Shown in pieces: positions 1 through 62,967 of a DNA stretch of 62,967 nt. The position numbers and the translations under genes were made by a program. Source of the DNA: a virus. The DNA lies in the UHGV virus genome UHGV-0240508; one strand, written 5' to 3'. Position 1 is the stretch's first letter, and each line of letters opens with the position of its first letter. The notes under the pieces are model-generated. The model was not told the origin of the DNA. It ran no database searches and saw only the letters and a program-made list of their open reading frames with translations.

Positions 1-378
1 ACCATGCAGTCATGCTCGGGTTCTCGGCTGCCGCTCATCCCACGAAGTATACTTGCTCATGCTCAGGCAAGCTGTTGGCACACACACCATGCAGTCATGC
101 TCAGGCCAGCTGTTGGCACACACACCATGCAGTCATGCTCAGGCAAGCTGTTGGCACACACACCATGCAGTCATGCTCAGGCAAGCTGCTGGCACACACA
201 CCATGCAGTCATGCTCAGGCAAGCTGCTGGCACACACACACACCATGCAGTCATGCTCGGGTTCTCGGCTGCCGCTCATCCCACGAAGTATACTTGCTCA
301 TGCTCAGGCAAGCTGCTGGCACACACACGCCATGCAGTCATACTCGAGTTCTCAGCTGGTACCCACCCCACACCATGG
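1..378. repeat. Composite tandem direct-repeat array. A long unit of about 86 nt (ccatgcagtcatgctcgggttctcggctgccgctcatcccacgaagtatacttgctcatgctcaggcaagctgYtggcacacacac) occurs at about 2-88 and 242-329. Four short units of 38-39 nt (ccatgcagtcatgctcaggcaagctgttggcacacacac) lie at about 87-241. A degenerate copy lies at 331-378. The array continues from 62921-62967.
   Basis: Direct reading of repeated units. The window end (62921-62967) is identical to 280-326, and end plus start reproduces the internal unit junction ggcacacacaccatgcagtcatgctc. Confidence 0.9.
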
Positions 379-424
379 CAACGCGCATCCAATGCACAAA
401 CTATACCAACATACAGGAGGACCC

Positions 425-574
425 ATGAACATTGCCGACCGTTTATGGCGTCATGCCGACAGGCTTTGGGCGTGCCGTCGTCTTCGTGAAGCCGAGGCTT
501 GCCTTTTGCCGTGTCTGAGAGTATCGGATACAAACATACACCATGTATCTTACGAAACAAAGGAGGCAGTATGA
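425..574 (+). CDS. small hypothetical protein (49 aa), translationally coupled to the next gene
   Basis: AGGAGG at 415-420, four nt before ATG 425. Stop TGA 572-574 overlaps ATG 571 (ATGA). Lies just outside the repeat array. Confidence 0.3.
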   Translation: MNIADRLWRHADRLWACRRLREAEACLLPCLRVSDTNIHHVSYETKEAV

Positions 575-1152
575 TAATGCCGTCGACCGCCGCAACGAAT
601 GCGGCGCGAGCATTCGGGAAGTGTGCCGTGATGTTGCCGTATCATGGGTTTACGGTGGAGGAGCTCGACTTCGGTTTCCCGTCCGGTGCGGGCTTTTGCC
701 GGGATACGAGCGTTTGCATGGTGCGGTATCAGGACAGGCTCGTTGCGTGGCGGCGGGTGTCCTGCGAGTCCGCGCCCCTGTCGCGGGGGTCCGTGCCGTT
801 CGGGGGCTGCATCGCTTTTGACTCCGGAATACGGCATGGCCTGAAGTTGAAGAAGGGGTCGCGTCTTGCGCCCCACCTGATGCCGACATTGCTTGTTCCC
901 GGTGCGATGGCGATGCATCCGAACGTGTTCTATGTGCAGCCCGACGCATGGCCGATGACCACGAAGTCCACGTATCTTTCGGACGGTTCGAAGGAACTCG
1001 GCAAGCACCTTCGCGGCTTCATGGAGTATTTCGGCTTCAAGTTCCGGACATATTTCGTGGCGGACAGGTTCTGGACGTTTCTCGACACGGATACCGAGGC
1101 GTGGCCTCTCATGCCGGGTATGCCTTTCGGCTTTCTCGTGCCCGAGAAGTAA
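571..1152 (+). CDS. hypothetical early protein (193 aa)
   Basis: ORF 499..1152 trimmed to internal ATG 571, which has AGGAGG at 561-566. No recognisable motif. Confidence 0.5.
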   Translation: MIMPSTAATNAARAFGKCAVMLPYHGFTVEELDFGFPSGAGFCRDTSVCMVRYQDRLVAWRRVSCESAPLSRGSVPFGGCIAFDSGIRHGLKLKKGSRLAPHLMPTLLVPGAMAMHPNVFYVQPDAWPMTTKSTYLSDGSKELGKHLRGFMEYFGFKFRTYFVADRFWTFLDTDTEAWPLMPGMPFGFLVPEK

Positions 1153-1246
1153 GGGGGCACATGCCCCGATACCGTGATGCCGCGAGCCTGTGAAAGGTCC
1201 CGCGTTCCGGCAGGGAGCGCGGGCCTGAACGATAAGGGAGGATTCC

Positions 1247-2113
1247 ATGTCTGAGATTATGCGGTGTGTCTTTGAGAAGTGCGAGCCGGTACGAAACGTG
1301 ACGGCTCTGGCGCTCATGCAGTATGTCTGCGAGGAGTTTCCTCGGTCGCGTGTGGATGTGGTCGGGATGGATAACTTCATGGGCAAGCCGAGCATGGGTG
1401 ATGACGACATACTATGGAGTGTGGAGGAGCGCGAAGACGACGTCGTCTTTACGCTTGTCGATCGCGGGAGTCTCACGCCGGATGGGGTCCGGGCGTTCGT
1501 CTATAAGGCGTCGAGTGGTTTCGTGCGGCGGAACATGGATCATCAGATGGTGGAGGCCATGTTTAGCGAGTGTGTGCGGGGGACGTTTGCCAAGGATATG
1601 CGTGAGTCCGGGCGGGACTGGGATTTCGACCGGTTCTGCGAGCGGCTTCTTTTGCGCCCCACTCATGGAGGGAAGCGTGTGCGCCTTCATCCCGAGGCGG
1701 AACAACTGTTGTTTTCTTGTGGCATATGGGCTGATAACATATGTACGTTTTTTGCGTATGACGGCACGGCGGAGACGTTTGCCGAGTGTTGCAGTCTGGA
1801 CTTGCTCGGCACGTATGTCGGTGCCGTGATGAACGGCATCGACCTGGACGATGATTCCATTGCCGTGTCATGCTATCTGACTTTGCCCGATGAGATGCCG
1901 TATCTGCTGGAGTACATGCTTGCGTCCGAGTGTCTTCGTGTGCTGCGCATCGTGAACCGGGCGAACACACTCAGCCGTCGATACGGATGGCGTACCCGTT
2001 GGCTTCCGTTGCCTTCCGTCGAGCCCTTGCCGTATCCGGAGTGGCGGGCGTACTTCGTCGACCCCACGAAGCCCGACTTCGCGTTCGAGCACATGCAGGC
2101 TCATAACGTGTAG
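1247..2113 (+). CDS. hypothetical protein (288 aa)
   Basis: Long ORF with RBS AAGGGAGG upstream. Composition is protein-like rather than Arg-rich noise. Confidence 0.55.
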   Translation: MSEIMRCVFEKCEPVRNVTALALMQYVCEEFPRSRVDVVGMDNFMGKPSMGDDDILWSVEEREDDVVFTLVDRGSLTPDGVRAFVYKASSGFVRRNMDHQMVEAMFSECVRGTFAKDMRESGRDWDFDRFCERLLLRPTHGGKRVRLHPEAEQLLFSCGIWADNICTFFAYDGTAETFAECCSLDLLGTYVGAVMNGIDLDDDSIAVSCYLTLPDEMPYLLEYMLASECLRVLRIVNRANTLSRRYGWRTRWLPLPSVEPLPYPEWRAYFVDPTKPDFAFEHMQAHNV

Positions 2114-2124
2114 GGAGAGTAGAT

Positions 2125-2922
2125 ATGGCTAACAGTTTCAATGTGGTTACGGCGCTCCAGACTATCCATGAGCATACGCACGCCGTAGGGTTCGGGTGCA
2201 TACCATCCGACTGGACGACGGGGGACCCGGCGGCGTTTTGCGAGGTCAACAACCTTTTCGTACCGGGTCTTGCCGCATGGTTCTTCGATGTCGTCCGTCG
2301 TCCGTTCGGCGATGGCTCATGTGAGTTGGGTATTTCACTGCCGCGTGATTGTACATGGGACGTGAGGAACCGTAAGATCGGCAGTGGATGGAGGCGGAAC
2401 TTTTCATGTGGATCGCACAGCCCGCTCTCCGTCATGGAGATCATGGAGATGGGCGGCGGGAAGCGTGAGATGCGGTTCATTTTCCGCAGAAACCCCGAGG
2501 CGCTGCTTGGTGCGCTGTGGTGTCTGAATATGATGGGCCGCGTCGGGGTCATGCCGTTCGACCCGCAGGTCTACCTGTTGCATACGATGAAGCACGGGGA
2601 CGGGCTGTTGCTCGACGCGACCGTGTGCGTGTCCGATACGTTCTATTTCGTCGACGACAGGGATACCGGGTATGGTATCCTGTGGCATGGGCGGGATGGG
2701 GGCGACCCCGTGTCGCGCACCGGGGTTACCGAGATGAAGGCGTCCGCCATACGTGCGCATCCCGACTATGAGGATGTCTCGTTGCCGCTGTCCGTCCGGT
2801 GCCCCGGTGCGGTTCCGCCGGAGACGCACCGCCCCGGTACCGTGATTGCGGAAATGACCTTTACCGTCCCTCTCCATGCCGCACGGCGGCAAAGGGAGGC
2901 GGATCTTTGGGCATTGCTGTGA
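2125..2922 (+). CDS. hypothetical protein (265 aa)
   Basis: ORF tightly following the previous gene with GGGAGAG upstream. No motif recognised. Confidence 0.55.
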   Translation: MANSFNVVTALQTIHEHTHAVGFGCIPSDWTTGDPAAFCEVNNLFVPGLAAWFFDVVRRPFGDGSCELGISLPRDCTWDVRNRKIGSGWRRNFSCGSHSPLSVMEIMEMGGGKREMRFIFRRNPEALLGALWCLNMMGRVGVMPFDPQVYLLHTMKHGDGLLLDATVCVSDTFYFVDDRDTGYGILWHGRDGGDPVSRTGVTEMKASAIRAHPDYEDVSLPLSVRCPGAVPPETHRPGTVIAEMTFTVPLHAARRQREADLWALL

Positions 2923-2929
2923 GGTGAAG

Positions 2930-3112
2930 ATGAGAAGCATTAGAGAATATATCAGGAAGACGCTGTTTGATTCGTCTTCCATCTTGCCCGCGTACAGGCT
3001 TGACGCGCCGCAACGAGTCAAGGACTTCGCCTTTGTTCGCGCTCCCGTGGAGCGGCTCGCCGACGTGTTGTCGTCGTGCGGCGGGAGCGAACTTCCCGGC
3101 AGGGTATTATGA
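2930..3112 (+). CDS. small hypothetical protein (60 aa)
   Basis: ATG 2930 preceded by GAGGTG at 2921-2926. Non-repetitive, protein-like sequence. Confidence 0.35.
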   Translation: MRSIREYIRKTLFDSSSILPAYRLDAPQRVKDFAFVRAPVERLADVLSSCGGSELPGRVL

Positions 3113-3122
3113 GCCGGAGTCG

Positions 3123-3719
3123 ATGCCGTATATGCTCGCCCTCCGTGATGCCTGCCACCCTTCCGGTCCGCTTGCCGGTGCCGGTACCCGGGGGCGGGCG
3201 TATGCGTTCGATATCAGGGAGCGGGTGCCGGAGACGACGCCGCTGGCATCCGTCCATATCAGATTGCCGCACCGCAAACGGTATATGGAGCTCGCCTATC
3301 TGTTCGAATATAAGGGCAAGAAGCGGCTCGTCTTCAAGGTGACGGCAAGCGCGCTCGTCCATGTCCAGCTCCTTGTCGAATGTTTCAGACGGGCGGGCGT
3401 ATTGCCGCAAGGCTTCGGCCTCGGCTGGCGCGACTTGGCGTGCGATAATAAATCGGGGAAGCCGCTGTTCATGTCCGATACGAATTTGGTATGGCGTTCC
3501 CCCACCAATCCTGAACAGTGGGTTGGAATGTGTCAGCTGATGGATGCGGACCGGAGTGATAGAAAGGTCTTGATGCCGACCACGGGGGAGGCGCTGCACT
3601 TTAGCTTATGCCGTGGCGACATTGCCGACGGTGAAGACGTCTTTTTCCTGAGCTTTGCTGTTGATGGCCGTACGATGCCCGTCGACACCGTACACTGCAC
3701 GATGTGGGATCTTTTATAA
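3123..3719 (+). CDS. hypothetical protein (198 aa)
   Basis: ORF 2967..3719 (TTG start, Arg-rich N-terminal extension) trimmed to ATG 3123, which has GGAG three nt upstream. Confidence 0.45.
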   Translation: MPYMLALRDACHPSGPLAGAGTRGRAYAFDIRERVPETTPLASVHIRLPHRKRYMELAYLFEYKGKKRLVFKVTASALVHVQLLVECFRRAGVLPQGFGLGWRDLACDNKSGKPLFMSDTNLVWRSPTNPEQWVGMCQLMDADRSDRKVLMPTTGEALHFSLCRGDIADGEDVFFLSFAVDGRTMPVDTVHCTMWDLL

Positions 3720-3730
3720 AGGAAAACGGT

Positions 3731-4483
3731 ATGGCGAATAACATTGATGCGATTGAGGTATACATGCGGGCGTGTATGAAGGACATGACGATGTTCGGCA
3801 CTAAGGCCACGCACATGGCGAACATGTCCGCCGGCAGGTATTTTCTGTCCCGTGTCCAGCCCGCCGAGGTGACGATAACCGTCAGGGAATGGTGGCAAAG
3901 GATGATGTCGCACGGTTTCTGCGAACCGCCTTCTTATGGGTTGGGCGATTCGGACTGGTATGCGGAGCCTTACGCATCCAATACCCGCATACACGAATAT
4001 GTTAAAGACGTGTATGTCGAAGGTTTCAGACCTGAGTTGCTGCTGTCGGCGTGCTCTTACGGGACGGAGTATCCCAAGTCGGTTATCGCCGTGTTCGGAA
4101 CGGTAAGAAACACGGGCGTGTGCACCGTGTTTCTTAAACACCATTGCTTCTTCCACGCCTTGTGGCTTCTGTATATATTGTATGTGGAGGATATTGTCCG
4201 GTCTCTCTGTGTCGTCAATACGTATGGTCGCGTCTATTTGAGCGGCCAGTCGGGGTCTTTGGATGTGGGCAAGCCCGTCAAGGTACGGCTCCTCGGCGGC
4301 GAGCCGTGCGGTCTGCTGGATTTCACGGAGCCCGTGGTCAAAGGCTCCGGCGCGGACGAGTTCTATATCAGGTCGTATGACGACGGCTACAATGGAGCCA
4401 TCGCCGTCTCGATGAACTTGAATATGGCCCCGAGAATACGGGCCTTTATACCTAACACACTGTCATTGTTTGATATTATCTAA
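3731..4483 (+). CDS. hypothetical protein (250 aa)
   Basis: ORF 3704..4483 trimmed to ATG 3731, which has AAGGA seven nt upstream. Confidence 0.5.
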   Translation: MANNIDAIEVYMRACMKDMTMFGTKATHMANMSAGRYFLSRVQPAEVTITVREWWQRMMSHGFCEPPSYGLGDSDWYAEPYASNTRIHEYVKDVYVEGFRPELLLSACSYGTEYPKSVIAVFGTVRNTGVCTVFLKHHCFFHALWLLYILYVEDIVRSLCVVNTYGRVYLSGQSGSLDVGKPVKVRLLGGEPCGLLDFTEPVVKGSGADEFYIRSYDDGYNGAIAVSMNLNMAPRIRAFIPNTLSLFDII

Positions 4484-4494
4484 GGAGGGTATAC

Positions 4495-5019
4495 ATGATG
4501 GCATCAGCGCGTGCAAGACTCATGACTGCGGTAGACCTCACGCTCACCGTGCAGGGCGACGACCCCGACGCTCCCATTGTTCACGAAGTCCAAGGCCCCG
4601 GGGGTGCGAATGATATATTCGAGGTGCGGCAGGACGTCCGCTTCTATCTCCAGATAAGTCGTATCCAAAACCTCGTCGCGGATATTGCGGAGAAGACCAT
4701 CATCTTCGAAGCGTTCTACACCGATAAGGATATCAATATCATCAATCTGTGTGGGCAAAGGGAGTACGTGGGGAAATCATTTCTCGCCGAGGCCATTTGC
4801 TCGGTCACTAAGTCCCTCTTTATATCGAAGAAGATGGACTATTACCTGTCGGACCTCGCCTTGAATATGAGCGCGATTACAGTTACGGACGGCAAATGGG
4901 TGGATCGACTGGAATTGCGCGTATCTCCCGATGACCCAAGTCTCAGGCTCCCCGTGAAGCGAAAGAAGCTCGAGTTCCATAATCTTGCCGAAAATGTAAG
5001 TTTGTGGAATATAATATAG
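4495..5019 (+). CDS. hypothetical protein (174 aa)
   Basis: Strong RBS TAAGGAGGG before ATGATG at 4495. Confidence 0.55.
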   Translation: MMASARARLMTAVDLTLTVQGDDPDAPIVHEVQGPGGANDIFEVRQDVRFYLQISRIQNLVADIAEKTIIFEAFYTDKDINIINLCGQREYVGKSFLAEAICSVTKSLFISKKMDYYLSDLALNMSAITVTDGKWVDRLELRVSPDDPSLRLPVKRKKLEFHNLAENVSLWNII

Positions 5020-5048
5020 TTGACTAGTTTATATCTTTAACATATAAA
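5020..5048 (+). promoter_or_regulatory. sigma70-like promoter: TTGACT-N17-TATAAA
   Basis: TTGACT at 5020-5025, 17-nt spacer, TATAAA at 5043-5048, then AGGAG and ATG at 5060. Confidence 0.55.
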
Positions 5049-5059
5049 GGAGAAACAAG

Positions 5060-5500
5060 ATGCAGGAAGAACATGAACTTGAGATGAAGGCCGAAGAGCT
5101 CTTCAACATGACTTTCGGACCGCTCACATGGAACCCCGATGATGAAGATGAGGCGAAGGATATCGTGGACTGCGCGGTGAAGGATGGACTTATGGCCATG
5201 CCGGACGCGGAGGACATGGAGGAATGCCTCGACGACGTTGCAAGGGACGCGCAGGACAGGATGATTAACGACATGTGCGAGCACATCCTGTCCGTTGAGA
5301 AGACCGTCATCAAGACGTACATCTTGGCGACGGGCGCCCCCGCCTACGGCGTGGAGATTCGCTATGACGACTGTGACGGACATGGGGAGGTCGACTCTGT
5401 ACGGTTCTGGTATCAGGACTGGGACACGAAGAAGGCGTACTATTTCGTGCCGGAGGACTTATGGAGCGTCGTGCTCGACGTGCTCGGTGTGGAATACTAG
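5060..5500 (+). CDS. highly acidic small protein (146 aa, roughly 27% Asp+Glu); candidate DNA-mimic or anti-restriction-type early protein
   Basis: Translation is rich in D/E runs (PDDEDEAKD, PDAEDMEE, YDDCDGHGE). Own promoter and strong RBS. Function inferred from composition only. Confidence 0.6.
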   Translation: MQEEHELEMKAEELFNMTFGPLTWNPDDEDEAKDIVDCAVKDGLMAMPDAEDMEECLDDVARDAQDRMINDMCEHILSVEKTVIKTYILATGAPAYGVEIRYDDCDGHGEVDSVRFWYQDWDTKKAYYFVPEDLWSVVLDVLGVEY

Positions 5501-5546
5501 AAACCAAGCGCTCCTTCGGGGACGCGAAATGCGAAGGAGAATCACG

Positions 5547-5990
5547 ATGCCTAGAGAATTGAAGTATTTCGAGCGTGTCTTGCTATCGGCTTTGGCGAGC
5601 CTTGATGAAGCCCACGAAGCGGGCCGCATTCCCGAGGATGATGCGTATGTCTTTTCGTTGACGAGCATCGTCGATGACGTAAACCCCAATTCCACGAACC
5701 CGACGCAGGGGCAGAACATTGTGGTGATAGGTATGCCCGAGGCCAGAGAAGAGAAGCCTCTCTTGCTTCGGGAGCGCATCACGTTCGTGGCGGCGGCCAT
5801 GCATTCCATCATCGCCTTCGTGCAGACGGGCTTTGAGGAGGCGAAGGCGAATCCTTCGGAGAACGACTTTATGATGATGGATGAAGACCTCGGCGGAGAC
5901 TTGAGGATGAAGGCGATGGAGGCGTGCATGAGCGTCATTGCCGCCATTGCGGATCAACACGAAGAAGACAGTAACCAGATTTGGAACTGA
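5547..5990 (+). CDS. hypothetical protein (147 aa)
   Basis: ORF 5295..5990 (Arg-rich N-terminus) trimmed to ATG 5547, which has GAAGGAGA upstream. Confidence 0.5.
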   Translation: MPRELKYFERVLLSALASLDEAHEAGRIPEDDAYVFSLTSIVDDVNPNSTNPTQGQNIVVIGMPEAREEKPLLLRERITFVAAAMHSIIAFVQTGFEEAKANPSENDFMMMDEDLGGDLRMKAMEACMSVIAAIADQHEEDSNQIWN

Positions 5991-6001
5991 AAGGAGACCG
6001 A

Positions 6002-6961
6002 ATGATGACTGCGATGAACAACAAGACGACGGTGTTTGATGCTGGCGAGGTTTTCGGCGGACGTAAGAGCGGGCGTCCCGTGGTCGGCTTCCTGAAGCCG
6101 AACGATTACGTGCCTGATGAAGACCTCCGGTACGTCATGCCTCAGTGGGCCGGGGCCATTGCGTTCTGGTTCGCTCATGTCAAGGATCCGCTCTTCGTCT
6201 TCGGCCCGACCGGATGCGGCAAGACGTCGGCTGTGAAGCAACTTGCGCGGCGCATTAATTTTCCCGTGTACGAGACGACGGGGCACAATCGGCTGGAGTT
6301 CCCGGAGCTCGTCGGGCACCATGCCGTCATCGACGGCAACATGAAGTTCGAGTACGGTCCGCTCACGCAGGCCATGAAGTACGGCGGCATCTTCCTCTTG
6401 AATGAAGTCGACCTGCTCTCTCCCGATGCGATGGCCGGGATGAACTCCATCCTTGACGGCTCGCCGCTCTGCATTGCGGAGAACGGCGGGGAGGTCGTAA
6501 AGCCGCATCCGCTGTTCCGCTTCGTGGCCACGGCCAACTCGAATGGCACGGGCGATGAGACGGGCCTGTATCAGGGGGTCCTGCGCATGAACGCAGCCGC
6601 GGCTGATCGGTTTTTCATGGTCAAGGCGGACTACATGGCGGAGTCCTCCGAGCTCGCGATGCTCAGGAAGGCGTGTCCGCAGCTTTCGGATGAAGAGGTG
6701 GCGCAGCTGACGTCGTTTGCGCAGGCCATCCGCAAGCTCTTTGCCGGGGACGGCGACGACACGCACGTCGCGCAGCTTTCCATTACCATGTCGACCCGCA
6801 CGCTTCTGCGGTGGGGCCTCTTCATGCAGGTCCTGAAGGAGTCGGCGGGCAATGCGAATTATAACTTCTGCAAGCAGGCGCTTAATCACACCTTCGCGTA
6901 TAAGGCGTCGAGTTCCGACCGGGTGGCGATTGACGAAATCTACCAACGCATCTTCGGTTAG
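6002..6961 (+). CDS. cobS-like: AAA+ ATPase, MoxR/CobS-like (cobaltochelatase CobS family, as found in phages)
   Basis: Walker A GPTGCGKT, Walker B FLLNEVD, sensor ATANS. Length of about 320 aa is typical of CobS. ATG 6002 follows AGGAGA. Confidence 0.75.
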   Translation: MMTAMNNKTTVFDAGEVFGGRKSGRPVVGFLKPNDYVPDEDLRYVMPQWAGAIAFWFAHVKDPLFVFGPTGCGKTSAVKQLARRINFPVYETTGHNRLEFPELVGHHAVIDGNMKFEYGPLTQAMKYGGIFLLNEVDLLSPDAMAGMNSILDGSPLCIAENGGEVVKPHPLFRFVATANSNGTGDETGLYQGVLRMNAAAADRFFMVKADYMAESSELAMLRKACPQLSDEEVAQLTSFAQAIRKLFAGDGDDTHVAQLSITMSTRTLLRWGLFMQVLKESAGNANYNFCKQALNHTFAYKASSSDRVAIDEIYQRIFG

Positions 6962-6969
6962 GAGGATAC

Positions 6970-7473
6970 ATGAATTATTTCGAGGACATCACGGGCAGGA
7001 CGTTCGGAGAGCTGACGGCTCTCCGCGTCGTGCGGGTTCTTACCAGACAGGGGTTGCGTCGCAACAAGACCATCCCCGTCTGGGAGTTTAAGTGCTCGTG
7101 CGGCAAGACCATTGAGGCGCGCATCGACAAGGTGCTGATGGAATACGTGCAGTCGTGCGGCTGCAAGCAGAAGAGGATGCGGTCCGACTTCGGGTCGCAC
7201 AACAAGACGCACGGCTGCACGTCCTCGTGGCTCTACCGCAGGCACAACGCGCTGCGCTTCATCGCAAAGGCGCGCAACCTTGATTGGGTGTGGCCGGACT
7301 TTCCGGCCTTCCTCGCATGGTTTATGCAGAAGTATCCGGGTGTTGCGGTGCAGGGCAGGAAGACGATTCCCAAAGGCTATCGCTTCATTCGCGACAGCCA
7401 GATGCGAGGCTTTACCAGAGAGAACCTCAAGTTTATCGGGCCGGATGGACGGGAGGTCTATCGGCTCGACTAG
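6970..7473 (+). CDS. Zn-ribbon protein (CxC...CxC) of unknown function, between the CobS-like and CobT-like genes
   Basis: Motifs KCSCGKT and SCGCKQK. GGAGG upstream. No confident family assignment. Confidence 0.5.
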   Translation: MNYFEDITGRTFGELTALRVVRVLTRQGLRRNKTIPVWEFKCSCGKTIEARIDKVLMEYVQSCGCKQKRMRSDFGSHNKTHGCTSSWLYRRHNALRFIAKARNLDWVWPDFPAFLAWFMQKYPGVAVQGRKTIPKGYRFIRDSQMRGFTRENLKFIGPDGREVYRLD

Positions 7474-7483
7474 GAGATACGGG

Positions 7484-8989
7484 ATGAGAAAGTATGGGGA
7501 CGCCATATCAATGGCGCTGGTGGCGAAGGCTATCTCCACAGACTACGGCGTTACCGTAGATGTGGTGCCCGGTGTTGCGACGGCTATGACTGGGGTGACG
7601 AGCGATGGCGGCAAGAAGATTATCATCCCTGCCATCGAGGAGACGGGCGAGAAGTATCTCACGTATCTGCGCGGGTATATCGACCATGAAGCCGGACATG
7701 TGCGCTTTACCGACGACGGGGTAGATATAAAGGGCCTCGGCCCGCTTGAACGGCATCTGTGGAACATCTTTGAAGACTGCTTCGTAGAGCGGCGTATGTC
7801 CCGCGCCTTTGCAGGATGCGGGGCGAATCTGCGGCGGCTCGTCTTGGAGATATTCGACAAGGACGACGAACTTGCAACGGACATGCCGGGGCTTGCCGTG
7901 AACTACTGCCTTATCCGGGCGCGTGCGGTGGACGTACCTGCGTTGGAATCGCGGGCGAAAGCGTGCGGGGAGCGGCTCGATGCCGCCGTGCCCGGCCTGA
8001 CCGAACGACTTGAGGACGCGCTTATCAGCGGGGCACGGTCGGAGAGCACGAAGGGATCGAAGGACCACGCCCTGCACGTGGCCGAGATTCTCCGGGATGC
8101 GGGCGTCGATATGCCGAGTGACGCGATGAAGGGGAACGAGGGGGACGGAGATGCTTTCGCCGACGCCGTCAAGAAGGCGATTGCCGAGCAGGTCGAAGCC
8201 AGCGGAGCGCCCGAGCCCGAGCAGATGGAGCGGTATACGGCGGGATGCGCCGGGAATGACGGCCGGGACCGCGACCGTCTGCTTGAGGAGCTTACGCCCA
8301 ACGACATCTATGCGGCGCGCAAGGAGACGGGTGTGCTCGATGCCCGCCTGCGCTCGCTCTTGCAGACCGTCGCCCTGAATCGGGAAGGAGGTTTTCGTCG
8401 GGGCAGGCTCGATTGCAATAAGCTCCACCGTCTGGCCGTAAATAATGCGCGGGTCTTCGCCTCGCGTGTGGAGAAGATATCGCTCAATACCGAGATAGGT
8501 ATGGTGGTCGACATGTCGGGCAGCATGTCGGGCGAGAAGGCGGTCGTCACTTCACGCTCACTCTTCGCCGCCATGTCGAGCCTGCGCAAGCTCCCCGTCT
8601 CCGTCCGCTCGTTTGCGGTGGGATTCTCGGGGAACGCTACCGTCGACATCCTCGACCCGCACGAGCCGCTCAGAATGCAGATGCGCATCGTCCCGAGCGG
8701 CGGGACGTCGTGCGGCGAGGGCGTCGTCAGAGCGTTGATGAAGTTCGTGCCGGGGTCGGACTCGAGAAAGATTATTTTCATCCTTACCGACGGCAGGACA
8801 TACAACGAGGAATACTTCAGACTTATCATCGAGCGGTGCGCGGCGCACGGCGTGGAACTTTACGGCTTCGGTATCTGCGACGACGGGTTGCGGGACTTTA
8901 TGCCGCCAGCAAGATGGCGCCGCGTAGATGATGTGAAGGCACTGCCGGCCGCCATGTTCGGGATGCTTCGCCAAGCTTTCGGAGTATAG
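7484..8989 (+). CDS. cobT-like: von Willebrand factor A domain protein, CobT-like
   Basis: MIDAS motif DMSGSMSG followed by TDG in the C-terminal vWA-like region. ORF 7280..8989 trimmed to ATG 7484 (GGAG upstream). Adjacent to the CobS-like ATPase. Confidence 0.7.
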   Translation: MRKYGDAISMALVAKAISTDYGVTVDVVPGVATAMTGVTSDGGKKIIIPAIEETGEKYLTYLRGYIDHEAGHVRFTDDGVDIKGLGPLERHLWNIFEDCFVERRMSRAFAGCGANLRRLVLEIFDKDDELATDMPGLAVNYCLIRARAVDVPALESRAKACGERLDAAVPGLTERLEDALISGARSESTKGSKDHALHVAEILRDAGVDMPSDAMKGNEGDGDAFADAVKKAIAEQVEASGAPEPEQMERYTAGCAGNDGRDRDRLLEELTPNDIYAARKETGVLDARLRSLLQTVALNREGGFRRGRLDCNKLHRLAVNNARVFASRVEKISLNTEIGMVVDMSGSMSGEKAVVTSRSLFAAMSSLRKLPVSVRSFAVGFSGNATVDILDPHEPLRMQMRIVPSGGTSCGEGVVRALMKFVPGSDSRKIIFILTDGRTYNEEYFRLIIERCAAHGVELYGFGICDDGLRDFMPPARWRRVDDVKALPAAMFGMLRQAFGV

Positions 8990-8990
8990 C

Positions 8991-9257
8991 ATGAGACCGA
9001 AACTGAATGTGTTCACCCCCCCCAAGGCGGGGGACGAGACGATCAACAAACTGCTCAGGATGTGCGCCGAGATGGGGTGTGCGTTTCATAAAACGAAAAG
9101 AGGAAGTCATGTCAAGGTCCGTAATCGGGAATGGAACACGTGGTTTATCTTTAGCTTGTCGGACAGTGTGGCGCGGCGTAGCGGAAGCAATACGCTTGCG
9201 GCGTTCCGGCGATTCCTCCGTGAACAAGGTGTTGCGGGAGCTGAAAATATGCCATAA
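8991..9257 (+). CDS. HicA/YcfA-like small protein (possible mRNA-interferase fold)
   Basis: Segment LLRMCAEMGCAFHKTKRGSHVKVRN resembles the HicA GSHxK core. Overlaps ORF 9109..9465 in another frame, so only one may be real. Confidence 0.3.
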   Translation: MRPKLNVFTPPKAGDETINKLLRMCAEMGCAFHKTKRGSHVKVRNREWNTWFIFSLSDSVARRSGSNTLAAFRRFLREQGVAGAENMP

Positions 9258-9465
9258 GCTCGAACCTATGGTGCAGCAGATGCTGCGCCATGAGTGGGGC
9301 TATGACGCCGTGCCGCCGTATCACGGGATGCGTGTCATGGCTATCCGCCTGATGACCGAGGAGCTCGCCGAACTCAAACCCCGGACGGGTACGGGTAAGG
9401 CACTTCTTATCTGGGGTCGGTACATCTCCATGAACAATCAAAATTACCAAAGGAGCGGACGATGA
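9109..9465 (+). CDS. hypothetical protein (118 aa), alternative to or partner of the HicA-like ORF
   Basis: ATG 9109 with AGAGGAAG four nt upstream. Overlaps the 3' part of 8991..9257. Confidence 0.3.
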   Translation: MSRSVIGNGTRGLSLACRTVWRGVAEAIRLRRSGDSSVNKVLRELKICHKLEPMVQQMLRHEWGYDAVPPYHGMRVMAIRLMTEELAELKPRTGTGKALLIWGRYISMNNQNYQRSGR

Positions 9466-10064
9466 ATGAGCACATGCAGCAACTGGAAGAAGTTCTTACC
9501 AAGCTCGCGGCGAAGCTGAATGAATTCAAGGGGCAGCTTGCCGCCAACGATGAGAAGTGGCGAGCGGTAAAGGGGCTGTTCTCCAACTTCAATGAACGCC
9601 TCGCCGCTGTGGAGAAGCGTCTTGCAAGTCTTCCTATCGACAGGATGGACGACATCGAGGAGCTCGACGCCGTCGTGAAGGCCATGCGTGCGGAGCTTGA
9701 TGAGCAGCGCAAGCAGGCCGCCGAGAAGCCGAAGCGCACTCGGTCGTCGAAGAAGGCTACGTCATCGATCATGACGAAGACCGTCGACATGGACGACGTG
9801 CAGCGCATTGAGGCCATGCAACCTGAAGTCTACGGCAATCCCGAGCCTTTGAAGTCCATCAACTGGAAGAATATTTACGTCGAAGGCGTTCATATCAACA
9901 CCCCCATCATCAACCTCGTGAAGTCGACGCTCGCCTCGGGCTACGATACGGCCTACTCCGTATCGCAGCAGACGGGTATCCCGGAGGAGGCGGCGCAGTA
10001 CATCATGGACATGAGCGAGGAAGGGCTCAAGGCTATCATGGAAGCCACGGCTGCAACGGACTAG
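9462..10064 (+). CDS. coiled-coil hypothetical protein (200 aa)
   Basis: RBS AAAGGAGCGG upstream. Heptad-like N-terminus (LEEVLTKLAAKLNEFKGQL). Confidence 0.55.
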   Translation: MNEHMQQLEEVLTKLAAKLNEFKGQLAANDEKWRAVKGLFSNFNERLAAVEKRLASLPIDRMDDIEELDAVVKAMRAELDEQRKQAAEKPKRTRSSKKATSSIMTKTVDMDDVQRIEAMQPEVYGNPEPLKSINWKNIYVEGVHINTPIINLVKSTLASGYDTAYSVSQQTGIPEEAAQYIMDMSEEGLKAIMEATAATD

Positions 10065-10343
10065 ATGAAGATCTGCGGGGGCCATGCGGCCCCCGCAAGG
10101 AGAAAGGGTTTGCAAGATATTACAGCTTACGTCATCGTCTCGGTTGTGCATTACCTCGTGGGCGCCGTGGGGTTCGGGCTGGTGGCTTTTCTCATATACC
10201 ACGACAAGAGATGGATACCGATGCTTGTCGCCACCGTGTTTATCGCGCTGCTTTGTCAGAGTTCCTACAGCAGCAGGACACATGCTACATGCCCCTTGTG
10301 CGGACATGAATTCGTAATGCAGGAGCATGAAAAATGCGAGTAA
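10065..10343 (+). CDS. small membrane protein with C-terminal CxxC zinc ribbon
   Basis: Two hydrophobic helices (VIVSVVHYLVGAVGFGLVAFLIY; MLVATVFIALLC), then CPLCGHEF. Confidence 0.45.
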   Translation: MKICGGHAAPARRKGLQDITAYVIVSVVHYLVGAVGFGLVAFLIYHDKRWIPMLVATVFIALLCQSSYSSRTHATCPLCGHEFVMQEHEKCE

Positions 10344-12415
10344 TTACATTGGACTTCGAAACGTTCTGGTCGAGCAGGGACTACACGCTTTCAAAGATGG
10401 GGCCTATTGAATATGTCCGCGATCCACGATTTCACGCACAACTTCTCGGCGTGCGCGTGGACCGGGGTTGCGTTAATGTCTACGAACCTCACGAAATACC
10501 CGAAGCCCTCAAAGTCCTCGGTCTTGAAGCGCCGGGTACGGTGGTCGTGGGACATAACCTGCATAGCTTCGATGCCCTCGTACTCTCCGAGCGGTTCGGC
10601 ATCCGCCCCAAGTACATGGTCGACACGCTTGCGCTTGCTCGGGCGGCGGGCATCAGCCGATTCCAGTCATGCAGCCACAAGGCCCTGTGCGATTACCTTG
10701 GCACGGGGATAAAGACGGACGGCACGGCCGTGTCCGACGGGAAGCATTGGCCGGACGACTTCACACTGGAGGAGAGGGAGACGTTCAAGCGCTACTGCGC
10801 CGACGACGTGCTGCAATGTTCGGAGAATTTCTTTATCCTCTCCCGGTATCTCACGCAGGAGGAGCTCCGCTTTGAAAGCCTTACGGCTCGCATGACGACG
10901 GAGCCCGGCATCTATGTCGACCGCCCGCTGTTGCAGCGGCACCTTGTGGAGATCGACGAGGAGACCGAAGACGCAAGACGCCAGCTCATGAGTGTCTTCC
11001 ACTTCGATACGACGGAAGAATTCCTTGCCAATATCCGCTCGAAGCCCAAGTTCTGCACGATGCTGCGAAGCCTCGGCGTCGAGCCGCCTATGAAAATCTC
11101 GGAGAAGAAGACCGAGACGAAGCGCAGACAGCTCGAAGCCGCCATGTCTACGGCTCCCGACGTGCGGGAGAAGAACCTCTATGCCGGGATGCTGGCCGAC
11201 CCCGAGACATATACGGTATGGGAGCCTGCCCTTGCCAAGACGAACTTCGAGTTCACACAGATGCAGGACCACCCTGACGAGCGTGTGGCGCAGCTTGTCA
11301 CCGCCAGACTGGAGAATAACTCATCTATTCGTAGAAGCCGTGTAGTGCGGTTTCTGGGCGTCTCTGAGGGCGGGGGCAGCATTCCGGTCACGCTTCAGTG
11401 TCACAAGGCTCACACGGGCCGTTATGGGGCGGGAACGGGGGAAGGCAAGTCGGACGCCCTGAACTTCCAGAACCTCGGCAAGCGGAACCCCAAGCTGAAG
11501 ACCATCCGCAAGGCGCTCGTCCCGGCACCGGGGCATGTCTTCGTAGCCTGCGACAGTAGTCAGGTCGAAGCCAGAATGCTCGCCTATGAAGCCGGGCAGG
11601 ATGACCTGCTTGACGCCTTCCGGCATGGCCGCGACGCCTACGCGGAACTCGCCGAGAAGATGTCCGGTATCCCGGCGAAGACTATTCACGACGGTAACGA
11701 GTCCGGGGACCCCGAGTGCAAGAAATATAGGACGGCCGCGAAGACGGCGATCTTGTCCGCAGGCTACCAAACTGGATTTTCCAAGTATTCCCATACGTTA
11801 CTGCGTATGGGCGTCAAGCTCCATGACGACGTCGACCGGCACCACGCGCTGGCAAAGGAGACGCTCTGCATGTACCGGGCGGATAACCCGCGCATCGTGT
11901 CGTTCTGGAAGCGATGCCAGTCCGTCATCGAACATATGGTCGCCGGGGGCGAGGGGTCTTTTGGTGGACCCGACGATGCGCTTTTCAAGTACGGCCTCAT
12001 GGAGGTCGTGCCGGGGCGCCCGCCGCTCATGTCCGTCAGATTGCCGAACGGCTATATGCTTCGCTATCCGAACATCCGCGCCGAGCGCAACGATGCGGGA
12101 CGGTGGGAGTTCGTCTATGACTCGTGGCAGGGGCGCGCCATGATGACGACCCGCATCTATGGCGGGAGCCTTACCGAGAACGTCACGCAGGCCGTGTCGT
12201 TCGTCATGCTCAAAGGGCAGGCCATCGGCATGGCGGCGGCCAAGGTGCCGCTCATCTGCAACATTCACGACGCTTGGCTTTCCACCGTGCCTGAGGCGCG
12301 GGGCGAAGCGACGCTCAAGATTATGAAGTTCTTCATGTCCCAACCGCCGGTGTGGGCACCCGACTTCCCCGTAGCTTGTTCTGGTGAAATAGGCTATAAC
12401 TTCTCCATCGCATAG
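10334..12415 (+). CDS. DNA polymerase, family A (Pol I-like) with 3'-5' exonuclease domain
   Basis: Exo I DFETF, Exo II HNLHSFD, Exo III YCADDV. Polymerase motif A DSSQVEARMLAY, motif B RTAAKTAILSAGYQTG, motif C NIHDAW. Confidence 0.9.
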   Translation: MRVITLDFETFWSSRDYTLSKMGPIEYVRDPRFHAQLLGVRVDRGCVNVYEPHEIPEALKVLGLEAPGTVVVGHNLHSFDALVLSERFGIRPKYMVDTLALARAAGISRFQSCSHKALCDYLGTGIKTDGTAVSDGKHWPDDFTLEERETFKRYCADDVLQCSENFFILSRYLTQEELRFESLTARMTTEPGIYVDRPLLQRHLVEIDEETEDARRQLMSVFHFDTTEEFLANIRSKPKFCTMLRSLGVEPPMKISEKKTETKRRQLEAAMSTAPDVREKNLYAGMLADPETYTVWEPALAKTNFEFTQMQDHPDERVAQLVTARLENNSSIRRSRVVRFLGVSEGGGSIPVTLQCHKAHTGRYGAGTGEGKSDALNFQNLGKRNPKLKTIRKALVPAPGHVFVACDSSQVEARMLAYEAGQDDLLDAFRHGRDAYAELAEKMSGIPAKTIHDGNESGDPECKKYRTAAKTAILSAGYQTGFSKYSHTLLRMGVKLHDDVDRHHALAKETLCMYRADNPRIVSFWKRCQSVIEHMVAGGEGSFGGPDDALFKYGLMEVVPGRPPLMSVRLPNGYMLRYPNIRAERNDAGRWEFVYDSWQGRAMMTTRIYGGSLTENVTQAVSFVMLKGQAIGMAAAKVPLICNIHDAWLSTVPEARGEATLKIMKFFMSQPPVWAPDFPVACSGEIGYNFSIA

Positions 12416-12424
12416 GAGGCGAAT

Positions 12425-12619
12425 ATGAACACCGACCTGAAAGAATTCATGGCGCGCACGATAGGCAGCGCCGATAAGGATGAGATGATGCGAATCTGCA
12501 CTGCGTTCGCCGAGCTCGCCTTGTATTATAGGGAGATGTGGATAGGCGCCACCGTGGCTCCGGACGACAACGTGGCGCTCATTGCCCGCACGGTAAAGAC
12601 CGTACGGGAGGGAAAGTGA
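12425..12619 (+). CDS. small hypothetical protein (64 aa)
   Basis: RBS TAGGAGGCG upstream. Stop overlaps the next start (TGATG). Confidence 0.4.
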   Translation: MNTDLKEFMARTIGSADKDEMMRICTAFAELALYYREMWIGATVAPDDNVALIARTVKTVREGK

Positions 12620-13302
12620 TGTTCGTGTTCTCCCCCTCCAACATGTCGACTTACCGCACCTGTCCGCGCAAGTTCCAAGCTCAGACCATCACGAAGGAGT
12701 TGCCTTGGCAGGCGACGGCTCAGAAGTCACGTGGCACGCTCGTCCACAACGTGGTCGAGATGGCGCTGCGCTCCGGCCTCGATGCCGTCACGAGCTGGCC
12801 GGAAGGGATCGACCTCGACTATACGCGCAACAGTATCGTCGAAGCCCGCGCAGCAGCGAGCGGCGGGAAGATTCTCATTGAGGAAGAGCTTACGCTGAAC
12901 AAGACGTTCAATCCCACACCCGAGGGCTGGTGGGACAAGACGGCCTTCATCCGGGCGCGGGCCGATGCTGTGATTATCCCGGCAAGCGAAGTGCCGCCGC
13001 TCGTCGTCGACATCAAGACGGGGAAGAAGTGGGACGATGACGACTTCCAGCTTCGGGTGAACGCGCTCCTTTTGCATTTCGCAAAGAAATTCCCCGTCAT
13101 CCGGTACGAGTACTGGTATGTCGACAGTGGCGAGACGTTCGGCAACACGATTGATTTCGCCCGTGGGCTATCTCCCGTACAGGACGTCATCGAGCTTATG
13201 AAGGAGATGAGCACGTCCATCAGAGATAGTTACTTCCCGTCTCAGAAGAATAAGTTCTGCAAGTGGTGCGGCTTGAGCGGCACGCCCTCCTGCGGTTTGT
13301 GA
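12619..13302 (+). CDS. PD-(D/E)XK exonuclease, Cas4-like, with C-terminal Cys cluster
   Basis: Motif VVDIKTGKK (D-x-K core). C-terminal CKWCGLSGTPSC is typical of the Fe-S Cas4/AddB-type nuclease domain. ORF 12538..13302 trimmed to ATG 12619. Confidence 0.75.
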   Translation: MFVFSPSNMSTYRTCPRKFQAQTITKELPWQATAQKSRGTLVHNVVEMALRSGLDAVTSWPEGIDLDYTRNSIVEARAAASGGKILIEEELTLNKTFNPTPEGWWDKTAFIRARADAVIIPASEVPPLVVDIKTGKKWDDDDFQLRVNALLLHFAKKFPVIRYEYWYVDSGETFGNTIDFARGLSPVQDVIELMKEMSTSIRDSYFPSQKNKFCKWCGLSGTPSCGL

Positions 13303-13310
13303 GGCGCGCC

Positions 13311-13601
13311 ATGACACCGGAAGGGAAAGTCAAGGACGTTATTAAGAAACACCTTGCCGAGGCGGGCGTCTATTTCTTTATGCCTCGCGGTACCGTCTAT
13401 GGCAGGCGCGGCGTCCCGGATGTCGTGGGCTGCATGAATGGGCGATTTTTCGCCATCGAGGTGAAGTCCGGGAAGAACAAGCCCACGAAGCTCCAGTCGA
13501 TGGAGCACGACGCCATACGTGCGGCGGGGGGCGTGGCGCTCGTCGTCAATGAGGCGAACCTCGGCACGTTCATGGGTGAGTTACGGGAGCGGATGACATG
13601 A
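13311..13601 (+). CDS. VRR-NUC domain nuclease
   Basis: Motif GVPDVVGCMNGRFFAIEVKSGK, which is the VRR-NUC PD-(D/E)XK signature. ATGA overlap with the downstream helicase gene. Confidence 0.75.
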   Translation: MTPEGKVKDVIKKHLAEAGVYFFMPRGTVYGRRGVPDVVGCMNGRFFAIEVKSGKNKPTKLQSMEHDAIRAAGGVALVVNEANLGTFMGELRERMT

Positions 13602-15229
13602 ATCCATTCAAGGTGGGGAATACCGCCGTCGTCTACCCGGACAAGGGGACCATCCTTGTCCGGGTGCCGCCGGAAATAAAGGATGAACTTGGGGCCAAGG
13701 GGCTGAAGAAGGCATTCGTGCAGCAAGGACAGGACTGGCTCATGGTTCTGCCGTGGCACGAAGATGCCATCATGTTGATGAAGAACATGGGCATAGACAT
13801 CGTGCTGGCTGCGCCGCTCGTCAAGCGCAATCAGGTCGTCATCGAGGGCAAGTATGCGCCGATGGCGCATCAGTTCTACACGGCGGCGTTCATGTCCATG
13901 TATCCGAGAGGCTACATTCTGAACGACCCGAGGACAGGGAAGACCGGCAGCGTCGTCGTGGCGATGGACTACATGCAGCGCCACGGCAAAGTGCAGGGGG
14001 CCTTCCTCATCATCTCTACGTTGACCACGGTGCGCAGCGTCTGGGAGGCCACCATCCGCGAGTCTATACCCACGGCCCGGGTGGTGGTCGTCCACGGCAA
14101 GGACAGGGAGAAGCTCGTCAACGAGCCGGCCGACTTCTACGTCACGAATTATGACTCGTGCCGTCTGTCCGAGCGCGCCTTCGTGGACGCCGTGAAGACG
14201 GGGCGCATCGGAGCGGTCGTCATCGACGAGCTTACGAACGTCGGCAACACGCAGTCCAAACGCTTCAAAGCCATCGATGCGATTTGTAATCGCACCGGTC
14301 TTGAGCGCGTCTACGGGCTTACGGGAAGCCCCGGTGAAGACCCTGAAACCGTCTTCGGCATGTGCAAGATGGTCAACAGGACACGTCTGCCCTGCACTAC
14401 GAAAACTTCGTGGCTCGACCGCACCACGATGCAGGTGGGTTTCGAGAGCTTCATGCGCAAGCCGAGGCCCGAGGCCCCGTACATCATCCAGAAAGCGATG
14501 CAACCCGCCGTGCGTTTCGCGAAGAAGGACATCATGGATTTGCCTCCCGTGGTCACACAGGACCGACAGTGCGAGACGACATCCGTGCAGAAGCGGTTGC
14601 GGGAAGAGTTCAGAGCCGAGTCCGTGGCGCTCCTTGAGAGCGGTGAGGCCATCACAGCCGTCAATGGCGGCGTGCTTCTCCAGAAACTCATGCAGGTGGC
14701 GCAGGGATTCGTCATGAACAAGGACAAGGAAACGACGGAGATAGACCATGCCCCGCGTTCGGCCTGCATCATCGACGCCATCGCGGAGACGGACCGCAAA
14801 GTGGTTGTCTTTTCTTGCTATAGAAAGGGTATCAGTCTGCGCGTGGAGCAGATAAAGAAGGCGGGTTTCACCTGTGCTTATATCGATGGCTCCGTGCCGG
14901 ACAAGGAACGTACGGATATCCTGCGGCGCTTCCAGTACGAGGACGCTCCGCATGTACTCGTATGCCACCCGACCACCACGGCGTATGGCGTCGAACTGTC
15001 GCGGGCGGACACCATCATCTTCGACGGTCCCCCGCTTCTCGGCGGCTTCATCTACGCTCAGGCTCTTGAACGCCTGAGTTCTTTGAAGCAGGAGGCCGAC
15101 AAGATAAGTGTCATCCGCGTGATGACGTTCCCGGAAGAAAAAAGATTCTTCAACGCACTTGACAAAGGAAGGGAGATGGGACAAATTATAAACACATTGT
15201 TTGAATCTATAAGTAAGGGTGAGTTATGA
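13598..15229 (+). CDS. SNF2/DEAD-like superfamily 2 helicase
   Basis: Walker A DPRTGKTG, motif II VIDELTN, motif III LTGSP, and a C-terminal helicase domain (VLVCHPTTTAYGVELSRADTIIFDGP). Confidence 0.8.
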   Translation: MNPFKVGNTAVVYPDKGTILVRVPPEIKDELGAKGLKKAFVQQGQDWLMVLPWHEDAIMLMKNMGIDIVLAAPLVKRNQVVIEGKYAPMAHQFYTAAFMSMYPRGYILNDPRTGKTGSVVVAMDYMQRHGKVQGAFLIISTLTTVRSVWEATIRESIPTARVVVVHGKDREKLVNEPADFYVTNYDSCRLSERAFVDAVKTGRIGAVVIDELTNVGNTQSKRFKAIDAICNRTGLERVYGLTGSPGEDPETVFGMCKMVNRTRLPCTTKTSWLDRTTMQVGFESFMRKPRPEAPYIIQKAMQPAVRFAKKDIMDLPPVVTQDRQCETTSVQKRLREEFRAESVALLESGEAITAVNGGVLLQKLMQVAQGFVMNKDKETTEIDHAPRSACIIDAIAETDRKVVVFSCYRKGISLRVEQIKKAGFTCAYIDGSVPDKERTDILRRFQYEDAPHVLVCHPTTTAYGVELSRADTIIFDGPPLLGGFIYAQALERLSSLKQEADKISVIRVMTFPEEKRFFNALDKGREMGQIINTLFESISKGEL

Positions 15230-15501
15230 ACGAGAAGTTTTTCAAAGCAATCGAGTCCATGTTGCCTGCCGTATTTTCCCGCAAGGAATTGGAAGAACGG
15301 CTGAACGGTCTTATTACAAAGGCCACGATGTCGGCGGTGGATTCGCGGGGTAGGGGGCCGAAGTCGCAGCGCTTCGGAAACAAGATCGTGTATGTCCGGG
15401 AGGACTTCATGGAATGGTTCAGGGAGGTGTATAAGGATGGGGATGAACACGCTTCCGGTGTTGATAAGCCGGTATATCGAAGCAAGACGTCAAAGGCTTG
15501 A
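15226..15501 (+). CDS. small HTH DNA-binding protein, excisionase/AlpA-like
   Basis: FSRKELEERLNGLITKATMSAVDSRGRGP...IVYVREDFMEWF resembles Xis/AlpA-type HTH_17 proteins. Confidence 0.4.
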   Translation: MNEKFFKAIESMLPAVFSRKELEERLNGLITKATMSAVDSRGRGPKSQRFGNKIVYVREDFMEWFREVYKDGDEHASGVDKPVYRSKTSKA

Positions 15502-15862
15502 GCTGGAAGCTCAGGCGGCGGAAATAGCGACCGAACGAGAGCGACCGTTGCAGGAACAGATTCTCGCGCTCATGGCGGCCGATGGGGTATCTTCCCTGAA
15601 ACTTGAAGGCATCGGGCGGGTTGTCCGCCGCTCGAAGGGCCATTATGAAATTCGGGACACCGAGAAGCTCGCCCGCGTCATGTTGAAGAACATGTGCGTG
15701 GCCGTGCAGAATGGCCGCCCTCTCACTGACGCCATGCTGCTGCAACGGCGAGTAAGTCGTGACGCCGTGGAAACGCTCTGCGATGGACGAGAACCGGCCG
15801 CGCTCGAGGCTATCGGGCTCGCCTATGTAGAGAAAGATGAACTTTCAATTACGAGGATTTGA
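15437..15862 (+). CDS. hypothetical protein (141 aa)
   Basis: ORF 15392..15862 trimmed to an internal ATG. Start uncertain; overlaps the previous gene by about 65 nt. Confidence 0.35.
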   Translation: MGMNTLPVLISRYIEARRQRLELEAQAAEIATERERPLQEQILALMAADGVSSLKLEGIGRVVRRSKGHYEIRDTEKLARVMLKNMCVAVQNGRPLTDAMLLQRRVSRDAVETLCDGREPAALEAIGLAYVEKDELSITRI

Positions 15863-15864
15863 CT

Positions 15865-16938
15865 ATGTCTCAGCTTGCACCTATTGCGTTTTCGTCCATG
15901 CCTCCGGTCCTTCCCCCCAACATCGCGGCGCTCGCCGAGCAGTCCTTCACGGATGCCTTCTCCGGTTTTTCGAGCGGACTTCGGTGGGTTCGCCACACCA
16001 ACAACGGATTCGAACTGCGGCGTGGGGGGAGCACCGAAGATACCATTATGGTCAACGCCTTCGTCGCCGTCCTGTTGAAGGTGTCGCCGTACAACCACTG
16101 CACTTGGTATGAACGGGACTTCGCCCCCGGGCAGGAACCCGAGCAGCCGAATCTTGTCTGGCTTGACACGCAGGGGAACGGTACGCATCCGGCGGCGCTC
16201 CCTCCTCAGTTCCGGCAGAAGATCGTAAAGAACGGCCGTGAGGTCTGGGCCTACAAGATCGCCCGGCGTACCGTATGGGCCTTGGCGAAGATGGGGCCGA
16301 CCGGCGTGTCCTCCATCGACTTCGACAACCCCGTGCTTTTGGACATTTCGAGTTCGTCGCTCTTCGGTCATGCACAGCCGCAGGCTGGTATCTTCAAGTG
16401 GAACGAACTCGCGGCTTTCTGCAAGCAGCGCAGCGGCAACGGCTTCGTCTGCGCTCCGACCATGTTCCTCACCCGTATCGTGCCCGACAACATGGCGCAT
16501 ACCATCGGTGTGTGGAACTTCCAGCCTATGCTGAACCAGCAGACCGGACAGCTTGAGTACCTTCCGTATGACCTCATCGAGCAGGCGTTCACTCGGGCAC
16601 AGGCACCAGATGTAGTAGAAAACGTCATGGTCAAGGAGAAGCTGACGATGGACGGCTCTGCCGTGCAGACTCCTGTCCAGCAGCCCGTCGCACCTGTCCA
16701 GCAGCCCGTCGCACCTGTGCAGGCGCAGAAGCCTGTGCTGACCATGCCGCAGGAAATTCAGGTGCCCGCCGCAGAAGACATGAGTGCGGAAGACCTCGCC
16801 GCACTTGCGGCACAGACTGCGCAAATCCTTTGCGGTACGGCATCTGTGGTCGCACCTGTCGCCCCCGCGCAACCTGCGGCGACGAATGAAGATGTGGCGG
16901 CGTTTAACGCACAGCGCTTGATTGACGTTCTCTCGTAG
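15865..16938 (+). CDS. hypothetical protein (357 aa) with C-terminal QQPVAPV repeats and acidic tail; possible ssDNA-binding or recombination role (unproven)
   Basis: GAGGA eight nt before ATG 15865. Internal repeat PVQQPVAPVQQPVAPVQ. Position between the helicase and the primase. Confidence 0.5.
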   Translation: MSQLAPIAFSSMPPVLPPNIAALAEQSFTDAFSGFSSGLRWVRHTNNGFELRRGGSTEDTIMVNAFVAVLLKVSPYNHCTWYERDFAPGQEPEQPNLVWLDTQGNGTHPAALPPQFRQKIVKNGREVWAYKIARRTVWALAKMGPTGVSSIDFDNPVLLDISSSSLFGHAQPQAGIFKWNELAAFCKQRSGNGFVCAPTMFLTRIVPDNMAHTIGVWNFQPMLNQQTGQLEYLPYDLIEQAFTRAQAPDVVENVMVKEKLTMDGSAVQTPVQQPVAPVQQPVAPVQAQKPVLTMPQEIQVPAAEDMSAEDLAALAAQTAQILCGTASVVAPVAPAQPAATNEDVAAFNAQRLIDVLS

Positions 16939-16963
16939 CTTGAAATTCGAGAGGAGATAGGGT

Positions 16964-17006
16964 AAGTGGTCATTCATGCTCTGTGCTGAGTGGCCACTTA
17001 TTTTTA
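16964..17006 (+). terminator. intrinsic terminator after 15865..16938
   Basis: 13-bp stem with 2 mismatches (aagtggtcattca / tgagtggccactt), followed by ATTTTT. Confidence 0.5.
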
Positions 17007-17025
17007 ACTGGAAGGGAGATACGAC

Positions 17026-20000
17026 ATGACGAATATCACAAACGAAAAAGCCCCCTTCGTCGGAGATACGATCAACGAAGGGGGAGGAGCCCGGCGCAGC
17101 TCTGCGGTAAGCAACATCCGGTGCGCACATCTTTATCGCATTCTCCCTCAGCGTGTCAACCCTTCCGAGCGATTTTTTTCGTTCAACCTATACGGCAAGT
17201 CGCCGCGTCAGATACCGGTACGCGATGTCTTCGAACTAGAGCGATACGCGGATGAGACGGCCGCTCGTGGCGGCGACGCATACTTCGCTCTCGCATCCTT
17301 CGCAGACGGTGCGCACCGCACGCAGGCGAATGCTGTAGCGGCGCGCAGTCTCTGGGCCGACATCGACGTCGGCAAGCCCACGAGCAAGTATAAGAACAAG
17401 GGCGAAGCCCTCGCAGCCTTGGCGCGATTCGTCGAGGCCACAGGTCTGCGGCCGGGTATTGTTATTGCTTCCGGCATGGGGCTGCATGTCTACTGGACGT
17501 TCTGGAAAAACATCCCCATCGAACCGTGGCGCGGCATGGCCGCCTTCTTCCATCGGCTCTGCATCGAGCAGGGACTTGATGTAGACCCGACCCGCGCCGA
17601 GGACCCGGCAAGCGTCCTGCGTGTTCCGGGCACCGTGCATCGGAAGACGGGCAACGTGGTCACAGTGCTTGGTTCAAATGGACCTATCTATCACGCCGAC
17701 GATTTCATGCGCCGCGTCTACGACAACCTCGTCGACAAATCTGCTGCCCGTCCGCTTTCCCGTTCAGTCGCGCCCAAGCAGGTGCCCGTCGTGCCCAACT
17801 CCATGAAGCTTGCTGAGGTGACCGGCTTTATCGAGCCTCCCACCGCCGACGCCGAAAAGGTCGTACGTCAATGCCGCGCCGTCTTGTCCGCAGGGTTGGG
17901 TACTTATCCGCAGTGGTTTGCCATGATGACGGTCATGAAGCGGTGCGCAGACGGCAGGGCATGGGCGCACAAGCTGTCGTCCTTCGACAAGGCGCGCTAT
18001 GACTATGCCGACACCGAGAAGAAATTTAATGACGCGCATTACGACGCGCCCGCGCTGTGTTCCACCTTCGAGAACATCTGCCCGCGAGTCTGTGCCGCCT
18101 GCCCGCATCGGGGCAAGGTGAAGACACCCGTGCAGCTGTCGAAGCTTATCATCTCCGAGCCCGTGGAGCCGCCGGTGGAGCCTGCAATCGCGCCTTCCGC
18201 TCCAGCGCCCGAGGCCCATGAAGACTGCTTCGGAACCAGCACTCCCGCAGCTACGAAGGAGCTCGTCTGGCCGTCGCCCGCGCAGCTGGCCTGCCTGCCT
18301 CTCGTGAGTACCAGATTCTTCCAGAAGGATGACGGCGTCTATATGAAGGTGCCCGTCACCGACGACCAGACGGGCGAAACGAAGTACGTCGACAAGCGGA
18401 TTATCAACGGCCGCATTCAGCTCCGTTACTGCGTCTACGACCGCGACGAAACCGCGATGCAGGATGCGCGGAGCTTCGTGTTCTCCGTGTGGCCGACGGG
18501 TGGCTACGCACACGACGTCGTCTTCAACGTGAGAGAGCACATGCGTCCTGATGCCATCGTGATATGGCTCTACAATTCGGGTGCAAATCCGGCGGACCCG
18601 TATACCAAACCTTCTACCTATATCGCTTTTATGAACGCATACCTCAATTCAGTACAGGGGACGGTTCCGGAACTGCGTACATACGACCGTTTCGGATGGG
18701 TGGAATACAAGGACCGCAATACCCAGATGTTCCGCAAAGGGTTCCTCACCGGTGCCGGGCTCATAACCGAAGACGGCTTCGCGGATGTACGCTTTGGAGA
18801 TCTCGCCCGCGAACATGCGAACCGAGATTTCGTCCGCAAAGGGTCGCTTGAAAAGTGGAAGGCCGTGCCGCAGATGTACAGGCTGCTCAAGCAGGAGATA
18901 GGACAACTCGCCGTCTGCATGTCTCTGGCGGGGCCGCTCATGCCATACGGCTCGGGCGAAGCCAAGAACGCCATCCTTTCCATCTGGAGTGCCGAGTCCG
19001 GCAAGGGCAAGACGCAGCTTCTGCGTACTTGCGCGAGCATCTGGGGCAACCCGGCTACGCAGTTCTTCACCCGTATGGAGTCGTCTGTAGCGCGTGCAAG
19101 GCGGCTTGCCATCTGGCAGAACATCCCCGGCTTCATGGACGAGCTCACCGACCTGAAGGACGATGATCTTTTCGCCCTTGCCTATACCCTGACGGGAGGC
19201 AAGGAGAAGCAGAAGCTGAAGTCATCGGGTGACGCCTTCGTGAAGACCGGAGACTGGTCGACCGTCGTCATTTCCACAGCCAACCGCTCCTTCAAGGAAG
19301 CCATCTCCCGTTGTGCCGGGGATTCGGAAGCCACCCTCCAGCGCGTCATGGAATACTGCTGTGACTTTGGATCCTACGAAGACAAGCCCACCGTCCAGAA
19401 GTACATCAACGCCTGCATGACCTGCTGCAACGAGAACTACGGATGGGCCGGCCCTACCTTCCTGCATTATATTATGCAGCGTCCTGACCTTCTCGATACG
19501 TTGACCATCAGGGCCGAGCACTGGTTCCTGCGGCACAAGTTCGACAACAAGGAACGCTTCATGGGATACGCCCTGTTCCTTGCGCTGCAAGCGGGGCGGT
19601 GGGCGAACGAATGCGGTCTGCTCGATTACGACATGGACGCGCTTGAGAAGTGGGTGCTCAAGGTCTTCGTTCCGCAGAACCGCAAGGGGACGCAGGAGTT
19701 CGCTCCCGATTTCGTAGAATCAATGGCGACGTTCCTGCTTGAGAAGTCCAGCGAGACACTCGTCGTGAAGCGTGATATGCGGGACGAGCAGACTGAGCCC
19801 GACCCCATGAGCGTCGCGGAGTTCGACAAGTTCGTCATCCGCTACCCGGCGTCATACCGGGATATCACCGTCCGTATCGAGACGGAAGCGAAGGCCATTT
19901 GCGTAGCCGTATCGAAGTTCAACGACTGGTGCCGAACACGAAGCCTCTCACCCAAGGTGGTGAAGCAGGAACTCGCCAAGAAAGGCATCAGAAGCGCCAT

Positions 20001-20142
20001 TAAGGTCATGTCCCTGACACGAGGGCTCAAGGCGTTGCCGACACCCTACGTGCGCTGTATGGTCTTCGACGCCGCTGCCTTCACCAAGTTGGGGTTCGCA
20101 ATTGATGTGGGTCCCGTCATACCGCCCGCAGCCGGGCAATAA
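17026..20142 (+). CDS. bifunctional DNA primase-polymerase fused to an SF3 (D5/P4-type) helicase
   Basis: 1038 aa. The N-terminal region looks prim-pol-like. Central Walker A SAESGKGKTQLL is typical of DUF5906/D5-type SF3 NTPases. RBS GGAAGGGAG upstream. Confidence 0.7.
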   Translation: MTNITNEKAPFVGDTINEGGGARRSSAVSNIRCAHLYRILPQRVNPSERFFSFNLYGKSPRQIPVRDVFELERYADETAARGGDAYFALASFADGAHRTQANAVAARSLWADIDVGKPTSKYKNKGEALAALARFVEATGLRPGIVIASGMGLHVYWTFWKNIPIEPWRGMAAFFHRLCIEQGLDVDPTRAEDPASVLRVPGTVHRKTGNVVTVLGSNGPIYHADDFMRRVYDNLVDKSAARPLSRSVAPKQVPVVPNSMKLAEVTGFIEPPTADAEKVVRQCRAVLSAGLGTYPQWFAMMTVMKRCADGRAWAHKLSSFDKARYDYADTEKKFNDAHYDAPALCSTFENICPRVCAACPHRGKVKTPVQLSKLIISEPVEPPVEPAIAPSAPAPEAHEDCFGTSTPAATKELVWPSPAQLACLPLVSTRFFQKDDGVYMKVPVTDDQTGETKYVDKRIINGRIQLRYCVYDRDETAMQDARSFVFSVWPTGGYAHDVVFNVREHMRPDAIVIWLYNSGANPADPYTKPSTYIAFMNAYLNSVQGTVPELRTYDRFGWVEYKDRNTQMFRKGFLTGAGLITEDGFADVRFGDLAREHANRDFVRKGSLEKWKAVPQMYRLLKQEIGQLAVCMSLAGPLMPYGSGEAKNAILSIWSAESGKGKTQLLRTCASIWGNPATQFFTRMESSVARARRLAIWQNIPGFMDELTDLKDDDLFALAYTLTGGKEKQKLKSSGDAFVKTGDWSTVVISTANRSFKEAISRCAGDSEATLQRVMEYCCDFGSYEDKPTVQKYINACMTCCNENYGWAGPTFLHYIMQRPDLLDTLTIRAEHWFLRHKFDNKERFMGYALFLALQAGRWANECGLLDYDMDALEKWVLKVFVPQNRKGTQEFAPDFVESMATFLLEKSSETLVVKRDMRDEQTEPDPMSVAEFDKFVIRYPASYRDITVRIETEAKAICVAVSKFNDWCRTRSLSPKVVKQELAKKGIRSAIKVMSLTRGLKALPTPYVRCMVFDAAAFTKLGFAIDVGPVIPPAAGQ

Positions 20143-20154
20143 AAGGAGACCCGC

Positions 20155-20244
20155 GATGAGTGAAAAGAATTTCGTGTTCCTGACGTCACTGGTTATTATC
20201 TGCATCTTCATGTCGTCATGCTCGGCATTGGTTTGGGGGTCGTG
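20155..20244 (+). CDS. 29-aa hydrophobic peptide, possibly signal- or lipoprotein-like
   Basis: AAAGGAG six nt before ATG 20155. Sequence MSEKNFVFLTSLVIICIFMSSCSALVWGS. Confidence 0.3.
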
Positions 20245-20670
20245 ATGGAAAAGTATTACAAGTTCGATGGCCGCAGCGTCACCGGCGATGAACTGGTATC
20301 TTTGGCGCATTGCCTGACTGCGGAGGGGCAGAAGGCGCAAACGAAGTGCGCGCAAGCAACCGACAAATTACGCAATTCGGAAATGGCGCGCATTAAACTT
20401 GAAGATCAGCTGACCGAAAGCAGAAAAGAAAAATTCCGCCTTAAGGATGAAGTGGAGAAGCTGCGGGAACAGATGGGTAGACGGCGCATCCGAGTCCGCT
20501 TCAAGACCGCATGTTATGCTGGCATAGCCAGTTATCTGGCTGCTTCGCTGATAATGTGGAATCTGGATATAAGCGAATGGAGTGTGGATTGCAGAGCCGC
20601 CTGCGTGATGGCTGCATTATCCATAGCTGTACTTGTCGAAACGATTGAATATTTTAAGGATGATAGATAG
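20245..20670 (+). CDS. coiled-coil protein with C-terminal transmembrane helices
   Basis: ORF 20218..20670 trimmed to ATG 20245. Helical central region, then hydrophobic C-terminus (AGIASYLAASLIMW; AALSIAVLV). Confidence 0.45.
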   Translation: MEKYYKFDGRSVTGDELVSLAHCLTAEGQKAQTKCAQATDKLRNSEMARIKLEDQLTESRKEKFRLKDEVEKLREQMGRRRIRVRFKTACYAGIASYLAASLIMWNLDISEWSVDCRAACVMAALSIAVLVETIEYFKDDR

Positions 20671-20671
20671 A

Positions 20672-20705
20672 ACAAAGGCCCTCGTATGAGGGCCTTTGTT
20701 TGTTA
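20672..20705. terminator. bidirectional intrinsic terminator between convergent gene blocks
   Basis: Perfect 12-bp stem acaaaggccctc/gagggcctttgt with loop GTAT, followed by TTGTTTGTT. Confidence 0.65.
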
Positions 20706-20740
20706 AATGCATCGTAAAATCCCCCTTTAGAGGGAGGATG

Positions 20741-21511
20741 TCAATCTTCGATTTCCGCATCCAGAAAATTCTGGATGACGGGGATGACGCCGGTGTCCCA
20801 TTTCAACTGGCGGATGGGGGTACCGTCGGAATGGAGCTTGCCTGTATCGAGCATCACGGCATAGGCCGTCCCCATACCGATGGGTTCCCATTTGCCGTTC
20901 GTGATTTTCGTCTGGAAGTTCATAGCCGCAAGGACACTGTTTACCGCTCGCGGCGGCAGGCCGCCGAGCGCCTTGCCTAGCTCCGTCGGGTTGAGAATCT
21001 GCCGCTTGGTGGGCGCTTCGAGTGCCACTTCCACAGTCTCCAGAAAAGAATATCCCGCTTCACGCCGGTAGACTTTATCGAGAGAAAGCGCGGCCTGATT
21101 GCCGGTAATGCCAGCAACACGAAGAATGATGGCAGCAGCTTCGATCTTGGCAGGAAACTCCGGCAAAGACTGCTGCGTCCCACGCTGGAGTTCGGCTTCC
21201 ATCCGGTTGAACTCGGCAATATAGGCTTCCTTGAACCGCATGGCTTCGGGCGTTGTGTACGCCATCGCTACCATCGTGAAGCCGTCTTTGGTCATAAGAT
21301 ACATTGGCCGGGATTTACCCTGTTCATCGAGGTATTCAGCTCCCTCAAAATTGAGGGCGCAAAATGATTTCGAACACTTAGCTACGGTTTCCCGGATATC
21401 ACGAAGCACATTGTAGTGCTCCTTCCCAAACACCTCGGCCAACTGTTGCGAAGTGACCGCCGGAACCTGCTTGCCATTCACATTTTCGAGCTTGACAATT
21501 ATGCCGTTCAT
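20741..21511 (-). CDS. antirepressor: Rha N-terminal domain plus KilAC (AntB-like) C-terminal domain
   Basis: N-terminus VTSQQLAEVFGKEHYNVLRDIRE is the Rha signature. C-terminus HSDGTPIRQLKWDTGVIPVIQNFL is KilAC-like. Start set at ATG 21511 (AAAGGA nine nt upstream) rather than the ORF-track 21562. Confidence 0.75.
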   Translation of the reverse strand: MNGIIVKLENVNGKQVPAVTSQQLAEVFGKEHYNVLRDIRETVAKCSKSFCALNFEGAEYLDEQGKSRPMYLMTKDGFTMVAMAYTTPEAMRFKEAYIAEFNRMEAELQRGTQQSLPEFPAKIEAAAIILRVAGITGNQAALSLDKVYRREAGYSFLETVEVALEAPTKRQILNPTELGKALGGLPPRAVNSVLAAMNFQTKITNGKWEPIGMGTAYAVMLDTGKLHSDGTPIRQLKWDTGVIPVIQNFLDAEIED

Positions 21512-21604
21512 ATGTACTGTCCTTTTCGTGGTTAGAGATTCTTGCGAATGTGAGAACCTCATACCCCCGTTGGATATGTAGTTCGCACCTTCTTTCTAAC
21601 GGTA

Positions 21605-21635
21605 GACCCCCCAAGCTGTCAAGGCTTGGGGGGTC
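21605..21635 (-). promoter_or_regulatory. hairpin with 12-bp G/C-rich stem and loop TGTCAAG (TTGACA on the coding strand), then TAGAAA 18 nt downstream; putative promoter/operator of the Rha antirepressor
   Basis: gaccccccaagc-TGTCAAG-gcttggggggtc. Same loop and TTGACA-N18-TAGAAA layout as the element at 22465-22501. Confidence 0.5.
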
Positions 21636-21641
21636 TTGTTT

Positions 21642-22379
21642 TTATTTGCGGTAGCTTGCCAGAAGTGTGGGGTCTATGTCGAGCAGCCGCTCCATGTCAT
21701 CGATGATATCCGTGCGGTAGACATTCACCTCCTCCCATCGGCTGTCGGGAGACTTCTTAATCTCGGCACCACGCATACGCGAGCATGACGCCAGAAACTT
21801 TCCGATGGCCGCACAGGTCCTCGGAGACGTGTCGATGAAGTAGTGCTTGAGCCACGGGATGGCGGTTACAGCTTTCCATTCCCGCGCGTTGCCGATGACG
21901 ATTTCAAGCATCTCTTTTTCTTCCGTCAGTTGCTGGTTGGCGGCGGTGAGGGCGAGGTTCTTCTCATACTCGTCAGCCCAAGCCCGCGCCGCTTCAGCAG
22001 GGTTGGTGAAGTCGGGAAGCGTTGTAGAATACTCGCCCGTCTTGCGAATGGCTGGAAGAACTTCTTCACAAACCCAGTCTTGAAAGGCCACCGCGTTCGG
22101 AAGATTCGAGCGCATCACGAGGCGATAGACATCGGATTCAGGGATGATATTCATCACAACTGGAGGCATCTTTGATGAGATTTCCCGTCCCCCTAAATCA
22201 GGTGAAAGGGTGATTTTATTTATCTTTTTACAGTGAGTGTTAATAGCATTAGCTGGATTGTCGTAGCCGAGAGACTTTGCTACATCTGAAGCCACGAACC
22301 ACGGATCATCTCCCTGCATGACCACGCGCACGGAACCGAATTCTTCTTTCTCAAAAATCTTGACATCTGTGCTACTCAT
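21642..22379 (-). CDS. Bro-N domain antirepressor-like protein
   Basis: FGSVRVVMQGDDPWFVASDVAKSLGYDNPANAI is a typical BRO-N/KilA-N segment. RBS AAAGGAA upstream. Confidence 0.75.
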   Translation of the reverse strand: MSSTDVKIFEKEEFGSVRVVMQGDDPWFVASDVAKSLGYDNPANAINTHCKKINKITLSPDLGGREISSKMPPVVMNIIPESDVYRLVMRSNLPNAVAFQDWVCEEVLPAIRKTGEYSTTLPDFTNPAEAARAWADEYEKNLALTAANQQLTEEKEMLEIVIGNAREWKAVTAIPWLKHYFIDTSPRTCAAIGKFLASCSRMRGAEIKKSPDSRWEEVNVYRTDIIDDMERLLDIDPTLLASYRK

Positions 22380-22464
22380 TGATAGTTTCCTTTTGCTGAG
22401 TTTCTAAACGCCAGAGGCTCTCCACCCCCGCTAGATGAAGACGCTTGACACCATCTTTTCTAGC

Positions 22465-22501
22465 AAAGAACTCCCTGAACTGTCAAGGTTCGGGGAGTTC
22501 T
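22465..22501 (-). promoter_or_regulatory. second hairpin with loop TGTCAAG (15-bp stem, 1 mismatch) and TTGACA-N18-TAGAAA layout, upstream of the Bro-N gene
   Basis: aagaactccctgaac-TGTCAAG-gttcggggagttctt. TAGAAA complement at 22456-22461. Confidence 0.5.
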
Positions 22502-22522
22502 TGTATTAAGGGTTTGGCACAA

Positions 22523-22564
22523 TGAAAAAACTCCCGCATCGGGGGAGCGGACCCGATGCGGGAG
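22523..22564 (-). terminator. intrinsic terminator of the minus-strand virion operon
   Basis: Perfect 14-bp stem actcccgcatcggg/cccgatgcgggagt, followed on the minus strand by TTTTTT. Confidence 0.7.
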
Positions 22565-22615
22565 TCAGGCCGTATGCCGCTGTGCGCGGTGCGGCACCAG
22601 ACCCGATTCCTGAAT

Positions 22616-23284
22616 CTACTCGGCCTTCTTATACTTCGGCGGGTAGATGCAAAAAGTGGGTTGCACGAGCGCGACATGCCCGTTGCAGTTTGTAGCTGCA
22701 ACGCTCACAGAGACACGAAGCGGCATGACGTTCTCATAGGTGTCGGCAGCCACAGGTATCATACTGGGCGCGAGGCCCTCGAAGTACACGAGGTTCGTGT
22801 CCTGTCGGGCCGTAATCCAGTCATTGTCCCCGATATCTATGGCAATCGTCATGGGCTGGTCACCGGTGAATCCTACGGAGCCATGCCAGTACTGGCCGCT
22901 CTCTACGTCAGGCATGGCAACGCTTGCTACGGCGGCCGGGCGGCATTCGCATGGTTTGTCGGAACAGCAGTCATAGGAACAGATGAGATCCTTGACGGCT
23001 GCAATGAGTGCGGGCTGCACCAATGTAATGCAGGACCCGTACGGATGTCGAAGGGGCTCGGTGCCTTCGATGCCACGGTCAACAACAAGCAGGCCGTCGA
23101 CGTTCATGATTTTTACCGCCTCATACTTGGCGTCGCTGCGGATGCTCGCAAAGGTGTAGTCTCCGTCATCCGACAGGAGCGCCTTCAAATCATTCAGTGC
23201 GCCCGGCAGGAGAGGAAGTGCGCGGTCGTCTTTCTGCATGGCTTCGTCGAGTCGTGCCGTGAAAATCTCGTTTTTGTAGCTCAT
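22616..23284 (-). CDS. hypothetical virion-module protein (222 aa)
   Basis: Last ORF of the minus-strand operon before the terminator. Confidence 0.5.
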   Translation of the reverse strand: MSYKNEIFTARLDEAMQKDDRALPLLPGALNDLKALLSDDGDYTFASIRSDAKYEAVKIMNVDGLLVVDRGIEGTEPLRHPYGSCITLVQPALIAAVKDLICSYDCCSDKPCECRPAAVASVAMPDVESGQYWHGSVGFTGDQPMTIAIDIGDNDWITARQDTNLVYFEGLAPSMIPVAADTYENVMPLRVSVSVAATNCNGHVALVQPTFCIYPPKYKKAE

Positions 23285-24033
23285 GACAGCTTGCCCTCCA
23301 GCACTACAACACGAACCAGCAGGTCGCCTACGACTGATTGCAGCCTCTCGACTGCGGACTCAAGCTCGGCAATCTCCGCCGAATGGTCTGTACCGGGGAT
23401 GCCTTGCGGTCCCATCGGTCCGGCGGGGCCTTGCATACCGGTGTCGCCCTTTGGCCCGGCAGGACCCATTGGGCCGGTATCACCTTTCTCGCCCTTGTTG
23501 CCTTTCTCGCCTTTTTCTCCGGGTGCACCGGTTGCCCCGCGCAGCCCGCGTTCACCCGTGTTGCCCTTGGGTCCCTGCGGCCCCATCGGACCCTCGACAC
23601 CCTGCGGTCCCATCGGCCCGGCGACACCGCGGGGACCGGCAGGACCAGCGGGACCGGCAGGGCCGACGTCCCCCTGAGGCCCGGCTACGCCCTGCACGCC
23701 GGGGACGCCGCGAGGCCCGGTATCGCCGGTGCCGCCCTTGGGTCCGCGTTCGCCCGTGTCGCCCTTTTCTCCCTGCGGCCCACGGGGGCCGGCCGGTCCC
23801 ATCTGTCCCTGAGAACCCGTATCGCCCTTGGGACCCTGTGCGCCCGTCGCACCGGTCTGTCCCTTCTCTCCCTGCTCTCCACGCACGGGTGTGTCCCACA
23901 TAAGCCGGGTAGGGGAGTTTTCGGTATAGGCCAGCACCGCGCCCTCGAATGGGTCGGGAGGCAGAGGAATGCCGCAATGATGGTAAGGAAAAGGCGGATG
24001 CCCGCAGCCGCAATGGTTGTCGTGAATACCCAT
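23281..24033 (-). CDS. collagen-like triple-helix repeat protein (about 60 GXY triplets) with C-terminal coiled coil; tail-fibre candidate
   Basis: Continuous GXY run (GEQGEKGQTGATGAQGPKGDTG...). Start set at ATG 24033, which has GGAGA seven nt upstream. Confidence 0.7.
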   Translation of the reverse strand: MGIHDNHCGCGHPPFPYHHCGIPLPPDPFEGAVLAYTENSPTRLMWDTPVRGEQGEKGQTGATGAQGPKGDTGSQGQMGPAGPRGPQGEKGDTGERGPKGGTGDTGPRGVPGVQGVAGPQGDVGPAGPAGPAGPRGVAGPMGPQGVEGPMGPQGPKGNTGERGLRGATGAPGEKGEKGNKGEKGDTGPMGPAGPKGDTGMQGPAGPMGPQGIPGTDHSAEIAELESAVERLQSVVGDLLVRVVVLEGKLS

Positions 24034-24035
24034 AA

Positions 24036-24635
24036 TTATTCTCCACAGAGGTCGAGCGCAAAATCCACGGCCGCCTCGTCGATGAAGTGTTCTCCGCAAG
24101 CCGGAGTAATGTCGATATCGAACCGCGCCAATACGCAGATTTCAGGCGGGCGGCAAGGGGGAGGCGGCGGGGCCGGAGGATTCCCGCCGCACTCCATGCC
24201 GATATCGTAGCCGTCCGGAAGAATCGGGGCGGCTTTCGGCGGCTTGCGCGGAATACCGTGTACGTCAAGAAACACAGGGGTGAGATTATGCGGCATGAAC
24301 CGCACAATGCCTGTGTGACGTCCGGGGCGCAGCATGGGGAAGAACGGCCCGAGCAAAAAGACGACACGTCCTTCGTCGTCAAGTTCAAAGGCATCGCTGA
24401 CCACGACGGGGATGTCGCCCATCGGCACATCATTGAGGTCGACATCCGTCCGCACGCCGGGCCAGCATCCGTGGAAGTACCACGGCGACGCTTCCGGACC
24501 GCAACAGGGGGAGGCGTCAATTTGCCCGGGGATGATGCAAAGTTGCAGATGTTTCCAGTCAGACACCTGCCCGCCGCCGTAGGAGCGGATGCGGACAGCC
24601 AGCCGGGTAGCGTCTTTGGCAAGAGGGAGAATCAT
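24036..24635 (-). CDS. hypothetical structural protein (199 aa) with a poly-Pro stretch
   Basis: ORF with ATGA overlap to the upstream gene. Confidence 0.5.
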   Translation of the reverse strand: MILPLAKDATRLAVRIRSYGGGQVSDWKHLQLCIIPGQIDASPCCGPEASPWYFHGCWPGVRTDVDLNDVPMGDIPVVVSDAFELDDEGRVVFLLGPFFPMLRPGRHTGIVRFMPHNLTPVFLDVHGIPRKPPKAAPILPDGYDIGMECGGNPPAPPPPPCRPPEICVLARFDIDITPACGEHFIDEAAVDFALDLCGE

Positions 24636-27600
24636 CTGCGGCTCCGCGCATCATTGTAGTAGTTGAGATTGTTCAGGACGGAAGCATACACTTCTCCTTC
24701 CTGTTCCGCAAGCGCTTCGAACTGTTCCCGAAGTTCCGACGTGTCCGCAGCCGACAGCCATGTGTTGCGCATGTCTTTGGAAAACGACTGGCTCTTGCTG
24801 CGCAACGCAGACTTCGCCGCCCGCAGGAGAAGGTAATCATCGATATCCGCCTCGCCCCATCCGGCAGCCGACAGCTTCTCGGTCAGGTAAGCTTCCTTCG
24901 CCGTCGCATCTCTGCTGATTGCCGCAGGGATGGCGACATCTACAGCTTCCCTGCGGATACGGCCTTCAAATTCTTCGAGCGCATTGTAGTACATGGCTTG
25001 ATTGGTGGCGTGTTTTTCTCCGTAGAACATGGTGCCGCCGAATGCTTCGAGCACAGGTCCGAGCGTTTCGCGCGCACTGCCTTCCTGATGTCCCTTTCTC
25101 GTTTCTCCGGCCGGTTCGATATACAGTGAACGCAGGAGCCTCAGAGGGCCGACGAGCAGGCCGTCTGCAAGCGTCTTCAGTTGCTCGGGCGCAAGGTCGT
25201 ACCCGGTCGTCTTCAGCAGCTCCTTCGCCACATCGTGGTAGAACTTCGGCGTAGACATCTTGCCTTGTACGGCCATCGACTTCGTTTCTTCATTGGTGGC
25301 CCACGTCACCTTGCCGCCCCAATAATTCCGATTGGTAGCCGTCTGCACGAGGCCGGACAGGATGCTTGGGGAAATGGCCTGCATAATCCAAGCTGTAGGA
25401 TCTTTCGCCATGTCGAAATTCGGCTTCCCCGTAGGCGAGGTGTTGTCGAAGAGCGTGAAAAGCAGTTCGCCTGCGAAATGCTCGGGGGCCATGAGGCCGC
25501 GTTCCACACGGTCATGGCCAACGGCCAGCGTTATGATGAGCTGCTGGATGCCGAAGCCAAAAGGAATCTTCGCATACCCACCCTTGCCGTCTCCAATGGG
25601 GAGCGCCCGTTGCAATTCCGACAGGGACATCTGGTCGAAACGGCTCATGCCCGTATCTTCATCGTAACCCATCGACTCCTTAAGGAGCGGCAAGAGCGCC
25701 GTAACCGCAGCATAACCGCCGAGGATGGTCGCTGCTGCGCGGGGGCCGCGGCTGCGCAGGTCCTTCACATCACCCGTGATGCCGAGAGTACGCATCATGG
25801 CCATGCCGCCCTGCACCGTGGGTTTCACGAAGGGAAAAAGTACACGCAGGATTGGTGTCCACTCGCCCGTCTGGTAAAGGTTCATAAGCTCGAGTGTACC
25901 GTGCGCCGCCTGTCTGGGATCGACACCGGCCTTGCGCAGGGTGACGAACTGATTGAAACTCGCAAGGTTATTGAAATAGTCATTCCAGCCGTCCAGCGTT
26001 TCCAATACCCACTTGCCGTTGCCCTGCACACCATCAAGCGCCTGTTTGAGCCCGGCGTATTCAGGCTTGTTGATGAGCGCCGCAATGCCTTTCTTTTGCT
26101 GCGCGACCGACTGCTTGCCGCCCATCATATCTTCGAGGGACAGCCGCTCGGTATTGAGCTGTGCCATATATTTCTGGTACAGGCCATATTGCTCGTATTC
26201 ACGCCAGTACTGTGCGCCCATGCTGTTCGGGTCGAGTGTCCCCGAGAGAGCCCGATGCAGCTCGACTCCCGAAGCAGGAGCATTTACGAGGAACGACCCG
26301 GTCAGCCGCCAGCCCGGGATGCGGTTGCCGTTCCCGTCGTAATATTCACGTGTAAGCATATGGATGCCGCGCTCGGCTACGTCGCGGAAAGTGTTCACTA
26401 CGGCGAATGCTGGCGTAAAACGTGTGAACGCCTGACTGTAGACGCTCGTCACCTTGGCAAGCCCCGACACTGCCCGTTCAAGGCCCGTCGCCGCCTTGCT
26501 TGTATTCTGCAAGGCACGGGAGACGGCAATGCCTGTCATTCCGGTACGTGCATCCGTCCAGTTCTCGTCGATGTAATAGGCTCTGCGCTGCATATGGGAG
26601 AAGTTGCCGTTCCAGTCATGGACCGGGACGTCGACTACGATGGCGCGGGAGAGGAGGTTCGAATAGTAATTGCGGTAAGCCACATCGGGGCTGTTGGCCT
26701 TGGCCGTCAACTGGCTGTAGTTTTCCCACCTGAGCCCCGTATCACGGTTACGCTCCGACGCTACCCGTTCCATCGATGCCAGCATCATACCGAAGTCGCG
26801 CATACCGAACTCGTTTGCCGCCCGGCGTGCGTACTGAAAGACCGTATAGTACGCGCTGTCTGGCGAACCCTGCCTGCCCTGAATGGCTTCATATCTGCCC
26901 GGGTTGTACCCGGTAAGGTCGTTGACGGCACCGACGAGGTTATTGGCGCGGGAGAGGACCGGCACATAGGTCTGGAACGCAGGGAAAGCTCGTGCCTGTT
27001 CCGGCGTCACAGTCCCCCACGATGCGCGGTCATTTGTAATCTGCACGGCAATAGAGCTCAGCCGGTCGCTGAACGCTTCCGCTTCTTCGCGCGTGACGCC
27101 GAGGGAGAGCACATGGTCCATGACCATACGCGCCTGCCCGTTCGTCATGCCGCCGTGAAAGACATGTTCCGGCGGGTCGACGGAATTGATGTGCTGTCTG
27201 AGGTCACGAATTTTTGTAGATATATCCGCTACTTTCACAGGGTCGTTTTCAAGCTGTGCTGCGGTGAGTTCCGCTTCCCATCGATTCAGAAGCAGCGTGT
27301 TGCGTTCGCCCATGTGCCGGGCGGTGGCGTAGTGCCCCATTGTCGCCGCCAGTTGTTCGGCGTCCATCCCCAAGCGTTCGGCAATAGGACGTACGGACAA
27401 CAAAAGGTCCTGCCGCTGGCGGTCGTAAATCTGGAATTGCCCACGGATCTTCGTAGGCATCAGCTCGAATTCCTTCACAATACGGTTGTTCATGACCGAC
27501 TTACCGGGGTCGGCAAAATTGTAGGCCACGAACTTGTGGAAATCCGCACGGTCATTGACGAGCCGTTTGAATGTGGAATTGACGAAGTCGAACCACTTGC

Positions 27601-27982
27601 TTGTTTCTGCGACCGAAGAGCCGTTCACATAGGCATAGGCGTTTTCCCAGTCGTTTGCGAGCTTCTCCCTCGAAAGCATCGCATTGTTCGTGAGCTTCGC
27701 CACCTGCCGTGCGGCGCGCATAAGCTGCGAGGCGTCCGTGCGGTTCACGTCGTTGCCCGGAGCTGTAAGGCTCGTGGGCCGCCCCGTCCCGGGCGCAATG
27801 AGATTGCGCAGCCGTGTGAAGATACCGGCACGCTGTGCCGCATCGCGCTGCACTCCATCCCGCAAGTCGATGATCTCGTCATTCATATTGCGGATGGGGC
27901 GTCCGTCCTCGAAGATACCGCCGTTGCCATGCGGCCCCTGCCCCGCCTTGTAGACGGAAAAATCATCCGGGCATCCGTTCAT
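24632..27982 (-). CDS. large virion protein (about 1116 aa); internal, ejection or tape-measure-like (unassigned)
   Basis: Very long ORF with ATGA overlaps on both sides. No enzymatic motif recognised. Confidence 0.55.
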   Translation of the reverse strand: MNGCPDDFSVYKAGQGPHGNGGIFEDGRPIRNMNDEIIDLRDGVQRDAAQRAGIFTRLRNLIAPGTGRPTSLTAPGNDVNRTDASQLMRAARQVAKLTNNAMLSREKLANDWENAYAYVNGSSVAETSKWFDFVNSTFKRLVNDRADFHKFVAYNFADPGKSVMNNRIVKEFELMPTKIRGQFQIYDRQRQDLLLSVRPIAERLGMDAEQLAATMGHYATARHMGERNTLLLNRWEAELTAAQLENDPVKVADISTKIRDLRQHINSVDPPEHVFHGGMTNGQARMVMDHVLSLGVTREEAEAFSDRLSSIAVQITNDRASWGTVTPEQARAFPAFQTYVPVLSRANNLVGAVNDLTGYNPGRYEAIQGRQGSPDSAYYTVFQYARRAANEFGMRDFGMMLASMERVASERNRDTGLRWENYSQLTAKANSPDVAYRNYYSNLLSRAIVVDVPVHDWNGNFSHMQRRAYYIDENWTDARTGMTGIAVSRALQNTSKAATGLERAVSGLAKVTSVYSQAFTRFTPAFAVVNTFRDVAERGIHMLTREYYDGNGNRIPGWRLTGSFLVNAPASGVELHRALSGTLDPNSMGAQYWREYEQYGLYQKYMAQLNTERLSLEDMMGGKQSVAQQKKGIAALINKPEYAGLKQALDGVQGNGKWVLETLDGWNDYFNNLASFNQFVTLRKAGVDPRQAAHGTLELMNLYQTGEWTPILRVLFPFVKPTVQGGMAMMRTLGITGDVKDLRSRGPRAAATILGGYAAVTALLPLLKESMGYDEDTGMSRFDQMSLSELQRALPIGDGKGGYAKIPFGFGIQQLIITLAVGHDRVERGLMAPEHFAGELLFTLFDNTSPTGKPNFDMAKDPTAWIMQAISPSILSGLVQTATNRNYWGGKVTWATNEETKSMAVQGKMSTPKFYHDVAKELLKTTGYDLAPEQLKTLADGLLVGPLRLLRSLYIEPAGETRKGHQEGSARETLGPVLEAFGGTMFYGEKHATNQAMYYNALEEFEGRIRREAVDVAIPAAISRDATAKEAYLTEKLSAAGWGEADIDDYLLLRAAKSALRSKSQSFSKDMRNTWLSAADTSELREQFEALAEQEGEVYASVLNNLNYYNDARSRR

Positions 27983-30795
27983 CGCGTCACGCACCATATG
28001 TTGTTGTAGACCGATTCAATCGTTTCACGAGTATTCTTTTCGGCTTCGGGAACCGCATCAAGCACCGCATCGACACCAAGCGCTCTTGCATCCAGATAGT
28101 CGTTGTGCATTCGTTCGAAAGACCCTCTAAGGTTCGCCAGTTCGGGATGGACTTTGGCAAACGCATCCCATTCCGTACCGGAGGGCACGCCTTTCTGGAT
28201 GAGCTTCTTTATCGCAGGCCATGTACTTGCATTGAAGCCGTTCACTCCATTCGCGGCGTCCATATCGACGGCGTTCTTGATCCGCGTCAGAGTGACCGCC
28301 ATGTCCGCCAGTTCGGATGCACGGGGGCTTACCTGTTCATTCCTGCCAGTGCCGCCTGTGCCTCCAGTGCCGCGTTCGCTTCCGCTTCTCTGACCGCCAA
28401 AGACTCCTGCGCCAGCACCCGGTTCCTGAACTCGGGTTCCTGCTGTTGCAGGACTTGGTCCGCCGTCGGTTCCCGTTCCGGTATCAAGCCGCGCTTGTGG
28501 AGCATCTGCATCAGGCGCTTGACTCGGTCCGATGTTCTGTTGCGCGGCCCCGCCAAGCCCTCCGCTTTCAACTGTTCCACCATTTCGAGGAGTGACTGGA
28601 GCGCCTGCGTCGGCAGGGGTTTGAGCAACACTTCGGGTATTGGCTTCCATTCCGCGATTGCCTTGATTATCTGGAAGATAAGCTGCTCTTGCTCGTCCTT
28701 CTCCATTTGCGTCCAACCGGGGAGCTGGCGCGCCATTGCCGCCCTGTCCGTCGCCGCCTTGTCTGCCATTGCTCAGCTCCTGCTGTCTCGCTTCAATGAT
28801 TTCATCCAGAATGCCGACCGATTCAACCTTCGTGGCTCTCTTGAGTTTCGCATTGGAAAGTGCGTCACGAAGCTTCTCCGGCGAAACGCCATTCCCCACG
28901 ACATCCGTGAGCAGCTGTTTGTACAGCGCGGGTTCCCCCGGATGCTTTCTGAGGAAGCTGACAAGCTTGTCCGTGTCAAATTCCGTCGTTGGGCGTTCAT
29001 CAGGCCGGAAGACCTGACGCTGCGTATCCTGCCGCATGGCGGCATCAAAGAGTTCGCCTACACGCTTTTCGTCGAAGATCTTCGGATTTTGCTGGTGTGC
29101 GCGGTCGATCCAGTCTTTCAGCAGCGCGCGGTTGTTGCCGGTACGTTCAAGAAAGGTAGATACGATGTTGTCGGCGTCGAATTTGACCCCGCCGTCTACC
29201 GCCGTCGCCACGGCATTATACAATTGGCCCGGATACGAGAACCGGTTGACGCTTCCATCCGGCATAAGAAACGATTCCGTTCCATCCATGACGAGGTCAA
29301 GCCCGGGTGTCTGCGGTGTCGAAACCCCTCCTTCGGGACCGGAAGCTGCCGAAGTCCTGTCAGCTGTCGCACGAGGTGCGTCGCTTCGCCCTTCTGTCGT
29401 ATCTTTGGCAGGCGACGACGCAGTGCGGCGACGACGCGCACCCAAAATGCCGAATGGTACGCCTGCGGCAATAGAAGCGGCGAGCGCTTCCGGCACCCCC
29501 TCGGTCACGGCATTGTCCTGCCCCGTGACCGAATTGTATAGAGCGTTCTGCGCCACCACGTCGCCTACGTTGATGATGGAAGCTTCTGCTGCGGATTCGC
29601 CAATTGACTTTGCAAGCCGCTTGGCAAGCCCTTCCTGCGAGCGGCGCAAGGCCGCATCGACCACGGCATCCTCGGCAGTTTTCGCCGCCGCCTTTGCCCC
29701 GCCACGCAAGAAGGGGCGGGCTGCTGCACCGGCGATACGACCGACCGGAATGGTCAGGCCGCCGAAAACCGCACCGGTTGTAGCCGCACCCGCAAAGCCT
29801 TCCTCGATGGCACGCGCCTTTTCTTCTTCGGAGAGATTCGGGTCCTGCTCAACACGGGAAACATATTCGCTCCCCTCTACTCCCGCACCAACGCCAGCGC
29901 CGGCCAGCCCCGCAGCGATGGCAGGAATGGCCGCGCCGCCGGTAAGTGCCGAGGCAGCCGCCGCAGCCCCCATCGCCACCGGAGCCGTCGGGTCACTGGC
30001 AAGTTCGACGCCCGCGTTGGTCACGAGCCCGCCGATACCGTCCGAACGCTGCCAGAATCCCTGCCCTTCCTGCTCTCGGAGCATCTGTTCTTGCAGGTAG
30101 GGGTTCTCGCGCCGGATGTTTTCAAGGTCCGCCTGAAGCTCGGCATTGAGCTTGCGCTTCGTTTCGGCGTCTTCGCCCATCTGTGAGATGCCGGTAACGA
30201 GCTTGTTGCCGCCCATGCGCGCGGCATCCCACACAGTTTCCCAAAAGCCTGTAGAATCGATGGCCTTGCGGCCTTCCTTTACTCGCTGCGTATAGGGCCT
30301 CAGGCTTTCTTCGATGGCTTTCAGTGCCTTCTGGTCATCGGTGCCGACGAGTCGCGGGATATCGTTCTTGCGGATATCGTCAAGAACTTTAGCCTGATAG
30401 TCGATGGATTTGCCCGACAGCCCGGCAAGCTTTTCCCGCACGTCCCTGTCGTTCTGCAAAAGCGAACTGTAGGCGGCGGATTCCATGACACCCTGATTGC
30501 GGGAACGTTCCTTCTCCGTCGAACCGGGGACCCAGACGAACCGATAACCTTCGGGGGATGCAGGGTCCGCTACCGCCGTCCATGCCCCACCTTTGCCGCC
30601 TGCACGCGGACCACCGGTGCCGCCTCCGGCTGCGAGCTTCGCCTGTTGCAATCCAAACTTGGCTTCGTTCAACGCCTGCTGGTCCTGTGCCAGCACGACC
30701 TTGGTCACGTCGGCCAGCGACTGGTTCTGTTGCTGCGTGAAGTCCGGCAAGAGTCTGATCGCGCCGGACAGCCCGCCCGGATTTGGCAAAGCCAT
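27979..30795 (-). CDS. large Gly/Ala-rich virion protein (938 aa) with hydrophobic Ala/Gly segments
   Basis: Long ORF with low-complexity A/G-rich stretches (AMGAAAAASALTGGAAIPAIAAGLAGAGVGAGV) and a Gly-rich C-terminal region. Confidence 0.5.
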   Translation of the reverse strand: MALPNPGGLSGAIRLLPDFTQQQNQSLADVTKVVLAQDQQALNEAKFGLQQAKLAAGGGTGGPRAGGKGGAWTAVADPASPEGYRFVWVPGSTEKERSRNQGVMESAAYSSLLQNDRDVREKLAGLSGKSIDYQAKVLDDIRKNDIPRLVGTDDQKALKAIEESLRPYTQRVKEGRKAIDSTGFWETVWDAARMGGNKLVTGISQMGEDAETKRKLNAELQADLENIRRENPYLQEQMLREQEGQGFWQRSDGIGGLVTNAGVELASDPTAPVAMGAAAAASALTGGAAIPAIAAGLAGAGVGAGVEGSEYVSRVEQDPNLSEEEKARAIEEGFAGAATTGAVFGGLTIPVGRIAGAAARPFLRGGAKAAAKTAEDAVVDAALRRSQEGLAKRLAKSIGESAAEASIINVGDVVAQNALYNSVTGQDNAVTEGVPEALAASIAAGVPFGILGARRRRTASSPAKDTTEGRSDAPRATADRTSAASGPEGGVSTPQTPGLDLVMDGTESFLMPDGSVNRFSYPGQLYNAVATAVDGGVKFDADNIVSTFLERTGNNRALLKDWIDRAHQQNPKIFDEKRVGELFDAAMRQDTQRQVFRPDERPTTEFDTDKLVSFLRKHPGEPALYKQLLTDVVGNGVSPEKLRDALSNAKLKRATKVESVGILDEIIEARQQELSNGRQGGDGQGGNGAPAPRLDANGEGRARAAYLPDNQGNRGMEANTRSVAQTPADAGAPVTPRNGGTVESGGLGGAAQQNIGPSQAPDADAPQARLDTGTGTDGGPSPATAGTRVQEPGAGAGVFGGQRSGSERGTGGTGGTGRNEQVSPRASELADMAVTLTRIKNAVDMDAANGVNGFNASTWPAIKKLIQKGVPSGTEWDAFAKVHPELANLRGSFERMHNDYLDARALGVDAVLDAVPEAEKNTRETIESVYNNIWCVTR

Positions 30796-30798
30796 ATG

Positions 30799-31014
30799 TT
30801 ACTCCATCGGTACGAGGTCAATGAGCGTGCGGAACTGCTCATCGAAGATAGTGTTCGCGTTCCCCGGCTGCGGCCGCTGCATCTCGCCAAGCGCGCGCAG
30901 TGCGCTCTCGATAAGGTATTGCTGCTGCTGGAACTCCGTATCCATTGCGATTTCAGGGTCCGGACCGGAAGAAGCTTCCGCCGCCTGAATCATTTCCATC
31001 AGATCATTGGCCAT
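30799..31014 (-). CDS. small acidic protein (71 aa)
   Basis: Compact ORF between two structural genes. Confidence 0.4.
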   Translation of the reverse strand: MANDLMEMIQAAEASSGPDPEIAMDTEFQQQQYLIESALRALGEMQRPQPGNANTIFDEQFRTLIDLVPME

Positions 31015-31017
31015 AGC

Positions 31018-32214
31018 TTACCTCGAAGAAAGGATGCTCGGATGCACCGGACCACGCACCTCGGGATTGTATGCACCACGGTACTCGTTCGTCAATGCGC
31101 TGCGTGCGGCATTGCCGAGCTCCCCATACAACTGCGGAGTCGGGTTGTATGTCCCACGAACTTCCGGTGCCGTGGCCGCCGGGGGCGGAGTATATTCGAT
31201 GACCTCCTGCGCCAACGGACTCATACCGAGCCTGCCCACATTGTCAGGATTTCCGCCATGCAGAAGATACCATTCACGCGATTCAGCACCGGGGGCGTAG
31301 GGGTCGGCGTAGGTGCCCGTGTCGCCCACGGAAGCATCTCCACCCGGCACGACAAAATAATCATCGTAATCAAACTGGCCGAGGTCGCGGATAATGCTGT
31401 CGGGCGCGGCCTGATTGATGGCCGCTTCAAATACCTCGCCCTGAGTGTACTGCGGCGTATTGATGGGTGTCGGGTTATACACCCCTCTCACTTCAGCTGG
31501 AGCTGTCACGGGCGGACGCTGTGGCCCGGCGTTGGGACCCATAGGGGGATTCGGCGTATCCGGCTGCTGTTGAGGAGCCGCCGTTTTCTGTGCGGGGGTC
31601 GTTCTTTGCGTGCCGCCTCCGCCGGTTCCGCCCGCCGCGCGGCAGGGAGTCCGCTGCGTCATGGCACGCAAAAGTTCCTGCGCCATGCCGTTCTGCGCCG
31701 GAGGAGCCAGCCACGGCCCGAGAACGCTCCATGCGTTGGCCATCGCAGGTGCCGCATAATTCTGCGGTGTACCGTTCAGAACATGCGGGTAGATGGACGG
31801 GTATCCCACAAGCGGATTCACCGATCCGTCAGGCCCCGCCATATAACCGGCCGTAGCATAGGGCGACCGCTGCATAAGCACGGGCGGAATGCCGTAGCGT
31901 TCTTGGGCTTCGTAGGCTCCGGGCGCGTTCCAGTAATTCTGAATGCCGGGGCGCGCTTCGCGCATGAGCGACGGCGGCTGATTCTGAATAGCCACAGGGA
32001 GTCGCACGGGCATCTGCGGCCCGGCGTTGGGACCCATAGGTGCGTTGACGCACGGCACGGGCATATTCTGGGTAGTCATGGGCACCGGGCGGCGGCTCTG
32101 TGCGGCAATACTGTCGGCCAGCGCGTCGAATCTCGCCTGCGTATCGTCGTACGGCACGGGACCATCGCCGCCGATATACCCCCCGGACTGTGTGGGGATG
32201 ACGTATCTTGGCAT
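31018..32214 (-). CDS. proline-rich protein with internal repeats (PMGPNAGPQ; EVRG-x-YNPTP)
   Basis: Repeats NAPMGPNAGPQMP / NPPMGPNAGPQRP and AEVRGVYNPTP / PEVRGTYNPTP / YNPEVRGP. Confidence 0.5.
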   Translation of the reverse strand: MPRYVIPTQSGGYIGGDGPVPYDDTQARFDALADSIAAQSRRPVPMTTQNMPVPCVNAPMGPNAGPQMPVRLPVAIQNQPPSLMREARPGIQNYWNAPGAYEAQERYGIPPVLMQRSPYATAGYMAGPDGSVNPLVGYPSIYPHVLNGTPQNYAAPAMANAWSVLGPWLAPPAQNGMAQELLRAMTQRTPCRAAGGTGGGGTQRTTPAQKTAAPQQQPDTPNPPMGPNAGPQRPPVTAPAEVRGVYNPTPINTPQYTQGEVFEAAINQAAPDSIIRDLGQFDYDDYFVVPGGDASVGDTGTYADPYAPGAESREWYLLHGGNPDNVGRLGMSPLAQEVIEYTPPPAATAPEVRGTYNPTPQLYGELGNAARSALTNEYRGAYNPEVRGPVHPSILSSR

Positions 32215-32223
32215 GGGTTTCTC

Positions 32224-32718
32224 CTAGTACATCACGCTTGGAATGTTCATTGTGGACTGGTACGGATTCTGGTTCTGCGCGCCGTAAAGCCGAGAAAGCT
32301 GCGCGAGCGACCCCATGTCGGCACCGCCAAATCCGTAATCCTGCGGGAAAAGGGCGCGCTCGCTCGTACGGTATGCCGAGCCCAGACGCGCCATGTTGTT
32401 CATGTCACCAAGTACATCGTCCCATCCCGCGTCACGGTACGACTGACGATAGGCACGGCCTCGATTGAGGGAATTCAGAAAGTAGTTCTGCGTGCTGTCC
32501 GCGACACCAATATTCGACATCGCTGCTTGGTCGTACTCTCGTGTGAGGCGAGGGTTGAATACGGCTTCGTCCCATGCGTTCTGAATCTGGCCGGACTGCA
32601 CCTTGTTGTACTGGTTCAGGTCATTCCAGTTGTCCTGCACCGCCATCCGCTCGCCCTGTACATAACCCGGCAGGGCACGGCTGAACGCACCTAATGCGCC
32701 AAAAAAATTAAAGGCCAT
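32224..32718 (-). CDS. hypothetical structural protein (164 aa), first of a paralogous triplet
   Basis: Tight gene spacing. Shares N/Q/Y-rich composition with the next two genes. Confidence 0.5.
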   Translation of the reverse strand: MAFNFFGALGAFSRALPGYVQGERMAVQDNWNDLNQYNKVQSGQIQNAWDEAVFNPRLTREYDQAAMSNIGVADSTQNYFLNSLNRGRAYRQSYRDAGWDDVLGDMNNMARLGSAYRTSERALFPQDYGFGGADMGSLAQLSRLYGAQNQNPYQSTMNIPSVMY

Positions 32719-32721
32719 ACG

Positions 32722-33612
32722 TTATGCTCCTGTCGCGTCGAGCGCCCCGGTCGCTCCACTGAATCCCGGCGACGCGGAGACGATGAAGCCCCCATCATTG
32801 CGCCCGCTCGAGCCGAGGAACGTCGTCGGGTAAAACGTGTCGTTACGAGCCCCATAGTAACCGAGGGTGGACATGAGGCTGTTCGCCGCTTGATCGATTT
32901 GCTGCCCCACCTGATTGTACAGATTACGCGCCACGTCGCCGTACTTCAACGCCTCGGAGGTCAGATTGCGGCCAAGGTTCAGGATATTGCTGCGGCGGTT
33001 CCAACGCTTGTCGTTACTGTAGTCGACGAACCACTGGTCGTCCTGCATATTGTAATTGACCGTATCAACAAGCGATACCGCCTGCTTCGTCTCCAGATAG
33101 GGGACAAGCGTATCGTCCGGGCAAAGCTGCAACTTCTGCCTGAGCTGCCTCAGATAATTCTGCATCTGCGTATAGGCGGGATTCACGCTTGCTTCGGCCC
33201 GACGCCTGTCGTCAGCACAATCAAGCGTCTTGATGGGCTCGGTGGAAACTTCGTTCAGCAGCTTCTTCTCAAGCGGCATGTATTTGTTCTTGAAGCGGTT
33301 CCACTTGTCCTCGGCCATCTGGTAATAGGACTCGGCAAGGTCCTGCTTCTTGTCGGCAATCTCCTGCTGTGCAAGCGCGTTCGCAGTGGCAACGGCCAGT
33401 TGCGCCACCGTGAAAAGCTTGTTCCACGCACTCTCGCCCTTGGCCCCCCACTCGGGAGCGGCCCAATGGCAGAAACGAATACTGTCGATAACGCCGTCTT
33501 TGCCGCCATGACCGGAACCATAGAGCGTCTTGTTGACGTCTTCGGTCTTGCTGGCGTGCTGCTTGATGGCATTGGCTACGGCAGTCGGATCGGCACAAGT
33601 GCATTGAGCCAT
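32722..33612 (-). CDS. hypothetical structural protein (296 aa), paralogue of 33612..34391
   Basis: Shared segments (YGARNDTFYPTTFLG vs MQNRNPTAYPTTYVQ; KWNRFKNKY vs KKYWKIAKNW). Confidence 0.5.
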   Translation of the reverse strand: MAQCTCADPTAVANAIKQHASKTEDVNKTLYGSGHGGKDGVIDSIRFCHWAAPEWGAKGESAWNKLFTVAQLAVATANALAQQEIADKKQDLAESYYQMAEDKWNRFKNKYMPLEKKLLNEVSTEPIKTLDCADDRRRAEASVNPAYTQMQNYLRQLRQKLQLCPDDTLVPYLETKQAVSLVDTVNYNMQDDQWFVDYSNDKRWNRRSNILNLGRNLTSEALKYGDVARNLYNQVGQQIDQAANSLMSTLGYYGARNDTFYPTTFLGSSGRNDGGFIVSASPGFSGATGALDATGA

Positions 33613-34391
33613 CAGTCAGCTCCTCCAATCGGCATCTGGGGTCCGGAATTCGGGGGCGTGGAATTCATGTTCATCTGGCCGTGCGCCTTGGCGTACGCCT
33701 GCTCCCGCTGCTGGACGTATGTGGTCGGATAGGCGGTAGGGTTGCGGTTCTGCATGTACCCAAGATAAGTCCCGGCCCCTTCAAGCCCCTTCCATGTCTG
33801 GTCCCACAAGTCTCCGTAAATGCCCGCCGTGGCCTTCGCAAGCGAAACATTGTCGGCAATCATGTTCCGCCCCCGTTTTGCAGTGGCGAACTGCCGCTGG
33901 AACCGTTCGTCGTCTCTGGCTTCGATATACGCCCGCTCATTCCGATAGCCAAGCCCGTCAGCCAAGGCCACGGCGCTTGCATTTGCCGCGGCGAGTTCCG
34001 CCACCATATCGTTGCGCAAACCTGTACAGTATCGAGACGTACAGCGTACCGCCCGGTCTACGGCACCGCGAAACTGCATCATGGCAATGATTCGCGCCCG
34101 GCCTCTGGCCGCTTCATATTCGGGTTCCGGCTCCGTCAGAGCCATCGCTTCTTCAAGTTCTTGGTCTTCTACCGGAGCGTAAAAATCGTTGTAATAGTCA
34201 AGCCAGTTCTTTGCAATCTTCCAATACTTTTTTGCCATCTTCCATTCGGCTTCGGCTATGTCGATGGCTTTCTTCGTATTGTAGGCGGCTGCGGCGACAG
34301 CTGCTACCGTAATGAGCTCGGCAAAGATTGAATGTTCTCGGTCGTTCGACCCGTGTTCTGCATTGCATTCGGTATCACTGGCGTAGACCAT
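33612..34391 (-). CDS. hypothetical structural protein (259 aa), paralogue of 32722..33612
   Basis: See the shared motifs above. Confidence 0.5.
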   Translation of the reverse strand: MVYASDTECNAEHGSNDREHSIFAELITVAAVAAAAYNTKKAIDIAEAEWKMAKKYWKIAKNWLDYYNDFYAPVEDQELEEAMALTEPEPEYEAARGRARIIAMMQFRGAVDRAVRCTSRYCTGLRNDMVAELAAANASAVALADGLGYRNERAYIEARDDERFQRQFATAKRGRNMIADNVSLAKATAGIYGDLWDQTWKGLEGAGTYLGYMQNRNPTAYPTTYVQQREQAYAKAHGQMNMNSTPPNSGPQMPIGGAD

Positions 34392-34394
34392 AGC

Positions 34395-34868
34395 TTACTT
34401 CTTCTTGTAACGACGCAGAGTGAATTTGTTTTCTTCGACCCATGCGACCGGCACGGGCGGAATCCGGTCCCCGGCATCGTCGGCCACCCAAAGCTCGTCG
34501 CATCCGATATAGCGGATGGCTTGGGCCGCATGAGCGAAAAGCGCTTCCTCAAGCCGAGTATCTCCCCGGGTGTACCAGTCTTCAACCTTGAAGACGGACG
34601 CCTCGTAAGGCAGCGGACGGAAAACCATACCAATCAGGTAGCCGACGGGTTCGTGGCGTTCGTCGTAGGCGATGAAAATCTTTAGCGTCTTCGCATACCA
34701 CATCTGCGCAAACGCCGCGACGTTCAGGCTGAATGGCTTTTTATAGTGCGGCTCTTTATCTTCTCGCCATGATTCGGCATAGAGTTTGCCGATTTCGTTT
34801 CCGAGATTGTCGACGGCGATATTGATGTCGTCGTCGGGCTCCAAGATGTCGATCGTCCATTTGCCCAT
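34395..34868 (-). CDS. hypothetical protein (157 aa)
   Basis: AAGGAG upstream. Preceded by its own promoter. Confidence 0.5.
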   Translation of the reverse strand: MGKWTIDILEPDDDINIAVDNLGNEIGKLYAESWREDKEPHYKKPFSLNVAAFAQMWYAKTLKIFIAYDERHEPVGYLIGMVFRPLPYEASVFKVEDWYTRGDTRLEEALFAHAAQAIRYIGCDELWVADDAGDRIPPVPVAWVEENKFTLRRYKKK

Positions 34869-34887
34869 GAACTCGCTCCTTTATTTC

Positions 34888-34916
34888 TCTGCAACATATC
34901 GAAACACGCAAAGGAT
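34888..34916 (-). promoter_or_regulatory. sigma70-like promoter on the minus strand: TTGCCA-N17-TATGTT
   Basis: Reverse complement of 34911-34916 is TTGCCA, with a 17-nt spacer. Reverse complement of 34888-34893 is TATGTT, then AAGGAG and ATG 34868. Confidence 0.5.
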
Positions 34917-34925
34917 GGCAAGTAC

Positions 34926-34943
34926 ATAAACAAAACCCCGCCA
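34926..34943 (-). terminator. intrinsic terminator (ccccgcc-ATGC-ggcgggg plus T-run on the minus strand) ending the lysis/small-gene unit
   Basis: 7-bp G/C stem, followed by TTTTG on the minus strand (plus 34921-34925 CAAAA). Confidence 0.5.
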
Positions 34944-35023
34944 TGCGGCGGGGTATGGCCGGGCTACTTGCCGCAGCCCTTGCGCTTCTTAAAATGCATC
35001 ATGGTGTATTCCTCCTTCTTGGG

Positions 35024-35440
35024 TCATTCATTCGTATCATCGCCAAGATATTTGCGCAAGGCTTCGAGGATGCTTGAATCCCATTTCAACTGACGAATAG
35101 GAGTCCCATCTGAGTGGCGTTTGTTCACATCCAGCATTACGGCGTAAGGCATTCCTTTCTCAGTAGGCTCCCAACCACCGTTCGGAGCCTTCGTCTGAAA
35201 GCCTATATTGACGAGAAGGTCGTTCATCTGCCGCCCCGATATACCGTCGCACTTCTCACCAAGCTGTGTGGGCGTGAGAAGCTGCCGCTTGGTTGGCGCT
35301 TCAAGTTGAACCTCGGCAAGCTCAAGCGGAGAATCGCCGGTCTTCTTTCACACGATCTTATCGAGCGCAAGCGCTTGCTGATTACCGACGATACCTGCCG
35401 CATTGAAGATGGCGACCGTCAAGGAAGAGGAGGGTTCCCA
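35024..35440 (-). pseudogene. degraded duplicate of the antirepressor C-terminal region (KilAC domain): intact 67-aa tail ORF plus upstream frames with an in-frame stop
   Basis: 35024..35227 encodes ...YAVMLDVNKRHSDGTPIRQLKWDSS... versus the antirepressor ...YAVMLDTGKLHSDGTPIRQLKWDTG... Upstream frames give IFNAAGIVGNQQALALDKIV-stop and LEAPTKRQLL, matching ILRVAGITGNQAALSLDKVY and LEAPTKRQIL of 20741..21511. Confidence 0.6.
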
Positions 35441-35518
35441 TTTGACACCGATTCACATCTGCACTATATTTTTCTTACCCACCCTATCTCCACCTTCCTA
35501 GATGGCCCCCGCCATCAA

Positions 35519-35556
35519 CAAACCCCCGACAATCCGTTTCGTGATTGTCGGGGGTT
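35519..35556. terminator. hairpin cccccgacaatc-CGTTTCGT-gattgtcggggg with flanking T-runs; terminator at the distal end of the lysis cassette
   Basis: Perfect 12-bp stem. T-rich tails on both strands. Confidence 0.5.
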
Positions 35557-35559
35557 CGC

Positions 35560-35703
35560 TTATTTCTTTTTGCCGCGGTATTGTTGATAGGCTACCGCGA
35601 GCCGCTGTTTTTGTGTGGGAAATTCCTTGGCCGCATTCGACTTCATGAAGCGCTCGACGAACGCCTGTCTTGTCTCTCCCTTCTTTGGTGTGGGCAGTGG
35701 CAT
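35560..35703 (-). CDS. 47-aa Lys-rich small protein
   Basis: Not in the ORF track (under 60 aa). ATG two codons after the stop of the previous gene. No clear RBS. Confidence 0.25.
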   Translation of the reverse strand: MPLPTPKKGETRQAFVERFMKSNAAKEFPTQKQRLAVAYQQYRGKKK

Positions 35704-35711
35704 GGCAGACT

Positions 35712-35837
35712 CTACTTCTTTTTGCCGGTTTTCTTGTCATCGCCCTTCTTCTGGAAAGGCAGCGGCCGCTGTTCATCCTTGCCCTTTTTCAGAAAATCAT
35801 TCGGGGCCTTGCCTTTCTTGGCTGCTCGCTTCGACAT
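35712..35837 (-). CDS. 41-aa Lys-rich basic peptide (MSKRAAKKGKAPNDFLKKGKDEQRPLPFQKKGDDKKTGKKK)
   Basis: AAAGGAG six nt upstream of ATG 35837. Confidence 0.45.
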   Translation of the reverse strand: MSKRAAKKGKAPNDFLKKGKDEQRPLPFQKKGDDKKTGKKK

Positions 35838-35848
35838 GATGTACTCCT

Positions 35849-36091
35849 TTAAAAGTATCGTTGGAACCATGCCACTAGCGCCGACACCATACAGGCGACA
35901 CCAGCGACCCACCCGGTCATATAGAGCGACTGTCGCTCCATTTTCGTGATACGCTCTTCGAGCTGCGCCAGCCGAGAGGCTATCACAGAATCTATCTGGG
36001 CGCTCAGCATATCAAATTTTACTTCCAGCCGCGCGACAGTCTGTGATATTTCAAGTTCGTGGGGCGATACGTTGTTTGCTGCCTCGCCCAT
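35849..36091 (-). CDS. coiled-coil protein with C-terminal transmembrane helix; lysis-associated (spanin or antiholin-like, unproven)
   Basis: ORF 35849..36283 trimmed to ATG 36091 (GGGGAGG upstream, adjacent to the holin stop). Helical core and C-terminal WVAGVACMVSALVAWF. Confidence 0.45.
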   Translation of the reverse strand: MGEAANNVSPHELEISQTVARLEVKFDMLSAQIDSVIASRLAQLEERITKMERQSLYMTGWVAGVACMVSALVAWFQRYF

Positions 36092-36092
36092 G

Positions 36093-36398
36093 TTATCCTC
36101 CCCATCCAAGCATAATGAAAAGAAGACGCGAGACTTCATCCAGCACGGGCGGCGGCAATTTGACATCGGGAAAGTAGGTAGTAATGAGCAATCGTACAGG
36201 GACTTCCCATACGAAGCACAGGGCGAGTATCCATCCGAGAAAGCTTCGCCAGAGCCGCAGGCGGGAAGCGGGGGCTCCTGCAATTTCCTGTTCGTTTATC
36301 TTGGCCTGCGCCTCGGAAAGCTTTTGCTTGTCAGGCAGAAACTTGCCGATCTTATCTAATAGCGTGCCGATGAATGGCACCGCACTCCAGAACGACAT
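36093..36398 (-). CDS. holin-like membrane protein (101 aa)
   Basis: Directly downstream of the endolysin. Hydrophobic segments FLGWILALCFVWEVPV and LLFIMLGW. Confidence 0.45.
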   Translation of the reverse strand: MSFWSAVPFIGTLLDKIGKFLPDKQKLSEAQAKINEQEIAGAPASRLRLWRSFLGWILALCFVWEVPVRLLITTYFPDVKLPPPVLDEVSRLLFIMLGWGG

Positions 36399-36407
36399 GG
36401 TGGCCTC

Positions 36408-36770
36408 CTATGACGGATAAAAGGCAGACGGACGAGGCTTCGTGATATCCACGTCGGCATGAATCCATGTGGGCGCGAGTTCAATACGTTCAAACCCGGC
36501 AGCGAAGAGCCCTTTCAAAATCTTCCAGCGGTTCTGCGAAGTATTGCAGCGGATGTCTACCGCCAACCCTTTTGTATGCGCCGACCCGGGTACGCCTCCG
36601 ACTTCCCGATTGTGTACTTCACAACGGAAACCAGACGAAATAACAAAAGGAATACCGGCCACTTCCCGTGCATGGTCGAGACGCTCCAGCAACTCCAGCG
36701 ACATGTGCTCTTCCCCGCCTCCGCAATGCCCGCATTTGCAGGCGAACTCCGATAAATTGAAATATTTCAC
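36408..36770 (-). CDS. endolysin, peptidase M15 family (L-Ala-D-Glu / D-Ala-D-Ala carboxypeptidase type); GTG start
   Basis: FACKCGHCGG...SGFRCEVHNREVGGVPGSAHTKGLAVDI is the M15 signature. AGGAGA six nt before GTG 36770. The 320-aa ORF-track call 36408..37370 has an Arg-rich spurious N-terminal extension. Confidence 0.75.
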   Translation of the reverse strand: MKYFNLSEFACKCGHCGGGEEHMSLELLERLDHAREVAGIPFVISSGFRCEVHNREVGGVPGSAHTKGLAVDIRCNTSQNRWKILKGLFAAGFERIELAPTWIHADVDITKPRPSAFYPS

Positions 36771-36772
36771 AA

Positions 36773-38467
36773 CTACTCTCCTGCGTTGACTGTGAAAAAG
36801 GACGTGCCGAGGTCCGCAAACTCGACGGGCTCTATACCTTTGAACTGCACTCGCCACCACGGATGACGCCCCGCACGGGGCAGACGGAAAGGTCGCTCGC
36901 CCACAACCATACGCCGGTACACCTCGGTACCGACAGACGACACCAACGTGAACTCCGTTTCCTTTGTGCGCACCTTGGCTGAAGTGGGCGTCCACAAATT
37001 CCCCAAAGCCGCACCGCTCTGCGGCGTTGCCGCAGCCATGCCCGGCTGATGGTGCTCGCCCGTCAATTCCCGACTCAACCATTGGTACGGCCGCAATTCG
37101 TCCCCGGAATTCCACACGTACAGCGTCTGGTCTTCCAGCATGAAAAGCGTCCCGTTGCTGCTGGTCTTGAGATCGATAGGCGTATCGGACAGCGTCGTCA
37201 ATTCGGCCCCCTTCATATCGCCGTAGGGGTCCCCATTGATGTCGAGAAGAAACGTCACAGTATCCGAGACAATGAAAAGGAACCCTTCCCAATACGCCAT
37301 GCGGACAGTCTCCGGCCTGATGAGCGCCCAATCGTCTTCGCTGAACCACTTCTTCGTCAAAATATGCCACTTTGCCGAAGAGTCAATAAGTGTCACTCCG
37401 AGCGGAGAGACGTAGACATAGCCATGCGGCGTCATCACGGCAGAGCTTGAATGCCCACAACTGATATCCGGAAGAGGCGTATCAACGTCGATAACCGGAG
37501 TGCACTTTGCATCTTCGCAACTGGAAACATCGATGACATATGGGACGGCATCAGTCGTAACGTAAAGCCGCTGGTCAAGTGCACCCATATGGATGATGGT
37601 GTGGTCGAGCGTCAGGTCATACTTCACAGGCCAGTTGTACGGCTGATGATTTTCCGAGAGGTGGACCCGGTTCTTCACTGTCCCGGCCAGTCTGTTCACT
37701 CCGCCGATAGCGACGATATTCTGCAACCCCTTCGGCGGCATACGGACTTTCTGCGTTTCGCATACAGGCCCGAGCCCAATCATCTTCACGGTATCTGTGA
37801 ATGACGTTGTGGGAAATTCAATCGTCGTGACGTACAGGAAATCAGTCAAAGGCTTTTGAGTCTTCACGTCATCCTGACGAAAACCGGTCGCCGCGCGATA
37901 CAGATTGGCTGCGATGATGCCATACCCTTCCGGCGGCAACGCAATGCCGGAAACCTGTACCGACACGCCGTCCCTGGCCACAACAATATTACTGGCTGGA
38001 GAGGGGGCGGATTCCTCTCCCCACTGATTTACGTAGGTATAATAATAAGCGCGCGCGTCCGTACGGCGATCACACTCCTCGGCTGCTGTCGCCACCGGCG
38101 GCGTCGTCGGAGCCGGGACACCAAGGAGCTGATATACCGCTTGACACTTCCGGTTTACGACAGCGACTTCCGCATCGGCGCTACGCCCGGTCACATAGAA
38201 CCTCCCCCAGTCGGGCGCGAATTCGGCAACAGACACAACCGACGGCGACGGCCAGTATACAGGACAGCAGCCGTAGATATGAAAGGCCCCCGCTGTCTTC
38301 AACGCACTGTTGGTCTGACTGTTTTCGAACACGCACTTCTCGCGCCACGCTTCCAGCCGCCCATTGCGGAGCTTCACATCATGCGCAATCTCGGCATTGA
38401 GCGCACCAAGATTATGCCGCGAATAGCGTGGAATGATACCGCAAAAATTACTGAGGGTTACACGCAT
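36773..38467 (-). CDS. structural protein (564 aa); tail or baseplate-like
   Basis: Long ORF in the virion operon. No motif recognised. Confidence 0.55.
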   Translation of the reverse strand: MRVTLSNFCGIIPRYSRHNLGALNAEIAHDVKLRNGRLEAWREKCVFENSQTNSALKTAGAFHIYGCCPVYWPSPSVVSVAEFAPDWGRFYVTGRSADAEVAVVNRKCQAVYQLLGVPAPTTPPVATAAEECDRRTDARAYYYTYVNQWGEESAPSPASNIVVARDGVSVQVSGIALPPEGYGIIAANLYRAATGFRQDDVKTQKPLTDFLYVTTIEFPTTSFTDTVKMIGLGPVCETQKVRMPPKGLQNIVAIGGVNRLAGTVKNRVHLSENHQPYNWPVKYDLTLDHTIIHMGALDQRLYVTTDAVPYVIDVSSCEDAKCTPVIDVDTPLPDISCGHSSSAVMTPHGYVYVSPLGVTLIDSSAKWHILTKKWFSEDDWALIRPETVRMAYWEGFLFIVSDTVTFLLDINGDPYGDMKGAELTTLSDTPIDLKTSSNGTLFMLEDQTLYVWNSGDELRPYQWLSRELTGEHHQPGMAAATPQSGAALGNLWTPTSAKVRTKETEFTLVSSVGTEVYRRMVVGERPFRLPRAGRHPWWRVQFKGIEPVEFADLGTSFFTVNAGE

Positions 38468-38470
38468 AAT

Positions 38471-39958
38471 CTAACCTCGCAGGGCAGTAGTCATAATTTC
38501 GACGACCCCTGTAGGCACAGTAAGTTGAGGTTCTCCCATTATCGCAGCCTGAGGAGAATGTATGCGCGGATAGATACGTAAGGTATGCTGTCCGGCACTA
38601 TAAACGTCTCTGGTCCGAACCATGACGCATGTGCCCGGAACCGCTTCTTTGCTGTCGACAATACGTGCACCATCCAAATTGGCAATCCATCGGGTGTACA
38701 TATGGAATGGGGTCGGGCTTTCTGTATCTCCTGTCGAAGTCCAGCTACCATACCCCCAAAAACGGAAGAACAAAGCCGAAGACTCCGCCATAGTGAAGTT
38801 GATGTCATAGTAATTGGCCTTACCTTGGAACTGGTCCGCTTCTGTAGGACCCAATTCTATGTTATCATACTCCTTTTCCAAAGTAGTACCATCAGAACTG
38901 AAGCCTATGAACGACGCCACGTTCGTAGCATTGTGCCCCGTCGCGCCATTATATGTCCTGCCATCCCAGTCTGTGACCGAAATGAAACGGACCAGATGGC
39001 CTTTCAAATCCGTATACCCGCCGCCACCAGATGAACATTCGTCCGCCGGAAGGTCGCGAATACTCGAGATAAGCCCATCCTGATTGACTGTATAATCTAC
39101 ACAGTCCACACGGAATGTATGGGGCGTGACGGTCCATTCCTTGCGCAAGGACGTCACACGCCCGTACTCGTCGACTGTAATGACCCAGTTGGCTACCCGA
39201 TGTTCTCCCGGCGTAATGCCTAACACAGGAGCCAGAGACACAGTCGCTGTGCCTTTCTGTGGGTCATTCTCGACATTAATGCCTTCTCCGGGAAGAACAG
39301 CCTGAAGCCCCTTGCTCCCGTCATCCGTGTACCCGACGATGTGGCCATAACGATCAATGGAAAGCCCCATTGCCGTCTGAATACCCGCAGCCGATTCCTT
39401 ATGCGAAACACGGTAGGGATTGGCTCGAGGGCCGTCACCAGTCACACTGATGCCGTCATTGCCTGCCTGCACGTACACACGCTCGCCACCGCCGCCACCA
39501 TTGCCCGTGATAATAATAGGGTCTTCCGGCGTGCCGGTACCGGACACGTCGATACCATTCTCGCCCTGTATGCTGACACACACATAAGGCCGTCCATTGG
39601 CGTCTACACGGAGAATATTGCAGCCCATCGGAGACGGATTAATCCCGCCGCCATCCCCACCTTCACAATCCGTCGGCACAGGCGCACACGGAGACGCTTG
39701 GTAAACCGGAATACCCGCCTTCTCGACTCCGACGATACAGCCGTCAGCGATAATAATCTTATCGTAGATGCCGTCTTCGGGAATATCTACAAGACGAGGA
39801 GACGTGTACTCTACGCACCCGCCAGAGTTCTGCGCAAGCGACCCGCCCCACGGAAGGCAGAAACGCCATGTCGGGCACGGTGCTTTGGTCTGTTCGGCCT
39901 CGATTACTTGGTCACATGTAGGTACATGCCGAGGAACACAATAGGCATCGTCACTCAT
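38471..39958 (-). CDS. tail-fibre-like protein (495 aa), Gly-rich
   Basis: GGGG runs and beta-rich composition. ATGA overlap upstream. Confidence 0.5.
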   Translation of the reverse strand: MSDDAYCVPRHVPTCDQVIEAEQTKAPCPTWRFCLPWGGSLAQNSGGCVEYTSPRLVDIPEDGIYDKIIIADGCIVGVEKAGIPVYQASPCAPVPTDCEGGDGGGINPSPMGCNILRVDANGRPYVCVSIQGENGIDVSGTGTPEDPIIITGNGGGGGERVYVQAGNDGISVTGDGPRANPYRVSHKESAAGIQTAMGLSIDRYGHIVGYTDDGSKGLQAVLPGEGINVENDPQKGTATVSLAPVLGITPGEHRVANWVITVDEYGRVTSLRKEWTVTPHTFRVDCVDYTVNQDGLISSIRDLPADECSSGGGGYTDLKGHLVRFISVTDWDGRTYNGATGHNATNVASFIGFSSDGTTLEKEYDNIELGPTEADQFQGKANYYDINFTMAESSALFFRFWGYGSWTSTGDTESPTPFHMYTRWIANLDGARIVDSKEAVPGTCVMVRTRDVYSAGQHTLRIYPRIHSPQAAIMGEPQLTVPTGVVEIMTTALRG

Positions 39959-40605
39959 AATCCCTTCCCGAAATTCATCTTGATTGCGCCTTGCATCTTG
40001 TGCTTGGCCACCGAGACTGCGGCATCGCGGAGCATATGCTTAAACGTCTGATAATACTCGGCACCGAGACGAAGATTCGACCACGGCCTGCCGGACATGA
40101 GCATTATGCCGGATTTCGCACCTGTTAGCAACAATTCAAAATGCCTGTCGAAAAATGATTTCGGCAATTCACATGCCGCCATGTCTGGCGCTACGGCAAG
40201 TGCGATGCGGAACTGGCTGCCGCAATGCCCCGGGTCAATGTGCAACACTTCCTCTACGTCGTCATACCACGCCACCTTCCGTCCGCACGCACGCAGGCAT
40301 CCCTGTTCCGGCGGTACATAGCTTCGTGTGACGCCACGTACGCCATGACAACAATCCTCTTCGTAGATGCCAAGGATAGCGCATATTTCTTCCCCGTCAG
40401 GAGACTCGAGCCTGTATCGCGTCACACAAGATTCGGGATGCAGTAAAGCAAAACGGCGAATCAAGGACCCCTGCCGGGCCGCCGTGTTCGCCGTCTTTCT
40501 GATATGATGGAAAAAAATATCGTCCGGTACATTAGGAAATTCAAACCGGAGCTCGTTCACGAAATCACTGAGAGGAACCTTTTTGTAGGGTTCGTAAATC
40601 AGCAT
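39955..40605 (-). CDS. hypothetical structural protein (216 aa)
   Basis: ORF 39955..40701 trimmed to ATG 40605 (GGAGGAAGAGGA upstream). Still overlaps the upstream gene by 41 nt. Confidence 0.45.
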   Translation of the reverse strand: MLIYEPYKKVPLSDFVNELRFEFPNVPDDIFFHHIRKTANTAARQGSLIRRFALLHPESCVTRYRLESPDGEEICAILGIYEEDCCHGVRGVTRSYVPPEQGCLRACGRKVAWYDDVEEVLHIDPGHCGSQFRIALAVAPDMAACELPKSFFDRHFELLLTGAKSGIMLMSGRPWSNLRLGAEYYQTFKHMLRDAAVSVAKHKMQGAIKMNFGKGL

Positions 40606-41263
40606 TTTGCTTATCCTCTTCCTCCCGGTCCGCAAGGGCGAGCTTGAGCAACTGGAAGTACGTTTCTTGATGCTGCTTGCCGACGGACACGATGGCCGCA
40701 TTGTTCTCGGAATCCACCATCATGGCGCGGTAAAGCATCCATTGCTTCAACATGGGAACAATCTCGTCCGGCACACTGGAATGCTTGTCATTGCCTGTTG
40801 GCTGCCGGTAACATTCTATAACCACATGCCGCTTCTCGCCATACGGCACCGGAGGGATAAGCCGGAAACGCGAATGATCCTCCGCATTGATGGAATATCC
40901 ATGCGGCAGATAATCCTTGCCCCGCTGCACAGGGCAGGGGGCTTCGGGAGCCCCCACCCATATGAATTCATCCGTGTCCAGATATCTCCGCAAACGCCGC
41001 GTGATGCGGCCTTGCGATGTGGATAGTCCAACAACACGAAGCACCTTGGTGCAAGTACACGCCTTCTGCCAATACTCACCCGATTCCACTTCGATGACGA
41101 CACTCGATGTGAACAGGTCCTTCAACCGGTAAGAAACATCGATAAGCCCCTCGCGCAGATACGAATGCAACTGCACGAAAGGCCATCGAACATACTCATG
41201 GCCCGGTTCTTGATCGTTCAGATCAAGAGAGACTTCACGGATGATATCGGCAATGACGGCCAT
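40565..41263 (-). CDS. hypothetical structural protein (232 aa)
   Basis: ORF in the operon. Confidence 0.5.
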   Translation of the reverse strand: MAVIADIIREVSLDLNDQEPGHEYVRWPFVQLHSYLREGLIDVSYRLKDLFTSSVVIEVESGEYWQKACTCTKVLRVVGLSTSQGRITRRLRRYLDTDEFIWVGAPEAPCPVQRGKDYLPHGYSINAEDHSRFRLIPPVPYGEKRHVVIECYRQPTGNDKHSSVPDEIVPMLKQWMLYRAMMVDSENNAAIVSVGKQHQETYFQLLKLALADREEEDKQNADLRTLQKGSSQ

Positions 41264-41266
41264 GAC

Positions 41267-41725
41267 CTACTCCAAAGCGGCAGCTAAAGCGTCGAGCGAG
41301 TTCTTGAGCTTGGCAATCTCGGCAAGAGGGACAGCCCCATCCTGATATTCCACAGGTTGAGGTTTGACCTCTTCATCCATAATGCCGCTGTTGAACCCGC
41401 CCGACATCTTGTCGGCGTCGGCAAAAAGTTGTGCTTGCGCCTTCAGGACGAGAAGCCGCTGCTCTTCGTCCGAAAGTTCCCCGGGTTCGACATCAGGCAT
41501 CCATGCAGAAGGGTCAGTATTGCCGTTCACGTCACAGCACTCCACAAGCGTGGGCTGTTCCGCCAGCAGCTGGTCCCAAGGCAGGATACGACCGGATGCC
41601 TTAATCTTCACATACTTCGACCGAGGCAACGGCGGCAGGATATTCTCGGCCCCGAGAGACCGAAGATACTGATTCCGATGTTCCGCATCGTCGAAATCGA
41701 AAACACGTTCCGGGGAATTGCTCAT
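41267..41725 (-). CDS. hypothetical protein (152 aa)
   Basis: ORF in the operon. Confidence 0.5.
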   Translation of the reverse strand: MSNSPERVFDFDDAEHRNQYLRSLGAENILPPLPRSKYVKIKASGRILPWDQLLAEQPTLVECCDVNGNTDPSAWMPDVEPGELSDEEQRLLVLKAQAQLFADADKMSGGFNSGIMDEEVKPQPVEYQDGAVPLAEIAKLKNSLDALAAALE

Positions 41726-41746
41726 ACCAACGCTCCTTTGGTTTGC

Positions 41747-41968
41747 TTACTTCTTCTTGGGGGCCTTCGTCAGCACCCCTTCAATGTTGGATGTGGGGCC
41801 GCCGGAAGGATTAACCTTCATCCGCATAATCGCGCCGCGCAGCGCGTTGGACCCGTTGCTCGCCGGTGTGGTGGGTCCGGAAGGGAAAGACAGCTTTTCC
41901 TTGATGGGGAACTTCTGACTCGGAGGCCCGGCATTCTTGGATACGGGACCCGTGATAGTCGTTGCCAT
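41747..41968 (-). CDS. small hypothetical protein (73 aa)
   Basis: ORF between the capsid-proximal genes. Confidence 0.4.
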   Translation of the reverse strand: MATTITGPVSKNAGPPSQKFPIKEKLSFPSGPTTPASNGSNALRGAIMRMKVNPSGGPTSNIEGVLTKAPKKK

Positions 41969-41980
41969 AATACGCCTCCT

Positions 41981-42721
41981 TTAGCCGATCTGCGAAGAGC
42001 CGTCAAACGCCACAAGCTTGGCGGACATGTAGACTTCGATGTTCGACTTCCAGATGTTCTTGATGGCTTCGGTCGACCCGGCGGTAATCTTGTACGCAAG
42101 GAATACGGTACCGAAAGCCGAGTCGTAGGGACCCGTGGGCTGCTCGGTATTCGCATCGCGCTTGGCAATGTTGTGGCCGAAAGTGGGCGGAAGCTTGGTG
42201 AAGTCGGAGTTCAGCTTGGCCATGCCGTAGATGACATCACCTTCTTTCGGGGTGCCAAGCGGGAACTGCGTAATGCCTGCGGCCTGAAGCTCGGCGGCGT
42301 GCTCGGCAATCGCGGTATACTTCATCTTGTTCTCGGTGAAATCCCACGCACCGCGCACGGCCACAGGCGCGATGTACACACCGTCCAGCAGAGAGTCGGT
42401 CTTGGTCACTTCGAAATAGATGGAGTCCACATAGGAACGGGTCGGAACCCAGTTCGTAAGCAGCAGATCCCCGACGCCCTTCACTTCCTTCAGCATGTCC
42501 TGCATGAATTTGTGGGCATCGGTATCGAAAAGGTTCGGCACGAGGGGGTAATGCAGGTTCAGCCAGCCCTGCCCGAAAGCGCCGCACGCATGGGAATTGA
42601 ACGGAGGCGTGGCATCCATGCGAGGGCCGTCGACAGGCTCCATATAGCGAGCGTAATCGCCCTCGCAATGATACGCTTTAAAATCGGGAGTGCCGCCCCG
42701 GAACATGAAAATTTCAGCCAT
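41981..42721 (-). CDS. virion protein (246 aa) next to the major capsid gene
   Basis: ORF with compact spacing. Confidence 0.5.
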   Translation of the reverse strand: MAEIFMFRGGTPDFKAYHCEGDYARYMEPVDGPRMDATPPFNSHACGAFGQGWLNLHYPLVPNLFDTDAHKFMQDMLKEVKGVGDLLLTNWVPTRSYVDSIYFEVTKTDSLLDGVYIAPVAVRGAWDFTENKMKYTAIAEHAAELQAAGITQFPLGTPKEGDVIYGMAKLNSDFTKLPPTFGHNIAKRDANTEQPTGPYDSAFGTVFLAYKITAGSTEAIKNIWKSNIEVYMSAKLVAFDGSSQIG

Positions 42722-42733
42722 TGTGGTTTCTCC

Positions 42734-43690
42734 TTAGTTGGTCAGGGAGTCGAAGGTCCAGTATGCCATCGCGATGGCGTCATCGTAGATGACTTCCGCG
42801 CCCCAGACGAGGAGGTACTGGTACCGCACGCCGAAGGTGTTGGGGTCAGTCGTAACGAGACGGGATTCGATGATGTTGGAAGCGTAGGCCGTGGCCTTCT
42901 TGCTGCCCGCAAGAATGTAGAAGCTCAGAGCGCCGGAAGCGTCCATACGTACCGGTACATGGATGGACTCGATAGGCGTAAAGCCGAAGAGGTCATGGTC
43001 CCACATACCGGAAATGATACTGCCGCATTTGCACGACCAGTCGGCATTGGAATACGGGCTCATGGCGAGATAGGTGCGCAGGATGGGCGGCACGATGATG
43101 AACATCTCGCCGTCGTCCCAACGGTTCTGCTCGATAAGCGCACGCTGAAGGTTGCCGAGCTGGATGACAAGATTCTCCGGCGTCACATGCACAGGAGCCC
43201 CGGGCTGGCCGAGGTTGATGTCATGGTTCAGCCCTGCGCCGGTCAGCGAAGTCTTCGGAGATACCTGCGCAATCATGCGGCCCAGAACGAAACGGCGCAA
43301 CGTCGTCACCGTGGACTGGTACATGGATTCGAGGAGTTTTTCCTCATAGGCCGGCCAACGGTCGCACGCCTGTTTGACGTCCGTGATATCGAACTTGATG
43401 TCCTGATATGCGGCGTTACAGATGGTCAGGCAACGCGCCGTAGTGCCCACGGTATTCGGCACAAGCTGCTGGTTCTTCTGATACGAGCGCATGGGGCCGA
43501 CTTCGGGAGCGTGCATGATCTGGATTTTCTGTGCACATTCCATGACAGGAGCGATGAGCTCGGTGTTGGTGATGCGAGGCAGCCAGTCCTCTTCATAAAC
43601 CTTGGAAATGATCTTGTCGCTGTACTCGACGCGAGCAAGCGGGGACGCTTCCATCCCGTTAAAACCGCTCGCGCTCTGGAAAATTGCCAT
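42734..43690 (-). CDS. major capsid protein (putative)
   Basis: 318 aa. Position immediately after the scaffold in a TerL-portal-scaffold-capsid order. Segment GFTPIESIHVPV resembles the T7 gp10 GFEVVEVPHL region. Confidence 0.6.
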   Translation of the reverse strand: MAIFQSASGFNGMEASPLARVEYSDKIISKVYEEDWLPRITNTELIAPVMECAQKIQIMHAPEVGPMRSYQKNQQLVPNTVGTTARCLTICNAAYQDIKFDITDVKQACDRWPAYEEKLLESMYQSTVTTLRRFVLGRMIAQVSPKTSLTGAGLNHDINLGQPGAPVHVTPENLVIQLGNLQRALIEQNRWDDGEMFIIVPPILRTYLAMSPYSNADWSCKCGSIISGMWDHDLFGFTPIESIHVPVRMDASGALSFYILAGSKKATAYASNIIESRLVTTDPNTFGVRYQYLLVWGAEVIYDDAIAMAYWTFDSLTN

Positions 43691-43702
43691 GTGTTTTACT
43701 CC

Positions 43703-44668
43703 TTATGCGCGTCCGGCGGCACGGAGCCGCGCAACTTGTTCTCGGTATTGGTCATGTGTCAACTGCCCGGTCTGGAACAGGTCGAGCAAGTCGCGGAGCG
43801 TGTACTGGGGAGCGTCCGCCTCGGTATTGACCGCCGCGCCGCTGGCAGTCTGAATAGGAGCTACAGTCATGACGGATTCGGGAGAAGCCGTCTGCTGCTT
43901 CAATTGGGTCAGCAGGTCGATAACAAACGCAGTGTTCCCGCGCTTGTACTCGGCGGCTGCGAATTGATCTCGCGTCATGTTGCTATGAGGAGCAATCGGC
44001 TGGCTCATGAATTCGCGATAGGCAGGCGTATTCTGCAACTCGAAAAAGTCGGGATGCACCCGAGTAATTTCCCTGTTGCGCGCGTCCACATCGCGCTGCA
44101 AAAGCGCATATTCCCGGCGCTGCGCTTCCTCGGCAATCTGCCTGCGCTGCGCTTCGAGGTCCTGCTCCAGCCGTCCGACGAGGTTCGTCTTCGTAGCGCT
44201 CAGAACAGCCTTTGCGATTCGTTCGGCGTCTTCCCTGTCGATGGACTGTAGGTCGTCCAACGGCAAGGTCTTAAGCACATCGTCCACTTCCTTGCTGGAC
44301 AGATTGGCACGCATCTGCTCCTGTTCAGCAAGCAGACTGCGGATAGCCTCTTCCTGCTTCGCGTTACGTTCCGCGAGCGCCCGGCGTTCTTCTTCAAGCC
44401 GCTGGAGGACCAGAGGGTCCACATACGGCGTAGGGGCAGGCTGTACAGTTGCTTGAACGGGCGGTTGCTGTACAGGCTGATAGACGGGCTGCTGCGCCGG
44501 TTCCACAGGCGTGGCGGCCGTCTGCGGCGTTGACGCGGCATCAGGTGCCGGGGAAGAGGTAGTATTCGCGTTCGTGTCTTCGACAGGTTCCTGCATACGC
44601 ACCTTGTTGGGATTGTACGGAGGAGTTCTGAATGCCGCCGGAATCTTGGAGACTGCCTGCTGGCTCAT
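43703..44668 (-). CDS. scaffolding protein (putative)
   Basis: Pro/Ala/Gln-rich N-terminus, then charged coiled-coil (LQRLEEERRALAERNAKQEEAIRSLLAEQEQMRANL). Lies upstream of the capsid gene. Confidence 0.55.
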   Translation of the reverse strand: MSQQAVSKIPAAFRTPPYNPNKVRMQEPVEDTNANTTSSPAPDAASTPQTAATPVEPAQQPVYQPVQQPPVQATVQPAPTPYVDPLVLQRLEEERRALAERNAKQEEAIRSLLAEQEQMRANLSSKEVDDVLKTLPLDDLQSIDREDAERIAKAVLSATKTNLVGRLEQDLEAQRRQIAEEAQRREYALLQRDVDARNREITRVHPDFFELQNTPAYREFMSQPIAPHSNMTRDQFAAAEYKRGNTAFVIDLLTQLKQQTASPESVMTVAPIQTASGAAVNTEADAPQYTLRDLLDLFQTGQLTHDQYREQVARLRAAGRA

Positions 44669-44676
44669 GTTCGCTC

Positions 44677-44946
44677 CTATTGTTTGAACTTCTTCATGAA
44701 CTGCACAAGGTCCTGATAAGCCGCCGCACGCCCCAACTGCCGCTGCGCAAGCGGTGTGGTCTCCGTATGGAGAAGCGCGTTCAATGCGGTCTTCTCGGCC
44801 AGTGCCTGTTCGTATTTCGCGACGGAGTCAAAATACTCCATCAACTCGTCATAAACGCCCGATGCGGCCATCACAGCCATCAGGCGGTTTACACGGTCCT
44901 TATCGTCCGGAGTTGGGTACATAACGCAATCCGCTGATGGTATCAC
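44677..44946 (-). CDS. hypothetical protein (89 aa); start uncertain
   Basis: ORF. Overlaps the small repeat-containing ORF upstream. Confidence 0.45.
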   Translation of the reverse strand: MIPSADCVMYPTPDDKDRVNRLMAVMAASGVYDELMEYFDSVAKYEQALAEKTALNALLHTETTPLAQRQLGRAAAYQDLVQFMKKFKQ

Positions 44947-45091
44947 GAAGCGGCGAATGCACCGTAGGCTTGCCGGAAGTCACCACCGTAGGAGCGCCCG
45001 GACGCGGCGTATTGCCGCCCGGCCTGCCGGAAGTCACCACCGTAGGCGCTCCGGTACCGCGATTGTTGTTTCCACAACGACCACATGCCAT
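44900..45091 (-). CDS. 63-aa Gly/Pro/Thr-rich peptide with internal peptide repeat (GAPTVVTSG R/K P x2), encoded across a 22-bp perfect direct repeat
   Basis: AAAGGAG seven nt before ATG 45091. Direct repeat tgccggaagtcaccaccgtagg at 44971-44992 and 45025-45046. Confidence 0.35.
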   Translation of the reverse strand: MACGRCGNNNRGTGAPTVVTSGRPGGNTPRPGAPTVVTSGKPTVHSPLRDTISGLRYVPNSGR

Positions 45092-45303
45092 TACGCATCT
45101 CCTTTGTATCTGAGCCCCATCATGGACTCATAGATATGTCCCGATGCGGGATTCATCCGCCGTCGGGTGTCGCGCATCTGCCGCTCGAAATCCTGCTGGA
45201 AAAGGATAGCCTGCGTACGCGCGTCTTTCGGCGCTTCAGACTTCTTCTCCATAACAGGTTCCTTCTTTTTCGATGACATAGGAAAACTCCTTACCCACTT
45301 CAC
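45091..45303 (-). CDS. hypothetical protein (70 aa)
   Basis: ORF in the operon. Confidence 0.45.
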   Translation of the reverse strand: MKWVRSFPMSSKKKEPVMEKKSEAPKDARTQAILFQQDFERQMRDTRRRMNPASGHIYESMMGLRYKGDA

Positions 45304-45689
45304 GCTTTAGAACGGAATACCGGGGCACACAATCCGTCCTTGCGCATCTCCCAAGCGTCCGGTTCACCGAGCAGGAAAGTGCGCTGGCCGACCACCGTAG
45401 TAGGCAGCTCTTCGCCACTGGAAGACCTCACAGGCTCCGCACCGTACACAGCACCATGCGCATTGTGGATGGCCGCGGCCAACGATTTGAGCTGCGCCGA
45501 AGAAAGCTTCGCAAGTGCTTCCGCAATAACGACAGCGGAAGCCGCATCGATGCTGGCCAGCATCTCAATCGAACTTGCGGTAATCGTCGAAGCCTGAACG
45601 GTAGAGTTTACAATTTGCGAGTTGGTGACGGAAGACTCGTCAATCACGCCGCCTCTCGCAAATTCAAGAGAACAACAAGAATCGCTCAT
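45300..45689 (-). CDS. hypothetical head-module protein (129 aa)
   Basis: ORF with ATGA overlap. Confidence 0.5.
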   Translation of the reverse strand: MSDSCCSLEFARGGVIDESSVTNSQIVNSTVQASTITASSIEMLASIDAASAVVIAEALAKLSSAQLKSLAAAIHNAHGAVYGAEPVRSSSGEELPTTVVGQRTFLLGEPDAWEMRKDGLCAPVFRSKA

Positions 45690-45698
45690 CGGAATCTC

Positions 45699-46145
45699 CT
45701 AGGAGAAGAAAAGGTCCTTGACGTGCGGCGGGAACGCATCAGCGTCGAACATCTCGGCGTAGACCTGTACCTTGCCGATGGCCGTTACGTCATTCAATTC
45801 CATACGATAGCTTCCCGGCACCCCAATGATGCCGAGATTATTACACCGTGTCAACTGCCAGCACGAATGAATGGACGTCACCACTTGGTCGACAATTTTA
45901 TTTTCCTGTATGTCGCTCATGCGGAAAACCCAATCACAGGCCGTAGGCTTCAACAACGGTATGTAGTCGAAAATCAGACGCCGGATACAGACTGCCTGCG
46001 ACGACACGATTTCCTTCTGGTCCGCCCGCACCTTATGCTTGGCAAGACCGCTTACAAAAAGAACACAGACCTTTCGCGGCGCGACGTCGAAAACGCTGGA
46101 AAAAACCGTATCGTTCGTCGCTTCATAAAGAGGAACAGCACTCAT
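45699..46145 (-). CDS. hypothetical protein (148 aa)
   Basis: ORF in the operon. Confidence 0.5.
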   Translation of the reverse strand: MSAVPLYEATNDTVFSSVFDVAPRKVCVLFVSGLAKHKVRADQKEIVSSQAVCIRRLIFDYIPLLKPTACDWVFRMSDIQENKIVDQVVTSIHSCWQLTRCNNLGIIGVPGSYRMELNDVTAIGKVQVYAEMFDADAFPPHVKDLFFS

Positions 46146-46399
46146 AGGAAACTCCCGAAAATGAAACCGATTACCGCTCCATACAACACACCGCGCACCG
46201 CATTACAGCACACGCAACCATTCTGCTTGAAAGGAAAAAGCCAATGAGAATACAACCAGTTATAGATAGTATTCTCGGGCTTTTCTATCTCAGTGCCATA
46301 ATAGTAGCCTTCACAGAAATTGATATGATCTACGAAGAATGCGCAGAATTTATAGAACCACGTCCCTTTCTGCGGCTTCGGCGTATCCCACAACATCAC
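46142..46399 (-). CDS. small protein (85 aa) with C-terminal hydrophobic helix
   Basis: ORF with ATGA overlaps on both sides. Confidence 0.4.
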   Translation of the reverse strand: MMLWDTPKPQKGTWFYKFCAFFVDHINFCEGYYYGTEIEKPENTIYNWLYSHWLFPFKQNGCVCCNAVRGVLYGAVIGFIFGSFL

Positions 46400-48387
46400 G
46401 ATTCGCCTCCATCCACATCCGCCATAACACCTTCTCCTTCCGGAGATGGTGGCGCGGGATTCGGGTCAGGACCCGCCGTCACGCCAGTTACTCCAGCTCC
46501 GGAGGGCGTCGGCGCGCCAGTCGCACTAATGACATCATCCGGCACACCCATACTGCCCAAAAGCTTCTTCAAACTCCATGCAAGCACAGGTGCGACATTG
46601 ATAACGCCGTTCAATGAAGCTCCGGCAGAACCGACAAGCTGCAATATCTCCATCGCGCTCTGCTTCTCCATCTCTTTCTGAAGAAGCCCTTCCGCGCCTT
46701 TCGTGATAATCTGCGAATCGCCCTTAACGTCTTTATCCTGTGAATACAACATGTTGTAATTATACAGGAGCGTTCCGAGCGGTTCAAACACATCCGTCGT
46801 CAGATTACTTACAGCCGCGTGGAAAGCCTTCGTCGCGTTCCCCTGCAACATAGACATCCCACGGAAAGTGCGCATCGCGCCAGACCCCACCGCTTCGCCA
46901 TGCAGTGCCGCCGGGATGTTCGTCACCCGGTCACCGATCTGCATGAACATCTCCATCAGCTGCATGTACGCGGGGATATTCGAAGGAATATTGAAAAAAC
47001 GGAGCGCAGGCTGCTGCTGGTTGCTCACATCGCTATCGGCCAAATACATCATGCCCGGCACCACATTGCCGAAATCGCCCTCGGACATGTGCTTGATGAG
47101 CCGGTTGTAATCAGCTTCACAGAGCGGTGCAGAAGCGTTCGCCGCGTTGCGCATAAGATACCGCAAGCTGGCCTGATAAGCGCGCTCTACATCCCGTAGA
47201 CGCTGCGCAATGCCGTCACCGGCAATGCGGTCGCCGTTCGTCCGGTAAAAACTTGTGGTGTAAATGGGACGAGTGTCCATTCTCGGGTCCCGATTCACCT
47301 TAACCATGATGACCTTATGCCCGGCCATCGCAATCTCGCAGTTATAGAACTCGTCGTCGTCAAGTCCGGTCAGTTCATAATTGGACAACTCCCGCCCGGA
47401 GAGTACACCGTAATGCGTGAGTACCTCGATGGGCGAAACGTTGGAACTCCACAGAGAAAGATTCCGCTGCGGGGAATCGGGAGCGCGACTGAGCCACTGG
47501 AGATTGAAGTCAACGTTGCTGTCGCAATCTTTCAACAAATCCAGCACGTTCTTCGTTATGTATGAGGGAAGCTTGGTCGCGTCCAAAAGCTGACGCCGCG
47601 TCCAGAGCGTCCTTGTAAAAACACAGGAACCGCGCTGCGTGTCAGGCGAATCAGGAGAATAGCAGAAATCGAACGGACTGACCGCACGAAAAGCGGGAAA
47701 GACCTCCGTGCTCATACGTGGCTTATGTCTGCCCCAAATAAGCTTCGGTGCTCGTACGATGTAAGGTCCGGTAAAAACAGCGAAGGGATAAACCGTAAAA
47801 TACTGAAGAAAATCATTCAACGCCCGATTGAAACCGCCCTCGGCACATTGGTCCTCGATGAGGTACATCATGGCCGTGGCCGATCTCTCGGCCTTTTCCT
47901 GCTCTTTGCGCGCCTGCAACCGCTTCAATTGCTGAATGCCTGCAATCATACTCGGGCCGTCCATATACTGCCCGGAAAAGAACTCACGCTTGAGCTCATC
48001 AAGGACCGCATCCTGCGCATCAGGAGACAACGTTGGACGCGGCGTAGGCCGGATGACCCACGGCAGCTCGGAACTCCCTCCAATAAGGGAACCACGCAGA
48101 TACGCCATCGCCGTGCCGGTCTTCAAAGCCGTCATGTTGATAACGGCATCGACGCCCAAAGTAGCAGCCACTTCCTTGTCCGCGCAGGAAAGCACACCAT
48201 TCTGCTGTTGCCAGCATTCTTCGAGCACCGTGCGCAGGCTCTTACCATTCACCTGTTCGCTGGACTGCCACGAGACGGCACCGTTGAAACGACGCAAAAC
48301 TTCCCGCGCCAACGGATCTTCAGCCTTGGCCGGAATATCTTCAATCTCTTGCAACCACTTGATGCTATCGATGCTTTCGTCGCTCAT
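46396..48387 (-). CDS. portal protein (putative)
   Basis: 663-aa ORF immediately downstream of the large terminase. Size and position typical of portals. Confidence 0.6.
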   Translation of the reverse strand: MSDESIDSIKWLQEIEDIPAKAEDPLAREVLRRFNGAVSWQSSEQVNGKSLRTVLEECWQQQNGVLSCADKEVAATLGVDAVINMTALKTGTAMAYLRGSLIGGSSELPWVIRPTPRPTLSPDAQDAVLDELKREFFSGQYMDGPSMIAGIQQLKRLQARKEQEKAERSATAMMYLIEDQCAEGGFNRALNDFLQYFTVYPFAVFTGPYIVRAPKLIWGRHKPRMSTEVFPAFRAVSPFDFCYSPDSPDTQRGSCVFTRTLWTRRQLLDATKLPSYITKNVLDLLKDCDSNVDFNLQWLSRAPDSPQRNLSLWSSNVSPIEVLTHYGVLSGRELSNYELTGLDDDEFYNCEIAMAGHKVIMVKVNRDPRMDTRPIYTTSFYRTNGDRIAGDGIAQRLRDVERAYQASLRYLMRNAANASAPLCEADYNRLIKHMSEGDFGNVVPGMMYLADSDVSNQQQPALRFFNIPSNIPAYMQLMEMFMQIGDRVTNIPAALHGEAVGSGAMRTFRGMSMLQGNATKAFHAAVSNLTTDVFEPLGTLLYNYNMLYSQDKDVKGDSQIITKGAEGLLQKEMEKQSAMEILQLVGSAGASLNGVINVAPVLAWSLKKLLGSMGVPDDVISATGAPTPSGAGVTGVTAGPDPNPAPPSPEGEGVMADVDGGES

Positions 48388-48395
48388 GATGCCGC

Positions 48396-49895
48396 CTAAA
48401 GAATTTTGCTGAGGACTCTACGCTTGCTCTGAATACTTTCAGATAGCCGTTGCACTTGCCTTGAATCAGTCCTCTGTCCTTGGTTTATAAGTAAAGCCGC
48501 GTATTGTAAAGCATCATGGACGTGGGAAACCTCATTTTTCTCGGGCGACGGCGTATAAGCTTCTCCCGCCGACCCGGACGCCCGAAGCTTCCTATAACGA
48601 TATTCATGTTGAAAGCCTTTAACCAACAGCTTGCATGTCGGATTCACAAGCAACCCACCGGTATCTACATTCAACATATGCTCCACGACCTGAATACGCA
48701 ATTTGGGGCTGTTCGATATCTCCGTCACCGCAACAATACCCAATTCCTCAAGCCTGCGCTTCGGCGTGATCGCCTGCCACGAATCACGAGTATTGCTCGG
48801 GTCAATGGCCGCTACGACTTCATTGGTCGAGTACTTGGTGCGCAGAAGCGGTACAAGCATCCCATAGAGGAAATTCTCAAGCCCTTCGCCGTCGGCGTAA
48901 AGCTCGTCAAGCACGCACCACTTGCCATTTTGATTCTGCAAGATGACGGCGGCCGGATGAATGCCGGACTGGTCCATGCCGATGATGACATTATGGAATG
49001 CCAGCGGCTGTATCTCGACGTCCGCCACATGTTTGCCCGTACGAAAATCAGGATAGACAGGCTTGCCATCAATGATGGGCACGTCCAACATGCAATATAG
49101 ATTATCGACGACGTCCGTCCGCCCCTGCTTGAGCCATGACCGAATCTGGTTGTCGTAATACCGCATCCCACGAGACTCGGCTGGGAAGTCTTCAGGATCG
49201 CCCGGTTCCTTCGAACCGAGATTACGAAGATTCTCCGCATTCGGATTCATCTCGTATCGAGTTCCGTTCTCATCGGAAATCTTGAACGCGGCTGGAGGCT
49301 GCCGGAAAAGCTTCCAATTGTCCTCCGGATTGTTCATGTACTCATAAAGCCACGACCCCGATTCCGGCATATTGAAATCCATGATGACGCCGCCCCACGA
49401 GATGCCGCCCATATCCGCAGGAGGAAAACGCCCGACACGAGCAAGGACGAACGACATGACTTCCGGGCAGATACTCGTCGCTTCGTTAATCCATGCGAAT
49501 GTCCAGTTCAACGACCGGACGCGGGGCTCGTCCTGCGGCGTGCGCAACGCGAGAAGCTGGAGCTCCAGATTGACCGTGGTACCGTCAGCTAAAGGAAACC
49601 GATAGACGCCCATCATGGGCGACCCGGCCATGTTGATATCGCCGTATCCCTGCGGCATGACTTCAACAAGCGACCGCCGCGTGGTTGAGAGCAGTTCCGG
49701 ATACGTCGAACGGACGATGCCCGCCCGTGAATACCGTACGCCATCAGGCGCTGGGGCCTGCGCGCAGGCGTAAGTCAGAACATCCACAGCGCAACAGCAG
49801 GACTTGCCGGAACCAAAAGGCCCGCACAGCATCTTCACTTTGGCGTCGCACTCGTGGAATTCTTTCCCCGTAGGGGACATGACATAGTTAAACAT
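48396..49895 (-). CDS. terL: terminase large subunit
   Basis: Walker A GPFGSGKS near the N-terminus. C-terminal nuclease-like acidic motifs (IIGMDQSG; HVHDAL). Confidence 0.9.
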   Translation of the reverse strand: MFNYVMSPTGKEFHECDAKVKMLCGPFGSGKSCCCAVDVLTYACAQAPAPDGVRYSRAGIVRSTYPELLSTTRRSLVEVMPQGYGDINMAGSPMMGVYRFPLADGTTVNLELQLLALRTPQDEPRVRSLNWTFAWINEATSICPEVMSFVLARVGRFPPADMGGISWGGVIMDFNMPESGSWLYEYMNNPEDNWKLFRQPPAAFKISDENGTRYEMNPNAENLRNLGSKEPGDPEDFPAESRGMRYYDNQIRSWLKQGRTDVVDNLYCMLDVPIIDGKPVYPDFRTGKHVADVEIQPLAFHNVIIGMDQSGIHPAAVILQNQNGKWCVLDELYADGEGLENFLYGMLVPLLRTKYSTNEVVAAIDPSNTRDSWQAITPKRRLEELGIVAVTEISNSPKLRIQVVEHMLNVDTGGLLVNPTCKLLVKGFQHEYRYRKLRASGSAGEAYTPSPEKNEVSHVHDALQYAALLINQGQRTDSRQVQRLSESIQSKRRVLSKIL

Positions 49896-50361
49896 CCGTG
49901 GCCCCCTCCACTACCTTGAGGTGGTCGAGCTTCGGATTACTGAGGCCCTGCGGCACGGGAAGATTCACACCAACGTTTGTCTGCACATTGACCGTGGCTT
50001 CCTTGCCTTCATTCATCAACCCGCTCGACTTCAGCAAAAGTTCAAGAAGTTTCAATGCTTCCTTCGCCTCTATCGCACCGCTGATGGCTTGCGTATAAAG
50101 ATGCTCGGAAAGCGCTTGCGCGAGCGTCTGCGAACGATAAACATGCGCCGCCTTGTTGCCGAGCGCACGCATGTCCTGCATGGCCGTCTTGACCATGACC
50201 TGAAATTTGGGAGTAGTCAAAAGCCGACAAAGCGTCGGCTCATCTATATCGTAAGCAGAAAAAATCTGCGAAAGGTCTGTAATGGGAGAACTCGGCGCAT
50301 TCATAATCGCCAAGTCCTGTGCCAAGGAAGGCCACCGCGCAGGCGACAACGAATTCTGCAT
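49888..50361 (-). CDS. terminase small subunit candidate (158 aa)
   Basis: Immediately upstream of terL. Start set at ATG 50361, which has AAGGAGG five nt upstream. Assigned by position only. Confidence 0.4.
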   Translation of the reverse strand: MQNSLSPARWPSLAQDLAIMNAPSSPITDLSQIFSAYDIDEPTLCRLLTTPKFQVMVKTAMQDMRALGNKAAHVYRSQTLAQALSEHLYTQAISGAIEAKEALKLLELLLKSSGLMNEGKEATVNVQTNVGVNLPVPQGLSNPKLDHLKVVEGATDV

Positions 50362-50371
50362 AGCTGCCTCC

Positions 50372-50617
50372 TTACTGCTGCGGCTCAGAATCGTCCGCCT
50401 CGCTCGCCAGTACGATGGTAAGAAGCTGCGCACACAGCGTCTCAAGTACGGATACCGGGACATGCTGCCCCCGAACTACCGAAGCCGCCCAAGGCATCGC
50501 GCCTTTCACGGCAACAGAGAGCAGTTCGGGGGCAGTCTGAAACTGGCGGTCGTATTGCTTGGCCCTTTTCAACAGACGCTTCGTTACGTCGAATTCCGTT
50601 TCAGTCGACCAACTCAT
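50372..50617 (-). CDS. small hypothetical protein (81 aa)
   Basis: ORF in the operon. Confidence 0.4.
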   Translation of the reverse strand: MSWSTETEFDVTKRLLKRAKQYDRQFQTAPELLSVAVKGAMPWAASVVRGQHVPVSVLETLCAQLLTIVLASEADDSEPQQ

Positions 50618-51114
50618 GATTCATTCCCCTCCGAAGCTTGTTCCGGCTCGGTGGCCGCACAGAGAAGGTCATGCCCCCATGTGCGATCCACAATTTCATC
50701 CTGCTTCTTGCTCTCTTCGTACGCCTGCCCAATCAGCAGATTAAACAGCGTCTGCGCCCGGCTGCCTTCAGTTCCGAAAACAGGCTCGGCCACATAATAG
50801 AGAAGCTCGGCAGGCTTGATCTGTGCAAGGCCGGCAATCGGCTGCGGATAAATACGTACCCCCAACAACATCCTGTCCATCGCCACCACATCCCCATTCT
50901 GGGGCTGCGCCGGAATGACGATATTCAATGTCGCCAGATAGAAGGGGTTATCCTGCCCCGACAGCTTCACGGCATCACACGTATACCGTATGACTTTCGA
51001 ATGGCTGAGGTCCGGCTTCACCATCACAGGATTCGCCGGGTCGTATATGAGACGCCACTTCATGTTCTCAAACACGAGCTCGGATGGGAAAATCTGTCTG
51101 TATTCAGAGGCCAT
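50614..51114 (-). CDS. hypothetical protein (166 aa)
   Basis: ORF with ATGA overlap. Confidence 0.5.
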   Translation of the reverse strand: MASEYRQIFPSELVFENMKWRLIYDPANPVMVKPDLSHSKVIRYTCDAVKLSGQDNPFYLATLNIVIPAQPQNGDVVAMDRMLLGVRIYPQPIAGLAQIKPAELLYYVAEPVFGTEGSRAQTLFNLLIGQAYEESKKQDEIVDRTWGHDLLCAATEPEQASEGNES

Positions 51115-51138
51115 AGCATACGCTCCTTATGCTCAGGC

Positions 51139-51717
51139 TTACTTTTCGGCGCAGAACATCATGACTGCCGCCAGAGTATGCGTCGCTTCCTTCAGGAAAT
51201 GCTCCACACTCTCCGCCTTTTCAATAGCAGTCATGAACTCTTTACCTTCCATGCGGATGATGTCCGCAATCTTGCCTTCCTTGAGATACTTATCCCATGT
51301 CTTGGGAGGATTTTCGACGACTTCGGCAGCATCGAGGATAAGTTCGGGCATGATGCGTTCGGCCCCGGCGACGACTTCTTCAAGTCCTTTGTCGCGTTTG
51401 GAACCACCCTTGCCCATACGTTCAAGCTGCTCGCTGAGCCGCTTGATTTCGTGCTTGAGATGCTCGACCGTTTCATCTTGGCGTCCGCCGCCTTCGTGAG
51501 CACGCAAATACCCAAGCTGACGAGGTTCATTGCGTCCTTCATCATCGACGAACCGCATGGTGTCTTCGGGGGAATACCCGCCGCTACGCATGAAATTGCG
51601 GCCTTCGCCTCGACTCTCGTACTGAGATTCGTTGCGGGGTTCTCCCCGCCGCGACTCATCCCGGCTACCTCCTCCGCCGCCATTCTTGCCCCGTGAAATC
51701 ACAAGACTGATAGGCAT
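51139..51717 (-). CDS. hypothetical protein (192 aa); Gly/Arg/Glu-rich N-terminus
   Basis: ORF in the operon. Confidence 0.5.
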   Translation of the reverse strand: MPISLVISRGKNGGGGGSRDESRRGEPRNESQYESRGEGRNFMRSGGYSPEDTMRFVDDEGRNEPRQLGYLRAHEGGGRQDETVEHLKHEIKRLSEQLERMGKGGSKRDKGLEEVVAGAERIMPELILDAAEVVENPPKTWDKYLKEGKIADIIRMEGKEFMTAIEKAESVEHFLKEATHTLAAVMMFCAEK

Positions 51718-51740
51718 GTGCTTCTCCTTAAAGAGAGGAT

Positions 51741-52550
51741 TTAGGCGGATGCACCGCCAGAGGAGGCCGGCGTGCGGTCACGAAGCGCTGCGAGAATGAG
51801 CGCGGTCTGGCCCTGCATTTCATTGCGGGTCTGCTGCGCATTGCCTGCGGCAAGAGCGGTATTGAACTGGAAGGCTTCAAGCTGAGCGATCTTGGCATCC
51901 TTGGCCGCAGATTCACGGAGAAGCTGTTCGCGGTCAAGCTGGCTGATAAGCGCACGGGTCTTGTCCTGTTCGTCACGGATGGTGGCACGAGTGGCGCACC
52001 CTTCAGCAAGAATGACTTCGCGGGTCTGGCAGCCCTGCCGTTCGATGTTTGCATTGGTCGTGCAGCAGCAGTCTTTCTGGGAACTCACGATATCGAAGGT
52101 ATTCCTCATGCCCTGCATCTCGACGGCATGAACGGCATTGAGCTGAGCAATCGTGTTGTCCTTCTGCTGAATCTGGCCGTTCAGACCGGTCGTCAGAACA
52201 GCCGCTTCCGTCCGGCACTGGCCCTGCGCCAGCTGGCTGCCAAGGTTCGCAATTTCGGTGGCGATACCACCGAATCCCTGACAAATCCCCTGCCCGATCT
52301 GCTGCGTCTGGATAAGCTGATCACGACCGATGCCGTTAACGTCGGTACGCATGGTGGTCAGCGTGTCCATGATGAACTGGTCGTTGTTGTTGCAGCAACC
52401 GCCACCGCCATTCCCGCAGCACCCGTTATTATTTCCACGCCCCCAAGCGGCACCGGCGGCACCACCGATAGCGGCACCAATAAAATCGCCCCACCAATTG
52501 TTGCCGTTATCGCCACTGTTCAGCGAATAAGAAACCGGGGGACCTTCCAT
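51741..52550 (-). CDS. Gly/Cys/Asn-rich protein with coiled-coil (269 aa)
   Basis: Segments GRGNNNGCCGNGGGGCCNNND and CCCTTNANIERQGC. Gln-rich helical regions. Confidence 0.5.
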   Translation of the reverse strand: MEGPPVSYSLNSGDNGNNWWGDFIGAAIGGAAGAAWGRGNNNGCCGNGGGGCCNNNDQFIMDTLTTMRTDVNGIGRDQLIQTQQIGQGICQGFGGIATEIANLGSQLAQGQCRTEAAVLTTGLNGQIQQKDNTIAQLNAVHAVEMQGMRNTFDIVSSQKDCCCTTNANIERQGCQTREVILAEGCATRATIRDEQDKTRALISQLDREQLLRESAAKDAKIAQLEAFQFNTALAAGNAQQTRNEMQGQTALILAALRDRTPASSGGASA

Positions 52551-52611
52551 AACTGGAAACTCCTATTTATAGGTTATTGAATATATACGCAGGTAGCAAA
52601 CAATGATCGAT

Positions 52612-54879
52612 TTACGGCTGCTGTACCATAGCCGCCAAATTCACATCGCCTTTCACCTTCGTACCATCAGTCATTGTGAGCGTCAGCTTGATTACCCACG
52701 GGTCGGCGGTCGCATTGGTTCCGGTCAACGTGCCGGAAAGGGACTTCACCGTGGGAGGCAACGCCACTTTCGCAAGGGGGGACTCTATAGGCGCGCCGCT
52801 GTCCATCGTGGCCGTGGTCTTGGCCGTCAGGTACTTGACACCTTCCCGGTCCTCGAGGGTAAGCGTATCAGAGATCGCCGCCAGCGTACGCGGCATAGGT
52901 ACCTGAACCTTCCCGGCCGTGGCCACAATCTTGGTGCCGTCGCTCTGCGTTACTTCCGCCTTGACCTGCATACTCGTGACCGCAGGACCGCTATCAGGCG
53001 TCTCCGTCGTAAATACCGGAGTCGTCTTGACCGCCGTCACCACCACGTCGTCAGGAAGCTGTACTTCAGCCGCCGTAGCATTGACAACGGACGTGTCCGC
53101 AAGCGTCGATGCGGAATCAACCTTGAGGAACCGATGGCCTTTCTTCTCGGCAATCGTCGGCGTCGTGGTGTACGACTTAAGCACCGGGACACGAACTTCA
53201 GAAGCGAGCTTTTCTTCGCGGCCGATGATTTCCACCGAGCTCTTGTCATCGTCCCACCGCGTCTTCAGCGTCGCAGTCAGCTCGTGCTCGGCATTCACGC
53301 CGAGGAAGAGGTCAGTTTCATCCGGCTTGATATAAAGCTCGGCTTCGTTCGTATCAGCATCGACGACGATATTGCCTACGGCATCAGCCGCTTCGCTGAG
53401 ATTGAATCTGACAATGGGGGGCGTGCCAGTACCCGCATCCCTTTCTACCGCCGTAAAAGGACCGGAGAAACGGAACGTATCCACGACCTGACCATCGAAA
53501 CCATTCAGCACCATGTCCGCAGCGGCAAGCGTTTCGGCGACGGAGACGGCAGTAAATTCGAGCTTCGACCCAAGCGTCGGGCAAGCCCGCTCATCAGGGT
53601 CAGGGACAAGCCCAAGAATCTTCTGCTCAGGGTCAAGATTGACCGCCACCGCACGCACTTCCGTCCCGTCATGGGTAAAGTGCTTGGTGAGCGTGATGCC
53701 TTCGCAGACCGCCACCTCGAACTGCTTGCCGAGGCTCTCGGGGTCTTCGGTAATCACAAGACCCGGACCGGCAAGGTCGGTAAATCCGGCCTGCAAACAT
53801 CCGGCCTCGTCAAAGGAAAGCCCCGAATCACGCGGCGCAAGCTTCACATTGACCGCCATGTCGTGAATCTCAATGCCCTTACCGGACGTATACACATCCT
53901 TCAGGGACGACATGTCCACGTAGGCGTTCACGACCGTACCGTCCGACTTGCGGAAGGTGAAGTGCAGATACCGACCCTCAGGCTGGCCGACGGGATTGTC
54001 TTCAAGCGTCACGCTCTCCAAGATGGAGGTCGCCATCGGAATAGACACGGAGGCGGTGACGGCGTTGTGGGTGTCGAGCAAATCCAGACGCCCCGAGAGC
54101 GCATCGTAGCGCAGCCCGAGCTTGAGCATAAGCTTGTTGGCGTTGCTGAGGACAATGAGGTTATCCGGCAGGCACCCGTCACCACGGTCGATGATGGAAG
54201 CCGGAAGTACAATAAGCCGCCCGGAGTCGTCGACCGTGATGCAGTTCGCGGCATTGGCCGAGGAAACGGTGGCCGCCGTCACCTTGAGCTTGTTCGCCGC
54301 GTCGGAGGCAATCATGTTCCCGGCATCGGGAGACACGACGTCCGTATGGAGCAGGAGGGCGCTATCGTCCGCGCGGTCTTTGGTAATGAGGTTTCCCGCC
54401 TGCTCAGAAACGATAGGCGGAATCTTCGGCAACAGACAAGGATTCAGAAGAATCTTCCCGTCTGCGCCCGTGGTAAGAGGGTTGCCCGCCGTATCGGACA
54501 GGATATCCGAACCGGAGATGTAGAAGCCGCCGTCGTTGCCGTAACGGAGATAGTTGTTCTCGTCGGCGGAAAGCTCACGCGGCTTTACCGCAAGCTTCCT
54601 ATCCGTTCCGAGCTCAAGAATACTGTCTCCGTCCGCCGAAACGACGTCGGAAAGCCGCAACATCAACGCGCCGTCACCACCAAGCTTCAGCGCGTTGTCC
54701 GCATCGCCCGAAAGCGCGTCGGCAGCGACAGCCGAAAGGCCCTTATCGACATCGTTCTTGAGCAGAGACTTTCCCTGCACAGACGAGTCAACCGGGATGA
54801 GCGAGGGCTTCAACGTATCCCCGTCTCCCGCTGGCCGATGGCTGTCGTTTTTGTAGACCAAAGGATTGATTTTCGCCAT
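52612..54879 (-). CDS. tail-fibre-like protein (755 aa)
   Basis: Long beta-rich, repeat-like sequence (GDGDTLK; GDADNALKLGGDGALML). Confidence 0.55.
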   Translation of the reverse strand: MAKINPLVYKNDSHRPAGDGDTLKPSLIPVDSSVQGKSLLKNDVDKGLSAVAADALSGDADNALKLGGDGALMLRLSDVVSADGDSILELGTDRKLAVKPRELSADENNYLRYGNDGGFYISGSDILSDTAGNPLTTGADGKILLNPCLLPKIPPIVSEQAGNLITKDRADDSALLLHTDVVSPDAGNMIASDAANKLKVTAATVSSANAANCITVDDSGRLIVLPASIIDRGDGCLPDNLIVLSNANKLMLKLGLRYDALSGRLDLLDTHNAVTASVSIPMATSILESVTLEDNPVGQPEGRYLHFTFRKSDGTVVNAYVDMSSLKDVYTSGKGIEIHDMAVNVKLAPRDSGLSFDEAGCLQAGFTDLAGPGLVITEDPESLGKQFEVAVCEGITLTKHFTHDGTEVRAVAVNLDPEQKILGLVPDPDERACPTLGSKLEFTAVSVAETLAAADMVLNGFDGQVVDTFRFSGPFTAVERDAGTGTPPIVRFNLSEAADAVGNIVVDADTNEAELYIKPDETDLFLGVNAEHELTATLKTRWDDDKSSVEIIGREEKLASEVRVPVLKSYTTTPTIAEKKGHRFLKVDSASTLADTSVVNATAAEVQLPDDVVVTAVKTTPVFTTETPDSGPAVTSMQVKAEVTQSDGTKIVATAGKVQVPMPRTLAAISDTLTLEDREGVKYLTAKTTATMDSGAPIESPLAKVALPPTVKSLSGTLTGTNATADPWVIKLTLTMTDGTKVKGDVNLAAMVQQP

Positions 54880-54963
54880 TCTGTAAAGATCCTCACATTT
54901 GCCCGTTCGTTGAATTCATTACCACGCGGCTGATGTAGAGTCAACCATGCAGCACCGTAACCA

Positions 54964-55497
54964 TTACTTATTCAACTCAGTATAGACTTCAGGCCAATCG
55001 TACACCAAGCGTTCGACTGCCTGTATATACGCCGCGCTCAACTGGCGCAGCGATACCGTCCGAACCACATTATTCGCCATGACCCATTGCACCACAGTGG
55101 AATCCGGCTTGGCATCCAACTGCGCCGCGAAAAGGACCGCGTTCATGCGGTAGATGGAATCAAGAGAGGCATTGAATACGAGCCCATCGATTTCCACAAC
55201 CGCAGAAGACACCGACAATGCGCGACGTTCCTTGGCGCGCCGTAACTTCGCGGCGACGACGGCTTCCTCCGGCAGGCTCTCCAGAACATACGTCTGGACA
55301 TAACGCCCGTCGGCAAAAACTATCTCCCCCTCTGCAACACGCTGTTCATCGACATCGAAACCATAAGGACGCTCGCCCTCATGCAGGAGCCACCAATCAC
55401 CGATTTTACCAGTTCCGTCAGGTACGGACATATTCAGCAAAACGGTCAAATCACGTTTACTGACGATCTCTTTCGTCAAAGGATTAAAATATCTCAT
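54964..55497 (-). CDS. hypothetical protein (177 aa); possible tail-fibre assembly or chaperone-like role (positional inference)
   Basis: ORF between fibre-like genes. Confidence 0.4.
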   Translation of the reverse strand: MRYFNPLTKEIVSKRDLTVLLNMSVPDGTGKIGDWWLLHEGERPYGFDVDEQRVAEGEIVFADGRYVQTYVLESLPEEAVVAAKLRRAKERRALSVSSAVVEIDGLVFNASLDSIYRMNAVLFAAQLDAKPDSTVVQWVMANNVVRTVSLRQLSAAYIQAVERLVYDWPEVYTELNK

Positions 55498-55668
55498 ACC
55501 CCGGCTCCCTGCCTGTTATGTGTTGCGCGCTCGTCACGAGCACAACCGCAGGCGGAAACCTTGCACGATGATTACAGCATCGTGTGGGGCCGTGGTCCGG
55601 CGTATCGCCGCCGGGCCGGTGGGGGAGCTCGTAACTCCCCCGCCTCTGCCTGAACATACTCTAACGGT

Positions 55669-55917
55669 TTACGCTTCCTGGGTCACGCGCCGCAATTCCG
55701 GCGGCGACTGCCTCCCCTCCCTCTCGCTCTCATAACTGCTCTTGCAATGCTCCCTCTGCCAAAAGAACAGCCCGTCCACCACGCGCCGGGGCCACGCTCT
55801 CACCCCGTCTCGCGCCCAGCGGTAACAGCGCGAGGACAGGGTTTCGTCCGGCCAGCCACCAAGAAGCGTATTGAGGAGCTGGTCGACGGCGATCAACGTT
55901 CGCTTTCCGTAGGTCAT
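55669..55917 (-). CDS. small hypothetical protein (82 aa)
   Basis: ORF with ATGA overlap to the upstream gene. Confidence 0.4.
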   Translation of the reverse strand: MTYGKRTLIAVDQLLNTLLGGWPDETLSSRCYRWARDGVRAWPRRVVDGLFFWQREHCKSSYESEREGRQSPPELRRVTQEA

Positions 55918-56534
55918 GCGGCTTCAACCTCTTCCGGCGTGGTCGCGGCCTCCACAGCCGCCTTGCGTTCCCCGCCGCGCTGCATCGTCCCGTTCTTGTG
56001 CTTCATGGCACCGCCAGCGTAGAGCGCGAGGAAGCCCGGCGCGTCGAATGTCAGGCGCTCCAGCTCATTGTCCGGCACCGTGTAGGCATTCCACATCACT
56101 GAGTCGGGCAGGCCCGGCATTCCCGATTGCTTCATCAGGCAGACGTTCGCCGTATCCGCAAAATTCTGCTGGTCAAAGGTGTCATAGCTGAAATGATAGG
56201 TGACTCCGCCCACGGCATAGTCGAACCCGGAAGCAATGGCGGCGAACGTTTCAGCGTCGATCCATGCCTTCTTCGCTGCTTTCAGTTCCTCCAGCGTAGG
56301 CGTTTTGGCGGATTCATCCTGTACAACTTCGGGGTGCCGCTTCACATAGTCAGCAAGCACATTATGCATGTCCGTCCACTCGCCATCGTTCGGGACATGA
56401 TAGAGGCCGCTTCCAAGAACAAGATCCACCCGTTTAAGCACATAGGAGCCATCACCGCGCAAAATGATTTCAGAAAGATCCCATTTGTGGTTCGCCTCAT
56501 CCAAAAGAATATCGCCATCAATTGTATATTCCAC
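55914..56534 (-). CDS. hypothetical protein (206 aa)
   Basis: ORF following the large collagen-like gene. Confidence 0.5.
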   Translation of the reverse strand: MEYTIDGDILLDEANHKWDLSEIILRGDGSYVLKRVDLVLGSGLYHVPNDGEWTDMHNVLADYVKRHPEVVQDESAKTPTLEELKAAKKAWIDAETFAAIASGFDYAVGGVTYHFSYDTFDQQNFADTANVCLMKQSGMPGLPDSVMWNAYTVPDNELERLTFDAPGFLALYAGGAMKHKNGTMQRGGERKAAVEAATTPEEVEAA

Positions 56535-56538
56535 GGTG

Positions 56539-59500
56539 TTACCCTACCTGAAAAAATACGCCGAATTCTTCATCAGAGAAATTATCTCTGAAAAAGGTCC
56601 CAAAGACGTGTCCGCCCTCATAGACTCCGGGTTGTATCGTTGTGTCGAAATACCACAAGGTGATCGGATAAAAGACGGCGAACTGTCCGCCGCTCGGTCC
56701 GACGACCCTATGTGTCGAACTAGATACCCATTCCGTACGTCCTCTCCGTATTGCCCCGGTGATGAGATTCGTATTCCCCGCCATCCCAACGCTGCCCGCA
56801 CTGTTCGCATAGTTGACGGAAAGGGCACTTTCGGCCTTGCCGTTCATCGCCCCAGAGTCCCTTGCATACGCTACGGAGAGGGCCGATTCAGCTTTGCCGC
56901 CAAGCGCATTCGCACTCCCGGCGGTATCTGCGTATCCGGCAGTGTCTGCTTTCGCATGTATTACACGGCCATCCATATATGCCTCCCCCGTGTCCGGGGA
57001 AAAACGAAATGAATACCCTTCCTTGCCACGCGCCCCAGAGAGCACGATTACCCTTCTTCCGCCGTCAACAACCTGTTTTATTTGTATGTCGTTGATTTGG
57101 AGAGGGCTATCCGCCACAAGTTCTCTCGTGCCGTCTTCATAAGTCACAGCAGCAAGGGACGTGATATGTCCACTGCTATTTTTTGAATAGAATTGCGTGT
57201 ATTTAGCATTATCAGATGCGCGCTGTATGACATCGAACCCGCCCATGATCACACTGTTTTTGTCGGCAAGAAACAGGCCGCGCTCAGTATTGGTAGAGGG
57301 TGCCGATCCAATCACATTTGCGGGATCATTGATCTGCATGCTGCCCGTCAGGACGCCGCCGCCAGTCGAGAGCGCGGGCTTGTACTCCCCGCCTCCGGTC
57401 AGGAAGCTTTCATGCTGTCCGGCGGCTGCGGGCGGCACAAGGCCGCTGGTTCCGGCGCTCGATGCCGTCGCGCCCTCGTATTCGGGGACGGAGATGATGC
57501 CGTTGTTGACGGTGAGGCCGTCGCCGATGCGTGAAGACGACACAATTTCTGTCCAGGAAGACCAATCATTACTCGCTATGCGATACTGCCTGAGGAACAT
57601 ACGTTCTCTTGCTGATGAATAGGCATATACTATCTGATACAAATTCTTTGCGAATGCTTCTTTTTTACTGCAAAAAACTTGCATGAAGGCAGCACTTCCA
57701 ACGATTGGGCCATTCACGCCGCCTGTTGCGTTTATTAAGTAAAATCCTGCTTCGGTAACTGTATTGTAGTCTACATTACTCCCAAGTTCTCGTGCTGTCC
57801 CGATCTGCCCCCGTCCACTGGCCATATCATTTTCATTCCCGTCAATTGCGACATCCGTAACCAACGACCATTTTCCGTCACCATGCAGGAACTTGTTCTG
57901 ATCGCCCGCAACCGGCGCAGGAACAAACCCCGCAGCGCCCGCCGCAGATGCGGTAGCGCCGACGAAAGGCTCGAACCGCAACCGAATCCATTTGCTCCAT
58001 GTAGGCAAGTCCTTGCCCGCCGAATGGCTGTGTCTCCAGTATATATCGGGCCTGTTCGTCTCCAGCGCTTCGAACACCGCAAACTGCATAACGTCCTTGT
58101 CATTACTGAAAGCATTGGTATCACCGAACGCCTGCGTGATGAGCAACGCGGCCGTGTTGCCGTCATAGCCCGACGGCATACCGTCCGTCGTTCCATATGC
58201 CTGCAACACGGACGATGTGATTACCTTGTCGGCGTTGGAAACCAGACTTTGCGGATCGCCAAGCTGCCCTCTGAACGCCGCCTGTTCGAGCGCATTACCA
58301 TAGACCGCGTCGGCAATGCGGTTCTTCTTCGTCACCACATCAACGGCTCGTACGCGGTATCCATCAATCTCTTCGATATAAGATTCGGTAACAGTCACGC
58401 CGTCGTACTTAGGCGCGGTATCCTGTACCAAATCAAACAGCATCGTCAAATCGCCCCGCAGGTTCTTGAACGTGGTGTTGGCGAAGCCGTTGTTTACAAG
58501 CAGCGTCATAAGGTCAACATTCGCTTCGAACGCCGTGCCGTCACAGCGCGTCCCCTGCACACGCAAAACGGTCGCAGGAAGCGCACCCGGCGTGCCGCCA
58601 AACGCTGCCTCGGCATCCAGCCTGAGCGTGAAGGAATAGCTGACGCTCATATTCGCCGGGTCCGAAGTGTCTACGCTTATCGACACCTTGCTCAACAGCA
58701 GGCCAAGCGGCAGAGGTGTATTCGGCGTATATTCCTCGACCCCGGAGAATCCCACCTCAAACTCGTATCCCGTGCAATTGCCCCGCCGTGTAGCGTCGCT
58801 TGCGTCCACACAATAGCCGAGATCGAACTCCACATCATTCAACTTGATGGAATAAAGAAAAATGGTATTGTATCTGGCAAACCGCTTCGCTATTTCCGCC
58901 TCGCTACCGCTCACCGACCCGGTAAACGTGACCTCGTAAGGATGTGAGGCAGCGGCGGGGCCAAGGCCCAATTCGACATTGTCCTTGCACAATTCTGCAA
59001 AACGGGGGATCTCCGATACCTCCCCGCCATCTCCACCCATATCGAGACACAGACAAATCTTCTCGAAAACCACGGACTCAGACGGCACAAGCGTATACGC
59101 CGCGTCCACAATGGAATCGGCGCACCCCGGACCCTGAGGGCCTGCCGGACCCACGGGACCCTGCGCACCCGTGTCGCCTTTCTCGCCCTTATCACCTTTC
59201 TCGCCCTTGGGACCCTGCGCACCCGTGTCACCCTTGGGGCCTGCCGGACCCACGGGACCCGTATTGCCTGCCGGACCTTGCGGACCCACGGGACCCTGCG
59301 CGCCCGTGTCGCCCGTGTCGCCCTTCTCGCCTTTCTTGCCCGTGTAGCCCTGCGGACCCTGCGCACCCTGAATACCCTGCTCGCCCTTGGGACCCACCGG
59401 ACCCACGGGACCCTGCGCACCCGTGTCGCCCTTCTCGCCCGTGTCGCCTTTCTCGCCCTTCAGGTCAACACCGTCATCCCATGCCCCGTCAGAGTTCTCG

Positions 59501-59826
59501 ATACGCAGGATCGTACCATCCCAAACATGCGCAGGAGCGGGACCCTGCGGACCCACGGGACCCTGCATACCTCTGTCGCCCTTCTCGCCCTGCGGCCCCT
59601 TCTCGCCCGTGTCACCCTTGGGACCAGCCGGGCCCACGGGACCCTGCGCGCCCGTGTCACCCTTGGGACCAGCCGGACCCTGCGGACCCCGCTTGCCACG
59701 CAATCCCTGCACAAACGCGGTGTCGTTCCCGACACCCGGAGCCTTCACGCATTCCTCGCGCCCGATATACGACAACCCGCAATCGCAGTCAGGATTCGCC
59801 GCACTATTTTTCTTGACGTCAGCCAT
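56539..59826 (-). CDS. collagen-like repeat tail-fibre protein (1095 aa): N-terminal GXY blocks, large C-terminal globular region
   Basis: Three GXY blocks (GKRGPQGPAGPKGDTGAQGPVGPAGPKGDTGEKGPQGEKGDRG...). AAGGAG upstream. Confidence 0.75.
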   Translation of the reverse strand: MADVKKNSAANPDCDCGLSYIGREECVKAPGVGNDTAFVQGLRGKRGPQGPAGPKGDTGAQGPVGPAGPKGDTGEKGPQGEKGDRGMQGPVGPQGPAPAHVWDGTILRIENSDGAWDDGVDLKGEKGDTGEKGDTGAQGPVGPVGPKGEQGIQGAQGPQGYTGKKGEKGDTGDTGAQGPVGPQGPAGNTGPVGPAGPKGDTGAQGPKGEKGDKGEKGDTGAQGPVGPAGPQGPGCADSIVDAAYTLVPSESVVFEKICLCLDMGGDGGEVSEIPRFAELCKDNVELGLGPAAASHPYEVTFTGSVSGSEAEIAKRFARYNTIFLYSIKLNDVEFDLGYCVDASDATRRGNCTGYEFEVGFSGVEEYTPNTPLPLGLLLSKVSISVDTSDPANMSVSYSFTLRLDAEAAFGGTPGALPATVLRVQGTRCDGTAFEANVDLMTLLVNNGFANTTFKNLRGDLTMLFDLVQDTAPKYDGVTVTESYIEEIDGYRVRAVDVVTKKNRIADAVYGNALEQAAFRGQLGDPQSLVSNADKVITSSVLQAYGTTDGMPSGYDGNTAALLITQAFGDTNAFSNDKDVMQFAVFEALETNRPDIYWRHSHSAGKDLPTWSKWIRLRFEPFVGATASAAGAAGFVPAPVAGDQNKFLHGDGKWSLVTDVAIDGNENDMASGRGQIGTARELGSNVDYNTVTEAGFYLINATGGVNGPIVGSAAFMQVFCSKKEAFAKNLYQIVYAYSSARERMFLRQYRIASNDWSSWTEIVSSSRIGDGLTVNNGIISVPEYEGATASSAGTSGLVPPAAAGQHESFLTGGGEYKPALSTGGGVLTGSMQINDPANVIGSAPSTNTERGLFLADKNSVIMGGFDVIQRASDNAKYTQFYSKNSSGHITSLAAVTYEDGTRELVADSPLQINDIQIKQVVDGGRRVIVLSGARGKEGYSFRFSPDTGEAYMDGRVIHAKADTAGYADTAGSANALGGKAESALSVAYARDSGAMNGKAESALSVNYANSAGSVGMAGNTNLITGAIRRGRTEWVSSSTHRVVGPSGGQFAVFYPITLWYFDTTIQPGVYEGGHVFGTFFRDNFSDEEFGVFFQVG

Positions 59827-59903
59827 GTTGTCTTCTCCTTACGAAAATAGCCGAGGCAACCAATTGACCCAGCTATTTATCTACAATGGTTTACGAACCC
59901 TCG

Positions 59904-60428
59904 TCAATCATTTCCGGCATCCTTCAATGCGATGCTCCGCACCCTGTACATATGCCGCTCAAGGCGCGCCGTGCCGTCACGGTCCGGCGGAAACGGAACA
60001 TCGAACTTCATACCCCGGTCGAACACCTGCATGAGGGTGTTCATAATTTCATGCTCTGCCTTCAGGACGTCGTTCCATTTGTCGTCACGGGTCCGGCGGT
60101 CATAAAGCGCAAGGCGGGAATAATCGGAAAAGAGCAGATGGAGGGCTTCGTGTATTGCGGTATCCCGCAAGTCGTCGAACGTCGGTACGTCCTCTTCGCA
60201 TTCGAAGCCCGCGATGAGCTCTACCCGTACGACGGCATGGCCGGTCGCAGTATGTTCCTCCACCTGAGCCCGGTAATCCTGAGGCTCGTCATTCACACGA
60301 TACTGCAAAACCCTGAGCCCGCGGCATCCGAAAACCTCGTCCTTGCAAGCCTCGAACACGCGGAAAAACCACAGGCAGACGGCGTCAGGCAGAACATACC
60401 GGCCATCATCAAGCCGAACCGACGGCAC
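59904..60428 (-). CDS. hypothetical protein with HExxH motif (IHEALHLLF); possible metallopeptidase-like
   Basis: Motif read directly. No further family evidence. Confidence 0.45.
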   Translation of the reverse strand: MPSVRLDDGRYVLPDAVCLWFFRVFEACKDEVFGCRGLRVLQYRVNDEPQDYRAQVEEHTATGHAVVRVELIAGFECEEDVPTFDDLRDTAIHEALHLLFSDYSRLALYDRRTRDDKWNDVLKAEHEIMNTLMQVFDRGMKFDVPFPPDRDGTARLERHMYRVRSIALKDAGND

Positions 60429-60443
60429 GCGGGGGGGAAGACA

Positions 60444-60815
60444 TCACTCGCCTCCTTTGCAGCAACACCGACCCATAATCCATTCATGCACCTTCTCATG
60501 GTCACCGGCGGTCAAATCGACGACGGCAGCGGAAGGATTGCCTAAGGACGCACCCTCCTGCAAATCCGCCGCAAGGCCCGCGTAGCCCGCCATGTCCACG
60601 AAATTGTCATCAAAAGGATACGGCGCACACTTCACGCGGGACGCCTTCAGCATGACCATCATCACGGCTACGTCGCGGGGCGACACCGGAACCTTCAAAT
60701 ACGCCGCCCACAGGCGGGCAATCATGAGGAAGGTGGCTTCGTGGGGTCCGCTGGTCTTTGCCTTCTCTTCAGTAAGCCGCGTCGCGGCGGCGTCCAATAC
60801 GTCTTTCGGTTTCAT
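60444..60815 (-). CDS. hypothetical protein (123 aa), first gene of the minus-strand operon
   Basis: ORF 60444..60863 (TTG start) trimmed to ATG 60815, which has GGAGG four nt upstream. Confidence 0.5.
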   Translation of the reverse strand: MKPKDVLDAAATRLTEEKAKTSGPHEATFLMIARLWAAYLKVPVSPRDVAVMMVMLKASRVKCAPYPFDDNFVDMAGYAGLAADLQEGASLGNPSAAVVDLTAGDHEKVHEWIMGRCCCKGGE

Positions 60816-60882
60816 ACAACCTCCGTCGTAAACAGATGTAAACGAAAATAGAGGAGTTGACAATTTATTTTTGGAGAGTGTT

Positions 60883-60898
60883 GTTACTAAGTAGTAAC
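60883..60898. promoter_or_regulatory. inverted repeat GTTACTA-AG-TAGTAAC in the divergent control region, next to TTGACA at 60857-60862
   Basis: Read directly. Candidate operator. Confidence 0.35.
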
Positions 60899-61122
60899 AT
60901 TAGTTTCGTGGGCGAAATGTACTGTGTGGGTGTGTATGTAAAAGTATATGTAGTCTCTCTCATGGCCCATGCCCCCGCGCGTCCAAAGCGCCCCCGGGGG
61001 GTGTTGGGGTGCCGCCCCACGCACCCCACGGTCATTAGCTGTCACCGTCAGTCATCATCTGCCATTGACGGATCAGCCGACCAACCCCATGAAAAAAGTT
61101 TTGCTACGTAGTAAAAAACTTG

Positions 61123-61151
61123 TTGACATATCCATATTACAAGCGTATCTT
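61123..61151 (+). promoter_or_regulatory. candidate promoter TTGACA-N17-TATCTT, preceded by the TTTTGCTACGTAG motif
   Basis: TTGACA at 61123-61128; weak -10 TATCTT at 61146-61151. Confidence 0.35.
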
Positions 61152-61377
61152 GTATTTACAGAGAGGGAGGAAATACCCCCCCCTCAACCAACCCAGTAGC
61201 GTGACGGGCTGTGAGATCTTTGACAAAGAGGCGGAGTCACGCGCCGCCGCGCGCCGCGCTTATGTTGTGTACTTGCTGCACTGCATGAGAGAACGCGGAC
61301 AGGCGCGGGAACCTCTACACATAGAGAAAGAAGCCGGGGAATCGTGGGAAGCGGCGATGCGGCATAGGAGTATCACC

Positions 61378-62052
61378 ATGTCAAACGTCGTTCTCACTGA
61401 TGAAAGTTTTGAGTCCATTCTTGTTCGCATCACTAAGACGCAAGGCGAAAAGCGGAAGCTGATTTGTCAGGCATTCCGCGCTTCTCTTGCCGACATCATG
61501 AACAGCAAGAGCACGGCGCGAGTGAATGCTTTTGCGCGTGTCGCCTCCGCTCTGCCTGAATGGGCAAAGATAAAAAAGGCCGTTTTTATTTTTTCGGGCG
61601 GCTTTAAGTATCACTCTTCCGCTAAGGCGGTTGAGCGCTACTACGCTGAAAATCTTAGCGTAGTAAGCTTCAACGCTAAGGAGAAGTCTTTCTACATGCG
61701 GGATGGATTGACGCCTGAATCTTTCGCGGTTGCGCTGAGCCAGTACCACGGCATCATGGCTTTTGATTATGACGCCGTAACCGTCAAGGCGGAGCCGCGA
61801 GCAACGCTGGATTTGGAACCGCTGATCAAGGCACTCGAAAAGGCAAAGGACAACAGACATCTACTATCCGCGATGGACCGAAAGGCGCTTGTCGAAATCT
61901 GGGACGCCGCTTGCGCGGCGCTGCCGCATAAGCTTGGAGGACGGGAACTTACGGCGCAGGACATAATACCTAAGGCCGCCGCCGTTGACGGCAAGCCGAC
62001 CGACACCATGCCTGCCAAGCCCGTTCGCAAGCGTGCCGAAAACAACAAGTAA
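61378..62052 (+). CDS. hypothetical protein (224 aa)
   Basis: ORF 61120..62052 trimmed to ATG 61378 (AGGAG seven nt upstream). Followed by an inverted repeat and a terminator. Confidence 0.5.
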   Translation: MSNVVLTDESFESILVRITKTQGEKRKLICQAFRASLADIMNSKSTARVNAFARVASALPEWAKIKKAVFIFSGGFKYHSSAKAVERYYAENLSVVSFNAKEKSFYMRDGLTPESFAVALSQYHGIMAFDYDAVTVKAEPRATLDLEPLIKALEKAKDNRHLLSAMDRKALVEIWDAACAALPHKLGGRELTAQDIIPKAAAVDGKPTDTMPAKPVRKRAENNK

Positions 62053-62103
62053 CCTCAATCAACGCATCGCCGTTTCCCACGATTCCCCGGCATTGGAACA
62101 GTG

Positions 62104-62147
62104 TTTGCATAGGATTGGTGTATGGTAGTGCACCAATCCTATGCAAA
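62104..62147. promoter_or_regulatory. perfect 17-bp inverted repeat tttgcataggattggtg / caccaatcctatgcaaa with a 10-nt loop
   Basis: Read directly. Lies immediately after the stop of 61378..62052. Confidence 0.6.
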
Positions 62148-62182
62148 TGCTGAATGATTCACAGCCCACAAAATCTACTTCG

Positions 62183-62215
62183 AAGCCCGCCCACAAAGCG
62201 GGCTTTTTGTTTTTG
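62183..62215 (+). terminator. intrinsic terminator (aagcccgc-CCACAA-agcgggctt, then TTTTTGTTTTTGG)
   Basis: G/C stem plus a long T-run. Confidence 0.75.
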
Positions 62216-62244
62216 GTAAACATCAAACATCAGGAGAACCAAAC

Positions 62245-62343
62245 ATGAAAGAAGTACTCGCCACCATCGCGCTTGTCTGCATGTCGTGCATGTGCCTTGC
62301 CGGAATCGCAATCATCATGTACTGCATAGCGACCGGCTACTGA
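62245..62343 (+). CDS. 32-aa hydrophobic membrane peptide (MKEVLATIALVCMSCMCLAGIAIIMYCIATGY)
   Basis: AGGAGA eight nt before ATG 62245. Not in the ORF track because it is under 60 aa. Confidence 0.3.
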   Translation: MKEVLATIALVCMSCMCLAGIAIIMYCIATGY

Positions 62344-62379
62344 GCGTGTCACTTTTTACGTAATGCAAACAGGCGTTTT

Positions 62380-62460
62380 CGTCTAACGCTCTAACGTTTT
62401 CGTTTTTGGAAACGTTAGAGCGATTTTATTTTTGTTAGACGTACATACTAAAACGTTAGT
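62380..62460. repeat. nested inverted repeats and iteron-like CTAACG/CGTTAG motifs. A perfect 12-bp hairpin gctctaacgttt...aaacgttagagc (62388-62421) is flanked by cgtctaac (62380-62387) and gttagacg (62434-62441). Further AACGTTAG copies lie at 62452, 62632 and 62851.
   Basis: Read directly. At least seven copies of the CGTTAG core in both orientations within about 500 bp. Confidence 0.6.
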
Positions 62461-62920
62461 TGATAAAACTAGCAAAAGGCGCGCAAAATGTTATTGCACG
62501 TAACAAATGGTAAAGTGAACCTTTTGCTACGTACTGCCCAACATTTCTTCAAAAAACATACGTAGAAAAAGGATTTGGTGTTAATTACTGGAATGACTGG
62601 ATTTGTTTTTTTCGGAAATTTCTGGAAGAAAAAACGTTAGACGGGATTTGTCTCGCTCTGCACAACGCCAAAAAGAAGAAAAAAATACAATAAAATAAAT
62701 AAAATATAAATATATATATATATAATTAATTAGTTTTTTGTTTGTTTTTTCTTCCTGTGCTTCGTGTTGCCCAACGCTCGTTTTCAAAAAAGAGAGGGTT
62801 TTTGGGTTTTTTTTTTTTTTTTTTTTGCTCATTTTTTCGAAAATTTTTGTTAGAGCGTTGGGCGACACGTAGCAAAAGGTGCGTGTTACTTTTCAGAGTT
62901 TGCCGTGCCGAGCGGCGAAG

Positions 62921-62967
62921 CCCACGAAGTATACTTGCTCATGCTCAGGCAAGCTGCTGGCACACAC
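62921..62967. repeat. First part of the same tandem array, wrapping into position 1. Indicates circular permutation, or the window was cut inside the array.
   Basis: 47/47 nt identity to 280-326 and seamless continuation into positions 1-40. Confidence 0.85.

What the first reader, a model, noticed from the sequence alone, without database searches (positions are those of the whole stretch)
20741..22501. Two antirepressors, each behind a hairpin with an identical TGTCAAG loop that embeds a TTGACA -35 box
A Rha+KilAC antirepressor (20741-21511) and a Bro-N antirepressor (21642-22379) sit back to back on the minus strand, between the replication block and the virion operon. Each is preceded by a G/C-rich hairpin (21605-21635 and 22465-22501). 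The stem sequences differ, but both have the same 7-nt loop TGTCAAG, so on the coding strand the loop reads CTTGACA, which contains a -35 hexamer. Both then have TAGAAA exactly 18 nt downstream. A promoter whose -35 sits in the loop of a stable hairpin suggests structure-dependent or operator-controlled expression. Antirepressors normally act against a CI-type repressor, yet no repressor, integrase or excisionase core is recognisable here. Possible explanations are that the phage targets a host or co-resident prophage repressor, that these are Bro-like late regulators, or that they are remnants of a temperate ancestry.
Basis: partly seen in the sequence, partly recalled or inferred. Interest (0 to 1): 0.65.

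Follow-up and report, generated by a model that had tools for sequence, protein, structure and literature searches.

The report
Hairpin-embedded promoter cassettes driving antirepressor-like genes
Two accessory regulator genes of an uncultured gut phage each carry the same portable 140-base control cassette, whose promoter -35 box sits in the loop of a conserved hairpin; this resembles promoter/stem-loop cassettes already described in T4-type phages, so it is a neat variant rather than a new principle.

Summary
Both hairpins exist (22500-22468 and 21636-21604, minus strand). Both have the loop CTTGACA, and both have TAGAAA exactly 18 nt after TTGACA. The genes are a Rha-family and a Bro-N-family protein. 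The KilAC call for the first gene is not supported.

The two upstream regions are paralogous copies of one ~140-nt cassette. Six distinct copies exist in about a dozen related gut phage genomes. The 13-bp stem is kept by compensatory changes in 9 of 13 pairs. The cassette occurs only in front of these genes. It comes and goes as an indel: gene A plus its hairpin is missing in four relatives.

Each hairpin has an A-tract on its 5' side, so it reads as a canonical terminator only for antisense transcription. Every cassette gene also carries an antisense CTTGACA at codons 6-9. One natural variant has the 7-nt loop flipped, which removes the -35.

Best reading: moron-type promoter/stem-loop cassettes like the PeSLs of T4-type phages. 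A sar-like cis-antisense RNA is the main rival.

No repressor or integrase was found among about 60 proteins scanned. Interest is moderate.

The parts
22468..22500 (-). Hairpin 1: 13-bp inverted repeat with one C.A mismatch and the 7-nt loop CTTGACA (22487-22481). It can extend to 22466-22502.
   Evidence: (-19.7 kcal/mol, z -5.0).
22457..22486 (-). Predicted promoter of gene B. The -35 is TTGACA (22486-22481), followed by an 18-nt spacer, a TGc extended -10 and the -10 TAGAAA (22462-22457).
   Evidence: The elements are conserved in six cassette copies. The -10 lacks the final T, so the consensus scan does not list it.
22429..22465 (-). Second inverted repeat (helix 2). TGCTAGA (22465-22459, overlapping the -10) pairs with TCTAGCG (22435-22429).
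   Evidence: RNAalifold; 97.6% of cells paired against 17-43% in slid controls, with one compensatory pair.
22501..22510 (-). A-rich tract 5' of hairpin 1, weak in this copy (CTTAATACAA).
21642..22379 (-). Gene B, a Bro-N family protein of 245 aa.
   Evidence: PF02498, 1.8e-24. (PHROG anti-repressor families).
22359..22365 (+). Antisense CTTGACA inside codons 5-7 of gene B, followed by 17 nt and TAGTTT (22383-22388). It is either a candidate -35 of an antisense promoter or a pairing partner of the loop.
22444..22450 (+). A further antisense CTTGACA in the gene B leader, with no -10 partner.
21604..21636 (-). Hairpin 2: perfect 13-bp inverted repeat with the loop CTTGACA (21623-21617). On the plus strand it is followed by TGTTTTTATTT.
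   Evidence: flags it as terminator-like on the plus strand.: -27.2 kcal/mol sense and -29.3 antisense.
21593..21622 (-). Predicted promoter of gene A: TTGACA (21622-21617), an 18-nt spacer and TAGAAA (21598-21593).
21568..21601 (-). Helix 2 of cassette A. CGTTAGA (21601-21595) pairs with TCCAACG (21574-21568), with one A.C mismatch and one compensatory pair relative to the other copies.
21637..21647 (-). A-tract AAATAAAAACA, which contains the gene B stop codon. On the plus strand it is the U-tract that follows hairpin 2.
20741..21511 (-). Gene A: a Rha-family N-terminal domain plus a rare C-terminal domain, 256 aa.
21491..21497 (+). Antisense CTTGACA inside codons 5-7 of gene A, followed by 17 nt and TACTGT (21515-21520).
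   Evidence: An overlapping TTGCCA-17-GACAAT was flagged.
20716..20737 (-). Short hairpin plus TTTTA directly after the gene A stop codon, a weak terminator of the gene A cassette.
   Evidence: Not flagged by the scan.
20671..20700 (.). 13-bp perfect hairpin between the converging gene A block and the plus-strand replication block. It looks like a bidirectional terminator.
22529..22566 (-). Canonical intrinsic terminator of the upstream 222-aa gene. It lies about 25 nt before hairpin 1.
35413..35436 (-). Remnant of a third cassette: A-tract, 5' arm and loop CTTGACG only. The rest was removed by a deletion between two TGACGGTCG repeats.
35024..35412 (-). Pseudogene: the C-terminal half of a gene A paralogue, 54% identical to gene A residues 129-250, with an in-frame stop. 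It is intact in relatives L086-L089.

Best explanation
Each of the two genes is an autonomous accessory ('moron'-type) unit. It travels with a conserved regulatory cassette of about 140 nt.

The cassette, 5' to 3':
- an A-rich tract;
- a G/C-rich 11-13 bp inverted repeat whose 7-nt loop is the -35 element, CTTGAC(A/G);
- an 18-bp spacer made largely of the 3' arm;
- a TGc-TAGAnA extended -10, which is itself one arm of a second short inverted repeat;
- a leader of about 78 nt;
- a Shine-Dalgarno sequence and the start codon.

Inferred mechanism:
- Host sigma-70-type RNA polymerase starts the mRNA a few bases after TAGAnA, so the mRNA does not contain the hairpin.
- The hairpin is a structural part of the cassette and not a sequence-specific operator.
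- Together with its flanking A-tract (a U-tract on the other strand), the hairpin insulates the cassette. It is a canonical intrinsic terminator for transcription entering from the gene side, and at best a leaky block for transcription from upstream.
- The same palindrome makes the promoter unusually mutable and recombinogenic. This shows as a loop flip, arm deletions and cassette gain or loss.

Shown: the anatomy, the paralogy, the covariation, the restriction to these genes, the indel polymorphism and the natural promoter variants.

Inferred: promoter activity, termination and its direction, and any effect of the hairpin on promoter strength.
For: Anatomy:
- Exact CTTGACA-N18-TAGAAA occurs twice and nowhere else in the window.
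- The hairpins are stable.
- The two upstream regions are homologous over about 140 nt.

Cassette family:
- Six distinct cassette copies were found in related gut phage genomes.
- All six have TTGAC[AG]-N18-TAGAnA, and 5 of 6 have TGc before the -10.
- For the 13-bp helix, 87% of cells are paired and 9 of 13 pairs show compensatory changes. No shuffle out of 500 reached this, and slid controls gave 38-59%.
- A covariance model of the cassette scores only the two loci in the window, at 86.7 and 83 bits, with everything else below 20 bits. It found no other contexts in 31 related loci.

Mobility:
- Gene A plus hairpin 2 is absent in contigs 168214 and 172979 and in L216 and L206. There gene B abuts the terminator directly.
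- The locus has lower GC, 0.53 against about 0.59.
- L010 shows domain shuffling: a Bro-N N-terminus fused to the gene A-type C-terminus.

Orientation of terminator features:
- On the antisense strand, hairpin plus T-run is flagged as terminator-like for hairpin 2 and for L010a.
- By my own count of the flanking sequences, 5 of 6 copies have at least 5 T in the 8 nt after the stem on the antisense strand.
- No copy has a T-run on the sense strand.

Host promoter type and precedent:
- A canonical TTGACA-17-TATCTT promoter at 61123 and a TTGACA-17-TATATT promoter at 35442 show that sigma-70-type promoters occur in this genome.
- PeSL cassettes of T4-type phages are sigma-70 promoters with an AT-rich upstream tract and a G/C stem-loop. 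The stem-loop may overlap the -35 or the -10. They are conserved over about 100 bp and flank dispensable ORFs that come and go (PMC2839356; PMC4122927).
Against: - The -10 hexamer TAGAnA lacks the normally critical final T and the spacer is 18 nt. The promoter is therefore non-consensus and fails the scan.
- The host is unknown, so the relevant promoter consensus is assumed.
- Natural variants hit the promoter boxes themselves: TTGGCA, CTGACG, TAAAAA and TG>TA. This argues against strong purifying selection on promoter strength.
- No copy has a U-tract in the sense orientation, so the PeSL-style role of stopping upstream transcription is not supported by sequence.
- Helix 2 and the conserved antisense CTTGACA in each coding sequence are not explained by a simple promoter-plus-insulator model.
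- Stem maintenance could come from template switching and not from selection (PMC8794818).
- The indel junctions I could read are microhomology events, not cassette-to-cassette crossovers.
Confidence: 0.5

Rival explanations
1. Cis-antisense RNA control, as with P22 sar. The hairpin is primarily the intrinsic terminator of a roughly 110-nt antisense RNA. That RNA starts from a promoter whose -35 is the CTTGACA at codons 6-9 of each gene. It runs back across the leader and ends at the hairpin and U-tract. The sense -35 merely occupies the terminator loop. Face-to-face promoters about 125 bp apart would give transcriptional interference and RNA pairing that keep the regulator gene tightly off.
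For: - The U-tract lies on the antisense side in 5 of 6 copies, and two copies are flagged as terminators in that orientation.
- GTCAAG at codons 6-9 occurs in 6 of 6 cassette genes, against 1 of 91 other Rha or Bro-N loci.
- In the two Bro-N genes it sits at non-homologous codons.
- The distance from the loop is constant at 122-129 nt.
- TAnnnT lies 17 nt downstream of it for genes A and B.
- Helix 2 includes the -10, so it can only fold in an RNA that spans the promoter.
- The hypothetical antisense RNAs fold with z-scores of -5.1 and -4.7. The sense leaders give only -1.9 and 0.0.
- A nearby unit with the same logic exists: a consensus promoter and a hairpin/U-tract terminator on the antisense strand at 35442-35570.
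- Antirepressors of P22, P1/P7 and Phi24B are RNA-controlled (PMC12197685).
Against: - The antisense -10 is not conserved. It reads CATAAG or CATACA in four copies, and the consensus scan does not call it.
- The predicted antisense start lies upstream of the Shine-Dalgarno sequence, so the RNA would not cover the ribosome-binding site.
- Hairpin 1 lacks a good U-tract on the antisense side.
- The G.U versus C.A mismatch test shows no strand preference, with 2 against 2.
Confidence: 0.22
2. The inverted repeats are operators. A dimeric DNA-binding protein binds the palindrome centred on the -35, and the second palindrome over the -10, and represses or activates the promoter. Candidates are a host regulator or the Rha or Bro-N proteins themselves.
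For: - Palindromes lie exactly over both promoter hexamers.
- A few arm positions are invariant: C..CC....C / G....GG..G.
- Rha and Bro-N are DNA-binding-type domains (established knowledge; family hits).
- CTTGACA/TGTCAAG words are clustered, with 5 of the 11 in the window falling in 1 kb.
Against: - Nine of 13 arm positions differ between copies with compensation. That is the signature of a structure and not of a shared recognition sequence.
- No repressor-like protein was found.
- The GAAC-N7-GTTC in hairpin 1 has the wrong spacing for a Cheo-type LexA box and is absent from the other copies (sequence inspection).
Confidence: 0.1
3. A supercoiling sensor. Under high negative superhelicity the repeat extrudes as a cruciform. 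This puts the -35 into a single-stranded loop and shuts the promoter, as in the engineered promoter of Horwitz and Loeb (1988).
For: - A perfect 13-bp repeat with a 7-nt spacer is centred on the -35.
- It falls within the repeat and spacer range treated as cruciform-capable, and cruciform-mediated repression is documented (PMC6060812).
- Pairing is maintained with no RNA strand preference, which is consistent with a DNA-level role.
Against: - G/C-rich arms and a 7-nt loop extrude slowly (general knowledge).
- Several copies have mismatches or only 9-10 paired bases.
- Nothing tested here bears on supercoiling.
Confidence: 0.05
4. A sense-RNA element. In transcripts that read through from upstream, the hairpin loop CUUGAC(A/G) pairs with UGUCAAG at codons 6-9. 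This blocks translation of the regulator from read-through mRNA. Only transcripts started at the cassette's own promoter, which lack the hairpin, are translated.
For: - Loop and coding-sequence words are perfectly complementary over 7 nt in all copies.
- The loop alleles A>G (CUUGGCA, CUUGACG) keep the pairing through G.U.
- Hairpin 2 and L010b directly follow an upstream gene with no terminator, so such RNAs should exist.
Against: - Hairpin 1, hpP (the cassette in front of the gene A paralogue, L086-L089), L010a and L146 lie just after terminators.
- Seven base pairs over about 125 nt is a weak interaction.
- No covariation distinguishes this from the -35 reading.
Confidence: 0.05
5. No hairpin-specific function. 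The cassette is simply a duplicated weak promoter region. The palindrome is a selfish by-product kept perfect by replication template switching.
For: - Template switching creates perfect stems, multi-base 'compensatory' changes and loop inversions without selection (PMC8794818; PMC8604942).
- A loop inversion and an arm deletion are seen here.
- The promoter boxes vary among strains.
Against: - The repeat persists in six diverged copies whose arms differ at most positions.
- The -35 is always centred in the loop and the A-tract is always on the same side.
- Only one of the roughly dozen related assemblies, L218, has damaged the stem, and 10 bp remain there. The half-cassette at 35413-35436 lost its 3' arm through a deletion that also killed the gene.
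Confidence: 0.08

Closest known systems
PeSL (promoter-early stem-loop) cassettes of T4-type phages (Arbiol et al. 2010, PMC2839356; Comeau et al. 2014, PMC4122927)
   Same: - Composite intergenic motif conserved over about 100 bp.
- AT-rich tract that often holds the upstream stop codon.
- Sigma-70-like -35 and -10.
- G/C stem-loop that may overlap the -35 or the -10.
- Shine-Dalgarno sequence and start codon.
- Flanks dispensable genes that are present or absent between close relatives.
- Rearrangement breakpoints fall in or next to the loop.
   Different: - Here there are only 2-3 copies per genome, not dozens.
- All copies have the -35 exactly in the loop, plus a second repeat on the -10.
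- There is no U-tract for sense termination; terminator features face the other way.
- The phage is podovirus-like, not a T4-like myovirus.
- The cassettes are not homologous in sequence to PeSLs.
- PeSL-to-PeSL crossover and mini-circles were not shown here.
Morons of lambdoid and HK97-like phages (own knowledge: Juhala, Hendrix et al. 2000)
   Same: An extra gene with its own promoter and a downstream hairpin, inserted between two genes that are adjacent in relatives, with atypical base composition.
   Different: Classical morons are described in temperate phages and are expressed from the prophage. This genome shows no lysogeny module. The promoter-in-hairpin design is not part of the moron concept.
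P22 immI: Pant, ant and the sar antisense RNA; P1/P7 c4 RNA (PMC12197685)
   Same: An antirepressor-type gene under tight dedicated control. Here there are possible face-to-face promoters and a small antisense transcript that ends at an intrinsic terminator.
   Different: No antisense RNA has been shown here. The predicted RNA would not cover the ribosome-binding site. There are no Mnt or Arc repressors and no sequence similarity.
Engineered cruciform-regulated promoter (Horwitz and Loeb 1988, cited in PMC6060812)
   Same: A palindrome centred on the -35 region of a sigma-70 promoter, where extrusion would remove the -35 from duplex DNA.
   Different: That promoter was synthetic. Here the element is natural, with G/C-rich arms and a 7-nt loop, and no evidence of extrusion.
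Phage N4 virion-RNA-polymerase hairpin promoters (PMC4496689)
   Same: A promoter associated with a DNA hairpin.
   Different: N4 promoters have 5-7 bp stems and 3-nt loops (from my own knowledge; I did not read PMC4496689). They are read by a giant phage polymerase. No such polymerase is present here, and the elements here match sigma-70 hexamers.
Template-switch loop (spacer) inversions in hairpins (PMC8794818, PMC8604942)
   Same: The allele in contig 167164 is an exact reverse complement of the 7-nt loop between unchanged perfect arms.
   Different: In those studies the inversions are neutral footprints in RNA genes or coding DNA. Here the inversion removes a promoter -35.

Membership tests
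PeSL-type promoter/stem-loop cassette | Sigma-70-like -35 hexamer in a repeated intergenic motif | tested here: met
   TTGACA or TTGACG in all six copies.
PeSL-type promoter/stem-loop cassette | Sigma-70-like -10 hexamer at 16-18 nt | tested here: inconclusive
   TAGAnA lies at 18 nt. It matches 4 of 6 positions (3 of 6 for TAGACA) and lacks the final T. Five of 6 copies have TGc upstream. It is not called by the consensus scan.
PeSL-type promoter/stem-loop cassette | AT-rich tract upstream of the -35, often containing the upstream stop codon | tested here: met
   An A-rich tract is present in all copies. The gene B stop codon lies inside it at hairpin 2.
PeSL-type promoter/stem-loop cassette | Stable G/C stem-loop within or overlapping the promoter | tested here: met
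   The loop is the -35 in all copies.
PeSL-type promoter/stem-loop cassette | The stem-loop terminates or attenuates transcription from upstream | tested here: not met
   No U-tract follows the stem in the sense orientation in any copy. Terminator-like features are on the antisense strand. Function itself cannot be tested here.
PeSL-type promoter/stem-loop cassette | Flanks dispensable genes in plastic regions, with indels between close relatives | tested here: met
   - The gene A cassette is absent in 4 of 11 relatives.
- L010 carries tandem and chimeric cassettes.
- The window itself carries a deleted copy.
PeSL-type promoter/stem-loop cassette | Recombination between copies generates the indels or mini-circles | tested here: inconclusive
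   The one junction resolved is a 9-bp microhomology (TGACGGTCG) that starts in the loop. No cassette-to-cassette crossover was shown.
Moron | Gene present between two genes that are adjacent in a related phage | tested here: met
   Met for gene A. Not shown for gene B, which is present in all relatives examined.
Moron | Own promoter upstream and terminator downstream | tested here: inconclusive
   A promoter is predicted. The hairpin 20716-20737 plus TTTTA after gene A is weak and is not flagged.
Moron | Base composition differs from the surroundings | tested here: met
   GC is 0.531 for 20-22 kb, against 0.587 on both sides.
Intrinsic (Rho-independent) terminator | G/C-rich hairpin followed by a U-tract on the transcribed strand | tested here: inconclusive
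   On the sense strand no copy meets it. On the antisense strand hairpin 2 and L010a are flagged. By my own count 5 of 6 copies have at least 5 T in 8 nt.
Phage_pRha (PF09669 / TIGR02681) | Profile match above the curated cut-off | tested here: met
   Gene A scores 106.6 bits against a cut-off of 29.9, and 128.5 against 45.95.
Bro-N (PF02498) | Profile match above the curated cut-off | tested here: met
   Gene B scores 86.6 bits against a cut-off of 25.6.
ANT / KilAC domain (PF03374) | Profile match in the C-terminal half | tested here: not met
   There is no hit at E<=1 for either C-terminal half. Relatives of the gene A C-terminal domain carry no such annotation.
Invertible promoter switch (inverton) | Inverted repeats flanking a promoter-bearing segment that is found in both orientations | tested here: inconclusive
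   The 13-bp repeats flank the 7-nt -35 loop. Both orientations exist, but only across assemblies: 1 flipped among 7 carriers of hairpin 2. Within-population mixing cannot be tested.
Invertible promoter switch (inverton) | Site-specific recombinase encoded nearby; segment of roughly 100 bp or more | tested here: not met
   No recombinase or integrase domain was found among about 60 proteins. The segment is 7 nt.
sar-type cis-antisense control of an antirepressor | Antisense promoter within or next to the leader | tested here: inconclusive
   The -35 CTTGACA is conserved and cassette-specific. The -10 is good only for genes A and B.
sar-type cis-antisense control of an antirepressor | A small antisense RNA is detected and is complementary to the ribosome-binding site | not testable with these tools
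   No expression data are available. The predicted start lies about 16 nt upstream of the ATG, so the RNA would miss the Shine-Dalgarno sequence.

The most novel reading that the evidence does not exclude
The perfect 13-bp inverted repeat turns the -35 hexamer into a 7-nt invertible element. Replication template switching flips the loop at a useful frequency. This would give recombinase-free, heritable ON/OFF variation of individual regulator cassettes within a phage population. The TGTCAAG allele of contig 167164 would be the OFF state: it leaves the hairpin, and any antisense terminator function, intact.
Probability: 0.07. Interest if true: 0.8.

Novelty: new variant of a known kind. Interest (0 to 1): 0.42.

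Why it matters
If the cassette works as proposed, portable promoter/stem-loop modules are not peculiar to T4-type phages. They would be a recurrent way for unrelated phages to plug in accessory genes and keep them transcriptionally insulated.

The cassette also offers a clean natural test of how a hairpin centred on the -35 affects a promoter. Six copies with different stems are available, along with natural point variants in both promoter boxes and one loop-flip allele.

It also raises the question of what Rha- and Bro-N-type 'antirepressors' do in a phage that shows no lysogeny genes. They might act on resident prophages or on host regulators.

Tried and rejected
- **Rfam**, whole window at gathering thresholds: no hit.
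- **Closely related cultured phage:** none at the DNA level. Portal and primase give only 23-29% identity to podoviruses of Proteobacteria.
- **Cassette pattern in 185,579 representative genomes:** 19 matches, all without hairpins and judged to be chance.
- **Cassette patterns in IMG/VR:**
  - The strict pattern found only the same phage clade plus one coding-region chance match.
  - The looser pattern mostly hit a conserved coding stretch of marine phages.
- **Metagenome scan with a loop-agnostic stem pattern:**
  - Hairpin 1 always has the loop CTTGACA or CTTGGCA.
  - No second flipped loop was found.
- **KilAC:** rejected. PDB sequence searches were uninformative.
- **RNA strand test by G.U versus C.A mismatches:** symmetric at 2 against 2, so uninformative.
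- **LexA-type box:**
  - Hairpin 1 contains GAAC-N7-GTTC.
  - The spacing is wrong for a Cheo box and the word is not shared by the other copies.
- **N4-type hairpin promoter, integron attC and IS200/IS605 end hairpins:** considered and rejected on stem and loop dimensions and the absence of the matching enzyme. One relative does carry an IS200/IS605-like insertion in this locus.
- **Trans-acting small RNA from 35477-35570 as a general regulator of the cassettes:**
  - Complementarity is strong only to the gene B leader (-37.1 kcal/mol, z -3.7).
  - It is at background for the other five leaders.

Full report
**1. The observation**

On the minus strand the sequence reads ...caaGAACTCCCCGAAC-CTTGACA-GTTCAGGGAGTTCtttgcTAGAAAag... 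and ...aacaAGACCCCCCAAGC-CTTGACA-GCTTGGGGGGTCTaccgtTAGAAAga....

- The arms are 22500-22488 / 22480-22468 (13 bp, one C.A mismatch) and 21636-21624 / 21616-21604 (13 of 13 pairs).
- The pattern CTTGACA-N18-TAGAAA occurs exactly twice in the window, even with two mismatches allowed.
- As RNA the hairpins fold at -19.7 and -27.2 kcal/mol, with z-scores of -5.0 and -6.8.
- Only 13 hairpins with at least 10 paired bases exist in the 63-kb window.
- Gene A (20741-21511) is a Rha-family protein: Pfam 1e-30 and TIGR02681 1e-37.
- Gene B (21642-22379) has a Bro-N domain at 1.8e-24.
  - Neither C-terminal half hits Pfam ANT/KilAC, even at E<=1.
  - The gene A C-terminal domain has only 14 detectable relatives among 5.8 billion proteins. 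All are fused to Rha or Bro-N, and none carries an ANT annotation.

**2. Context**

- The two genes end a long minus-strand block. It runs from about 60.8 kb down and holds:
  - two collagen-like fibres;
  - terminase, portal and capsid genes;
  - internal virion proteins and a Peptidase_M15 lysin;
  - large proteins of 938 and 1121 aa.
- They converge on a plus-strand replication block. It holds:
  - an AAA_5/VWA pair;
  - a family A DNA polymerase;
  - a PD-(D/E)XK nuclease and an SNF2 helicase;
  - a DUF927 primase/helicase.
- A canonical terminator (22566-22529) precedes hairpin 1 by about 25 nt. A perfect 13-bp hairpin (20671-20700) separates the converging blocks.
- About 60 proteins were scanned with Pfam or PHROGs. 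None showed an integrase, excisionase or repressor-type domain.
- Portal and primase resemble only distantly (23-29% identity) those of 55-65 kb podoviruses of Proteobacteria.
- Near-identical contigs come from human gut samples.

**3. The two upstream regions are copies of one cassette**

They align over about 140 nt, from an A-rich tract to the start codon. Related genomes supply four more distinct copies:
- one (hpP) in front of a 64%-identical paralogue of gene A (L086-L089);
- two in tandem in L010;
- one in L146.

All six copies share these features:
- an A-rich tract;
- a C-rich 5' arm;
- the loop CTTGAC(A/G);
- a G-rich 3' arm;
- exactly 18 nt between TTGAC(A/G) and TAGAnA;
- a leader containing ATC(T/C)A(G/A)CG.

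Five of the six also have TGc just before the -10 hexamer.

The 13-bp helix is paired in 87% of cells, and 9 of 13 pairs show changes on both sides. No shuffle out of 500 reached this, and slid controls gave 38-59%. So the identical loop on different stems reflects common descent of a cassette whose stem is maintained, not two independent inventions.

A covariance model of the cassette scores 86.7 and 83 bits at the two loci. Everything else in the window scores below 20 bits. It found no further contexts in 31 related loci. The cassette is therefore specific to these regulator genes and is not the general promoter type of the phage.

It is absent from 185,579 representative bacterial and archaeal genomes. 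In IMG/VR it occurs only in this clade. Rfam has nothing.

**4. The cassettes behave as mobile or plastic units**

- Hairpin 2 plus gene A is missing in four relatives. There the gene B stop codon is followed directly by the convergent terminator.
- The locus has lower GC than its flanks, 0.53 against about 0.59.
- In L010 the first cassette drives a chimera of a Bro-N N-terminus with the gene A-type C-terminal domain. The second cassette drives a truncated Rha gene.
- In the window itself the third cassette is half-deleted.
  - A deletion of about 480 nt lies between two TGACGGTCG repeats. The first repeat starts in the loop.
  - It removed the 3' arm, the -10, the leader and 127 codons.
  - A pseudogene is left at about 35024-35412.
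- One relative (L220) carries an IS200/IS605-like element across genes B and A.

**5.

(a) *A second inverted repeat.* It pairs (T/C)G(C/T)TAGA, which overlaps the -10 hexamer, with TC(T/C)A(G/A)CG about 20-23 nt downstream.
- 97.6% of cells are paired, against 17-43% in slid controls, but there is only one compensatory pair.
- It cannot fold in an mRNA that starts after the -10.

(b) *Orientation of the terminator features.* The A-tract is always 5' of the hairpin on the coding strand.
- On the opposite strand the hairpin is therefore followed by a U-tract.
- Hairpin 2 and L010a are flagged as intrinsic terminators in that orientation.
- By my own count of the flanks, five of six copies have at least 5 T in the next 8 nt.
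- No copy has a U-tract in the sense orientation.

(c) *An antisense CTTGACA in each coding sequence.* Every cassette gene carries GTCAAG at codons 6-9.
- It lies 122-129 nt from the loop.
- It is cassette-specific: 6 of 6 here, against 1 of 91 other Rha or Bro-N loci, with a background of 0.018 per 105 nt.
- In the two Bro-N genes it sits at non-homologous codons.
- For genes A and B a TAnnnT hexamer follows at 17 nt. In the other copies the -10 is poor.

(d) *Natural variants hit the promoter.*
- Hairpin 1 loop TTGGCA in four assemblies.
- TAAAAA for the -10 in one.
- CTGACG in one copy of hpP, the gene A-paralogue cassette.
- TG>TA at the extended -10 in another.
- A 1-nt arm deletion giving a 17-nt spacer in L218.
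- All.

(e) *A flipped loop.* In IMG/VR contig 167164 the hairpin 2 arms and 150 nt of flanks are identical to the window, but the loop reads TGTCAAG.
- This is an exact 7-nt inversion that removes the -35 from the coding strand.
- It is the only flipped copy among seven assemblies that carry hairpin 2.
- No flipped hairpin 1 or hpP copy was found.
- Template switching is known to produce exactly such loop inversions, as well as multi-base 'compensatory' changes (PMC8794818; PMC8604942).
- An amplification or assembly artefact cannot be excluded.

**6. Mechanism**

The best-supported reading is an autonomous moron-type unit whose promoter is built into a hairpin-forming repeat.
- Host RNA polymerase would use TTGAC(A/G)-18-TGc-TAGAnA.
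- Canonical sigma-70-type promoters elsewhere in the genome make a sigma-70-type host polymerase plausible. Examples are TTGACA-17-TATCTT at 61123 and TTGACA-17-TATATT at 35442.
- The hairpin is structural, because its sequence is free to vary as long as it pairs.
- By sequence it acts as a terminator or insulator against transcription coming from the gene side.
- It also makes the promoter fragile.

The closest published analogue is the PeSL of T4-type phages. PeSLs are sigma-70 promoters with an AT-rich tract and a G/C stem-loop, which in some subclasses overlaps the -35 or the -10. They are conserved over about 100 bp, flank dispensable ORFs that come and go, and show breakpoints in the loop (PMC2839356; PMC4122927).

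The differences from PeSLs are:
- few copies per genome;
- strict placement of the -35 in the loop;
- a second repeat on the -10;
- terminator polarity facing the gene;
- an unrelated podovirus-like phage.

I give this reading 0.5.

The main rival (0.22) keeps the promoter. It makes the hairpin the terminator of a cis-antisense RNA launched from the CTTGACA inside the gene, in the manner of P22 sar (PMC12197685).
- For it: polarity of the U-tract, the cassette-specific antisense -35, helix 2, and the strong folding of the hypothetical antisense RNAs (z -5.1 and -4.7) against the sense leaders (-1.9 and 0.0).
- Against it: weak -10 elements in four copies, and a predicted start that misses the ribosome-binding site.

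The remaining readings are kept at low probability. They are an operator, a cruciform sensor, loop-to-coding-sequence pairing in read-through RNA, and a functionless palindrome maintained by template switching. The reasons are given in the rival entries.

**7. Verdict**

'Structure-dependent' is plausible. 'Operator-controlled' is unlikely. The puzzle of antirepressor-like genes in a phage without a visible repressor stands, but it rests on family labels only.
- Novelty: a new variant of a known kind, namely promoter/stem-loop cassettes and morons.
- Interest is moderate, 0.42.
- The most novel reading still open is recombinase-free phase variation by loop flipping, with a probability of about 0.07.

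Noticed in passing
window 35442-35570 (+): - There is a near-consensus promoter: TTGACA at 35442-35447, a 17-nt spacer and TATATT at 35465-35470. The same unit scores 11 of 12 in L086.
- About 45 nt later comes hairpin 35519-35558 followed by CTTATTTCTTTTT.
- Together they look like a roughly 90-nt small RNA, antisense to the late block and divergent from the third cassette.
- Its 5' part is strongly complementary to the gene B leader (-37.1 kcal/mol, z -3.7, 0 of 300 shuffles).
- It is not complementary to the other five cassette leaders.
   Followed up: partly
IMG/VR contig 167164 (L085 2879-2911; L006 3747-3779): The hairpin 2 loop is exactly inverted (TGTCAAG in place of CTTGACA) between unchanged arms and flanks. 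It is the only such allele among seven assemblies that carry hairpin 2.
   Followed up: partly
L220 about 1955-3710 (ERZ780128.46): An IS200/IS605-like element (TnpB-like and TnpA-like ORFs with hairpin ends) replaces the C-terminal part of gene B through the N-terminal part of gene A. This is an insertion sequence inside a phage genome, at this same plastic locus. I identified it by reading the sequence and did not run a profile search.
   Followed up: no
window 35024-35436 (-): A dead third cassette and pseudogene: a gene A paralogue that has lost its N-terminal half. A deletion of about 480 nt lies between two TGACGGTCG repeats, the first of which starts in the hairpin loop.
   Followed up: yes
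window 61333-61361 and 62063-62091: A 29-bp inverted repeat, 97% complementary, flanks the whole 224-aa ORF 61378-62052 (701 nt between the arms). It could be an invertible or mobile segment, or a long-range RNA structure.
   Followed up: no
window 62350-62900: - An AT-rich non-coding region with palindromes (62675-62754) and a long T-run.
- It has repeated words: CGCTCTAACGTTT / AAACGTTAGAGCG.
- TGCTACGTA also occurs at 61102, 62525 and 62867.
- It looks like an origin or a genome terminus.
   Followed up: no
L003 1123-1128 (ENA scaffold YOKO23-1): In this variant the gene A start codon is ACG. The hairpin 1 promoter reads TTGGCA ... TAAAAA. Several regulatory point changes are thus found in one strain.
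   Followed up: no
window 20741-21166 (-); L010 3340-3735: The C-terminal domain of gene A is a very rare domain, with 14 relatives among 5.8 billion proteins. It is found fused to either a Rha or a Bro-N N-terminus, which indicates domain shuffling within this phage clade.
   Followed up: partly
window 5981-8989 (+): A MoxR/CbbQ-type AAA_5 ATPase (5981-6961) lies next to a VWA/CobT-like protein (7280-8989) in the early/replication arm.
   Followed up: no
window 23281-24099 (-) and 56539-59826 (-): There are two collagen-repeat tail-fibre-like proteins. A 1121-aa protein with an LPD38 domain lies at 24632-27997.
   Followed up: no
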